Shown here one piece after another: positions 1 to 64,000 of a stretch of 64,000 nt of DNA. A program made the position numbers and the translations under genes. The notes beneath the pieces were generated by a model, which was not told where the DNA came from, ran no database searches, and saw nothing but the letters and a program-made list of their open reading frames with translations. Origin of the DNA: Takakia lepidozioides (lineage: Eukaryota > Plantae > Bryophyta); the NCBI GenBank assembly GCA_030704615.1, contig CM060732.1, positions 8,866,001-8,930,000 of the forward strand, in the 5' to 3' direction. Numbering within the stretch: position 1 is the stretch's first letter; each line of letters starts with the position of its first letter.

Positions 1-3000
1 TGGATCTTCCTCACCATCAATTGTCCGGTCGTTCAACCCCCGTTGAATGCACACATTAATAAGGGCCCTCAGTTCATCCTGCTTGTTTGCAGGTGCCTTA
101 GAAAGTAAGAGGTTGAGCATTCGCTTGGAGAAGCCATAATTTTGCACATCCATGTTACGTTTAATAGCCGTCCGGATGCATACTATGTGATGCTTGGCTT
201 GGAGAGGGAGAGAACTGAGGTGACGTGCAAGCCGTGCTATCTCTTCCCTCGCACTCCCTGAGCCCTGTCCTTCCAGCCTTTGTAACCGCACTATTTCCTG
301 GAAGACGCAACATTTTTAACACCTAAGCTGCCATCCCTGTATAATAACTGTGGAAGTAAACTTATGTTCCACAGAACCTTCAACCTTCACCAACCACAGA
401 AAGCCAAAGATAAGAGAGGAAAAGAAACCAAAAGTGCAGACCTCGATGCAGGGCTTCTTACAGTAAGCTTAGACCTCAAAGCGAATATTGATTATATGAT
501 GAATTCCATGACTGGAGGTGGAGGATACTTGTTTGTACCTAATGTGACAGATACAAATTTGACTGATGAAGACCACCTTGAAGCCTAAATGAAGTCCAGA
601 CTGTACAGTGCATTCTGCTCAAGGAGCAGTCAATTGTAGCGACGACCAAAACAGAACCAGAGACAAATGGATAGACACGTTACCTGAAGGAGGAGTACAG
701 CCAACTTATACTGTGCACAAATTCGAGCCTGAGGTTTGATATCGGTGCCAAGGGAGAGATCTTTGGCCATGGCTAAGAAGGCTTCATCCAAACAGGACAT
801 GGCATCCTTGAGTTGATTTTGCTCTATGTGAACCATCCCGATCTTAAAGCAAGTGGAGGCTGGTGCTCCTCTCGGAATCTGTCAAGAGAAATCACAAAGT
901 TGACTGAAAAGGATGCAATAGTATATTACTGAAACCAGTCCGACAAAGATTACTTTGACCTTATCAATCAGAATATAGAAGTATTTAAAGAGGTCCATAA
1001 GATTCTTTACTGGTTATGACATCAAGCTAGCGCCTTTCTGATGAAACCGAAGGTCCTGGTCAAAGGATTCTGGATGGGGGTATGTTGGGGTTTAATGTGG
1101 TATATATGAGTGCTCACTTAGCCTCCACACAGGACTGCCAGTGCCAGTATGTAAAAGATCTGCATAGCAAATCTGAGAAGTAATTCCCATGTTGGATAGA
1201 GAGGCATGACTAACTAGTAAGACTCTGCACCAAGCAACAGCACACATGACTGGTTGAGAAGTTTCTGCTTCAAAGCAACAGCATTGCACGAGGAACATAC
1301 CTGCCCAGGCTTAACTGGGCCACTGGTTTGTGAACTAGGACGTGCAGGACCTCTGTTTTGCCTGTCAAAGAGCACCCTTCCTGTTCCATTGGCATGGGCC
1401 CTGCCAACACCCTCAAAGCTACCAAGATCTGCCTCAGAGGATGGGGCCTGGGCATTAACTTGGGGTGGCACACCACCATCTGGCAGACCTAAGCCAGAAT
1501 TAGATGCCTCCTGTGATACCTTCCCTGATTGGTACACCGTCGTTTGAGGAGCAATGACTCCCGCTACATAATTTCCCTGTTGTGGTGGAATCCCACCTCC
1601 AGGGGGAACAAAATTCCCTTGGGCAGGTACCCCGCCTCCTTGAGCCACAAACACAGCTTCAAAAGTAGGCCCTCCTGCGCCTGGGTAACCATACATTCCC
1701 TGCCGTTGTCCACCTCCAGGAAAAGCCACAAAACCAGGTGCTGGAAATGCCTGCTGTCCAGGAAAACCCATTGCAGCAGCCCCTGGTACCTGTCCATAAG
1801 TCTGTGGCTGCTGAGAAGCGGCAAACCGGGTGTCTCCATGGAAAGGAACAATTGCCCCAGGCCCTGGTGTTGTTTCTTTCCAGAAGTCCTCTGGAATCGG
1901 TCCTGCTGCAACTCCCATACCCATCATCACAGGAAGAGAGGGTGCAGATGTGATGGGTGGAGGAAATGCTCCAACAGGCTCAACCACCATGTCCTGGGAA
2001 CCTCCCCCGAAACTACGCCGTCCCCCAAGCATTCCATCCCCTAGCTTGAACTGGCGGGTGGCCTCCTTCAGTGCATTAAGGTCAACTGTATTCCCAGATA
2101 CTGGTTTTGCATTTATTTTTATTTGGAATTTTTGTTTGGTACTCTTATTGACTGATTCGTCCTCATCGCTGCTGCTATTATCCACACCATACATCCCCTT
2201 CTTAAATTCTTCAGCAGCACGGGCCTGCTCCTCTGTTTCATTCTCACCATTGGCGGCCCGTCGACTCCCTCCCTTGCTGCCAGAAGCATCCTTGATGCTG
2301 CCAAACCTGCTGAGGGGTCCATCCCCTGATGCTTTGGACGAATTTGATGGTGACTTTTCGATCCCATTTTCTCCATTCGTGCCTAAGGCAGTACTCCACA
2401 ATACCCCAAAAGACAAGAATGATGAAAATTCTGACACATTAAGAAACTTATTTTTGCGTTGAAGTGTTGCAGACATCAAAACCTTAAAACTCTGCATGCA
2501 TCAAGATAGAAAAATTTAGTAGTATAGAAGAGATTGTACTCATAAGACGTTGTTTGCCGTAGCCTTGTGGCCATTGACCCCGCGCCCAGTTTAGTAGTAT
2601 AGAAGAGATTTAAACTCACAGGCAGCTCACCTGACCCAAACCTTCGCACAAGCATGTCTTCCCGGACTTCCACCACTGTGCCTCGGCCTCTCAAGGTCCC
2701 CAAATAGACACCGATATGGTCAGGGGTAATGGTTGGGATTGCACCATTGGCTGTTTTCATGTACGCGGTGACCTCGCTTGAAAGTTCCCAGCCACGCATG
2801 TTTTTGGAGTCTGGTACAGTTTTGAGTTCCCAGTTGCCACCTCCCCACTCAGGTCCCTTGGGGGCCATGTTCTCTGCTGCAAGATTCACAAACATGCCCC
2901 CTTGGCCCCAGCCCGATGATTGCACACTTAGAACTTTCTCACACTGACGTTGAAGCTCTGGGTTGCCACCTGCCTCTTCCAATATCTGGACTAACCGCCG

Positions 3001-6000
3001 CAATGCACTTGGGTTCAGATGGCACAGGAACAAGTCTAGCATGCTCTCGAAGTCATGGACCACTTCAAACGTTTCTTTTGCATGATCAAATGCCCCATAA
3101 CTGCACCCACAATCAGCACATGTTAAGACCATTCTCTCACCCTTATACTGTTTTTCCCACTCTGAGTTCCCATGGAGTTTGATCATTGCTTCTTTTTCTT
3201 TCTCTCTCTCTGTTTCTAACCCATGAAGTGTCCAAAGCCCCATGTCTGTTGCCATGAAATTGTCTGATGAAAATGAAGTTAGGCAGAAAACTTCCATGAA
3301 CTTGTTTCCAGTCTGTGACATGGGGGAGGACATCATGGATGACCTCAAGGGTCTACCCACTCTCGGCACTAGACTGAAATTTAAACTCAGGGCAGGAAGC
3401 CTACCTTTGAACAGCAAACAGAAGCAGAGAGGAAAGGGAGAGTGCAATTGCCCGTTGTGTGGGCAACCTGAAGACAATATTCATTTCCTGATTCACTGTC
3501 CGGGGTTCTCTCACCAGAGAGACGCTCTCCTCAAATCTATCAAGGGAATTGTGCCTGTACCTCTGTTTACCAACTTTGAAAGTCTCGAGGCTGAGCCAAA
3601 AGCCCAGGCCCTTCTGGGGCCTAGTCATTGGGCAAACCACACACAGCAGATTGATGCTTGTGTGAAGGGATTTCTAGACGATATCTGGAAAACCCGGATC
3701 AATGCTTTATACCAAGGTACGTCTCACTACCAACGTCAGCCCCTGACAGAGGTAGGTTCTGTCCCTTTGTGTTCCGCTCAAACTGGGCGCGGGGTCAATG
3801 GCCACAAGGCTACGGCAAACAACGTCTTATGAGTACATTCTAACCCAGGAAGTCTACCGCAAGCAAAGTCAAATGAGTACCTGTGAGACATCTCTTACAA
3901 GAAATTGTCAGCTTGTCTTCTGTGTTCCTGGGTACCTATTTTTGACCCTCTCAGGAGTTCTATCACAGATCTCACTCAGTGTGCAAGAAACGGACCAGCT
4001 GCACAGAGGTCAGCATGGTGTCTTGGTTTAACTTTCATACATCTAGCTTTTCCAGTGTGAAAAGAGAGTTCGTCTGTGTGCAAGTCATCATGGTGATCAG
4101 TTTTACATGTCTGAGGGGGTTAGTATCGTACTTTATACAAGCACGTCCAAGTTCACGGAAGCGATGAAATAGGCGAGTTGCTGGAGGGCAGCGCGGATAG
4201 TCACGTGAACGCAGAAACTCGTCCTTAAGGATGGATAGTGCCGTTGTAAAACGGCGGGCCCGTATGGCATACTGACACCGTAATTCCTGCACACATCGCT
4301 TAATATTGCCACTTGTTGCCAGCAATTGAAACTCGAAATACCCTATGCCAGCAAGTATAGCAAAGCATTCTGAACAAAAATAAAATGTTTTCTGATTATT
4401 CAGCCACAACATACAGATCGACTGCACAGCATTCGGCTAGAGCGCAATCAGCTTGATGAGGCTAAATGAAACTCTATGCAAATTGTTAACATAGGCTTTC
4501 AAGTTGATCCTTACCTGTGTAAATTGTGGTCCTGCTTGTGCAAGCTCAACTGCAAGCTCTGCACAGACTGGAGCCCCATTCGCTAGGGTATCAAGTGAGC
4601 GAGGGGTCACACGCAGGCTGTCAAATCTATACCGATGTAGCAAACAAGCAAATTAGTTGAAACCAATCTAGATGGGGGGATACATATTCTCTTTAAAGTT
4701 CTTGTTCACAACACTTAATTACCTTCCAGCAGCATAGGATCTCACCACTAAGTCTCAAGGGTATTCGACTGAACACATTGGGGATTTTCATGTAGCAACC
4801 CAAGTTTAGCTCACGTTAAATGTCATAGTGTATTCACTTGAAGTATCTCATGAGCTAATAAAAAAAATTCAAACAATTTTATTTCAAACACATCTAGAAC
4901 ATCTGGGCTCCATTTACACAGCAAGAGAAGAGTGTGCCCCGTGAATGGGGCAAGGACATTGCGACACACCGGGAGGTAAGCTGGTACATGATCTCCAAGA
5001 GATCAAGCTTCGGTTCAAATACGAGGTGCATAGTGGTCCAGCCAACTAGTAGCGGTTCCAATAGCCCAATGAGCCGAGTCTTAATCTCCACGCCCTGCTT
5101 TTGCCTCGGGTTGGGATCATTGGTGCATGCCAACAGCAACCGATCATTCAGGGCCCCAACCAAAGCTGCAATCATGCCCACAGTGACAAACATTCTCTGG
5201 ATGTAGCTGGTATACTTCTAGAAAGTTGCTTCACAACAAGTCCATCACATCACCTTTACCTGTACTGCATTCATTGACATAGGCCTTCAATAGCCCACAA
5301 TCGGCCTCTACCCACATAAATATAGCCCCTACGCAGCCTGTTTTGTCCAGAAACCTTGCAGGTATTTTATTTGAAGTGGACCAAATAGGTCACCCAAAGA
5401 TTCATACATGCTTTTCTCTTACCCTTTGCAGGTTTTTCATTTGATGTGGACCACATAGTGTCTGTTTGAATTGCCATGCCCAATGTCTCATAAACATTTT
5501 CTCTTACCCTTGGAAAATACTGGTTCATTTCACATAATTGGTCCACTTGAGAGGATTGCAGTATTTACCATACTGTGCACAGGGCTTGTCGTCATTGGGC
5601 TCAAAGGTAGAGGAGAAAATTAATGTCAGAAGATATGGGGGTATCAAGATGCCAGGCCACAGAACTCAAAATGTTACAGCAGTTGTACACCTCCCTTCCT
5701 CAATTGGGGAACCTTTAGTCCAATTCATTAGGATGAGAGTCCTCATTCTCAAGAATAAGATGTGATATCTCAGCCCCTCCATCTCCCTAGACACCATCAT
5801 GGTTCTCAAGTCAGAATGTGGTTACGCTGTCTGACCTTGACATGCTCTCATTGTGAACATCAAGTGTTGCACCCAAATACTGGAAGTTAGCAAAGCACCA
5901 CGAGCATTAGGACTCTCTCACCAGCATTTGGGGTGCCAATTGTCACAAGGGGTCGAGCTATTCCATCCCACCCCAACACAACCACCGATGTTGCTGTTGA

Positions 6001-9000
6001 GTAAAGCAGTGAGGGGCCCACCCACATCAGCGATCTGAAGTGCTTCCAAGTCAAGAAATGGCAAAGAGGCGAAGAGAAGAGACCCCGACCATTTGACAGG
6101 GCAAGCAAAGATGGGGTGTGATAGGTAGCACCGCATCCATGGTCTTCAACAGATACAAATTGCATAAGCAAAAACAAACAGAGACTTCAGATCTATACAG
6201 AAAGTAAGATAAAGGATATTGGAGGGTAGCCTTTGTCAAATGTGGCAGAGCTGCTTGCTAGAATCTCTAGATTTGATGACATGATCATCACTCGCTGTGT
6301 GGTCAATATTCCAGCCACTTGCCCGCTTAGAGTCTCTTGCCAACACACCTGCACTTAAGTTTGGAGTGTAATTCAGTTATGTTACTCAAATCTGTGCAAG
6401 TAGTTGTTTCTGTTTGAAGTTTGGGGAAAATGTATGTCAAGGATATGCTAAGAAGATGATGATGAAGGAGACTTGTTACCTCCTATTGCGTCCAGAGGGC
6501 CTATTGGGACACAGTAGACAACAGAGAACAAAAAAGCAAACCCAAGAGTTGCAAGCAGATCAGCTGCTTAGCACTTCTCCATGATGAAAAAGAAAGAAAT
6601 TAATCTTTTTAAGTTCACAACCGCATTACCTGAAGAACACTCTCCAAGGGGTGAAGTTTCACAAAGCGGCCAACTTCTGGTGTTGTAGGAATACTCAGCT
6701 CACCAGAAGTAGTATAAGCATCAGGAAACACCCTTGCTAGCCCAATGTGGCTTCCCAAACAAACGTACAATATAGTTGCCTCTGTGTACCATCACACAAT
6801 TCAAGTTGGAGACGATATTGCACAGCAATGCATCACAACTTCAAGGGTTAAAACCCCACTGAAACGGCAAGATTTCACAAGAGATTTCTCTACCATTCAC
6901 CTTCAACAATCTTCGAAGGATGATGGGACAAACCCCAGGAAGTCAAAAAGCTGGATAGTTAAATAGTGTTTTACGATGAAGAACAAAATAAGCCTTTGCG
7001 AGCCACAACCTCTGTTACACCATCAAAGATATGCGTTGAACCAAAGATTGCTACTTCAAAGTATCTAGGACAATAGCCCATAAACTCGATTAGTCCCATC
7101 AACCCGTTGGTACCCAAGGGTTGAAATAGATCAACAGCGCACATAGCACACCTGTAGGTGATGTAAAAATCCGCTGCACAGGCGTGTCAAATGCAAACTG
7201 CACTGGCCCTCGCTGCCCTCCAATTTCCAGGGGTTTGCTAACAGGCACCGGGGTTGGCTCTGAGAACTCATTCTCATCCAAGACACCATTTGAACCATTG
7301 ACCTCCACACTATCCAACATTTGCCCTGATGTTATCAAGTTTACATCTTCTTCAATGAAATAAAGAACCAGCCCCACACCATCATCATCCAAGATAGCAT
7401 ATTGGTTCTCGCCATAGCCAACAAATGCACCATCACTACCTGGCATCAGGCAAACATAGCACAGAGTGTGTGAGGCAAAGAATGAACGATGGGATGGTCC
7501 AGTCCACTGGTTGGGTGAAAAGCTTATCAAATACACATACCCTCGACCACCTCGACACTGGTCACTTTGTTGCAATGGTGTTCTCAATTTTTCATCACCC
7601 TGGGTCTTTGGTTGTACCTGTAATAGTATTGACCCGCTCATTCACCGTGTGCTTGCCAAGGTTGTCACGATAGAGAACCACCTCACTGGTGGCACCCCTG
7701 CACTCAAAGAAGATAAGGAATACATGCTGCTTACTGCTGTACAGCATCTGTTTTGGTACCCGTTCGTTTCCTCCCAAAGCCTGCCATGAACACCAATTAT
7801 CTATAAATCCTCCTAATACATGTGAAGATATGTGCAGAGCGGACAAAAATTTGCAGAACGCTTGGCCAGATCTCAGTCGATGCAGGTAGTAGACGATTTT
7901 CTTTTGTTTAGGCAAGGGCCCTTCTTTCTGACTGGGCCACGGCAAAATCTATTTGTTTCTTCACAACTAACTTGCAAAGTCAACCCTGGAGAGCAAGAAC
8001 TTTCCCTGGACTACAGTTCGAAACAGCACATCTAAGTGAGTGTTTGTCAAATGAGGATGCAAGGATGAGCGTCAGACAATGTCCTGCCTACGACAATTTA
8101 TCCATGAAACACATACGCTCACCCATCATACCATATGCCACTATGGCTTCTGGTCTACCGGAAAAGAGGATACCCAGCCAGACAATAAATGATGCCTTCA
8201 GAAGACAGGAAATGTACCGTGGGAGACAGTTTCTTGTAAATATTGTAATCCCCTGATGAGAGGTTGTAGGCAGTAAGGTTGCAGCCGTCCATAAAGAAAG
8301 CTCTGACTGGGTAGTTAAAGATCCCGTGCTCTGAATTGAAAAACTTGAGATCTTGCTGGAACGGCTGAAGGTCAAACCAACAGGCAGAAGAAAGAAAGAA
8401 ATGGTTATCTGTCAGAACCAGAAATTGTTGCCTGGAGAGTCTGTGACCAAATGAGGTAAGCAAAAGAGGTAGATAAGTTGTTTGACACTCAGATATCCAG
8501 ATCATCAAAAGCCACTGACAAAAATTAGAGCCTGGCAGGCAAAATTCCACAGTCTTCAAAAAAACCTATGGAGTCTGTTAGTAAAAGACCATTGAATATT
8601 TGTAGGCTCCTTTGGTTGCACAAATTACGGTAACAGACTCCTATATGCACTTGCTAGCTTACAAAGGACTGTGAAGATTCACTTAGCACTCAAGTAAGGT
8701 GAAAAGAGGAACAGATTGAAGTGCTACCTGGCAGACAGGGATGTCACGCAAGGGATGTCCTGGGTCCGCAACAGTAAGCAAGGGAAGTGTCAAAATAGGG
8801 CCACTCCTCGCTTGCCCTTCTAATGTATTCTGCACAACCATTCCAGCCCCAAAAGCGTGTCCTGCAATTTAGCGAGGATTCCCCTACTCCCAAAAAACAG
8901 CTCTCACTCTCTCTCTCTCCAACCCAGCTACCCATCAGAGGTCTACTCCAAAATCATTCTCGGTGAAGACAGTGAACATATGACACCAGTTATCTTCCAG

Positions 9001-12000
9001 TGAACGATGGCGGTATTTTTTCAACTACATGTCAGCACCTGTTGGTATTTGTGAGTACTACCTCATACTCAATAGTGAAAAGTGTAACCACCTACTGCAG
9101 AGTAAGAATCTCTAGTCCACTAATAGACGTGTATCGGAATGTAGGAGGGAAACCCATCATTTTTACTTACCCCATAGAGAAAGGCTTTCCTTGCCAGGTC
9201 TGAAATTGTCAGTTGAGAACCCCTGCCACAAAGCATGAATAACACACAAATACCGTCGTGAGACCCAAGTGCATTCATGGCACTTTCCTAGAGTATCCCT
9301 GAAAACATTGGGAGCATGATCAAGCTCTCGGACCTTCCAACACTTCAGTGGCCAGCTTGAATCTACCAGATCTTTAGACAGGAATCAGATGCATGAGCAC
9401 CATAAGAATTATTTCCATATCTTGTTCCTTGATGGTGTTGAGCAGTCTTCCAACTAGCGACTACTAAGCCACTTGGTTGTTTGAGGAAGCCTGCTAATCC
9501 TAATCAGTGGCCATCACTTCAAACCTCACCATGGTCAAAGAATAGGATATTGGCAATGCTTCCTGCCTAGAAGAATTCCAGCACATGCAGTCTGTAGTGA
9601 TGTAACTTTGAAAGAAGCATGCAATGAAATGAAGAATGTTACCCAGTCTGGGCTCTGGCTTGCTGCAACTGCAACTGGTGATCTGGTAGAATTCCTGCAG
9701 ACCCTAGCACTGCCAGCTTCTCCTTCAGCACTGAGCCTGTCACATAACCAAAATTAAAAGTGAGACTTTAAATGAAAGCCACATCCCAACCCTATTAGAA
9801 ATGGTCCATTCTGAGTAATTCAGCTGGTCAGACTCACGTAAGGGACGAACAATAATTTCTGTGCTGACAAAAGAGTTCCAACCCAGACAACATCAGCCCT
9901 CAGACCAAGTGCTCCCTCCCAAGGGCTATTTGGCAACTTCTCAGTCAGTTCTCGCACTATATCAATAAAACAGCCACACCTCCTGAGGCTACACTTTCTC
10001 CAGTGCCCACCTCCCAATATGAGAGTGGGTACCATTTCCTTTTTCCTGTCCTACATACTGTGAGATCAGGGGCATACACTACACTTCTTCTCTCTTTCTA
10101 TTTTCTTTTCCCTTGTGTCCCATAGGCCCTTTGGGTGTCCTATTTCTTTTTTTCGTTTCCATCTTTAATCTTTCTCTCTATAAAGCACGTTATAAAGCAC
10201 CATTTCATTTCATTTCTCTCTCCCTCTGTATGCCTTGCACATTCCTAGTTGTAACAAAGGAGACAACTTCAGAGCTGGAGTAGTAATACGTGCCTGGAGA
10301 CCCTCGTGCACTCTGCAGCACTGAGAACAGCTGCCTCCTGGACTCCCTAGATACAGTCCCTGATCTTCTCCTGGCCTCCTCCCCACCACCAGCCACATTC
10401 TAGGGAAGAGAAGACACCCACCCACCAGTAATATCACAACACAATTGTTGCTGATGGCAAACACTTCTGCTTACTGGATGCACCTGGGACATCAGCAGGC
10501 ATAGCACTTTGCTTCTAACATCCACAACAAACAGCAGGTTCGCCGACCATCTCCACCCAACATGTCAAAGCTGTTGGAAGGAAACCTGGATCTTCTTGTG
10601 ATCCGAAGTGCATATTTAGCGTGTGAGAAAGGATAAGGTCACACAGATGGTCACACGACTTACAGCAAATAACACCGATGCAAGGTTTAACTTGGGATGG
10701 ATAATGAGGTCCACAACTCTGGGCAACGGATACACAGCACCCCCTCCAACCTGAGTAAGAATGCTGGACACATCCATTGCTTCTACTCCTGCATCCATAC
10801 CCAGCTTGTCACTCAACATGATAGGATGTCGAATCTGCAGCCGGTGCCAGCATTTTGCCAGCTGTGTGATGCTCCAGACAACAAGAACTCCGGTTGAGCT
10901 ACATAAGAAGCATTTCCCCTTACAGATACTGCCCCCTGTTGAGGGTGGGCTGTATGTGGGTGAAGACAGAATAGTCAAGGGCTCTCAAGGGGTATACTAT
11001 GTATATCTGGCATAGTTCTTGGTTAACTTGTCCAACGGGCCTTGCCCCCCCCCCCGCCCTGCTCTCTCTGCCTGTGGACATGTCAGTTTTTCTTTCTTTA
11101 TTTCTCTTCAACGATCCTCCTGGGGACACAGGAAATCTCTTCTTGTCTTCATCTTGTCTCTATTCTCTTGCTGTATTTACATAGGCACTTTTCTTCGTTC
11201 TCTACTTTCGCTTATGAGCCCTCCAGGTCCCTGGTGGACATTATTAAGTTTTATTTTGTTTCTCTCTCGATGTTTTAAGAGAAAATCTTTATTCTTTCTT
11301 TCTCAGTCTCTCTGTCTTCACACTTAGCACAATTGACAATCCTTATACAAGGGTTGCATGGCTGCTGAGACTCTTCCACAAAGGGAGGTTTGACCAACGG
11401 AATTGATGCAACAACTACAAACGGCTAATATATGAAAAAAATTGCCATGCAAAACCACAGCTTCCAAACTCTCACTTTCCTATCAATGTAGGGATCAAAA
11501 TCAATCTTACTACAACTGAAAGAAAAATTTACCAGCATGTTCAAAGAAATTTGCACGCATGTGAGGTCTATTGGGGTTTGAAACAACGCGAGCCCGCCAG
11601 ACTTGCACTGTTCCCTCCTTAGTGAGGGTGAGCAGCAGCTGTAACATTGAATGCCAGGCAACTGATGCGATAGGGTTGGGCCCAGTTGATATACTGGTTA
11701 CAAAAGCACAAAAACAAACAGGCAAATTAATATAGGCATTCCCGACACCACTCATCTGATGGTTGCCCAAACCAAGCTTCTGAATAGGAAACAGTGTCCT
11801 GCCTACAACACTTCTGTCTATATTGCCATTACACGATACTTTGGAAATATCTTACAAATTCGTTTCAAGAGTATAGGATATACTATTGTTTTGATATCTA
11901 GCAGAGGGTCATCACAACAAACGAGATCTATGCATGTTATTAGGTTGTAGCTTGTCACGGTGAAACAACCCAGCCAAGATGAGCCCCAATACAAAAGTTA

Positions 12001-15000
12001 CTCTCATCAGAGTAGCAGGCTTGGCCAGGTCTACTCTTTTCTGACCATTCAAAAACCAAGTTGGAAATGAAAATTCTTACTCCTTTGTGATTTCCTGAGC
12101 TAAGGAGTCCTTAAACCAGGAAATAACAAACATCATTCTCTCAAACAAAGATGGTACTCACATGCCAATCAAGCTGGGCCGATTTGGGACTGACACATCC
12201 CATGCTAAAAGGGTCCCACTGCAGTCACCCACAAAAACCCATTCCAATGTCGAGTGGAAGGCAAATGCTCCTGCTCCTGAAAGCTTGATGGAAGGATCAA
12301 CTGGAACAGAAAAAATGGACAAGACGACAACCGGGGTCGTGTACTCAATAGCCTGTCTTAGATATAGACAAAAGAAGAGAGAGGAGAATCTCTGCAATCA
12401 AGATCATGTAACATAGAACATGTAACTGGAAAACTGAGAGGCATTGGAGAAGTAGACGTAGACTAGAAGGGACTATAGTTGGAAAATTACATTTACAAAC
12501 TGGCGATGTGAGTGCAGTGTGGGAGGACTCCCTTACTTGGAACTAGACTTACTTTGAAGAGTATACTGCACAGTGAAAGTCTGAATATTGTAAGCTCGTA
12601 CCACCCCCTCTGCATATGCCACATACTATCATCATCCAGCCAAACCCACAAGAAACCAGAAAAGTTAGGCAACCAGTTTAAATTTGGTTGGAGAAAGATT
12701 GACACATTTTTACATGTTCACCAATAAAGAGTTCATAGGGTGCACAACACAGCAATTGAAGTGAAACTTGTGATACCAAACCAAAGCTAGCTAACTTCAC
12801 TCCACAAGCTACAACTAGAGCAGGACTGTGTCATAAATGCCATGACCAACAATCAACCAACAAGCCGACTGGTAAATATATACACAAAGGCAATGAGCAT
12901 TCTAAGCTTTCAATTGAAGACAGAGGTCTTCAATATCAGCTCTAATACCAATATTTTCCGGTAACAGCTTTATCGTTAAACCTCCTGCTCTTTACATGAC
13001 CTGCAAAAGGGTTCATCAGAGAGAATCACCAAAAGAGGGTGCCGTGGGTGGCAAGCGAGTTCGGTGATGGGCTTCTTCAAATCTGTCTTTATCTTTGTGG
13101 CAGCCCTCACACCTTCTACCGTCCCCACCACTGCTCCGGCATGACAACGGTCAAATGATGCAAATACTTCAAAGAACTATAAATTGTATGTGATACATTA
13201 CAACAAGTGCAGAGATGAAGGCAAGACGTAAGTGGAGTGCAGAGAGAGAGAGAAGACTCTGGCCGAAGCCAGCATAAATAAGAGCCACTTCTTCTAGCAA
13301 GCTAGGGACTGGAGTGCAACTAGAGCTCCACATACAATAAATTGTTGTCAGAGCTATACAGATATCAACCCAAGGGGAAAAAATTACCATTCACACTCAA
13401 GCGGCGGTGAGCACCAAAGAACAGCCATGGCCTAAGGGGAGTGAGAGCTATATGAACTTCCACACTGCCTCCCGCAACCTTCTCTGTCTTCTTGTCGACA
13501 GGCGAGTAGAGGACATAGGTTTGCTCTGTATCTAGATCCCAGGACCTAATAGTCCAATCCTGCAGAAAAAGCCACCACCAATCAAAATCCACCAAGTGAT
13601 CTTTTACAATTTCAAAATTTTCTATGGATTTTTGAACACCTACACGTTACGGTTACCCTGCTCTTCCACTAATCTCATTCCCATAATGTCTAAGCAATAG
13701 AGGTGTTTAGTGCACTATCTTCTGAACATTTCATCCAATAACACCTGGTTGCATATACTGCCAGAACCCACAAATCGATGTACAATTGACAAACATCTTC
13801 TTCTCTCGCTCGCACTCTCTCTTTTGTTTACCGTGTCCCATGGGCCCTTTGTTGACAATACAAAGTTTCTCTGTTCCCTGTTCTGTTATAAAGCACCAAT
13901 TCATTTCGTTTCATTTCTGTTCTCTGTCTCTAGGTCGTCTTATGAGTACACTGTTCTCTATCTTCTGCACCTCACATTGATTGCTGACAAAGGCTTTTAC
14001 AGTGTCACGGGCAATTGCAGATTTAGTTACCACATTCTGTATTGAGACAGACAAATGGGACAATACCTCCTGAGGAATCTGCCCAATTTGCATCACTGGC
14101 AAATTGGAGACGAGATGTCTTATTTTCATGCCCTGCGTACTAAAAGATCCAGAGCAGAGTGTTGCTGTCTGCTTACTGATTCTAAATCCTTGGAGGAGAC
14201 CTGAGGGACTCTATGTTTTGGGTGGTTTTCATGCATAAGGCAATATGCCTCTGTGACAGATGTTCTTTCGTGTCGTTATTGTTCTGTGTTGATTTATTTC
14301 TGTCCCCTTGGCCCCTTGCGCCTGCTTCCAATGTAGTAGATATCTTTCCCATGGATGTTATCAAGTTTCTCAATCACCCTCTCTCTAATATACATAGACG
14401 CCATGTGCGCCAGTAAGAGAAGAGGTTAATTAGTCATAACCTCAAGTACAGCAACAATAACATGGCCTCCAGCTGGGCTATAAGCCATGCGTACCACCGT
14501 CGCCCCTATGTCTATGCTTGAGAGTCTGCATCCTGTCAACGCATCAAACTCTGCCAAGTGCACCAGTAGAAACACAGGAAGTAAGACCACAAGTAGCCAA
14601 GAGCATCATAGACATCTGTCATCTCCAATCCCAGAAAATGGTGTGATGTTTAGCACGTCGAAAGAGTATGCTCTCTAACAGACTCCTGGTAACTGAATTA
14701 ACCAAGATGTAAATCTTCCAAGGTATTCAATTTTGATCAAGGCTGCAAGTTTGAATTGTGTCACCATCTTGAAACAAAACAAGACTCAAGATATCAAGAG
14801 TTAAGATAGTAAGACCTTCAGGAAGTACCCCAAGCAAACAGGTTGCAAGCTGTGAGTACTATCAAAAAGATACCCAAGCTTCAATTGAAGTTCACAGACA
14901 TAACTTTCTCAGGTTCAAGCTGCTTGAAAGTTCTAAGAAGCTCTTGTAACTGTCTGTCCCTAATGTTGTTTCTCTCTCTCTTGCTTTGTGTGGTTTCACT

Positions 15001-15561
15001 CCTGTCCATTGGTGCATTTGGGTGTCCCATAGACTTCAAAGAAAATCTTCTTCTCCATCTTTTGATTATCATGTTCTTGTACTGCATCCCACAGGCCCTT
15101 TGGACCTCCCAAGGATGTATAAACAAATCTCTTCTTCTTTGTACTTCTCTGCGTCATTCCCTACGGCTTGCACTGTTAGAGTCAGCTTGACAACCCCAGA
15201 TAAGACAGTCAGCACACCTAGGCAGGATAGGAGTTCCCAGCTTACAATGCAAGTAGAGACCAAACATTTCCTTTTCTCTTCCCTCCGTATTATATCTTTT
15301 CAGTAGCTGGTCCTCCTGGCAGAGGCTTTTAGTTAGGAAGTTGAGGAATGCTTGGCGAGTTACCATCAGGGAGCGCTCAGTCCTTAACTGGTTGCTAGTG
15401 TTTTCTTTGTCTATGTGTTCTTATCCCATAGGCCCTCTGAGCCTATTGGACACCTCTCTCTTTTCCCCCCTTTCTCTCTATGAGGATAGGGGCAACAATG
15501 CAGATCAAAACCAACCGTAGAATGTCAGGATATAGTCCCTGGCAGGGCCAGCAAGAAGAAT

Positions 15562-15634
<73 letters not shown>

Positions 15635-18600
15635 CTCGGCACTTGGGCTCGGGTTGGTTCCTGTGCTTAAACTTATGGCCTGCGAAAACAATCAAAAATT
15701 TAGCTCCTATCAACATCAACAATCCTCAGGGTGATCCCTGGGAATTGGTTACTTATGCCAAATCTAGGGCTTCATGTGTAGTTTTTGGGGTGAATCCCAG
15801 GATGGACGATGTGTCCTTTAAAACTACATGCTCTAGCTTAGGCTTGGATTTCATGGCTAATGGTACCATCTCGAGACTTGATAACAGGGTACGTTGAAGG
15901 TTGCAATGACCAAAAGTGCTTCTAATAGAGTCCCACATCAATTCAATCTCAAAGAAGTTCGTCCCTTGACTGGCTGGAGAGCGGTCTTAGACATTGGTGA
16001 TTCAATGGGGCGCTCTAGGAAGACAACCAAGGGCAACAACTTCAACTTGAGAGTTTCTAATCGGTTTGATGCTCTGGATGAGGTTGAATCCAAACAGCCA
16101 GAAGGACAAGATGCCCCTAAGTGTACGGAACCTGAATGTCCTGAATCTGAAGGATTTGGTACTCTGAATGGTTTACCAATCCTCAAGGTTTACACAAGAC
16201 GAACAAATTCTATACACGGGGTAATTGTCCCCAAGCCGTCAGATGGACAATCTGTCTCTAAGTGTGCAGAGCCTGAAGGATTTGGTACTCTAAATGGTTT
16301 ACCAATCCTCAAAGTCTACACAAGACGAGCAAAATCTATACACGGGGTAATTGTCCCCAAGCAGTCTGACGGACAATCTGCCCCTATGTGTGCGGAGCCT
16401 GTGCGTCGTGTAACTGAAAGATTTGGTACCCTGAATGGTTTACCAATTCTCAAAGTTTACACAAGACGAGCAAAATCTACACATGGGGTAACTGTCCCCC
16501 CTTTGCAGAACGGTTGGCTGTCCAAGCTACCTAGACGACAAACAATTCACACGCAAAGGGCTGGCTTGCGGCTGGCCACTTTCAACTTCTCAGGGTTGAC
16601 CAACCAAAGGAAACAACTTGAAGTGGGACAAGTTCTTCGGACTAATGATATTCATATCTGTGCTGGGCAAGAAACATGGGAAACGTCGGATAAACTGGTT
16701 GGAGATGTCATTGGTTATAAATGGGCAGGTAAGATGTGTACTCTCAAGGCAGCCTCTGCCAAACGCGGTCAAAAAGGGGTCGGATTCTTTGTCCGTGATT
16801 TCTTGTTTGACAATTGTGAAATTATCAACAAGGGTTTGAGGTACGAGCATAGTATCTGGCTAAAACTGAATTTGAAGGGCGGCATGAGTACAAAGGACCT
16901 CTTTGTTGGTTGTGTTTACATGCCCACAGAGGGGACCCTTAGTGCTGATGCAGACAAGGCCTTCGAAGATGTAAAGCTGGACTGTGCTTCGTTCCTTGCC
17001 AAAGGTCAGGTGGTACTATTGGGGGACTTCAATGCCCGGGTGGGCAAAGGGATCCATCAGGACGATATCATTGGACCTTTTGGTGAGGACGAGCTGAATT
17101 CTAATGGCAGACGGTTAATTAACTGTCTAGAAGAGCTTCAGCTTTTGACCTTGAATAACAGGACAACAGGTGACCAAGTGCTGTGGACTCGTGAGAAACC
17201 CCAAACTGGGGAACGTTCCATTGTGGACTATATCATAATGGACAAAATTTTGTTCCCCCAGTGTGCCAATGTGTTGATCGACAGAACTGATATTGGTACC
17301 TCTGACCACTTCCTGGTTTGGACTGAGATCAAAAGGTGTTTTCCCACCACCTTGAGATCTGAAACGTTCGATTCGGAAGTGGCGCATAGAAAAATTCCAC
17401 AATGAGGAGGTCAAGGCTGAGTACGTCCAGGCCTTGCAAGAGGCTCTCCCTCATTTTGTCCAATCGCTCCAAGAACTTCAGTCACGCTCTGTTAACGCAA
17501 GAAATGAAGTCGAAAGAGCAGTGGACTCTTGGGAGAGTTTCGTTTCCTCCGTGGCTGACAAGATCATTGGGAGGAAACTAATTGTCTGCGGTACAGCAGT
17601 TAATTGGTGGACTAATGAGATTAAACTCAAGATAGCTGAGAGACGAGCCCTCTATAAAGAGTGCTGCAATTTGGAAACCAACAGAGAATTGTGGGCGAGG
17701 TACTACCAGCTCCGTAAAGATATCAATCAGCTTGTTAGGTCTCAGAAGAAATTATACTGGGACAAGTTATACAGTGAAATAAACTCAAACCACCATGGTG
17801 GTAATGACAAGAAATTCTGGTTGGCCCTTCAACATTTGTACAAACCGAAAAACGGTCAGCAAGTACAAGCGCTGAAGACTACTAAAGGTGCAGTGGTGAC
17901 TTCATCGGTTGACATTGTCAAAACCTTTGAAACTCACTACAGTATCCTTGGCAGAACTTTTAGGTCTAACAGTGAGGGGTCTTCTGCTGAATGGAGGGAC
18001 ACAGTTGGAAAAACTGTTCCTATGATTCAAAACAGCCCTGATGAACTGGAGTATATTTCAATGGCTTATAATGCTCCCATTAGTTCTTCTGAGATTGTGG
18101 AAGCAATTGAACATTTAAATGGATATAAAGCTGGTGGACCTGATGGTATTGTCAACGAGCTTATCAAGCACGGTGGCGATCCCATGATAGAGGCCCTAGT
18201 TCTCCTCTTTAACCTTATCTGGAAGACTGAAATGATCCCCTTTCGCTGGCGACAGGGGGTCATTGTCAATCTATACAAGAAGGGTGACAGAGAAGAACCG
18301 GGGAACTACCGTGGCATCACGCTCCTCAATGCTGTTGGCAAGACATTCTGCAGAGTTATAAGTACTCGTCTCGAGGTTGATCTGGAGTCTAGAGGTTGTT
18401 TCCACGAAGGCCAAGCTGGCTTTCGGCGAAACAGGGCTGTGTGGATCATATCTTCACTCTAAGCCAGATTATCCAGGGAAGGAAAAAAGAAGGGAAACCC
18501 ACTTATGTCTTTTTCCTGGATGTCAAAAAGGCTTATGACACAGTGTGGAGAGATGGCCTATGGTTCCACCTCTGGTCTTGTGGGATCAAGGGAAAGATGT

Positions 18601-21600
18601 GGAGAGTTGTCCACAACTTGTATGCTCACACCAAAAGCTGTGTCACTGTTAACGGACAGAAGTCCAACTTCTTTGACATATTATTGTACTCATAAGATGT
18701 TGTTTGCCGTAGCCTTGTGGCCATTGACCCCGCGCCCAGTTTGAGCGGGAACAAAAGGGACAGAACCTACCTCTGTCAGGGGCTGACGTTGGTAGTAAGA
18801 CTTACCTCCATATAAAGAATTAATCCGGGTTTTCCAGATATCCTCTAGAAATCCCTTCACACAAGCATCAATCTGCTGTGTGTGATTTGCCCAAAAACTA
18901 GGCCTCAGGAGGGCCTGGGCTTTTGGCTCAGCCTCGAGACTTTCAAAGTTGGTAAACAGGGGTACAGGCACAATTCCCTTAATAGATTTGAAGAGAGCGT
19001 CTCTTTGGTGAAAGAACCCCGGACAGTGTATCAGAAAATGAATACTGTCTTCAGATTGCCCACACAACGGGCAATTGCACTCTCCCTTTCCTCTCTGCTT
19101 CTGTTTGCTGTTCAAAGGTAGGCTTCCTGCCCTGAGTTTAAATTTCAGTCTAGTGCCGAGAGTGGGTAGACCCTTGAGGTCATCCAAGATGTCCTCCCCC
19201 ATGTCACAGACTGGAAACAAGTTCAGGGAAGTTTTCTGCCTACCTTCATTTTCATCAGACAATCTCATGGCAACAGACATGGCTGAGGACACTACAGCCT
19301 CTAAGTCAGATTTATCCAGCACTTGCGGATCCAGGTCCTTGAGGATCTCTTCTGCCAGGACTTAGCCTGTTTGACAGGGCGGTCCTGTTTCCAAGATATA
19401 GAGTCGATTAATTTAGGATATCTGGTGTTGGGCATATGTTGCAGCTGACCCCACCATCTGACCTTGAATTCATCTCGTCGGGGCTTAAGGACGGAATGCC
19501 AAACTCACCCCGAACAGCCACATTGGCTGTTTTGGAGCATGCTGACATACACTCCTTAAGCACCCCCACTTGAATGGATTCTAGAGACTTAGCCTGGTTG
19601 GAGTTATCAACCCATATAGCAGATCCGTACTCCAAGGCAGGTCTAATAACGCGACAAAGCATGGTTTTCTTACCCTCAGAGTTGACCCCTCTGCAGTGGA
19701 AAAATTTAGTGAGCCCCAGAGCTTTGCCCTTGCCAGTTTGAACAACTTTCCGGATATGTGCATCCCAATTACAATTGGAGGAGAACTCAACGCCCAGGTA
19801 AGTGTAGGAAGGGAGGACCGGGATCTCTTGGCTACCCCACTGCCACTTAAGATCACTTCCTCCCTCTCCTCTGTCGTTGAATGCTACCACTGCACATTTG
19901 CTGACATTAGCCTCTAGCCCCCAAAGACCAAGGTGTAGCTCAAGGATGTACTCTCTCCCCTCTGCTCTTCAATGTTTTCATCAATCAACTCCTCGAGGAT
20001 GTGGAAAGTGAGGGATTTGGGTTAAGGGTGGGTGATACCACCATACCGGCCCTTATGTTTGCGGATGACTTCGCAGGCATAGGGGAGACTCCAACCAATC
20101 TCCAGGAGTTGATTGATTGCGCGAAGAGATACTTTGATCTTTGGGGGCTAGAGGCTAATGTCAGCAAATGTGCAGTGGTAGCATTCAACGACAGAGGAGA
20201 GGGAGGAAGTGATCTTAAGTGGCAGTGGGGTAGCCAAGAGATCCCGGTCCTCCCTTCCTACACTTACCTGGGCGTTGAGTTCTCCTCCAATTGTAATTGG
20301 GATGCACATATCCGGAAAGTTGTTCAAACTGGCAAGGGCAAAGCTCTGGGGCTCACTAAATTTTTCCACTGCAGAGGGGTCAACTCTGAGGTTAAGAAAA
20401 CCATGCTTTGTCGCGTTATTAGACCTGCCTTGGAGTACGGATCTGCTATATGGGTTGATAACTCCAACCAGGCTAAGTCTCTAGAATCCATTCAAGTGGG
20501 GGTGCTTAAGGAGTGTATGTCAGCATGCTCCAAAACAGCCAATGTGGCTGTTCGGGGTGAGTTTGGCATTCCGTCCTTAAGCTCCCGACGAGATGAATTC
20601 AAGGTCAGATGGTGGGGTCAGCTGCAACATATGCCCAACACCAGATATCCTAAATTAATCGACTCTATATCTTGGAAACAGGACCGCCCTGTCAAACAGG
20701 CTAAGTCCTGGCAGAAGAGAGTAGAAGAGATCCTCAAGGACCTGGACCTGGATCCGCAAGTGCTGGATAAATCTGACTTAGAGGCTGTAGTGTCCTCAGC
20801 CATGTCTGTTGCCATGAGATTGTCTGATGAAAATGAAGTTAGGCAGAAAACTTCCCTGAACTTGTTTCCAGTCTGTGACATGGGGGAGGACATCTTGGAT
20901 GACCTCAAGGGTCTACCCACTCTCGGCACTAGACTGAAATTTAAACTCAGGGCCGGAAGCCTACCTTTGAACAGCAAACAGAAGCAGAGAGGAAAGGGAG
21001 AGTGCAATTGCCCGTTGTGTGGGCAATCTGAAGACAGTATTCATTTTCTGATACACTGTCCGGGGTTCTCTCACCAAAGAGACGCTCTCTTCAGATCTAT
21101 TAAGGGAATTGTGCCTGTACCCCTGTTTACCAACTTTGAAAGTCTCGAGGCTGAGCCAAAAGCCCAGGCCCTCCTGAGGCCTAGTTTTTGGGCAAATCAC
21201 ACACAGCAGATTGATGCTTGTATGAAGGGATTTCTAGAGGATATTTGGAAAACCCGGACTAATTCTTTATATGGAGGTAAGTCTTACTACCAACGTCAGC
21301 CCCTGACAGAGGTAGGTTCTGTCCCTTTTGTTCCCGCTCAAACTGGGCGCGGGGTCAATGGCCACAAGGCTACGGCAAACAATGTCTTATGAGTACAATC
21401 TCTCTCTCTTCTGCTCTTTATGTTTGACTCAGGGCGGGAAGCCTACCTTTGAACTGCAAACAGACGCAGAGAGGAAAGGGGGGATTGCAAATGACAGTTG
21501 TGTGGCCAACCTAAGGACAATATCCACTTTCTGATTCCTTTTCCTGGGTACTCTCACCAGAGAGACACCCTCTTCAAATCCATCAAGGGAACTGTTCCTG

Positions 21601-23314
21601 TACCTCTGTTTACCAACTTTGAAAATCTCGAGGCTTGGCCAAAAGCCCAGGCCCTTTCGGGGTCTAGCTATTGGGCCAATCACACAGAGCAGATTGATGT
21701 TTGTGTGAAGGGATTTCTAGAGGACATCTGAAAAACTCGGATCAGTTGTCTGTTTCAAGGTAAGTCATACTACCCCTGACAAAGGTAGTTTCTGTCCCTT
21801 TGTGTTCCGCTCAAACTGGGCGTGGGGTCAATGGCCACAAGGCTACAGCAAACAACCTCTTATGAGTACATTCTTTATGTTTGACGGTACAACAGCAGTG
21901 CAATCATTCAGAAGCCACATTCATAATCTCTTTCCAGCTAGAGAGCTTAGCCGCAGTTAGCCGCAGTGCAGGCATGAACTTCATACTTTTCTACTAAGAG
22001 TCAATGCTACCCCGTGTATTAGTGATACTCAATTGTAATCATCTGTGCCCCCTCGCTTTGGCAAGTTCAGAAGATGGTGACTCCAGTGAATACTTTCAGA
22101 GAATTATGACAGATACTCTTTTCAAAGACAGGCTCTCTCTTGAAGCCTCCAACAAGCTATCACTACATTGTTTTGTGCCAAGTTTGAGGAGCTGAAGACC
22201 AAGCTGAAAATTGAGGATCTGTAATCTGAGGTGAAAATTTGCATCACACTGATGCTTCGGCTACAAGCTTTCAGAGCATATCTGTAAGGTCAGAACCAAT
22301 TTGTATTTTACTAGAATGGGCATTTCACAACTGTAGCGCCCCCACTGCTGCTATCTTCCCTTCCCCCACGCCTCTTCCCACTTGTCTGCTCCTCAGTGGC
22401 CACAAAGGTACAGCAAGCATTGTCTAATGAGTCCATCTGTGTGGGTGTGTACAGGATAATGAACGGATAACCCTAACCATACACAGTATATCAACACTGG
22501 GAATTGAGGAAGTTCACATAGTAAGCATCCCAGGTGTGCGGTAGCTGCCACTGATACAATTTCGACTCTCTCACTCATGCGAAGAATTTCCCTTCAGAAT
22601 CACGGCCATAACAATAGGATTGGAACTGTGTGTGAGTAGACCAAATTAACTAAATCTACAGTTTCTGCCTATTGCACGCATTCACCCACCTCCCTCCCCA
22701 TCGAGATAGTCGCTCTGAGCTCCAACCCAGCACGGAAGGCCAGCATAAATCCCCTAGCGCACTTCTATACGGTACTGACCTCAAGAGTGATCTCACTGTA
22801 AGAGTGAATCGAAATTCCGAACGGGGTCTGGAGATGTACAACCAGGCACACTAGAGATAATTGTCGTGATACATATATGTAGGAATTACAAAGAGCCGTA
22901 TTTGAACAGCTCAGGTGCTATATTTCTAGTTACTTTGCAAGAAAGACCCGACGACATCGAGCCTCCTTGCCTTTCAAGAGAGCACTCCTCACTCAATATA
23001 GAGCCCTTCACTGCCACCCCCACTCCTCACCCAACATCTAGCTTCCAGAAACCATCATGGTGACGAAAATATTCCCCTGTCAGGCTAGGGTTCCTTCTGA
23101 GCTGAATAAGCCAAAGAATGATAAACAAGTTTAGCTCCACGAGCTGTACTACAGAGCAGGAGTGAGATGCAAGCAACTGACCAACAATGCTCCTTCCCAC
23201 TGCCACGGCAAACAAAGCCTGCGAGTGATGAAACGCAGCACACTGTGGCTGAATCCCCGGGGATCCAGCCCGCACCGGCCGCAGATCCAAATGTTGTGTC
23301 GTCACCCACTTCAT
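1..23314 (-). CDS. TWD40-1: TPLATE/TSET complex WD40 subunit TWD40-1 (At3g50590-like), multi-exon; 3' end lies beyond the left edge of the window
   Basis: ATG at 23314 gives MKWVTTQHLDLRPV...AAFHHSQALFAVAVG, matching the remembered N-terminus MEWATVQHLDLRHV. Exons that splice in frame: 23182-23314, 14441-14550 (EFDALTGC), 13388-13559, 13030-13130 (TKIKTDLKKP), 12553-12625 (YVAYAEG), 12162-12300, 11533-11693, 10664-10788, 10294-10399, 9643-9736, 9171-9222, ~8728-8829, ~8218-8364, ~7618-7780, ~7153-7439, ~6630-6783, ~6195-6348, ~5868-6037, ~4969-5166, ~4514-4628, 4132-4286, 2631-3100, 1301-2382, 684-878, 1-297. Confidence 0.88.
1301..2382 (-). CDS. TWD40-1: TWD40-1 large exon (low-complexity Gly/Pro/Gln-rich linker)
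   Basis: AG acceptor at 2383-2384, GT donor at 1299-1300; EEFKKGMYG, KFQIKINAKP and GPIPEDFW motifs within ORF 1214..2497. Confidence 0.85.
2536..2589 (-). mobile_element. 54-bp 5'-truncated LINE 3' end with target-site duplication
   Basis: Matches the LINE terminus (...ggcaaacaacgtcttatgagtac). Flanked by tttagtagtatagaagagatt at 2515-2535 and 2590-2610. Confidence 0.9.
2631..3100 (-). CDS. TWD40-1: TWD40-1 exon (YGAFDHAKETFEVV...KGPEWGGGNWELK)
   Basis: Conserved PKGPEWGGGNWE motif with canonical splice sites. Confidence 0.85.
3230..3837 (+). mobile_element. 5'-truncated RTEX-like LINE (C-terminal CCHC region), intronic
   Basis: ORF 3242..3832 is nearly identical to the C-terminus of 20001..21392. 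TSD ttctaaccca[t/g]gaagt at 3214-3229 and 3838-3853. Confidence 0.9.
13936..13950 (+). mobile_element. Minimal LINE 3'-terminal remnant (cgtcttatgagtaca)
   Basis: 15-nt exact match to the LINE terminus, flanked by ctgttctct[g/a]tct at 13917-13929 and 13951-13963. Confidence 0.6.
15569..15631. repeat. (CT)n microsatellite at the 5' junction of the full-length LINE
   Basis: About 31 CT units; a short tctctctctct tract also follows the LINE 3' end at ~21399. Confidence 0.95.
15894..18682 (+). pseudogene. LINE ORF 5' part: N-terminal extension, APE endonuclease, RT N-terminus (frameshifted)
   Basis: ORFs 15894..17405, 17434..18462 and 18396..18695; interrupted at ...FFDI by the nested inverted copy. 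Confidence 0.85.
16090..16502 (+). repeat. Three in-frame 126-141 bp tandem repeats encoding (E)GFGTLNGLPILKVYTRRAKSxHGV
   Basis: Repeat cores start at ~16149, 16275 and 16416. Confidence 0.9.
18683..19927 (-). mobile_element. Antisense 5'-truncated copy of the same LINE nested inside the RT of the full-length copy
   Basis: Reverse complement of ~20138-21398. The host reading frame (FFDI|DQGVAQG) resumes at ~19925. Confidence 0.92.
19925..21392 (+). CDS. LINE ORF 3' part: RT catalytic core and C-terminal CCHC
   Basis: Open frame DQGVAQGCTLSPLLFNVFIN...PALMFADD...CPLCGQSEDSIHFLIHCP...ANNVL*. Confidence 0.88.
21429..21871 (+). mobile_element. Older, diverged 5'-truncated LINE copy
   Basis: Homologous to the LINE 3' end with indels and stops; 14-bp TSD tctttatgtttgac at 21415-21428 and 21872-21885. 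Confidence 0.88.
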
Positions 23315-24246
23315 GACGTCCCTTCCTGCTCCCACCGTGCACGCCTCTCATGCGCTGCTACCTCGCCTCCATGCCCGATTTGCAACCTTTCTCTTCTCAC
23401 GATCTGCGCAAGCCTCCAGTACTGCAAACTGATGAGAGATGTTCTCCCTACAGTGGAAGATTGTACAAGATCTGATGATCATCCCCCCGTACACACACCC
23501 CCTGCTTCTTCCCCAATCAACCACACTCTTTCTTAACACTTAACACAATCAATCTCTCTCTCCTCTCCTTTCATTACACACATACGTCCGAAAAATACCG
23601 GGAAAATACATGCGCCTGGTATGTATACCTCGCTAGGTGTGTAGGTAGGTAGGTACCTAACAGTGTTGAGAGGGTTTTAGATTTTTATTTTTATTATTTT
23701 TATTTATTTTTGGGGAACAGGGGGATTGTAGCCCTGTACACTTTATTAAAATGATAAGGAAAAAATAACCCTACAGATTGCCTTTGAGGCTAAGAATTGA
23801 GGTGCCACTCCGATCCAAAAGCAACACTAGTAGAGGAGAAGAAAAGGCAGAGAGAAACAACTACAGGAGCTTAAACAATTGTAAGCTGCAAGGAAACAAG
23901 AAGGAGAAAACTGAGATAGAAAAAGGGCAGTTGAGAGAGCTGCAGCTAAAGGCAATCAGAACAAACAGTGGCTGATGCCTATATCTAGTTCCTAAAAACT
24001 AAATTACCAGTAACTATGGCTGGATAGCCACAAGATGTGATAGTGACCATAGCCTCACTAGGTCCTCCACCATTGTCCCTACTACACTCAAACTCAATAG
24101 ATCAAGAGGCCGGGTACAAGAGTTGCCCCATCGTTAGTCGCCGTCTTGCAACCTGTGAACTTGAGCTTGAGATCTTGGGTATTGACTCCTATGAGTTTGG
24201 CCTCCCATGTCTTATGAGCTGCCACTAGTCATATCCACTACCACTA

Positions 24247-25989
24247 TCCCAAGCAGGGTGGACATATCAATCTCCATCAGGAACCCTCTCAAGAGGTGGT
24301 GTCAAGCTTCCCGTGTGCCAACCTCTTGAGCATCGATCACACACAAGCATAGTGGCGGCACCACGAGCATGCCCACATAGCATGCAATGCAATCCTGCAG
24401 GTACCACTGCAAGGTTGGGATCTATCCTCCCATCCACATGTGGAAGGTGACATGGCGCACAATTACGCACATGGTCCTTCCATACCATGCCATCTCGACC
24501 CTCCAGAATCAACACTCCTGAAGGCAACACCTCCCTGACCCTTAGAATCACACGTCCTGCTGTGACATCCAAGGTCATAGGCGATGTCTGCTGCAGATAC
24601 ACATAGTCCCCAGGGTGGAAACACCGAACACCTGGCCAATATCCCCCTCCACGTATAGTGACATACCTCAATGTCTCGGTGTTGGGCAATAGCAAGATTC
24701 TCAAAAGCCATAGGCATGACTTTCTTGAACAACTCTACCCGCTGGGCACATGCTTGTGTCCACACATCCGGATCATCAAGGTTGAGGACTATTGCAGCCT
24801 CCTTGCGAATAGATGCAGACAAATCTGGCTCTCGGCCAAAGAGAAGGAAATATGGTGAGCAGGAGGCAAGTGATGCTTGCTTGCTGAACCTGTAGCCCAT
24901 GGCTAACCAAGGTACCTGAAGATCCCAATCTCCTAGGTGTCCCTTTTGCAAGCCATACTTGCGCAAACCCATCTTCACCGTCTGCACCACTCTCTTTGCC
25001 AAGCCATCGGCCTGAGGATGATCCCGAGAAGTGGTATGGTGGTCTATCAAGGCTTTATCACACAAAGCCTGAAACTCCCCGAAGAACTCTCTCCCTTGGT
25101 CTGTGAGTACCTCATTCGGAGCACCGAATCGGCTAAGCACATGATCCAGGAATGCATACGCAGCCCCCTCAATAGCCTTGTCAGGCAATGGAACCAACTC
25201 AATCCACTTGGAGAAGTGCTCCACCATCACCAACACATATCTATGGTGACGCATCGTCAGTGGCACAGGCCCTGCAAAGTCAAGACTCCACCTGTAGCCC
25301 AATCCCATGATGGGTAAAAGATGCAACTGTGGTGTAGGGGCGTTGAATGAAGCACGCACCTTGTCACACACCATGCACCTAGCCACGAACTGTTGCACCT
25401 TTGTGTGCATACCACGCCACCAATACTGCCCCTGCAGTAAACTATGAGTGCGTCGCACTCCAAAATGCCCCAACTCCTCATGGGCATGCCGTACTAACCG
25501 TGCACGTTGTGTTGGGTGAGGCACGATCCTCACCCGACCATCCTCCCACACTCGAAGCAGGTGTATCCCCTCCCACTTGAACCTCTTGGCTCGTTGTAGG
25601 ATCCGATCCCTCTCATTGGCAGTCACTCTAGCTGCCGTGTCTCCAGTGCGGAGGTAGTCCAACACAACCGAATCCTCATGTATATCTCTGGCACCATCTG
25701 GCTCATCACTAGCCTCAGGGTCCTCAGACACTCCGTCTACAGTCATCCCTGTTGTAGGTCCAACCTGACCTCCCAATGCCAAGATACACAAAAAGGTAGA
25801 TGCATGCCATCCCGGCACCATCTCCTCGTCTGTCTCACCATGCCACCGAGCTCCAGTGTCATCCTGCTGGCTCATGCATGGATTACAACTCAATCCATCC
25901 GTATCCCTATTGACCAAACCCGATCGATGCACAACCCGAACATGTCTCTCATGCTCCTCCACCGTAGCACAAGAGGCAAAGCAATTCAT
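24247..25989 (-). pseudogene. Gypsy integrase (HHCC + DDE) with C-terminal PHD finger, preceded by RT/RNase H remnants
   Basis: AHEELGHFG..RT..C..C; WSLDFAGP; LTDQGREF; HPQADG. PHD CMLC...VCDRCSRGWH..LTPPL.RVPDG.W.CPPC (frameshifted). Confidence 0.88.
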
Positions 25990-26429
25990 GTAAGCCTCAG
26001 GAACCGCCGTATACGTCGTCTCTCTCCTCTAGTGACAATAGGTCCAACGTCAGGCTCCCAATTGCCCTTCGTAACTGCAACCTTAAGTTCAGCAGACTTA
26101 GAGGTAGAGGACGTGTCCCGTGGTTGCTATGCCGCAACCTCTTGAGCAGTACTCCCTGCCTGCTCAGTCAATGACAAAGCCTCATCCTGCCCCATCATCT
26201 CATCCTTGAGGACCTCCTCAACCCGAGAAGAATCCCCAACCTCATCCATTACAGCCGCCTTGGCTGCCAACTCCCTCTGAACCTCGAGCACCTCCCACGT
26301 GTGCCATGGATGTCTACACCCCGTGGTCTTCACCAGCTCGCCCCCACTCACTGCCTGTATAGTCTCGGTAGGCAGAGAGACCGTCAAGGGAAGTGCACTC
26401 CGCACTCTTCGTTGCTCAGCCATAGCCAA

Positions 26430-27375
26430 GCTGATAATCCATGTCAAGCAATTTAGATCCATTGCTTGCCCCAACACCTGACGACGTGATGCCTCAGAAA
26501 GAGAAGGCACCGCCGTGGTCCCAGTGGGAAAACCCATAGCGCTCTCGCTCGTCGGCATTAGGCTCCACTAACTGCTGCAACTGAGCATCCCACAGGAGGC
26601 CAGGTCCGCTATCCCGGAAAGCATGCGATCCTGGGAAGCTGAGCAGTGTAGGTAGTGCTGCTTGTGGTCGACCCACCTTGTTGACCACTGCCAAAGGCGA
26701 ATGGTCATCATGTCTCACACGCTGAGACTACCTCCCTGTGTCCAAAATGCTATCCACTGTGAGGTATGCTGGCCGCTGCACCCCATCAAATGCACGCTTA
26801 AGCAGTGCGGGTGGCATCAAGTTAGTCCACCATAACCATGGACGATGAGCCCATGACCCCACTGTAGCTGCATCCAGCAACACTGCTGACCCAAGCCACG
26901 ACCGGACTTGATGCACACTGGCCATCACCCTGGCCCGAGAATTGCCCATCAGTGGCACATTCTCCAAGTGTATGCTGGAGATACAGCTTGATGAAGCTGT
27001 AAGTGGCACAAAACCTGCACCATCTCCTAAAACAGACCCGACCTCGAGTCTTGCAATCCATTGCCATGCCCGGCTGATGAATGCTCTTGGCAGGGCCAAC
27101 CTGCCACTACCAAATCAATGGAGCCAACCCGCTCCAAATCCTGCACCCCCAGCAACGAAATGTCTCATGGCAAGGCCTGCTGATATCCACGAACTGCAGA
27201 CACCGGCAACAACTCAGGGTACTGCTACACCAACTGAGCAACATGGCGTAGGGAGACGCGTCGTGCAGTCTCATCCCTCTCCACATAGAGGTAACGCCGT
27301 ACCTGTACACCTGTCTATAGAAGAGCAGCCAATCCGGTGCTAATCCCACCAAACAAGTCCAGAAGGCAAATGCCT
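26430..27375 (-). pseudogene. DNMT3-like C5 cytosine DNA methyltransferase domain within the retroelement polyprotein
   Basis: Motif I LLDLFGGISTG; motif II YLYVERD; motif IV DLVVAGWPCQ..S.AG...GLQD.RSGLF; motif VI ENV; motif VIII AHRP.L.WTNL; motifs IX-X ERAMGFPTGTT...SRRQVLGQAMD. Several stops and frameshifts. Confidence 0.85.
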
Positions 27376-27789
27376 TCATCCGGACACTGCCACATGATCG
27401 GTGTGGTGTCCAATGGTGACAATTGAGGTGGACCTGGTGCAATCCCCGCACTGTCCTCCTCTCCTGACGGTACAAAAGCCTCTACACAGGCTTGTTGCAC
27501 CCGACAATCAGCAACCCGTTGCAAATCCTTGCTTGAGCCCCATAATGGAGTGTGAGCAACCATGGCAGGCAACTCCGCCATACCATACATGTCATCCTGC
27601 TCTCCCGGAGGTGACACATCCTCTGAATGAGTGTTGCCATCCAACAACTCTCCAGGTCAAGTCACTGCAGCTGTGAATGCTGCAAGTGTTGGCATCTTGC
27701 TTCGCTGGGCTATCGCAACTCCTCTTATGAACGTCACAGGGAGCTGCACACGCCAGCCCTCCCCTGACTGCCATTCAGGCCTATAGGAA

Positions 27790-28110
27790 GCTGACTCCTC
27801 CCAAAAATCCAGGGTGAAGCCCATGGGGTACAACACTGCCCCACCAACAAGGACATCGTATGAGACCGCGTCTGTCACAATGGCCTTGGCTCTCATCACT
27901 GAGCCATCTGTAGGATGATCCGGCTATAGTTTGATAGCCAACTCACGTCGTGTTATGCCCCGAACCTACTCTGACCCTCCCAGAGATGTCTGTATCTGGA
28001 AAGGGCACGGCTCCATATCCGCCTCCGTGAGGCCCAAGCCTGCAATAGCAGCTCTGCCCAGCATCAATGGCTGAGCTCCCGAGTCCAACAAGACCCGCAG
28101 TGGCCGGTAC
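27790..28110 (-). pseudogene. Retroviral-type aspartic protease
   Basis: RVLLDSGAQPLMLG ... YDVLVGGAVL. Confidence 0.8.
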
Positions 28111-28729
28111 CTCTTGCCTGCCGGTCCACTCAAACAGAAAATGCCATCCTGGTTGTTTAACATGACAACTCCAGGTGTCACCATGGCGCGCTCAATGGCT
28201 GGCCTAGCTGACAGCTCCATCAACCTAGCAGCTGTAGCTTGCCATGGCGCCGCCGTGGCAGTCTTGACCCCCACATCCGAGGATCCCTCCGGCACTACAC
28301 CTCCCACTATCTCCGCAGAAGATGAAGTAACCTCCCCACTCTCACATAGTGTAGCTGCTAGCTTGAACACCTCAGCTGGTCTTACCCCCGGCGTCGCAAT
28401 CATGGTAGCCAAGAATAATGGAGCCTGGCACATAGCTGTGGCTGCCCCCAGCAGCACACTAGCTGCCGTAGCCTTGGCAACACTAGGTAGTGGTGTTGCC
28501 CGTGTAGCTCTCCCCAATGGCATAGTAACCTCCGCCTCGGTAACAGTCGGGCGAGAACTAGGTGTCATGGACGGCGTCGACATTGTCTCCGCCAATGTGA
28601 ATGACTGAGGAAGCCTGGCCTGACGGCTTGCCTCCCCACGCTGTGGATCCAACTCCACCTCCGCACCCCGTGGCTCAGGAACTTGTGCTGCTCCTCGAGT
28701 CACTGCCGCAGCTGACTCCACTTGCACTA

Positions 28730-30396
28730 GTGGTAGTCATGCCCCGCACATAGTGGTAGTGGTAGTCCTGCCCGGCACTAGTGGTAGTGGTGCCCCACCC
28801 ATAGTGGTAGTGGTAGTGGCACCCCTCACTAGTGGTAGTGCTGCCCCGCACATGAATCCCATGCCTCCTAAGTCTCCTCCCTCAGGAGCAGGAGGTGGAC
28901 CATCCAGCCTTGGAGCCGGTACCACCTGAGCTGTGGCCATGGTAGCGAGCCTCTGCTCTAGCTGCTGAAGCCGGTTGGCCATGCCTTGGTCACCACCCTG
29001 ACCTCCACGTCCTTGGCCATGTTGAGCCTGGCCTTGGCCTGCACCTCGTGTCTGGCCACCTCGTCCTCTCTGGGCTGCTCCACCTCGCCCCCAGCCACCA
29101 TTGTTCCATGGAACTGGCCTGGGCACAACTCAGGGTGCAAACCATAGCACTGGGCCTCTCCATGCCCGTACCTGCCACAATGCCCACACTGCACCTGTGC
29201 AGGCTGTGCCGGTGCCAAACCATTGCCTCCCTCTGGGCAATCATTCTTGACATGGGGTCCTCCACATGTCCAGCACACCACATCCGCCCGTTGTTGGCCA
29301 GCAAATGAAGGGAGAGACCCCTGCATCTGAGGTCCTCTTTGCCCTTCCCTGGGCTTCACCTGAGCCCCCTTGCTACCTTGAGCACGTTGAGGTAGTGGCT
29401 GGTTAGGAGCACCATTACCCCGTGGTGCCTCTTTAGCAAATCCTACCATGACCACTCGTTCCTCCACCATGTTGAGCTATATCTGCTCTGCCAGCAAAAA
29501 CACATTTGCTAAGGTGGGTTGGGCCGCTTGTAGGAGAGTTGCATCCCGCACCCTTCTCCTCAGCTCCTTGTCCAATATCCCGTACCAGAACTGGACTGCC
29601 TGAGCCTCCGTAACCCCTTGGGTTACATAATCAAGCGCCTCATGCAAGTGAAAGCCTCCCTCAAGCTCTCAGTAGGCTTCCGTTGGAACTCTTGCAAGCT
29701 CCTCAACTTCTCTGTCCTCACCCCTTGGTAGTTCCTTCTCAACTCTTCGAAGAACTCCACAACAGGGTTGAAGGCAGGCACCGCCACTGGTGCTGGTGCA
29801 GCAGTACCTTGGGTGGCCGTCGTAGTTGTTGTACCACTAGTCCCACTACTGCTCGTGGAAGCTGCTGTTGTAGCTGCTGCTGCTGGTGCAGCTGCCGGTG
29901 TGGCTGCTGCCCTTATGCCTCTAGTGCCTCTAGTGATGGAGACATAGTCGGGTGACCAGTACATCCTCTACTCCTCGATCTCAACATCGTGCCCCCGCCT
30001 AAACTCATGGTAATCGTCCATGGGCGGCCCCTCAAGAAGCTGAAATAGCCCCTTCCATGCCATGAAAGGCATAAATAGTTGTGGATTGCGCATTTTCTGC
30101 AAGTCACACCAACTATCAAACTTTTGGATAAAATCATCCAACTCAATGGTGCCCACCGCCCCAGAGTACCTTCGTGGCCCCTTGGTGGCTCCATACATCT
30201 CCTCCATCGTGTCCCACAACAATGGCAAGGAAACAACTTGCACTGCCGGTGTGAGTCTTCCTGATTCACAATCCGAATCATAACCTTCCGTAGAAGACAC
30301 AAGAGGTGAAGGTGGCCTAAACCGCACACCTCGTCTCGTATACCCGCTAGTATCGCTAGTGCTCGTACCGGCACTTTCCCCAGCAACTAGTCGCAC
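28730..30396 (-). pseudogene. Gag-like region with two Zn knuckles
   Basis: RYSG...ELDDFIQKFDSWC; FQRKPTESLREAF; CWTCGGPHVKNDC; CGHCGRYGHGEAQC. Confidence 0.8.
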
Positions 30397-30732
30397 CTCC
30401 GTGTTGACAAACTGACACTCAACCGGTCATGAACATGTCTCTAAACCCCTTTCCACAAGGTAACCGGGTAGAGAACCTGATGCGGCTTATGGTTTGGAAT
30501 ACTAGGTTCCTAACATAGCCTGCGCCTGCACGTGCACCTGCATCCACCGCAGGCACTCCTATGGTTGGCTGGTCATCACCTCCAACCTCACCACAGGAGA
30601 AACAAAGATGGTATGACTGGTCATCAACCCAGCCTCACCATCGACAGCATGCTCTAGGGTGGGATCGGCGATAAAGCTCGAGTCCACCACCTATAAAATC
30701 AAGCGCCCACACAAAACTAGCATGGCGCACAA

Positions 30733-31974
30733 TCAAGCCTTAGGCTGATATGGAGGCAACTTCTCAGGCATAGGAGATCCCCGTTGTTTCTTCTCCGGCA
30801 TTTGTATCGCATAATCCTCAGCCATGTCAAAATTCCCGTCCATAGAACCAGATGTATCCAAATCATCTTCCCCCCGTTGGCCGTACTGTTTCCTGACCTT
30901 CTGTGGCTTCTCAGTAAGCTTAATTGGCATACAATGTATGCCAACCATGTCTGGAAGCTTATATTGTAAGATTTGTGTCAACCTCTTTCGGGCAAGATTA
31001 GTATATGCCCGCAGCTCATCATCTGTATAGCTGAGTGGGGTGCCAATGACTTTGGAAAAGTGTAGCCACTTTCTGGCTTCATGCCCTTTGGGAAAGATGT
31101 GGTCAAGGCCCAAGTTCTCCTTGGCCAAGTTCTCCAGAGCAAAAGTAAACCAAGAACGGAGTTGGGGATCCTTCTGAAGCATGATCCTTACATCATACAG
31201 ATATGTGTGTGGTGGAACTGGAGGTAACGTCCAATGCTCCCCACTGGAATAAGTCTGAAACCTCATTTGCATCTTTTGCTGCTCAGTGTGGTAGTGTAAA
31301 ATAAAATAAGTAGCATAATACAGCCCACATCTCATGACCAAACTAGGTACCTCCTTGGTCTTGGTGTAGATGAATCCATGAACAATCTGGAAGGCAATTA
31401 ATTCCTTCAGCATGGTTCCTGCCTCAGACCAATACCGTGCGAAATGGTGATCCTCAATGGGTCAGTCAGTTGGAAGAACCTTAATCCGAGTTGCCACTGG
31501 CAACCAAATGCGTATAATCTGGTAATAGTGTGCCAAAGACTCTGGAGGACTGAATTCTTTCCAAGCCAAATCCATAACAATGGGAATTTGGTTGAAGGGT
31601 AGAATCATAGCCCAATTGTATTCAAGTGCAGCGGGTGTAGTAGGTGGGTTAAAAGAAGCATCACCCCAAACCTCAGACAGTGATTGCTGCAGTGCCATGG
31701 TATCAACACTATCTACCTGGTGTGGCTACTGTGATGTTGTTGCCACAGTCCCACCTGATGTGGCTACTGTGATGTTGTTGCCACAGTCCCTCCTGATGTT
31801 GACAAGTCCTGCACTTCCTGTGCTGAAGATTGACAAATCAAAGTCCTTGCCTGCAAGTAAGTAGCCATGAGCTGTTCCTCAAGAACAAAGACCCGTTTCT
31901 CAATGTTGAAGCTCAAGTCATCCATTTGAGTCTGAAGCCCTTCCACATCCTCCTGCAACTCAGCTATCCGATTA
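30733..31974 (-). pseudogene. 3' part of an unknown gene (coiled-coil start) that was the insertion target of the Mutator-like element
   Basis: Collinear ORF pieces 31764..31974, 31462..31698 and 30733..31413. Begins at the TSD (NRIAELQEDVEG). Internal ~41-bp duplication at ~31720-31795. Confidence 0.5.
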
Positions 31975-32821
31975 GAGGTTTACTATTTCATGAGCAGAAA
32001 CCATGAGCCATGAGCCATGAGCCACATGAGCGGTGAGCCGAAGTCTAAGACACGCGGATTTCATGAACGGACTACTCCAAATTTGGAAATGCGGCAGATT
32101 AAACAAGTATTAAAATAATAGTTTTTTAATTTGACCTTGCCGTTTTTGGATGTTCCACATCCTGTAATGCGGCGAAGATATGTCGTCAGTAACAAGTCCG
32201 CTCATGGTTTTTTAGATCCGCTCATGGAAATGAGTGACCGTGCAACGAGAAATCCAGTATACCACGGCAAAAGGACGTCGCATACTGGCCTGTATAGAGT
32301 ATTCCGCGGTTTTACATGCCTTAACATTGGAATGAAGGGTGACCCTTTTGCCGCGATTGAACCAATAGAGTCTGCACCAATAGAGTCTGCAGTACTTCAC
32401 AATTCTGTCATCTTCGGGTATTCGGCGGGAAAGGTTTGCGACTCAACTGGGAAATGCGGTGCCGCATTAGGGTTCGCACGTGCAAAATTTCTGGGCGGTT
32501 TGGTGTTGGCAAAGGCCGCATCTACCAGTACCTACGATGTTACTTGGAAATGCGGCGCCGCATTTCCTTACCGGGGGTCGAATGAGGAAAGCAAAGTTTG
32601 GGAGAGCAGAAAAACATGAACCCTCCAACACACAAAAATACATGCACGTGGAAACACAAGTGAATGACATAGTATTATCTTAGTTCGAGCAAAATAGGTT
32701 ACTGGTAGGCAAGACATAAGTCGGACCTTTCTGTGGCCAGAGTCAGAGCTACTTGCAGCAGTACAATTCTACTATCCGAAAAGGATGGGCATACCATTGT
32801 GTTGGGACCCGCAAGCCAAGC

Positions 32822-35800
32822 TCACTCGTCCCTTGGATCCATATTCAGAAGAGTGTGCACCTCTTGGGGGCTCAACCCTAGTGCATGTATGAAGTGATGA
32901 GTTGTGGAATTACACCGGAGTCTCTTTAGGTACACGTAGTACAGATGCTTGCAAGGGCAGTATGATGCCCCCTTGTTCGCCATGATCTGGAAGTCGGTGC
33001 AATTGCAGGTGGGTAATTCTGAAATGGTGATGGTGTACACTTCATTGCGAACAGCTGAGCCTGCCGTGGCCATTTGATACACACGCCCGAAGCCTGGTGG
33101 GGGCACTTCTGTCGAGCTCTGGATTGTACAGTTCATCTGAAGTGCATTCCCCATCCTTGTCTCGTTCACTTTTGAGGGAGGTCGCCGCCTCTTTGGTTTC
33201 CCCCAACGGTGTGTAGGATGCTTAGAGTTGTCGCATCCGATTGTTCTTGCTCTCACAGGGGTCGGTGGTGGAGGCTGTGGAAGCGGAAATGGTTGTCTGG
33301 GGACGTCAGTGCGCTGCACCATCCAAAATCCTGCGGCAGTAAGGGCGTCGGCCTCAACCTGACTCAGATCGTAGCCTAGTTCCACCGGCCACACCGGGGG
33401 AGCCTCTGGCATTGTTTGTATGCTGTACTTGGGCTTTCCATACACGCAAGTCATAATGTCGTGCTTGCAGAACCAGAACTGGGTGGTTGTCGCCTCCGCA
33501 AACTTTGCATGGACAAATCTTCTTGTGAAAGTAGGAGCAGGGACAGCCCCATCTGGATTCCTCCTTATCATCTCTAAACAACGTTGCCGTGTATCCACTC
33601 AAATTGCGGAACACCTGCCTCGAAACGACGGCTTTGTGCGAGCAATTCTCCACTGTGACACAGACACAGTTGTCTCCACAACGGCTTGGCCATACTGCAT
33701 AACAGCGGGCGGAATCTGGGACAAGCGAGCGGTGGGAATTTCTCGCACGGAATCCCCGCTTGAAGGCGATGGCGATCTGGAATTTCTTGGGCTTCCACTG
33801 CTGGAAGACACATTGTGCGGCAACATGACGAGACCTCGAGGTGCTGTCCGAATGTTCCTATCGGATCTCCAGGAATCCTCTTCGCACCCGGGTTCCTCTT
33901 CAATCCTCCGCCTCACAAGGCGAGTACGGACGTCCCCCTCTAGGTGTTCACCTCTGCGGTGCAGAGGCGTCCCTTTGATCTTCTCTCGCAATGCTGTCGC
34001 CCATTTCAGTGGATTCTTCGACCTCGAAGCTATTCGTACCAACAATTCCTCCCTGTCCGGCCCAAAGCCCCATTGTTTCCCACTCAGGAACTTGTAGTAT
34101 GTGGCTTGCTGCATGATTGCTCTGTCGATGTCCTCCGTTGTGGCCGTCAATACGTCCACCAGATGTGCGGCAGAAGACGCTCGCCAAGAGGAGTGGACTG
34201 ATTCTGCCATATTCGTGTTCGGCATGTCCGTGTTGGAATCCAAGCACCGCTCCTACAAGGACACAAACAATGGTGAGGGACCAATGGAAAGGTCCGTAAT
34301 AGAAAGACAATTGCACAAAAATAACAGCATCATACCTCCCACATGTACTGTCCAAACTGTCGATACCGGAAATGCCACCACCCCAACCAGCTGTGCAGGG
34401 CTCCCAGATTGGTTGTCTCCACTGCACCTGACGTGTTCCACCAAGCCTCGATGATAGTAAACTTAACCTCCGCGTCATCAAATGTGGGTGCATCCTTCCA
34501 CGCCGTACAAAGGACACAATGTTCAGCCTGGAATGAGCTAGCAACAAATTTGGTAGTGTAGTGAGATAGACTTTGCATCCAATGGAATCCACAGGATCTC
34601 TCTTTCCCCTCCATTGGAACATTGGGGTCCTCACCGTACACACGCCATACCGCTTCCCAGTTGGCTTGAGCGTTGTCTGCCATGAATCCCCTGAAATTGG
34701 GCTCTGCCAATCCCGCCCTTGCCATCTGCTCGTTTATGCCCTCCCACAGATGCATCTCCGACTGTGTGTCCTCCCCTTTCATCTCGCAGATTGCAATCGT
34801 CATGAGCCTCTTGGAGTGATAGTCATAAACATGCGCACCCATAGTCACCCACTGATGGTTTGTAATTTGCTTGATGTGATCAAACATCACCCAAGCATTC
34901 GACAAGTTTCCAGTTGTCATGCGAGTGACCAAGTCGACTCCACTCCTAGGCCCACACGTCGACATTTTAAAAATGTAACAACGATCGGATTCGCTGTCTT
35001 GCCCTGGAAACCTGCTACCTTGGATGTAGTCATATCCAGTCATTCGTTTCACCTCCAGGATTGAGTGCATGTCCGACCCCCCGCCGAACTCCTGCTTGCA
35101 AGATACGATGTGATTCCGCACATTCGGACTACAAACGTGCGAGACGGACTCCAACAGGTCAAGCATCTCCTCTTCGTTCAAGGGCACTCGGTCTGAACCA
35201 TCTTCAGACATGATTTTGCGAGGAGCAATCTTGTGGGCTGCCTTGAGCTGAATCTGCTTTGGTTTGGCTCCGGGGCTCAATTTCACCTCCTCTTTTATGA
35301 TGTCGTGTGCTTCCTGCACAGCCTCACGTATGTTGCCTTTCGCCAAGGGGTGGCAGTGGACCCCAACGTGTATGCAAGCTCTAGTCAAGTCCGGGAGCAA
35401 ATGGATTACGTAATATTGCTTGGCTCTGCACATAGACATGCACGTCGGTGGTTCTTTGCAATGTGCGCACTTGAAAGTACCCGTAGGAGCTTGGCTGGAG
35501 ACAATGAATGGATGATGGGTTGTGCCAGTCCAATCCGTCTCGTTTCTCCGCCCTCCTTTGGAGAGAAAGTGGAAGCAGGCGGGATTGAGGCACCTCAGCT
35601 TCCCCGCACAGAGGACGTATCGTACACGAACACCATCAGCAATTTTCGTGCTACTGGTCTTCGGCACACACCAGGGGTGTCCGTCATGCTTTCGATCCAT
35701 GTCTGTTAACATCCCTGAGGCTTTGTTTGACGAAGTAACAGGTGGAAACTCAAAGATGACATTGCCATCGACTTCGGGAGGCAGATACGTTACCTTCCTG

Positions 35801-36564
35801 ACTGGAAATTTGACATAGTCGAGAGCAGCCAGCTCGGAGCAAGAACCATCGAGGTGATGTTGCCGTAGGAGCTGCACAATGGACCGCGTTGGAGTTATGC
35901 TCGAGGGTACATGCGTAGCACCTGCAGAGACGTCCATGTCGGATTTGAATGACCGTGTGGAGGACATGGGGACCTCAATGCACTCATCTTCCTCGTCGGA
36001 AATGTCGAATACGTCCACACGAGAAGCTATGGAGGGTCTTGACGGTCGAGGTCGGGAATGATTATCGTTGCATACCTCTTTGTTGGCACTGGCCGCCTGT
36101 CGGTTTCCCGACTCCTTTATGGATGGTGTGGGCAGCGACTGATTCGGAAAGGGAATGGGCATCCCCACAGCTCGGTACATGATGGTGTCTGATGGGGGTA
36201 CGTGCCATTCGATTCCGCAACCTCCGTCGTTACCTAGCACGACAATGGTCTCGTCAACCTATCCAGGAACATCCTTCTTTTCTTCTTCCAAATAAATTGT
36301 GCCCGGTTTGAGCTTGAATTTGGAACCAATGTAAGTTTCAGTCACTCTGCAAAGTCCTCCCTCGTTTGGGATCCAGGCTCTCCCAAGTTGCGGAGGACAA
36401 CAAACTATAGTGTAGGAATTCGGAGCCATCGAACACCGCACGAAGTTGGCTAGTGCGAGGTTCAGTATAGCGACAGACCAAGGCTCACAGGCACCATCTA
36501 AGTGGATCTGCGGAGTCCATCGACGATTGGAAGTCGCACATTGAAGTGGAAAGTATTGTTTCAA
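32822..36564 (-). pseudogene. MULE-type DDE transposase with N-terminal GCM-like Zn domain and C-terminal SWIM finger
   Basis: GCM-like DGHPW...CAGKLRCLNPAC...CAHC...C...HVGVHCHP. DDE core VMFDH, FMADNAQAN, CGFHWMQS, TNMAESVH. SWIM CNCTDF...CKHLYYV. 83-bp intron at 34253-34335. In-frame stops at 36259 and 33599. True start uncertain. Confidence 0.8.
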
Positions 36565-36819
36565 GCTACATGCATGAAGGTGGGAGGTGTGATTCCATAT
36601 CCACTAAGTATGACAATGATGGCCGATTCGGCGACGAAATAACATCTCCTGACAGTTTCTCCTGAGGGTGGATCAACCAGTATTCGCGGTGCAGACATGA
36701 ACGTTCGCACTGACAAGAGCCAGGACTGTTAGTTAAAACGGTTAGACAACCAAGTTGTGCTCATTAAGACAGGCCGCAATTGTGTTGTTTCGGAACAATG
36801 CAACCCATTGCACATGGCC

Positions 36820-39800
36820 GAATGGGAATGCGGTCCCGCATCTCAGTTTGACATCATCCTCTCGTTGATTGTGATCGGAAATGCGGCACCGCATTTCCGT
36901 CAACAAGGAAACCAAAATACTGGTGCAACGGAAATGCGGTACCAAATTTCAGTCCACTGTAAAAGCAGGCCCATGGTGGAACGGAAATGCGGTATCGCAT
37001 TTAGGTCCAACAGGACTAGGAACACACGGTGGAAAATAATAGCGGCATTGTCATCGACTAGGACGGTTTGGATAGGCGGGAACGGAAATGCGGTGCCGAA
37101 TTTTCATCCGGTCTATTTCAATGGAATCTAGTGGATGGAAATGAGGTTCCGCATTTCCATCCGGTGTGCTATTTTCGATTGCTGTTGGACGGAAATACGG
37201 CGCCGCATTTCCGTTTTGCATCTTAGTCATGCAGCAGTGCGACGAAAATGCGGCACCGCATTTCCGTCCGGGGGAAACCTTTATACTCTCTAGAACGAAA
37301 ATGCGGTGCCGCATTTCCGTCCAACAAGTACGGTATGTGACAGTGGAACGGAAATGCGGTACCGCTTTTCCGTTCAGATTGAAAATCATGAACCACTGGA
37401 ACTCAAATGCGGCACGGCATTCCGTCCGAGTCGCACCTTCCGACATTCCAGAACGGAAATGAGGCGCCGCATTTCCCTTTTGTATCTCACGCATGGAGCT
37501 ATGCGACGGAAATGCGACACGGCATTTCCGTTCAACAACTGAGGTATGTGAAGGTGGAACGGAAATGCGGTACCGCATTTCCGTTCTGATTGAAAATCAT
37601 GAACCACTAGAACTGAAATACGGCACAACATTTCCGTCCGAGTCGCACCTTCCGACATTCCACAACGGAAATTCGGCGACGCATTTCCGTTTTGTATCTC
37701 AGGCATAGAGCTGTGGGAGGAAAATGCGGCACCGCATTTCCGTCCAGGTGAGACCTTCATACTCTCCAGAACGTAAATGCGGCACGGCATTTCCGTTCAA
37801 CAACTAAGGTATGTGAAGGTGGAACGGAAATGCAGTACCACATTTCCGTTCTGATTGAAAATCATGAACCACTGGAACTAAAATGCGGCACCGCAATTCC
37901 ATCCGAGTTCCACCTTCTGACATTCGAGAACGGAAATGCGGCGCCGCATTTCCATTTTCTATCTGTGGCATGGAGCTGTGGCATGGAAATGCGGCACCGC
38001 ATTTCCGTCCGGGAGAGACCTTCATACTCTCCAGAATGAAAATACGGTACCGCATTTCCGTCCGGGGAAGACCTTCATACTCTCCAGACCAAAAATACGG
38101 TACCGCATTTCCGTCCCACACCGAAAATCGTGAACCCCACCGGAACTGAAATGCGGCTCCGCATTTCCGTCCGAGTCGCACCTTCCGACATTTCAGAACG
38201 AAAATGCGGCGCCGCATTTCCGTTTTCTATCTCAGGCATGGAGCAGTGGGACGGAAATGCGGCGCCGCATTTCCGTTTTCTATCTCAGGCATGGAGCAGT
38301 GGGACGGAAATGCGGCTCCGCATTTCCGTCCGGGGGAGACCTTCATACTCTCCAGAAGGGAAATGCGGTACCGCATTTCCGTTCTGAATGAAAATCGTGA
38401 ACCACCGGAACTGAAATGCAGCACCGCATTTCCGTCCGAGTCGCACCTTCCGACATTCCAGAACGAAAATGTGGCGCCGCATTTCCGTTTTGTATCTCAG
38501 GCATGGAGGTGTGTGACGGAAATGCGGCACCGCATTTCCGTCCAGGGGAGACCTTCATACTCTCCAGAACGGGAATGCGGTACCGCATTCCCGTTCGGAC
38601 TGAAAATCGTGAACCACTGGAACTGAAATGCGGCACCGCATTTCCGTCCGAGTCGCACCTTCCGACATTTTAAAACGGAAATGCGGCGCCGCAATTCCGT
38701 TTTGTATCTGAGGCATGGAGCTGTGGGACGGAAATGCGGCACCGCATTTCCGTCCGAGTCGCATCTTCCGACATTCCAAAACAGAAATGCGGCGCCGCAT
38801 TTTTCCGTTTTCTATTTCAGGCATGGAGCATTGGGACGGAAATGCGGCTCCTCATTTCCGTCCGGGGGAGACCTTCATACTTTCCAGAAGGGAAATGCGG
38901 TACTGCGTTTTCGTTCTGACTGAAAATCGTGAACCACCGGAACTGAAATGCGGCACCGCATTTCCTCCGAGTCGCACCTTCCGACATTCCAGAACGAAAA
39001 TGCGGCGCCCCATTTCCGTTTTGTATCTCAGGCATGGAGGTGTGGGACGGAAATGCGGCACCGCATTTCCGTCTAGGGGAGACCTTCATACTCTCCAGAA
39101 TGGAAATGCGGTACCGCATTCCCGTTCGGACTGAAAATCGTGAACTACCGGAACTGAAATGCGGCACCGCATTTCCGTCCGAGTCGCACCTTCCGACATT
39201 TCAAAACGGAAATGTGGCGTCGCAATACTTGATTTTGTATCTGAGGCATGGAGCTGTGGGACGGAAATGCGGCACCGGATTTCCGTCCGGGGGAGACCTG
39301 CGTACTCTCCAGATCGGAAATGCGGTACCGTATTTCCGTTCTAACTGAAAATCGTGAACCACCGGAACTGAAATGCGGCACCGCATTTCCGTCCGAGTCG
39401 CACTTTTCGACATTCCAAAACGGAAATGCGGCGCCGCATTTTCCCGTTTTCTATCTCAGGCATGGAGCATTGGGACGGAAATGCGGCTCCGCATTTCCGT
39501 CCGGGGGAGACCTTCATACTTTTTAGAAGGGAAATGCGGTACTGCATTTTCGTTCTGACTGAAAATCGTGAACCACCGGAACTGAAATGCGGCACCGCAT
39601 TTCCGTCCGAGTCGCACCTTCTGACATTCCAGAACGAAAATGCGGCGCCGCATTTCCGTTTTGTATCTCAGGCATGGAGGTGTGGGACGGAAATGCGGCA
39701 CCGCATTTCCGTCCGAGTCGCACCTTCCGACATTTCAAAACGGAAATGCGGCGCCGCAATTCCGTTTTGTATCTGAGGCATGGAGCTGTGGGACGGAAAT

Positions 39801-39960
39801 GCGGCACCGCATTTCCGTTCAACAACTAATGTATTTGAAGGTGGAACGGAAATGCGGTGCCGCATTTTCGTCCAACAAGTACGGTATGTGGTACTTAACG
39901 GAAATGTGGCGCCGCCTTTGCGTTTTCAATCTAACTCATCAGACGCTGGGGCGGAAATGC
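36820..39960. repeat. Array of 53-bp units: 24-bp palindrome CGGAAATGCGG-YR-CCGCATTTCCG plus 29-bp spacer of five recurring types
   Basis: ATGCGG cores at 38151, 38204, 38257, 38310, 38363, 38416 (period 53). Roughly 55-60 units, degenerate at the edges. Confidence 0.95.
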
Positions 39961-40542
39961 CATGATATGTGAACACGTGGACCAACGGAATCGGGGCACA
40001 TGTTTGCACTCTATCTGACTGAAGTGGCAGGAGGCGGCGCGGCCTGACCGTTGGTTAATGGTGTTTGTTTTTTGGACGGCAGGCGTACCCTTGACTATTC
40101 GAATTTTGTAATGACATATAGTCCACGAGGAGACACTTTCGTCCAAGCCTTTCGAACCCAAGTGGTGCATCACCGCCGTTTCATCTTCTTTTGTCGTGTC
40201 TACTCAGGCACCCCTCTCGCGCCCTTTCCATCTACACTCTTCGCCTCTTTTCCCTGTCTCTATTCTTCTTATGCTCAAACCTGAGAGGGAGGGAGTTCGT
40301 GCACCTGAGAAGAGACATCGTCGCAAGCTCCAAAAATTGTACTTTGGACCTAGGCCAATGCCGAAGGGGTGGAAGCAGATGCGTCTACCGGAGGAGATTG
40401 CCATCTCGCAGCAGCAGGCCACGCAGGCAACCTGGCCACCAGTGAGAGCTCCGTGCTATCGGGATGCGCGTAGCTGATCGAGCACCGAACCCCTCCCTCA
40501 TTTTCGTTGTTCAATTCATAGACTGTATGGTAGGACACTTGA

Positions 40543-43004
40543 ATGCAGAAGATGTTTGCATGCCTAACTCGAAAGGTCGAGGTGGTGGAGGGATCGCAGG
40601 AATCCGAAGAGCAGTAGGAAGAATCCGTGGAACTAACTGCAGCACGCACACCCACCCGATCCACAAGCACGGGTCTCCCTGCCGGGCCTAGCCCTGTGCG
40701 TTTCAAGGACGCGGTTTGGAAAGGCAAGGCTTTGCAGTTCCAAGCCCCAGAGAAACAGTCACGTTTGAAGGTCATGGAGAATCGCCAGCAGGAGTCGGGC
40801 CCTTCTCCAGCAAAGACGAAGAAGAAGCAGCCCGTCCTTGAATTGGTTTCTGAACCGGACCAGGCCGTTTCCCCCCCACCCAGGTGAATGAAGCAGAAGG
40901 GTACATGGCAGATTCAATTGCAGCAGACATCTTCACCTGCAAGAATGAGGAAGCACAAGGCAATCAGGGGGAGGGCGGAGCAGTCTCCCGCAAAACCGAT
41001 TCCACGAGCTGAAGCCCAGTTCCTGCTTGATTTCCAGCCTGGTGATATTGGGGGCGTCTCTGCTGCAGCGAAGGCAATGGGATCGACCGATTTCGTCGAT
41101 CTGGTACCGGAGGAGGGTGCTGCCGCTCAACGTTTGCAGCAAGACCTGACCACCGTCGAGGAAGATCTTCAGAATACTGCAGGCCCGGAGGAGGCCTCTA
41201 CAATGGCAGAATTGCCCGCAAAGATTCCCCAGAGTGCAGTTCCAGTTGGGGATGCTCCAGCTGCTCAGCCCCTACCGCCACCTGCAGAAATGTCTCCAGA
41301 GGAATTCCAAAGTGCAGCGGATACAATGTTGGAGGAGACACACAGTAGCATTGGCATAGTTCTGGGCAGTAGGGTATTCAAGCGGACTCTTCGAATCCCA
41401 CTCTGTCGCATGGTCTCCCTTCCCATCGTCAGGCAGGCACTTCCCGGAGATGTGGATAAGCTCAAGTTCGCATTTCGAGAAGGTACCGTCTAGGTTTGCC
41501 AGCCTTCTACGTTTCCATTGAGAATGAGGACGGCGAAACTCGTGGACCCACTGCGGATGAATTGTCAACATGGGATACCCACTGGCACACTCGCAACGAT
41601 GAATTCGAGGCAACGCTGAAGGGTGATCCAGACTTCGGCCATATGTCGGGTAAAATGTTCTTTGTGTGGGACAGGAATCACCGACTTTCTGCCTGGTGGG
41701 AGTAAACAAGCAGAACCATGCCAAGCATATTGGCTGGCATTACATGGTGGAGTGTGTCATACTCAAGGTGAAGGCGGCAGACTCTTCCCTGCTCAAGAAT
41801 GCCATGGCGGACCTCAACTCGTAAGATCCTCATACCCTCCCAAGCACGTTCGAAATGCGGTGCCGCATTTCGGTTTCCAATCTGTTTTGGTTCCGTGCTT
41901 CCGTGGACTGAACTGGAGAGTGTGCCTTGCAGGGTCATTGAAAATGCGTACGTGCATACCCACATGGCACATATGCTGTACAGGGTGAGGAAAACTGGTC
42001 TCACTGATCCGCACATGGCGGAAATGCTGGAGCCCGAGCTCATTCAGAAAGCCGTGGCAAAAACTGACCGGACATGGTATCGTCTCACTATGGATGGAAT
42101 GGTGGAGGAGATATACGAAGTAAGTCATCCTCCCATTTCCCTCTGCTCATCCTTCCCCAATTTTCAATAATCTTTCCACATGAATCGAATGTAACGCTTA
42201 TACATGTTTTTGTTGGTAGTCAAACATCAAGCTGGATTTGGCCCATGCCAAACGCTTCTTCATGCAAAGTGAGGGGCAGGTCAAAACGTTGCAGTCATTG
42301 ACTGAGCACTTGAAGGAAAGTCGGGGTCAAGTCCAGAACGAAATACAAGTCAAAGCTTGTGAAGCTGGTGGCCATTGCAGATGCACTTGGAAAGGACTTC
42401 ATCCCCGAGATTGCAAAACACTATTCTCGGGCCATGCAGCCGACCATGCAGTTGGAGAAACTGCATCACCTCTCAACGGCATGTGTTGAGGCGAAAGAGA
42501 AGGTGAGGTTTCAATGCATTGAAGTTCCTTCCTAGCAATAGCCACTCTTCTTCCTGCTCCTGACATTGGATTGGAAATGGTAGACACGGTGGCTATCGAT
42601 CTGGAATGCATCGGAGAGTATAAGGACAATGTGGTCTTTTTCACTCGAAGTTTCCGACCCTGCAGTGGATGTGTGGCTCAACCGCATGACTTGGTGGTTC
42701 CAGGTAATTCAAGGTACTTCCTCTGATTTGCTTTTCTGAAACGAATTCCCTGAACTGCTACGTGACAATGCATGTGGGAATCGCAGGTAATGACGAATGC
42801 GAAGGAGCAAGTCGTAATGCATACAAATTCGTTCGGCTTGTACGTCAAATGGGATGGAACACAGACATTGGAAGACTACGTGACACGTTTCAGATGTGCG
42901 TACAAGGACAACCTCTTCGCCAGGGAGCTGCAGACAGTAAGAAGGAGCGTGGAGTTTACACATCAGGAGGGAGCGGGAAAAGCTGCGAAGCGAATGTACT
43001 GACA
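40543..43004 (+). pseudogene. 5' half of a spliced gene with a ParB/Sulfiredoxin-like domain
   Basis: RIPLCRMV...IVRQAL..DV.KL...F...FYVS...MFFVWD[R/G]NHRLSAW resembles the ParB/Srx DGxHR motif. Introns at ~41820-41932 and ~42120-42218. Premature stops. Confidence 0.55.
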
Positions 43005-44021
43005 GTATCATATACTGTCACACGATGTGTATGCAGTCCTTTATCTTTACCTTGCTGTGTCATTTGATTTTCAGCTCTAGCAAGAAATAACGGTACAGGG
43101 GTAGTCTGGAAAACTTACCAGACATATCCACCTCCCCTGTGGGGGCAAGCTGTGCTGCAGACCAGTCTAAACAAATACTGGCAGGGCAAGGTATTTAAAA
43201 TCTGTGATGTCCAAGTGTTCTTTTTGTTCTCTCTGATTTCTTAAAAAAACCCTCCATGACACCCATGGGGTTTGAATAAGTATGCTTGGATTACAGCTTG
43301 CGGACAGTAAATCTGTATGACCATTTGACCTGCAACACATCAAGGCCAAAATATGGCCAAGTACCCGCCATCCCACCCAAACCTCTGAATGTATATCCTG
43401 ATCATGACTGGTGGTCAATCAGCATCAGTGGCATACTCTTTGGGTTATGAATAATACTGACATGAACACATTACTGTGCATGGATGTAATTCTAGATTTT
43501 CTAAGCCTGATGATTGATGGATGGTACCACTGTTAAGTGGCTGATATGACTGATTATTCTTCTTATTCATGACAACAACCCTAGGGGTCCTGTCTTTGTC
43601 TTGACATGACAAAAAATATCTTCCCTCTCTCACTGTCCAGTATGCTTGGTGGTTTCTGCATACACTATCCATTGATTACCATGTTGATACAGGTGAAGCC
43701 CAGCTGCCCTTGTATGCGAAGCCTGGTTATGAGGTTTGTCTAAAGGACGAGTGGAGTTTGAAAGCTAGGAGGAACGGAAGGTGAATGTTTACACTCACAT
43801 GCATGAAGAATTTGCACTGGTAAAGAACTAGGGTACCAAGGATATTTTGTGGATCAAGCTTACACCAAGAATGGTCTTTCAGACTTGTCTTCCATATGGA
43901 TATATGGTAACGGAATAGCCAAGGGTGCATTAAAGCTTGAAAGAAATCCAGGCATATACGAAAGATACTACAGGAGAGAGTTTTGGTTATTGCCTCATTA
44001 AAGATATGAAAGACATGGGAC

Positions 44022-44498
44022 ATGAGTGATGAAAGGGAAGCTAGACTTCACAAATATTCAGCAAAAAGAGAAAGTTATTTGAAAGCTAATTATCCATATC
44101 TCTGGGAGAAAGGAATAGACATAGGGGAATCATCTGGACCTCTCACACCATTAAGGCCAAAGAGTACATCACCCATACTGGAAGAACCAGATTTGGATGC
44201 CACTCCTTCTTATTCTTTACAAGAAAGATTAAGGGATTTGGTACAGGAAGAAGATCAGCCACGAGGGGGAAGATTTGAGGTACATCCCTGGGTTAATTTG
44301 ACAGAATTCTTTGATCAGAGTTGGCATGGAACACCAAGAGCAGGAACTCCAGTTTCTGAAACACAAGCCAAAGAAGGAGAGGAAGATGTGGCAGAGCCAA
44401 CGGAGAGTTTAGACTCTCCAACACCACTTCAGTTGAGTTATATGAGTGAGGAAGAAGAAATCCAAGAGAAGAACTTGGAAGATGAAAACAGAGAGTGA
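44022..44498 (+). CDS. Acidic 158-aa ORF of unknown origin (possibly the N-terminus of another TE protein)
   Basis: ATG-initiated, purine-rich and coding-like; no recognised domain. Confidence 0.3.
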   Translation: MSDEREARLHKYSAKRESYLKANYPYLWEKGIDIGESSGPLTPLRPKSTSPILEEPDLDATPSYSLQERLRDLVQEEDQPRGGRFEVHPWVNLTEFFDQSWHGTPRAGTPVSETQAKEGEEDVAEPTESLDSPTPLQLSYMSEEEEIQEKNLEDENRE

Positions 44499-44640
44499 CT
44501 TTGACATGATACTGCCAACGTGACAACAAGAAAGTATCCAAAAATAGGTAACAGAGATGAGGAGAAGCTGTGGGATGAATACTTTTTTGACCCCAGTCAA
44601 CGGTGGGACAATTGAGGCAAAAAGGTGTATGCCCGTCAAT

Positions 44641-44770
44641 TACCAGATGTCATTCTGAATACTGCCCTGGTGGACATGTATGCCAAATGTGGGTGCATCG
44701 AGGATGTAAAGGAGTGTTCAACACTATGGCTGAATGAGATGTGGTGTCATGGAGTGCGATGCTTGCAGCC
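44641..44770 (+). pseudogene. PLS-class pentatricopeptide repeat gene fragment
   Basis: PDVILNTALVDMYAKCGCIED..VFNTMAE*DVVSWSAMLAA (frameshift and stop). Confidence 0.8.
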
Positions 44771-45329
44771 ACCGCGCTACCTGTCACAAGACAACTCCCA
44801 AACCTCCAGTCCTTGACTGCCAGAATGGGGTAAGGGTTCCCTACCTGCAATTTTCCATTTTGCACACATCAAGTTTGTGTAATGGTACTTAGACATTCTT
44901 AGCGATGTTAGTTTGTTTCACATATGTCAATGTTGTTGTTGCTATATTGCCTGAAAGCTTGCTCATGTATCTTCTGCCGTTTTCGGGCTGGATGGCAGTT
45001 GAAGGTGGGTGACCAAGTCCGGCCTAGCCAGTGTATGCATCTTCTGCTCAGGCATTTGGAAGTCTACTAAGACTTTGCAGCTTTGTGCATTTTTGTAGCA
45101 CGGGATTAGATTATGGAACAGATCTCTGAACATTAAGTCACGTTGTATTTGAATCGATGTTCCAATTTCAAATGTGCTTTCATAATTCAATGGTGTTTTC
45201 ATATGCTTTCAATGGTGCTTTCGTGTCTCAATGCTACGATCATGTACACGACTACGTCCCATCCACAGAGCCTCCGCCACATGCCACTTTCACCCCTTGT
45301 GTTTGCCCATACTCGTGCCACGTGCAGTA

Positions 45330-45908
45330 TCCAGAGTGTGCCATGGAAGTCATATGTTCCAATCATAACGACCACCCCACCCCCATCCTGCATAATTTGA
45401 CTCCACGTGTGGACCTGGGATTAAATGTCCGAAGTCATATATGCCAGTCACGAAAGACCCTCCCACTCCATATTGTCATGCCACGTGTCATGTCCAGTCT
45501 AATCCATATGTTGTCTTGGGGTTAATCTGTGGAAATCACCATGTCATGCCACGTGTCGTTCCTGGTATTCTTCACGTGCTGTCCTGGGGTTAATCCGCGG
45601 AAGTCGTATATGCCAGTCGTGAAGACAATGTCGCCTTCCCTTTGACGTGACACGTGGCATATCCCTTCCGTTCCACATGAAGGTGGCATGGATTTGCAGT
45701 CATTTACTACGGTCCTATCAATGACTATGATTAAGCGTCCCCATTGCCACATCAACAGTGAGCTCCACGACTGGCAGATATGACTCTATGGCGCTTATGT
45801 CTCATTTGTCACAACTGACTAGGTTTATCTGACTGGGCAGTCATGCAGTCATAAAAGGCTGATATGACTGGAAAGTAGCAGATGTAAAAGCCGGGATCTG
45901 TTGTAGTG
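45330..45908. mobile_element. CACTA (En/Spm) element terminus with subterminal repeats; other end not seen
   Basis: Ends ...gatctgTTGTAGTG at 45908 (CACTACAACAG on the minus strand). Repeated gtcatatatgccagtc / gactggcagatatgac motifs. Confidence 0.6.
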
Positions 45909-46528
45909 AGATGCAGGTTCAGCATGAGGCAAGTTGCATGAAGTGAAGTTGTTTCATACGGAATTGGAAGCAGTCAATCAGAGAGTTCTCATACAGTGTG
46001 CCACACTAACGACTAATTTGGAGATGGTTGCGATGGAGGTCAAGAAGCAAGCTGAGCGGTGTATAACGGCGGAGACGGAGGTAATGGAATAGGGGAAACT
46101 CATGAAGGATGCTCTCTGTCGCAATGAAGATACAATTCAGCAGTTGCACCAGGTCAATGCCCAGAAGGACATGCACATATTTGAGTTGCAGCAAACAATC
46201 ACAATACGGGAGAATGAACTTTCTGTGAGTGAAAGAGCTTGGAAATAAGCCAATAATCTGTCAATTGCCTATACAGCTCTGGTTGAGCCTCATGCGAAAC
46301 GCATGGAGATTTTACAACAGCAGTTGGAAACATACAGGCCCAAGGAGGAGCAGGATCTCTGTGGTGTTGCACAGGACTTGGTGGATAATCATCTTTTGCA
46401 AGAATGGTTAACACAAGGGCCAGTGGAGGGGAAAGCACCAAGGAAGCTCACTCAAGACGAGATGAATGATCTCAGGCTACGGGTGCAGAACATTGCCACA
46501 ACCACTATAGACAATGTCTATAGTCGGA
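45909..46528 (+). pseudogene. 5' part of the unknown target gene split by the Mutator-like insertion
   Basis: ORF ...RLRVQNIATTTIDNVY ends at TSD tagtcgga and joins in frame to NRIAELQED on the minus strand at 31974. Confidence 0.5.
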
Positions 46529-46989
46529 GGGGGCTGCTATTTCATGAGCCATGAGCCATGAGCGGCATGAGCCATGACCAGAGTCTTAAGTGTCGAAAAA
46601 AACATGAGCATGACTATTTTCCAGAAATGAGTGTCCGCGGGAATAGGGTTGAGGGTGTCACGGTCATAGGGGGAGATGGACCTCCCGATGAACGAGGTTC
46701 GGCAATGTTTTTTAGAGTTACCAATTGAAAGGCAATGTTTTGCGAATGGTAGGGTGGTACTGCTCTGTAGAATGAGGGCCCATTTCAGCCTACCAGCCAT
46801 TTGAAAAATCCACCCACACTCCCAATCCCAAATGAAATGAGGAATGATGCATTCTGGGAACGATGGATACAGAATAGAACAAAAAGAGGGCACAATGGGG
46901 TTTTTATTGATCCACATGAATTGCATTTGAAGCACGTCTACTGTGCTGATTGTGCAAACAAATCTTTAGCCCTGTGCCTTCTGAATACA

Positions 46990-47705
46990 AGTCACGTTGT
47001 CAATGGGACTTCGACTACTCTGAAAACTAGCTCATGAGTCATCGGGCTCCTCCAGGTAAACTGGATTGCAGCCGTTGTACTGCCCCTGTTGATGTTCACC
47101 ACAATGTCGTGCACTTCAATCATACCACCATCGAATATGGAAAGCTTCACATTTTCGTCATCCACACCAATGCGAATGTCCCCTTACAATGGGGAAGAGG
47201 AGCGCACTTCTTCAGGAGTATACGTCTCTCTTATGGAGTCCACCCACGTCCACTGGCAGCAGTTCCACCGCAACAGCATAGCAGTGCGCATTCTTCTGCA
47301 TGGGTGCCTGTCGTAGCTGGGAAAATCGGAATCAAGGATGCGCAGGAGCCACGGACTCCTTAGACCAAGATCGTCACCCCGCTCGAAGGCATGGTGGCCT
47401 GGGATATACTCAAAAGCCGACAATGTTTCCACATTCGAACCAGTATCTTCTGTGTAAACTATGTACCAGATAACGATGTCTCCCGATGTGGCCGAATACA
47501 TTGCATAATCAAAGCCTCCATAAGGGCAGTTGTCGCGGTTCCGGAAGCACGACATCCTTGCAAAAGAGGACCTGAGGACGTCTTTGATGCCGATGACAAT
47601 GACCTTGCGGACAGCAACGAAGCCCTTAGATTTTCGAAATGATGAGAAGCGGAAGAGCAGTGCGGGCTCCAATAATGGAGCATCTCGGTCCCACGTACCC
47701 ACCAA
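46990..47705 (-). pseudogene. Cargo gene A, unknown protein (RWNCCQW...GDIR...DGG.I..HDIVV family)
   Basis: ORF 47184..47705 continues past one stop to ...ELVFRVVEVPLT; paralogous to 48361..48690. Confidence 0.55.
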
Positions 47706-48360
47706 TCATCGTGTAACGTGTTCATCACGCCAGCGGTGGATGAACCGATACCTCTTTCTCATCCACGGGGTATAGTTTGAAATGTGCCACCGAAGTCCAT
47801 CCCCCGGATGGAAATTCGGCGCCGCATTTACATCGAAGGGGGGATGGACTTCAACGTCTCGGGTGGCTATAGGCCCACCTGGCACTTACTGCCCATAGTT
47901 TGCATGGCAGGGAAGGAAACTGAAACGGCTACATTCATGGAGCAGCCAATCTTCATCCGTGCAGGTTCCTGTAGGGGGGAAATTTAAATGTTCCCTGGAG
48001 TGTTTGTGAGGAATTGCAACGTTTGCTTGAACTTCTTCCAGCCACCGCGCTGCTGCCTCCTCCATCCGGGAGCTGCTGTCATTGAGCGTACTCCGCTAAT
48101 CTTTTTCAAGGATGCCGTGCCGCCGAAATCCTGCTGACTGCCCTTATCATGGCCACGATTATGCTATGTTCAAACCAGAATCAGGAGACATCATTGTCTG
48201 GCTCTCTGTTTTCACTGACGCTTCTGGAATCAAGCGGGAGTCTTTGCGCGCAATGGAGTATTTGGAGGGCTATTACCGCTTTGAGTGAGGTGAGGGCGAG
48301 GGTCAATGCGGTCCGTGGGTCCTGAAAATTGTTGACCTCGATATACCAAGCTGGAATGGA

Positions 48361-48690
48361 ATGCTGGACAAATCACGCACGGCCTCGCTTTGGCGCTGGA
48401 ACTGCTGCCAGTGGACCAGGGAGGACGGCACCGGGGAAAACTATATTCGTGGAGTTCACTCCGCTCTTCCAGTGTATGGAGACATTCGGCTGAGTTGCGA
48501 AGACGAATCGCATGGGCACATGAGGCCCACAGTGACCTTGTCAATGTATGATGGTGGTATCATTGATGGGCATGACATTGTGGTCAGCTCCACCAAGGGC
48601 ACCAGAACGACCGCATTGCAGTTTACCTCGAGGTGCCGCATCAGTAATGAGCTTGTTTTGAGGGCTATCAAAGTTCCGTTGACTTGGTGA
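48361..48690 (+). CDS. Cargo gene B, divergently oriented paralog of gene A (start uncertain)
   Basis: RTASLWRWNCCQWT...YGDIR...YDGGIIDGHDIVV...ELVLRAIKVPLT aligns with gene A. Confidence 0.55.
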   Translation: MLDKSRTASLWRWNCCQWTREDGTGENYIRGVHSALPVYGDIRLSCEDESHGHMRPTVTLSMYDGGIIDGHDIVVSSTKGTRTTALQFTSRCRISNELVLRAIKVPLTW

Positions 48691-48964
48691 CGCCCATGTA
48701 GAAGGAGGAAGGGCTTAGATTTGTTTGGAGTTGCTAAATGTGAGACACCGTGTTCGATCAATAAAACAACCCATCGTACCTCACTTCTGTGTGCTGGTGT
48801 TTCATTGTGTTCAAGAACTGCCGTAATTGGCCCACTGTTTACAATTTGTGGTCTCATTTCTACAATGTGTCTATCCATATGAATATACCAGAGTCAGCGA
48901 TATCAAAGTCCTGAGGTGAAGGAAATCCATGTATGAGTAAAAGGAAACATATACATGCTGAAGC

Positions 48965-49800
48965 TCGGAAATGCGGCACCGCATTTCATTTTTTTCCATG
49001 CAGTTCCCTTTCCTCCGTTGTGGTCGTAACGGAAATGTTGTAACGCATTTCATTTCTTGACATGGCATTACCATACTTTGAATTGGAAATGCGGCACCGC
49101 ATTTCCATGTCAAGTCATCGAAATTTCGTACTGGACAATGGAATGTGGCACCGCATTTCTGTCCAGAACAATGGAATGCGGTGCCGCATTTCTATCGAAG
49201 GGTCTGGAATTGGACAAACAACGATGTCCGTTCTGGAAATGCGGCACCGCATTTCCATGTCCGTCATCAAAAAATTTCGTATTGGACAATGGAATGCGGT
49301 GCCACATTTCCGTCGAGCTAGATGGAATACCCACACGGGTCTGGAATTGGACAAACAACGATGTGGGCCTTGGAAATGCGGCGCCGCATTTCCATGTTTG
49401 GCAATCGAAAGTTCTTATTGGACAATGGAATGTGGTGCCGCATTTCCGTCTAGCACGATGGAATGCGGTGCCGCATTTCTGTCCAAGGGTCTCGAATTGG
49501 ACAAACAACGATGTCCGTTCTGGAAATGCGTCTGCAGTTGGAAAAACGTCCATCTCCAAAATGGAAATGCGGCACCGCATTTCCATGTCTGCCATTTAAA
49601 TAATGTGTTCGACCTCCGCATGCGGGGTGGCATTTCCATTTACCTCCATGGAAGGAGCTGGCAATCGGCAAAACTGTCGTGTTGAGAACGGAAATGCGGC
49701 ACCGCATTTCCGTTCGGCCAAACAGTTTCTGATGTCCAAACCATGAAACGGAAAATTGTTCTTTCCCCGGTTTTGGAAATGCGGTGCCGCATTTCCGATT
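48965..49800. repeat. Second cluster of GGAAATGCGG-YR-CCGCATTTCC palindromes with a different spacer set
   Basis: About 14 palindromes; higher-order unit of ~144 bp containing ggaattggacaaacaacgatgt. Confidence 0.9.
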
Positions 49801-50721
49801 TTGGGAGGGACGTGGTTTGGACGATGGTGTCGTTGAGAAGCACATGGGAGAGGGGACATGAAGGACGGGGAGAATTTCCTTTATATACTCTGGAAGGGAA
49901 TTTAAATGTACAGAGAGTTCATTAAAATTCTATTAATCTTGAAAATCATCAGTATCGTCGTCCTGTCCTTGACTGTCCTGCTCCGCCTCCACCCCGTCAT
50001 TGCCTTTCTCATCTCCAGTGGACTGCTCGTTGGCCAGGCTTTCAAAAATCCCATCTTCCCTTTGCGGAACCGACCATCTCACCTCCGTTGGGTCGTCGTC
50101 CTCCCTGTCTGCATCGCTCTCATCCGCTGAATCACATATGAACTTTCGCACCCGTCTACTTGTCTCAGCTGCTGCCAACTCTTTCCTTATCCTTCTGTCC
50201 TCCTAGCCCTCTCCAAAATCTGCTCTACTTTACTGGGATTCTCACATCGTCTAATCGCTTGTATTTGCGAGTTTAGCTGCATAACTAGGAAGGGAGTAGT
50301 CCTTCACCGGGCTCGTCATGAAGTCGGCCCTCGCAAAGAACGAGACTTTCTTCCTGGAAGGAAGTGTAGGCCCTACATGTTTCGACCCGGATCCTGGAAT
50401 CCTGCACATAACAACACACCAACGAGACCAATGAGAACCACAGTCCGGAAATGCGTTTGACAAAAAATCACCCAAAAGGCTTTGCAAACTTACAATGTTT
50501 GCACTCACTCGTATTCCGGGTTTCTCTCGGCATCAATGTCCACTGTCTCTTCCTCCGACTCCGACGAATCCGAGGAGTCTTTGGCTTCGATGGGAGCCTT
50601 CACATTCCGTTGAAGCCCTTCCACATGGGATCCCCAGGCGGATGTGTCCTCCTCGTAGGCAAAGAGGTGCCGGTCGGAAAACCGCCTAGCCCACATTGAG
50701 GCACCTGTTACAATGCCATCC

Positions 50722-51450
50722 TGTCGCGGCCCCTTGCCTTGAGGGCAGGGGGGTCGGGACACATGAGGGGCTGCCCCTGTGGTGGGGGCAGCGGCAGCGA
50801 TATGTATGGGGGGCTGAAGCACCCTTGAGTGCCCAAGGCACTCAAGGAGGCGGAGGCGCTCACTAGGTGGAGCCCCGCACACCGGGTTGCAGTGGGGGTG
50901 GCTCCACAAGGGGTGGTGGTAGCTTAGCGGGACTTAGTGGGGTGGCATAGGACTCACCATGGGGGCGGAGACCTTGTGGTGGGAGTCGTGGGGAGTCTTG
51001 GGACTCATCACGGTCTAGAGGGTCCGTGGTGTGTGGGCCAAGACTCACCGCGACTCATCACTGGGAGTCGAGGGTTTTCGTGGTGGTTCGCCATAAAATG
51101 GCATGGCTGGCTGTGAAACCCCCGCGGACAGCTACAGAAGTATATATAAGGGGAGTAGTGACCCCGAGAACGGTGCAAGCCCGTTGGTGACCAAAAACTA
51201 GTGAGTAAGCGAGCGAGCCGGAAAGCGACCAAAGAGTGGGGAGCTGTTCCGGATTGCCATCTACCAAAGGGAATTCTCCTAGTCCCAAATAGGTGGAGGG
51301 TTTAGTGGGAAGCGAAAGGGGGACCGTTATGTCCCGGTGAGCAGCCGAAGCTCCAAGTTGGCCCGGGCGGCCAGGTTGGGAGTCAGGCGCGCGCATCAAA
51401 GCGAGTAACTATGACTTGAAGGGGAGCTTACCGAAGTGAGGTGCGCGACA
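50722..51450 (+). repeat. 5' LTR (729 bp; TATA-like tatatataag at ~51141)
   Basis: Lies between the TSD and PBS; only 51245-51450 is shared with the 3' LTR. Confidence 0.8.
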
Positions 51451-51452
51451 CT

Positions 51453-51464
51453 TGGTATCATAGC
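51453..51464 (+). promoter_or_regulatory. Primer binding site (initiator Met-tRNA)
   Basis: TGGTATCATAGC, one mismatch to TGGTATCAGAGC, 2 nt after the LTR end. Confidence 0.85.
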
Positions 51465-51505
51465 TTAGAGTTCAGTACGCGATCGTCCTTGGGATTGGCC
51501 TCATC

Positions 51506-54500
51506 ATGGGGTCGGGCAAGCCAAAGCGAAAGCGGAACGGCCCAAAAGATGATGATCCTGGTGAGCCCGATGGGGGCGACGTGTCACCGAAGCGGCCGTT
51601 TGAGGAAGCGACGTGTCACCGAAGCGGCCGTTTGAGGAAACGACGCAGGTTTCTGAAAGCGAGGCCGCTCAAGAGCGGGAGGAATCCGAGGAGTTGGAGC
51701 CCGAGGAATCCGTGAGAGCTCCGACCGACCAACAGATGCCTCCCATGCCGGCAGCCTTTTGGGAAGGGTTGTTGGCGCACTTTGGCGGGACGTTGAAAGA
51801 CGTGTTGAAGGCGGCTAATGCCACTTCCACTAAGGCAAAGTTTAAGGTGAAGCCTAAGGAACCCGGCACCTTTGAGGGCGTCCGAAATCGGAAGGCACTC
51901 AACACCTGGCTCCTGGAGCTAGAGCAGTACTTCTGGGCGGCCAAGTTGAGTGACGAGGATCGGGTGGAAGTGGCTCCCACCTATTTGAGGGCCTATGCTC
52001 AACAATGGTGGCAGAAACGCCTTCACGATCGAGGCCCAAGCCCGGAAACCTTGAACTGGAGTGGGTTCAAGGAATTGATGAAGAGACAATTTGTGCCCCT
52101 CAACGCGTCCTGGCTTGCCCGGGACAAGATGAGGAATTTGAAGCAAACAGATGACATTCGGGGGTATGTCCAGCTTTCAATGTGCTGTTGCTCGAAGTCG
52201 CGGACATGGCAGAACCAGAAATGGTCTTCAACTTTGTGGCGGGACTGGCCCCATGGGCCAGGCGGAAGTTGGAGGAGAAGCCACCCAAGACTTTGAACGA
52301 GGCAATTGAGAGGGCTGAATGTTTCTCGGATGTCCCTAGGGGTGAGAGACAAGGCCGTACGGAGCTGAACCACAAGAAGACCCGGCGGGAAGGTGACTCT
52401 TTCCGACCGGAAAAGAAGTGGGATAGGCCACGCGGCGACAATGGCACGTGGAAATCGAAGGGAGGGCCTTCACACGTCAAGGCGACACCCGGTGCTTCGA
52501 AAGGAAAAGCGGGTGGAGCGGCTTATGGCGGACAGAAGGCGACCTTTGATGGAGTGTGTTTCAATTGCGGGGAGCCCGGGCACATGGCCAAGAAGTGCAC
52601 GAAGCCCCGGCAATTGAACATGACTCGGGCGACCACGGAGCTGTCGGAAGATACCATCAGTCGCTTGGTGGAAGCGGTGGTCGCCAGGACTTGCAAGGTA
52701 GGCAAATTTTCTTGTGAGTTGTATCAGGAAACGGCGCCTTACGAAAAGGGAGTCAGTTTGTTCGTGGATGGGATAATATCCGGAACTAATGTGTCGTTGT
52801 TGGTGGACACAGGAGCGTCGCACTCCTTCATGACACCGGCAACGGCACAAAGCTGGGACTCCCGACAAGTGACGTGGGGGCCTCTATTGAGGTGCGTTCT
52901 GCCAAAGGAGAACCACAGTTGGCGACAAGGTTGGCGTTTGATGTTCCTCTTCACTGGGGAGTTGGGAGGGACGTGAGAACTTCACCATCTGCGAGATCAA
53001 TGGAGTAGATCTCATTTTGGGGATGACCTTTTTGAGCAAATCCGGGCGGTCATAGATGGCCGCAAGAGAGTAGTCACGCTGCCATGTGGGAATGGTGGCG
53101 AGGTCTTACGAGTGTCGGAAACGCCCAAATCCGTGGGAGGGCGAATAAACCTTCTGTCAGCAAGGGAGTGGGCCGTGGAGGAGGCACACGAACCCAGTTT
53201 TGCTTTACATTAGAGAAGTGAAGGGAGAAGGCGATGGGGAGCCGAGCCCAGATTGGATCAAGGGGATTTTGGAGAAATACTAGGATGTGATGCCGGAGGA
53301 TTTACCAAACGGCTTGCCACCGCGAAGAGGAGTTGACCACAAGATTGAGGTGATACCGGGAACGGAACCGCCTGCCAAGGCACCCTACCGGTTGAGCCAC
53401 AGGGAGTTGGTCGAGCTGAAGACTCAGCTTAAGGATCTAATGTCAAAGGGGTACATCCGGCCGAGTAAGTCACCTTACGGAGCCCCGGTGCTATTCGCAG
53501 ACAAGAAGGATGGGACGCTGCGGATGTGTGTCGATTACAGGGCTTTGAATAAGGTGACTATCAAAAACCGGTACCCTTGCCAAGGATGACGACCTCTTCG
53601 ATCGGTTGGCAGGAGCGAAGTATTTCAGCCGGATCGACTTGCGCTTCGGCTATCATCAAATTCGGGTGGCGGAAGGAGATGAGGAGAAGACCGCGTGCAG
53701 GACAAGGTATGGTTCATATGAGTTCTTGGTGATGCCTTTTGGGCTCACCAATGCACCAGCGACATTTAGCACGTTGATGAACAGCCTTTTCAGGAGTGGT
53801 TGGATGACTTTGTGATCGTGTACATCGACGACATCTTGGTGTACTCGAAAACAAAGGAGGAGCACCTGGAGCACCTCAAAAGGGTGTTCCAAAAATTGCG
53901 AGAAGGGAAGCTGTATGCCAAAGCTTCAAAGTGCAAATTCGGGGTCACGAAAGTGGAGTTCTTGGGGCATGTGATTACACAGGATGGGATCAAAATGGAT
54001 GACATAAAGGTGAGGGCGATCTTGGACTGGGAGCCTCCGATTTCGGTCCTGGGAGTGCGATCCTTCCTAGGACTCGCCTTCTATTACCGGAAGTATGTGA
54101 GAAATTTCGCCAAGATCGCGGGGCCGCTGTCAGACCTTCTGTGTAAATCCAAAGTCTGGGTATGGAATACATTTTGTGGCCAAGCTTTTGCTGAATTGAA
54201 GCAGCGGATGGCGGAAGCTCCAGTCTTGAAAATCCCGGAGTTCGATCGTCCATTTGAGATTCATACAGATGTGTCGGACTTCGCGATTGGGGGTGTACTT
54301 ATGCAAGATGGACGTCCAGTGGCTTACGAAAGTAAGAAACTGAATGAAGTGGAGCGACGGTGGCCGACGCACGAAAAAGAGATGAAGGCGGTGGTGCATT
54401 GCCTTGAGCTTTGGCGCCACTATGTTGGTTCTAACCCAGTGAAGGTGTTCACGGACAATGTCACAGTGAAGTATTTTGCCACGCAGCCCAAGTTGTCCCC

Positions 54501-56089
54501 AAAACAACTTAGGTGGCAAGATACTTTGGCGGTGTTCGACGTGGATATCCAGTACAAACCGGGACGGGACAATGTGGTGGCCGATGCTTTAAGTAGAAAG
54601 CAGCAGCTCCTGTTGGTGTACAGGGGCGAGACGGCACTCCAAAGGAAGATCCGGAAGGCTTGCCGGAAGGATGAGCTAGCGAAGTCCGTGATGCAGGACT
54701 TGAGGATGGGGGTTAAATCGCAGTTCCACTTGCAAAATGGACTGCTCCGGTATAAGCAAAACGTCTCTACGTGCCAAAGGGAGGGATCAGAGATAGCCTC
54801 TTGAGAGAATGCCATGATAGCCCGCTTGCGGGCCACGGCGGAGCCAAGCGCACTGCGGCACTCCTGAAGAAAGAGTATTTCTGGCCCAAACTGAGGGAGG
54901 AGGAGGAGAGGAGTATGTCAAGACATGCACCACATGCCAACAAAACCGGAGCGAGTTCAAAAAGCAAGCGGGGCTGTTACAACCCTTGCCGATTCCAGAG
55001 GGGACTTGGGAAAGCGTCTCGATGGATTTCATGACTGCTATGCCGCTGTCAAAAGGATTCGATGCAATCATGGTGGTGGTGGATAGGTTCAGTAAAATGG
55101 GCCATTTCATCCCCACCAAGGAGACGGCAACGGCGCAGGAGACAGAGCGACTTTACTTCGCCCACGTCTTAAAGCATCATGGAGTCCCGAAGGATATTGT
55201 CTCGGACCGCGATCCAAAGTTTACGAGTAAATTTTGGAGGACACTTTGGAAGAAGATGGGGACGAGGCTGAAGATGAGCACGCCTTCCGACCTACGACGG
55301 ACGGCCAAACGGAAAGAGTGAATTCCGTAGTGAAGCAATTCTTGCGGAATTACGTGTCGGCAGACCAATCAGACTGGATGGAACACTTAGACGCGACAGA
55401 GTTCTGTTATAATAACACAGAAACACTCCGCAACGGGAGTTTCCCCTTTCGTATTGGTCTATGGAAAAGCACCTCTGGTGCCGACAAGTTGGGCCGCCCA
55501 GGACGTTGAGGAACCGGCAGTAGCGGCGGTATTGGAAGAATGCGAGCGTTTGTTGAAGCTCGCAAAGTACAAAATTGCCAAAACTAGGAAACGGTATGAA
55601 AGGCAGGCGAATCGGAAGCGGAGGGAAGTGAAGTTTGAGGCAGGTACAGAGGTCTGGTTGAACATCAAGAATTTCCGACTACCTTCGGAAGTGAGTCCGA
55701 AGTTCGTACCTCCGTATGCGGGACCCTTTCGCATTCGGAAGGTTATGAATGAGGATGTGTATGAATTGGAGCTGCCGGCAAACAGTAAGGTGCACCCAGT
55801 ATTCCATGTATCCCTTTTGAAGCCTTACTTCAAAGATGAAGCGCGTCCGAATCGGCATCAAGTGTTGCGTCCACCACCTATGCTGTTGGATCATGAAAAT
55901 GAACCTGAGTACGAGGTGGAGGCAATACTTAAGTCGAGGAGGTTCAGGAACCGAGAAACGGAGTATCTCGTCAAATGGAAGGGCTATCATCATGTGGAGG
56001 CATCTTGGGTGCGTGCCTCAGAAATGGGAAACGCATTCGAGGCGGTTGCAGCTTTCAAAGGGCGACCTCAAAAGCGGAAGAAGCGTTGA
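51506..56089 (+). pseudogene. gag-pol polyprotein with chromodomain (multiple frameshifts)
   Basis: CFNCGEPGHMAKKC; LVDTGAS; [12 protein letters not shown]; YIDDIL; HTD.SDFAIGGVLMQDG.PVAYESKKL; SMDF, SDRD; YEVEAIL...YLVKWKGY...ASW. Confidence 0.92.
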
Positions 56090-56126
56090 TGTGGACATCA
56101 ACCTTGGAGCGTGGGGGGGGAGGAAA

Positions 56127-56709
56127 TGCATGCTTAGCCCGGCTTAGCTAGCTCAGGAATCCAATTGCAAAAACTTGTATTGTACAAAATTTGCTTTAAA
56201 TGAAATGTTTCGAAATGTTGTGCTTCCTATTTTGTTTGGAATGGCGATGCATGGTATGGTTGGCTAGTGTGGTAGGCATGCTAGCTTACAAAAGCGGGAG
56301 AGGTAAATTGGGTTAATCGTGTGTTTGCACAGTGCCAAAATCGGGTGACTCCCATCCAAGGGGCAAGGAAACTTGCGCCTTCTTTGGGAGTTCACGTGCT
56401 AGTGCGCACCTGGCGCGTGCGCGTACTATAACTGCGCTACCGAGGGGGTTGCCTTGTAGTGCGGGCTAACGCGGAAGCTACGTGCTTCCGTTCACGTACT
56501 ATAATGTTCCGGACTGCCATCTACCAAAGGGAATTCTCCTAGTCCCAAATAGGTGGAGGGTTTAGTGGGAAGCGAAGGGGGACCGTTATGTCCCGGTGAG
56601 CAGCTGAAGCTCCAAGTTGGCCCGGGCGGCCAGGTTGGGAGTCAGGCGCGCGCATCAAAGCGAGTAACTATGACTTGAAGGGGAGCTTACCGAAATGAGG
56701 TGCGCGACA
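56127..56709 (+). repeat. 3' LTR (583 bp) following PPT ggggggggaggaaa
   Basis: 56505-56709 matches 51245-51450 (about 3 substitutions, 2 indels); 56127-56504 has no counterpart in the 5' LTR. Confidence 0.75.
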
Positions 56710-58355
56710 CATCCACACATTATAACATGGCCCTTCAAATGTTGCGAATTAAAGCATAACGAGAATTTGCAGAACATCATAGAACAAGATTTTGCATACC
56801 TGTCCCACAGATGAGGTCGAGCACTGTGCCCTCCACGTCAGTGCATGTCTCCATAATTGTCTGAATGAAGGCAGGGCTTCGAGTCCGTGAATACCGCAGG
56901 GGTTCCGTTGAAGTGAGGCTATGAGGGAGAAGTTCCGTGGGATTGTTGTTGAACAGGACGTCGTAATCGATGGGGTCGCAGTTTGGGTCAACCAACAATC
57001 CCTCCTTCCGAAAACCAAAGGTGGAGTTCTCCTTCACAAAGCAGTATGCATCGAACTGCTTCGTCTGCATACACAGTGGGGAACGATTAGAAATCGAATG
57101 CAGCACCGCATTTCAAAACACCTAAGAAAATGAAAGGACGAGTGCTAATGTCGTAATTACCTTCTTCCCTTCCGACCGAAGGCCCAATGTGTTGATGCAC
57201 GTCCACTTCTTCTTCAGAATTGGGACGGCGCTCTTGCGGGTCCACTTCGCAATTCTGTCTGCGTGTTTTTGCCTCTGCTCGCCAAGACAAACCACACAGC
57301 CTCTTCGTCCAACACCATGCGGGCGAGCCCGAATCCTTTCTTCCAAAAGTCCTCGGAGTACCTGTTCCAAGATGGCAAACCTTGCAGTCCTTCCACAGGC
57401 TCTCCGTCCGGAATATCCAGATGATCATATCGCAAGACCACTCGGTGGCATTTCCGCCCCTCCTACAATCCTTGTCTGCACACACCCTCTCAAAAGAACG
57501 AGACCATCTTCAGAAACCCAGGGGTGTTGGAAGGCTCTTCGGCAGCCGCCTTCTTCAGTGCTCTGCCCTTCAGACCCTCCATGGTCTTCATGTAGCCAAC
57601 TTGGCTGCCCGTCCATCCAAAGCCGCCAAGAAACTCTCATTTTACACACTGGACTACTGTATCGGGATCCACTTTCGGCCTCTTAATTTCCACTGGCTCG
57701 AAAGGGTGCCCCCTCGGGGGGTTGAAGAGTGCCTTCTTTGCCGAGCCTGTTCTCGTCCCTCTCGTGACAATGGTGGGCACATGGGATTTTGGCTGCGTTT
57801 CGGGGGGTGGGCTGGTTGCAAAGTCTCCATCGGAGTCCTCTTTGTCACCCTCTTCCTACTCTATCTGTTTCTGCTTCTTCGTTTTCTTTGGTGTCACAAC
57901 TGCTGCTCCTTGCTGGCAAGTCCTCTTCTTCGACCCCTTCTGTTGAGCCTGCACAGCTGCATCCACCGACTTCTGTGCCATCTCAACTGCCTTTCTGGAT
58001 TGTTCCAGAGCAGCAGCTTTCTTTGCCGACTCTGGCCCAGCAGGGACACGTCTTTCCTTTCTCTTCTCTTCTGCTTTCGCGTGCAGATCTTTCTCAGACT
58101 CGTCAACAATTCCGCCAGACATGTCCAGGTACCACGGGCATCCAACGAGATGCGCGGCATGCCATTGTTTCTACATCTCGGGTGTGTAGACACAGCTTGG
58201 GCCCACCACGGTCCAAGCCATGAAGAACGGGGGCTCTTGAGCCAGGGCCCCTAGTCTGAAGAAGCACGTATTTCATATACCTTCAGGGCAGTCAGCATGC
58301 ATGAGCAAAAGTTGAGACCAACGTACTCGCAGAGTGCAACCGAAAACAACAAATT

Positions 58356-60384
58356 TGAGCTAGCAACAAATTTGGTAGTGTAGTGAGATAGACTCTGCAT
58401 CCAATGGAATCCACAGGATCTCTCTTTCCCCTCCATTGGAACATTGGGGTCCTCACCATACACACGCCGCACCGCTGCCTAGTTGGCCTGAGCGTTGTCT
58501 GCCATGAATCCCCTGAAATTGGGCTTTGGAAAACCCGCCCTTTCCATCTGCTCGTTTATGCCCTCCCACAGATGCATCTCCGACTGTGTGTCCTCCCCTT
58601 TCATCTCGCAGATTGCAATCGTCATGAGCCTCTTGGAGTGATAGTCATAAACATGTGCACCCATAGTCACCCACTGATGGTTTGTAATTCGCTTGATGTG
58701 ATCAACATCACCCAAGCATTCGACAAGTTTCCAGTTGTCATGCGAGTGACCAAGTCGACTCCACTCCTAGGCCCACACGTCGACATTTTAAAAATGTAAC
58801 AACGATCGGATTCGTTGCCTTGCCCTGGAAACTTGCTACCTTGGATGTAGTCATATCCAGTCATTCGTTTCACCTCCAAGATTGAGTGCATGTCCGACCC
58901 CCCGCCGAACTCCTGCTTGCAAGATATGATGTGATTCCACACATTCGGACTACAAACGTGCGAGACGGACTCCAACAGGTCAAGCATCTCCTCTTCGTTC
59001 AAGGGCACTCGGTCTGAAACCATCTTCAGACATGATTTTGCCAAGAGCAATCTTGTGGGCTGCCTTGAGCTGAATCTGGCTTTGGTCTGGCTCCGGGGCT
59101 CAATTTCACCTCATCTTTATGATGTCGTGTGCTTCCTGCACAGCCTCCCGCATGTTGCCTCTCGCCAAGGGGTGGAAGTTTACCCCAACGTGTATGCAAG
59201 CTCTAGTCAAGTCCAGGAGCAAATGGATTACGTAATATTGCTTGGCTCTGCACATGGACATGCACGTCGGTGGTTCTTTGCAATGTGCGCACTTGAAAGT
59301 ACCTGCATAAGCTTGGTTGGAGACAATGAATGGATGATGGATTGTGCCAGTCCAATCCGTCTCGTTTCTCCACCCTCCTTTGGAGAGAAAGTGGAAGCAG
59401 GCGGGATTGAGGCACCTCAGCTTCCCCGCACAGAGGACGTATCGTACACGAACACCATCAGCAATTTTCGTGCTACTGGTCTTCGGCACACACCAGGGGT
59501 GTCCGTCATGCTTTCGATCCATGTCTGTTAATCCTGAGGCTTTCTTTGACGAAGTAACAGGTGGAAACTCAAAGATGACATTGCCATCGACTTTGGGAGG
59601 CAGATACGTTACCTTCCTGACTGGAAATTTGGCATAGTCGAGAGCAACCAGCTCGGAGTGAGAACCATCGAGGTGATGTTGCCATAGGAGCTGTACAATG
59701 GACCGGGTTGGAGTTATGCTCGAGGGTACATGCGTAGCACCTGCAGAGACGTCCATGTCGGATTTGAACGACCGTGTGGAGGACATGGCCCACCTCAATG
59801 CACTCATCTTCCTCATCGGAAATGTCGAATACGTCCACACGAGAAGCTATGGAGGGTCTTGACGGTCGAGGTCGGGAATGATTATCGTTGCATACCTCTC
59901 TGTTGGCAGTGGCCGCCTGTCGGTTTCCCGACTCCTTTGTGGATGGTGTGGGGAGCGACTGATTCGGAAAGGGAATGGGCATTCCCACAGCTCGGTACAG
60001 GATGGTGTCTGATGGGGGTACGTGCCATTCGATTCCGCAACCTCCGTCATTACCTAGCACGACAATGGTCTCGTCAACCTGTCCAGGAACATCCTTCCTT
60101 TCTTCTTCCAAATAAACTGTGCCCGGTTTGAGCTTGAATTTGGAACGAAGGTAAGTTTCAGTCACTTTGCAAAGTCCTCCCTCGTTTGGCATCCAGGCTC
60201 TCCCAAGTTGCGGAGGACAGCAAACTATAGCATAGGAATTCGGAGCCATCGAACACCGCACGAAGTTGGCAAGTGCGATGTTCACTATAGCGACAGACCA
60301 AGGCTCAAAGGCACCATGCAAGTGGATCTGTGGAGTCCATCGACGATTGGAAGTCGCACATTGAAGTGGAAAGTATTGTTTCAA
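58356..60384 (-). pseudogene. 3'-truncated, frameshifted GCM-like/MULE transposase (copy 2)
   Basis: ORFs 59569..60384, 59106..59840, 58667..59050 and 58479..58715 match the 636-aa ORF; breaks off after YTTKFVAS. Confidence 0.85.
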
Positions 60385-60639
60385 GGTACATGCATGAAGG
60401 TGGGAGGTGTGATTCCATATCCACTAAGTATGACAATGATGGCCGATTCAGCGACGAAATAACATCTCCAGACAGTTTCTCCTGAGGGTGGATCAAACAG
60501 TATTCGCGGTGCAAACATGATTGTTCGCACTGACAATTGCCAAGACTGTTAGTTAAAACGGTTACACAACCAAGTTGTGCTCATTAACACAGGCCGCAAT
60601 TGTGTTGTTCCGGAACAATGCAGCCCATTGCACATGGTT

Positions 60640-62990
60640 GAATGGGAATGCGGTCCCGCATCGCAGTTCGACATCATCCTCTCGTTGATTGTGATTGGAA
60701 ATTTCCGTCAACAGGGAAACCAAAATACTGGTGCAACGGAAATCCGGTACCACATTTTAGTCCACTATCGAAGCAGGCCCATGGTAAACGGAAATGCGGT
60801 ATCGCATTAAGGTCCAATGGGACTAGGAACACACGGTAGAAAATAATAGCGACAGCGCTTCGACTGGGACACTTTGGATAGGCAGGAACGGGAATGCGGT
60901 GCCGCATTTCCGTCCGGTCTCTTTCACTGGAATCCAGTGGACGGGAATGAGGTTCCGCATTTCCGTCCGGTGTGCTACTTTCGATTGCTGTTGGACGGAA
61001 ATATGGCGCCGCATTTCCGTTTTGCATCTTAGGCATGCAGCAGTGCGATGGAAATGCGGCACCGCATTTCCGTCCGGGGGAAACCTTTATGCTCTTCAGA
61101 ACAAAAATGCGGTGCCGCATTTTCGTCCAACAAGTACGGTATGTGACAGTGGAACGGAAATCGGTACCACATTTCCGTTAGGGGAGACCTTCATACTCTA
61201 CATGACGGAATGCGGTACCGCATTTCCGTTCAAATTGAAAATCGGGAACCATGTATCTCAGGCATGTAGCTGTGGGACGGAAATGCGGCACTGCATTTCC
61301 AACCGGGGGAGACCTTCATACTCTCCAGAACAAAAATGCGGTACCGCATTTCCGTTCAACAAGTAAGGTATGTGAAAGTGAAACGGACTGATTGAAAATC
61401 GTGAACCACGTACCTCAGGCATGCAGCTGTGGGACAGAAATGCGGCACCGCATTGCCGTCCGGGGGAGACCTTTATACTCTCCAGAACGGAACTGCGGTA
61501 CCGCATTTCCGTTCAACAAGTAAGGTATCTGAAAGTGGGACGGAAATGCGGTACCGCATTTCCGTTGTGACTGAAAATCGTGAACCACAGGAAGTGAAAT
61601 GCGGAACCGCATTTCCGTCCGAGTCGCACCTTCTGACATTCGACAACGAAAATGCGGCGCAGCACTTCTGTTTTGTATCTCAGGCATGGAGCTGTGGGAC
61701 GGAAATGCGGCACCGCATTTCCGTCCGGGGGAGACCTTCATACTCTCCAAAACGGAAATGCGGTACCGCATTCTTGTTCAACAAGTAATGTATGTGAAAG
61801 TGGAACGGAAATGCGTTACCGCATTTCCGTTCTGATTGAAAATCGTGAACCACTGGAAGTGAAATGCGGCACCGCATTCCCGTTGGAGTGGCACCTTCTG
61901 ACATTCCACAACGGAAATGCGGCGCCGCATTTCCGTTTTGTATCTCAGGCATGGAGCTGTGGGACGGAAATGCGGCACCGCATTTCCGTCCGGGGGAGAC
62001 CTTGATACTCTCCAAAACGGAAATGCGGTACCGCATTTCCGTTCAACAAGTAAGGTATCTGAAACTGGAACGGAAATGCGGTACTGCATTTCCGTTGTGA
62101 CTGAAAATCGTGAACCACTGGAAGTGAAATGCGGAACCACATTTCCGTCCAAGTCGCACCTTCTGACATTCAACAACGGAAATGCGGCGCAACATTTCCG
62201 TTTTGTATCTCAAGCATGGAGCTGTGGGACGGAAATGCGGCACCGCATTTCCGTCCGGGGGAGACCTTCATACTCTCCAAAAACGGAAATGCGGTACCGC
62301 ATTTCCGTTCTGATTGAAAATCGTGAACCACTGGAAGTGAAATGCGGCACCGCATTTCCGTTGGAGTCGCACCTTCCGACATTCCACAACGGAAATGCGG
62401 CGCCGCATTTCCGTTTTGTATCTCAGGCATGGAGCTGTGGGACGGAAATGCGGCACCGCATTTCCGTCCGGGGGAGACCTTCATACTCTCCAAAACGGAA
62501 ATGCGGCGCCGCATTTCCGTTTTGTATCTGAGGCATGGAGCTGTGGGACGGAAATGCAGCACTGCATTTCTGTCCGGGGGAGACCTTAATACTCTCCAAA
62601 ACGGAAATGCGGTACCGTATTTCTGTTCTGACTGAAAATCGTGAACCACTTGAACTGAAATGCGGCACCGCATTTCCGTCCGAGTCGCACCTTCCGACAT
62701 TCCAGAACGGAAGGGTTGCGCCGCATTTCCGTTTTGTATTCAGGCATGAAGCTATGGGACGGGAATGCGGCACCGCATTTCCGTCCGGGGGAATCCTTTA
62801 TACTCTCCCAAACGGAAATGTGGTGCCGCATTTCCATCCAACAAGTAAGGTATGTGTAACTTCGGGATGCTACTTAACGGAAATGCGGCGCCGCATTTGC
62901 GTTTTCACTCTAACTCATCATACGCTGGAACGGAAATGCCATGATATGTGAACACGTGGACCAACGGATTTGCGGCACCGCGTTTTCATG
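60640..62990. repeat. 53-bp palindrome-spacer array of copy 2
   Basis: Same palindrome and five spacer types; shorter, with a different spacer order from array 1. Confidence 0.95.
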
Positions 62991-63533
62991 TCTGCACTCT
63001 ATCTGTCTGAAGTGGCAGGAGGCGACGTAGATGGCAGGAGGCGACACAATGATGTTTGTTTTTCGGACGGTAGGCGTACCTTTGACGATTCGAATTTCGT
63101 AATGATGCATGGTCCACGAGGAGACACTTCCATCCCAGCCTTTTGAACCCAAGCGGTGCATCAGCGCCGTTTCATCTTCTTTTGTCGTGTCTACTCATTC
63201 ACCCCTCTGGCGCCCTTTCCATCTGCACTCTTCGCCCCTTTTCCGCATCTGTGTTCTTCTTATGCTCCAACCTGAGAGGGAGGAAGTTCCTACAGCAGAG
63301 AAGAGACATCGTCGCAAGCTCCGCAAGTTATACTTCGGGCGAAGGCCAATGCCGAAGGGGAGATAGCAGATGCGTCTTTAGGAGGAGATGGTCATCTCGC
63401 AGCAGCAGGCAACGCAGGCAACCCAGCCACAAGTGAGAGCTCCGTGCTATTGGGATGCGTGTATCTGATCGAGCACCGAACCCCTTCCTCATTTTTGTTG
63501 TTCAATTCATAGACTGTATGGTAGGACACTTGA

Positions 63534-64000
63534 ATGCAGAAGATGTTTGCATGCCTAACTCGAAAGGTCGAGGTGGTGGAGGGATCACAGGAATCCGAAG
63601 AGCAGCAGGAAGAATCCGTGGAACTAGCTGTAGCACGCACACCCACCCGATCCACGAGCACGGGTCTCCCTGCCGGGCCTAGCCCTGTGCGTTTCAAGGA
63701 CGCGGTTTGGAAAGGCAAGGCTTTGCAGTTCCAAGCCCCAGAGAAACAGTCGCGTTTGAAGGTCATGGAGAATCGCCAGCAGGAGTCGGGCCCTTCTCCA
63801 ACAAAGACGAAGAAGAAGCAGCCCGTCCTTGAACTGGTTTCTGAACCGGACCAAGGCCGTTTCCTCCCCCCCTAAGAGAATGAAGCAGAAGGATGCAGTG
63901 CAGATTGAAATGCAGCAGACGCCTTCACCTGTAAGAATGAAGAAGCAGAAGGCAAACAGGGGGAGGTTGGAGCAATCTCCCACAAAACCGATTCCACGAG
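63534..64000 (+). pseudogene. 5' start of the ParB-like/MTase gene in copy 2
   Basis: MQKMFACLTRKVEVVEGSQESEEQQ..., homologous to 40543 onward. Confidence 0.55.

Follow-up and report, generated by a model that had tools for sequence, protein, structure and literature searches.

A broken moss Ty3/Gypsy element with a DNMT3-like methyltransferase, and the multi-copy family in which a stop codon usually follows that enzyme

Since 2018 it has been asked why a transposon would bring along an enzyme for its own silencing, and the known carriers are algae that are hard to handle. The locus described here raises the same question in a land plant. A sequence-only reading of the window (the whole stretch of DNA that was analysed, 64,000 nucleotides) had proposed a Gypsy-type retroelement with a DNMT3-like cytosine methyltransferase in its polyprotein and a PHD finger at the end of its integrase. 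The assignment to Gypsy holds, as Gag, zinc knuckles, protease and DDE integrase can all be recognised, and the window copy is a dead, broken member of a multi-copy moss Ty3/Gypsy family. Its parts, together with a neighbouring host gene, are as follows.

24025-30738, minus strand: decayed Ty3/Gypsy element with a DNMT3-like gene, delimited by the domain map and the loose ends of other copies
29450..30207, minus strand: Gag capsid region, frameshifted (tblastn with Marchantia P0005, 55% and 49% identity)
29174..29275, minus strand: two zinc-knuckle (CCHC-type) motifs, CWTCG at 29275 and CGHCG at 29188, aligned to P0005
27765..28196, minus strand: aspartic protease, DSGA at 28085 (PF13650 at only E 0.021)
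26421..27389, minus strand: DNMT3-like C5-cytosine methyltransferase, pseudogenised (PF00145, E 6.8e-9)
26121..26129, minus strand: in-frame stop TAG, then CAA CCA; kept in relatives and fitting UAG-CAR-YYA
25941..26060, minus strand: N-terminal stub of reverse transcriptase (RT) and a post-YIDD remnant of ~33 nt (tblastn, a related contig and alignment to relatives)
24673..25692, minus strand: DDE integrase, HHCC zinc finger and core (PF17921, E 7.2e-16; PF00665, E 5.5e-12)
24244..24392, minus strand: C-terminal PHD finger, frameshifted near 24267 (PF00628, E 1.1e-4)
1..14554, minus strand: host WD40-repeat gene, outside the element (22 exon matches)

The window copy has suffered throughout its length. 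PF03732 reaches only E 0.068 on the Gag region, and tblastn with the Marchantia PR-DNMT-RT-RH protein returned no RT or RNase H match in this copy. The distance from the start of the DNMT to the start of the integrase is 1697 nt here versus ~2904 nt in relatives, two deletions having removed ~1.2 kb of RT and RNase H; a related contig (X12 record 10) has 1281 nt between window positions 25940 and 25974, and the remnant of ~33 nt aligns to post-YIDD residues in three of the four relatives tried. The proposed placement of the DNMT between protease and RT is thus borne out in the window only on its upstream side, where the protease lies; the RT is deleted here and the full arrangement is seen in relatives. 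Both termini are also lost, since other copies extend past 30738 and 24025, and repeat and self-BLAST searches of 21.5-33 kb found no LTR pair in the window copy. Adjoining the broken 5' end is a 242-aa frame of another repeat (30733-31461, minus strand), with no Pfam match and a weak link to SNAPC1-domain proteins, whose score of 0.90 comes with a recognition that falls short of the reliable level.

The domain order in the window and its relatives is Gag-CCHC-PR-DNMT3-stop-RT-RNase H-integrase-PHD, the window RT and RNase H surviving as remnants in the right place. Relatives have the PR-RT-RNase H-integrase order with a DDE integrase, as in Ty3/Gypsy, and in the pieces scanned rve and Integrase_H2C2 matched and no tyrosine recombinase did. 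The integrase end had been read as a PHD finger instead of a chromodomain, and Pfam agrees, with the PHD match listed above and no chromodomain match at the integrase end of the window element. The window finger falls short of the PF00628 cut-off because the frameshift near 24267 breaks it; the PHD of Marchantia P0031 matches PF00628 at E 4.4e-9.

The methyltransferase is likewise recognisable despite its damage. Six-frame translation recovers all six of the C5-methyltransferase motifs originally reported, on the minus strand and in canonical, non-permuted order: LLDLFGGI at 27365, GWPCQ at 27101, ENV at 26964, HRP at 26847, MGFP at 26537 and LGQAM at 26474. They had been thought to escape the open-reading-frame track through stops and frameshifts, and we indeed find the domain divided into three segments by frameshifts near 26968 and 26540-26546 and interrupted by five in-frame stops (27317, 27227, 27167, 27029 and 26730). 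A PF00145 match, whose absence would by the original account have refuted the proposal, was found with the first segment, where E is 6.8e-9 and the score of 36 bits clears the cut-off of 22, while the second and third segments have no Pfam match when scanned alone. The window domain retains the catalytic PC and ENV, and the second arginine of its motif VIII is changed.

The DNMT3-like identity was also confirmed in an intact relative, P0002, whose best sequence match is DNMT3A, followed by DNMT3B/C and DRM2 (profile E 4.7e-23). Motifs I-X are non-permuted and include PC, ENV and RxR, as in DNMT3-type enzymes. The structural model of P0002, built from 97 rows, has a pLDDT of 95.1 and replaces an earlier, poor model of this type from 16 close rows (pLDDT 48.6). 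Compared with DNMT3A the relative's model gives E 2.4e-18 and Z 28.5 (rmsd 2.5 over 273 aligned residues), with HhaI behind at Z 24, so that in sequence and fold the nearest solved structures are DNMT3A/B/C, ahead of DRM2, DNMT2 and HhaI.

Is this a family, and whose? A protein search with the first DNMT segment matches 36 proteins, mostly 60-75% identical, several of which also bear Gag, protease, RT, RNase H or PHD, and among which Marchantia polymorpha, Calypogeia fissa and Sphagnum troendelagicum are named, at 64-75% identity; to the liverwort copies the window DNMT is 70-72% identical. The annotation of Marchantia polymorpha lists near-intact Gag-PR-DNMT frames under hypothetical proteins, and since this liverwort is a genetic model the question posed above becomes testable there. 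Where such copies are annotated, a bryophyte genome can also seem to have more DNMT genes than it does. A metagenome scan yielded 140 confirmed stretches; among the best 80 of these 140, RT lies downstream in 54, PHD in 22 and all eight domains in order in 11, the remaining loci showing early ends, insertions or deletions. These 80 loci were chosen by their DNMT, and near-duplicates are among them. Apart from L033 and L076 they appear to belong to a single Sphagnum-like subfamily; identity to the Sphagnum protein is 68-70% for L005 and L006. A scan of viral contigs gave 49 pattern matches and no relative.

The window's own species contains many DNMT-bearing copies. In contigs of that species (X1) the summed depth over the DNMT is 0.6-1.0 million, like that over Gag and integrase, versus 63 in the flank, or about four orders above it, although summed contig depth is not copy number. 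The host, expected to be a land plant, is a moss: the WD40 gene beside the element is nearest to a cluster holding Sphagnum proteins (82%, one exon), then to Diphasiastrum and Ceratodon, and a FastTree of 16 rows puts it among the mosses (SH 100), on a branch that leaves below the rows of the Sphagnum cluster and Ceratodon. On this one gene, the host is a moss and likely an early-diverging one.

In a full profile search, 269 representatives scored better than E 1e-30; the named sources are Klebsormidium nitens, Closterium, Chlamydomonas eustigma and Cymbomonas, whose proteins are more distant. Streptophyte proteins have the order CCHC-PR-DNMT, while the chlorophyte order, RT-RH-DNMT-INT-PHD, is seen in 47 of 235 proteins; the chlorophyte DNMT sits between RNase H and integrase, and the domain has therefore shifted position within the element. 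Individual proteins of this kind, mostly with a C-terminal PHD, are P0223 (Cymbomonas tetramitiformis), P0225, P0226 and P0233 (Chlamydomonas eustigma), and Closterium proteins read CCHC-PR-DNMT(-RT). In the trees of DNMT, RT and integrase alike, moss elements and chlorophyte-type elements fall apart. The DNMT tree (FastTree, 92 rows) was restricted to retroelement domains, DNMT-only rows being removed except five, and included every third unnamed row of the RNase H-DNMT type, while one such row in four went into the trees of RT and integrase. The DNMT tree places the window DNMT within a bryophyte clade (SH 99), with a Gag-PR-DNMT clade as sister to the bryophyte group and the K. nitens protein beside Closterium, on an unresolved backbone.

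A further feature of this family is the stop that follows the methyltransferase. Of 81 aligned rows, 13 lack a detectable motif X and 14 lack the junction, leaving 54 scorable DNMT-RT junctions, and every one of them has a stop (35 TAG, 19 TAA). The next codon is CAA in 53 of the 54 and is followed by CCC or CCA in all. Counted position by position, a stop occupies the junction codon in 57 of 58 rows; at other codons the share averages 1.1% and peaks at 32%. It is common to four lineages with very different linkers, namely the window, L033, L076 and the Sphagnum-like group, and many annotated Gag-PR-DNMT proteins also stop soon after the DNMT, including the Klebsormidium protein GAQ93235.1 (partial), which ends 12 aa past it. 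The sequence-only reading, which placed the motifs in the polyprotein between protease and RT, therefore needs amending: the methyltransferase comes last in a frame shared with Gag and protease, and a conserved stop ends that frame before Pol continues. At the same time, the relatives P0051, P0219, P0394 and Closterium P0396 have PR-DNMT-RT in one open frame without this stop, and these, together with the chlorophyte DNMT inside Pol, indicate that the stop is not universal and that Gag-level dosage is not needed family-wide.

How, then, would Pol be made? UAG-CAR-YYA is the read-through consensus of tobacco mosaic virus (PMC3542737, PMC2754532), and the window, like L033, reads TAG CAA CCA, an exact fit to this type I signal (PMC3542737), whereas most Sphagnum-like copies have CAA CCC; the full CARYYA occurs in two of the 54 junctions and CAA CCC in 51. 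We think it probable, with good though not overwhelming confidence, that the majority of ribosomes terminate at this stop, with a minority continuing into RT and integrase. A different route, in which ribosomes re-initiate at an ATG further on or Pol is translated from a spliced RNA, draws on the fact that in most of the CAA CCC junctions an in-frame ATG comes next, making re-initiation possible in most Sphagnum-like copies, and on the TAA in 19 of 54. We regard it as unlikely for the family, since an ATG is absent from this junction in the window, L033 and L076, which carry the CCA of the read-through consensus and run on unshifted into RT.

Overall, our preferred reading is that the family encodes a DNMT3-type enzyme at the end of its Gag-protease frame, and that an intact element would pack this enzyme in bulk and methylate its own new DNA copy; we give this a probability of roughly 0.6. 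Under leaky termination the DNMT would be made along with Gag, at capsid-like amounts. The protease might then release it inside the particle, where it might methylate the cDNA, a step for which we put the chances about level.

One rival reading concerns the target. An active enzyme could work for the most part in trans or once insertion is over, on resident copies or the chromatin around them, serving as a self-limiting brake or seeding heterochromatin. Bulk expression with Gag would provide free enzyme for this, the host DNMT3b of a moss performs de novo CG and CHH methylation in heterochromatin (PMC6453930), and a brake on transposition is among the options raised by de Mendoza et al. (PMC5890265). 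Nonetheless, fusion behind Gag and protease should put the DNMT in the particle, and the chlorophyte enzyme, inside Pol beside the integrase, fits cDNA as the target; we consider action chiefly in trans improbable, though not negligibly so.

Less probable still is that the domain is retained for nucleic-acid binding or structure, or for RNA methylation, and not for methylating DNA. In its favour, the DNMT of KnitGypsy-Dnmt3, the element of Klebsormidium nitens, gave no DNA methylation in yeast, a test its authors call inconclusive (PMC5890265). Against it, the 81 rows are almost uniform at motif I F/G, motif IV PC and motif VI EN, the catalytic cysteine being retained in 80 of 81 and the motif VI glutamate in 74 of 79, and C140, E183, R223 and R225 are near-invariant across 97 distant proteins; the modelled fold, moreover, matches DNA-bound DNMT3A/B best. 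The motif VIII arginines are less well kept in the family (57 of 79 and 52 of 78), a loss that resembles CpG-codon decay. Between the window and the Sphagnum-like L006 and L068, the DNMT dN/dS is ~0.09 with dS near saturation, and that of the integrase is higher, at 0.14-0.15, which indicates purifying selection on the DNMT between subfamilies. Among close Sphagnum-like copies the DNMT dN/dS is 0.55-0.84, versus 0.31-0.61 for RT; these values fit decay after insertion and leave recent selection unsupported.

The heavily broken state of the window copy invites the suggestion that a piece of host DNMT3 was captured once, or inserted into the element, in this single dead copy. The original account had itself named one-off gene capture as a possible refutation, but this reading is refuted, as the domain occurs family-wide at constant position and equal spacing in dozens of loci and three named bryophyte genera, and the DNMT, RT and integrase trees all separate moss elements from the chlorophyte-type clade.

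Returning to the preferred reading, we can ask where the pre-methylated copy would go. The intact Marchantia PHD is nearest to the fingers of CHD4, PHF12, DPF2/3, ATXR5, KDM5, PHF21A, BAZ2 and UHRF1, and in 46 of 51 family fingers the residue two places before the histidine is glycine and not tryptophan. Tryptophan at this position is the cage tryptophan of H3K4me3 readers, and the finger features seen here would mark readers of the unmethylated H3K4 tail. The PHD might accordingly be imagined to bind the H3 tail unmethylated at K4 and steer insertion away from active promoters, an idea that we rate a little below even. If true, the landing of the element's PHD in silent chromatin would mirror the reader-writer logic of host DNMT3, and mosses with very many copies could have a second source of de novo methylation. 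Fusions of PHD fingers to retrotransposons are as such already known (10.1101/2021.11.30.470311).

The ends of the element could be studied in relatives. Self-alignment shows A-coding-B-A-B repeats in L044, L062, L066, L068 and L072, and B-A-B in L016, while ten loci end with a single B instead of B-A-B. In none of 26 cases does a B lie upstream of the 5' A repeat, which starts with TG in 21 of 26; A ends in CA, and a purine tract precedes B. The full LTR pair of a Ty3/Gypsy element was thus not found, the relatives' repeats being split as A...B-A-B. Target duplications of 4 bp are exact in six of nine complete copies and have one mismatch in two more. The inner A|B joint reads CA-GT-TG and resembles a 2-LTR circle junction. 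In our interpretation the working LTR would be B+A, and the palindrome where B meets A would be the point at which the inserted copy was cut; the simplest reading would be integration from a circle opened inside the LTR, and the permuted ends point to the use of such circles by an ordinary DDE integrase. That the two LTR ends are joined and the integrase then cuts the palindrome inside the LTR, giving permuted ends, seems to us moderately probable, for these relatives, and cleavage of circle palindromes by integrase has been reported for retroviruses (PMC1905944, PMC1180852). Three loci, L020, L034 and L045, have a single 3' B together with 4-bp target duplications (two exact, one with a mismatch); a single-B form is expected from a 1-LTR circle, from cutting at both internal sites or from B-B recombination.

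The same relatives suggest how synthesis of the DNA copy would start. The 12-mer after A pairs with a site ~25 nt below a TATA-like box in A, and for 16 of 27 copies no other site pairs better; counting any site, 17 of 27 have 11 or 12 paired positions. This resembles the self-priming of Tf1 and Tcn1 (PMC6317226), and reverse transcription is very probably primed by the RNA's own 5' end in these relatives.

The closest known system is KnitGypsy-Dnmt3, with which the moss family shares Gypsy domains, an intronless, non-permuted DNMT3-related domain and purifying selection (PMC5890265); the legend of Fig. 4c of that paper also describes DIRS-like A-coding-B-A-B repeats, as in the Sphagnum-like relatives. 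K. nitens GAQ93235.1 has the CCHC-PR-DNMT order of the window family, and the window DNMT is 37% identical to it (E 1e-60), far closer than to DNMT3A; in the DNMT tree, which has no host outgroup, the K. nitens protein falls with Closterium and not directly beside the moss clade. In the published description the KnitGypsy-Dnmt3 DNMT is placed in the Pol ORF (PMC5890265), whereas in the moss family it is in frame with RT but cut off from it by a stop at all 54 scorable junctions; the moss family has a C-terminal PHD, whereas 'PHD' does not appear in the main text of the KnitGypsy paper (PMC5890265), and it differs further in its land-plant hosts and very high abundance. The moss element is the same kind of element as KnitGypsy-Dnmt3 and probably a relative.

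As the sequence-only reading stated, DNMT-carrying retrotransposons are on record from dinoflagellates and a charophyte alga, among them Symbiodinium and Klebsormidium (PMC5890265). SymbioDIRS-Dnmt3 of Symbiodinium resembles the moss family in carrying a DNMT3-type domain in a retroelement, has A-B-A-B repeats and methylates CG de novo in yeast (PMC5890265), but it is a DIRS element with a tyrosine recombinase, whereas the moss family combines a DDE integrase with TG..CA ends and target duplications of 4 bp. The EpiLTRs of Cymbomonas and Euglena are likewise LTR elements with a cytosine methyltransferase and a chromatin reader, although theirs are a DNMT4-sister enzyme, DAM and a chromodomain in place of a DNMT3-type enzyme and a PHD (bioRxiv 10.64898/2026.05.21.726589). 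Phygy/Selgy and Tcn1 of Neumann et al. (2019) are Gypsy elements that include bryophyte or lycophyte members, Tcn1 being self-primed; a methyltransferase goes unmentioned in the relevant passages of that survey, and the NCGN targets favoured by Phygy are not shown by the eight target duplications of the moss family's relatives (PMC6317226). To be included in that survey, an element needed two intact LTRs as a pair and TG..CA ends (PMC6317226). Elements with permuted ends would likely be screened out by this, and such ends would likely conceal the family from LTR-pair finders in general. Our literature search found no report of bryophyte or land-plant DNMT3-Gypsy elements, although supplements or subscription reviews may list Marchantia; passages of the Marchantia, Physcomitrium and Apopellia papers do not mention them, and two later papers use the term 'streptophytes' in passages where species go unnamed. 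New against the literature covered are land-plant hosts at high abundance, the stop after a DNMT joined to Gag, the PHD, the chlorophyte branch and the proposed split-end mechanism. A wider and more tentative proposal, which we consider possible but doubtful, is that an ancient green-lineage Gypsy clade, spanning chlorophytes, Klebsormidium, Closterium, liverworts and mosses, carries a full epigenetic kit, which in the bryophyte members would comprise a DNMT3 made in capsid-like amounts ahead of a leaky stop, pre-methylation of cDNA, self-priming, integration from 2-LTR circles and an H3K4me0-type PHD.

The window contains several other repeats. Chromoviruses have a C-terminal chromodomain, which the moss family lacks, with a PHD instead; the window's own Gypsy chromovirus (51600-56100, plus strand), with RT, RNase H, SH3-like domain and chromodomain (PF00385, E 3.6e-12) and a CpG ratio of 0.88, is a separate element that lies far off in the RT and integrase trees. 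A LINE with endonuclease and RT frames occupies 15885-21400, its 3' part in a 99% identical inverted duplication (18683-19338 versus 20744-21399), and further LINE 3' fragments lie at 2529-3841, within the host gene. CpG and CHG ratios, considered as a sign of self-methylation, proved uninformative, the DNMT-bearing element's depletion (CpG 0.47) being like that of the LINE (0.42) and the host gene region (0.35). A small AT-tailed repeat ends in 23680-23916, where a contig from a run guessed to be RNA has a depth of 2910 over 23742-23775; this run (X12) contains diverged relatives only and does not bear on expression. A 53-bp repeat is arrayed at 36864-39900, 60787-62900 and 49000-49800, and its palindromic core of 34 nt occurs 89 times. 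Finally, a block at ~34.5-40.4 kb recurs at ~58.3-63.3 kb with 87-98% identity; it includes a 642-aa frame (34330-36258, minus strand) with no Pfam match, adjoining a SWIM-like frame (32822-33598, E 0.062), and is probably a DNA transposon.
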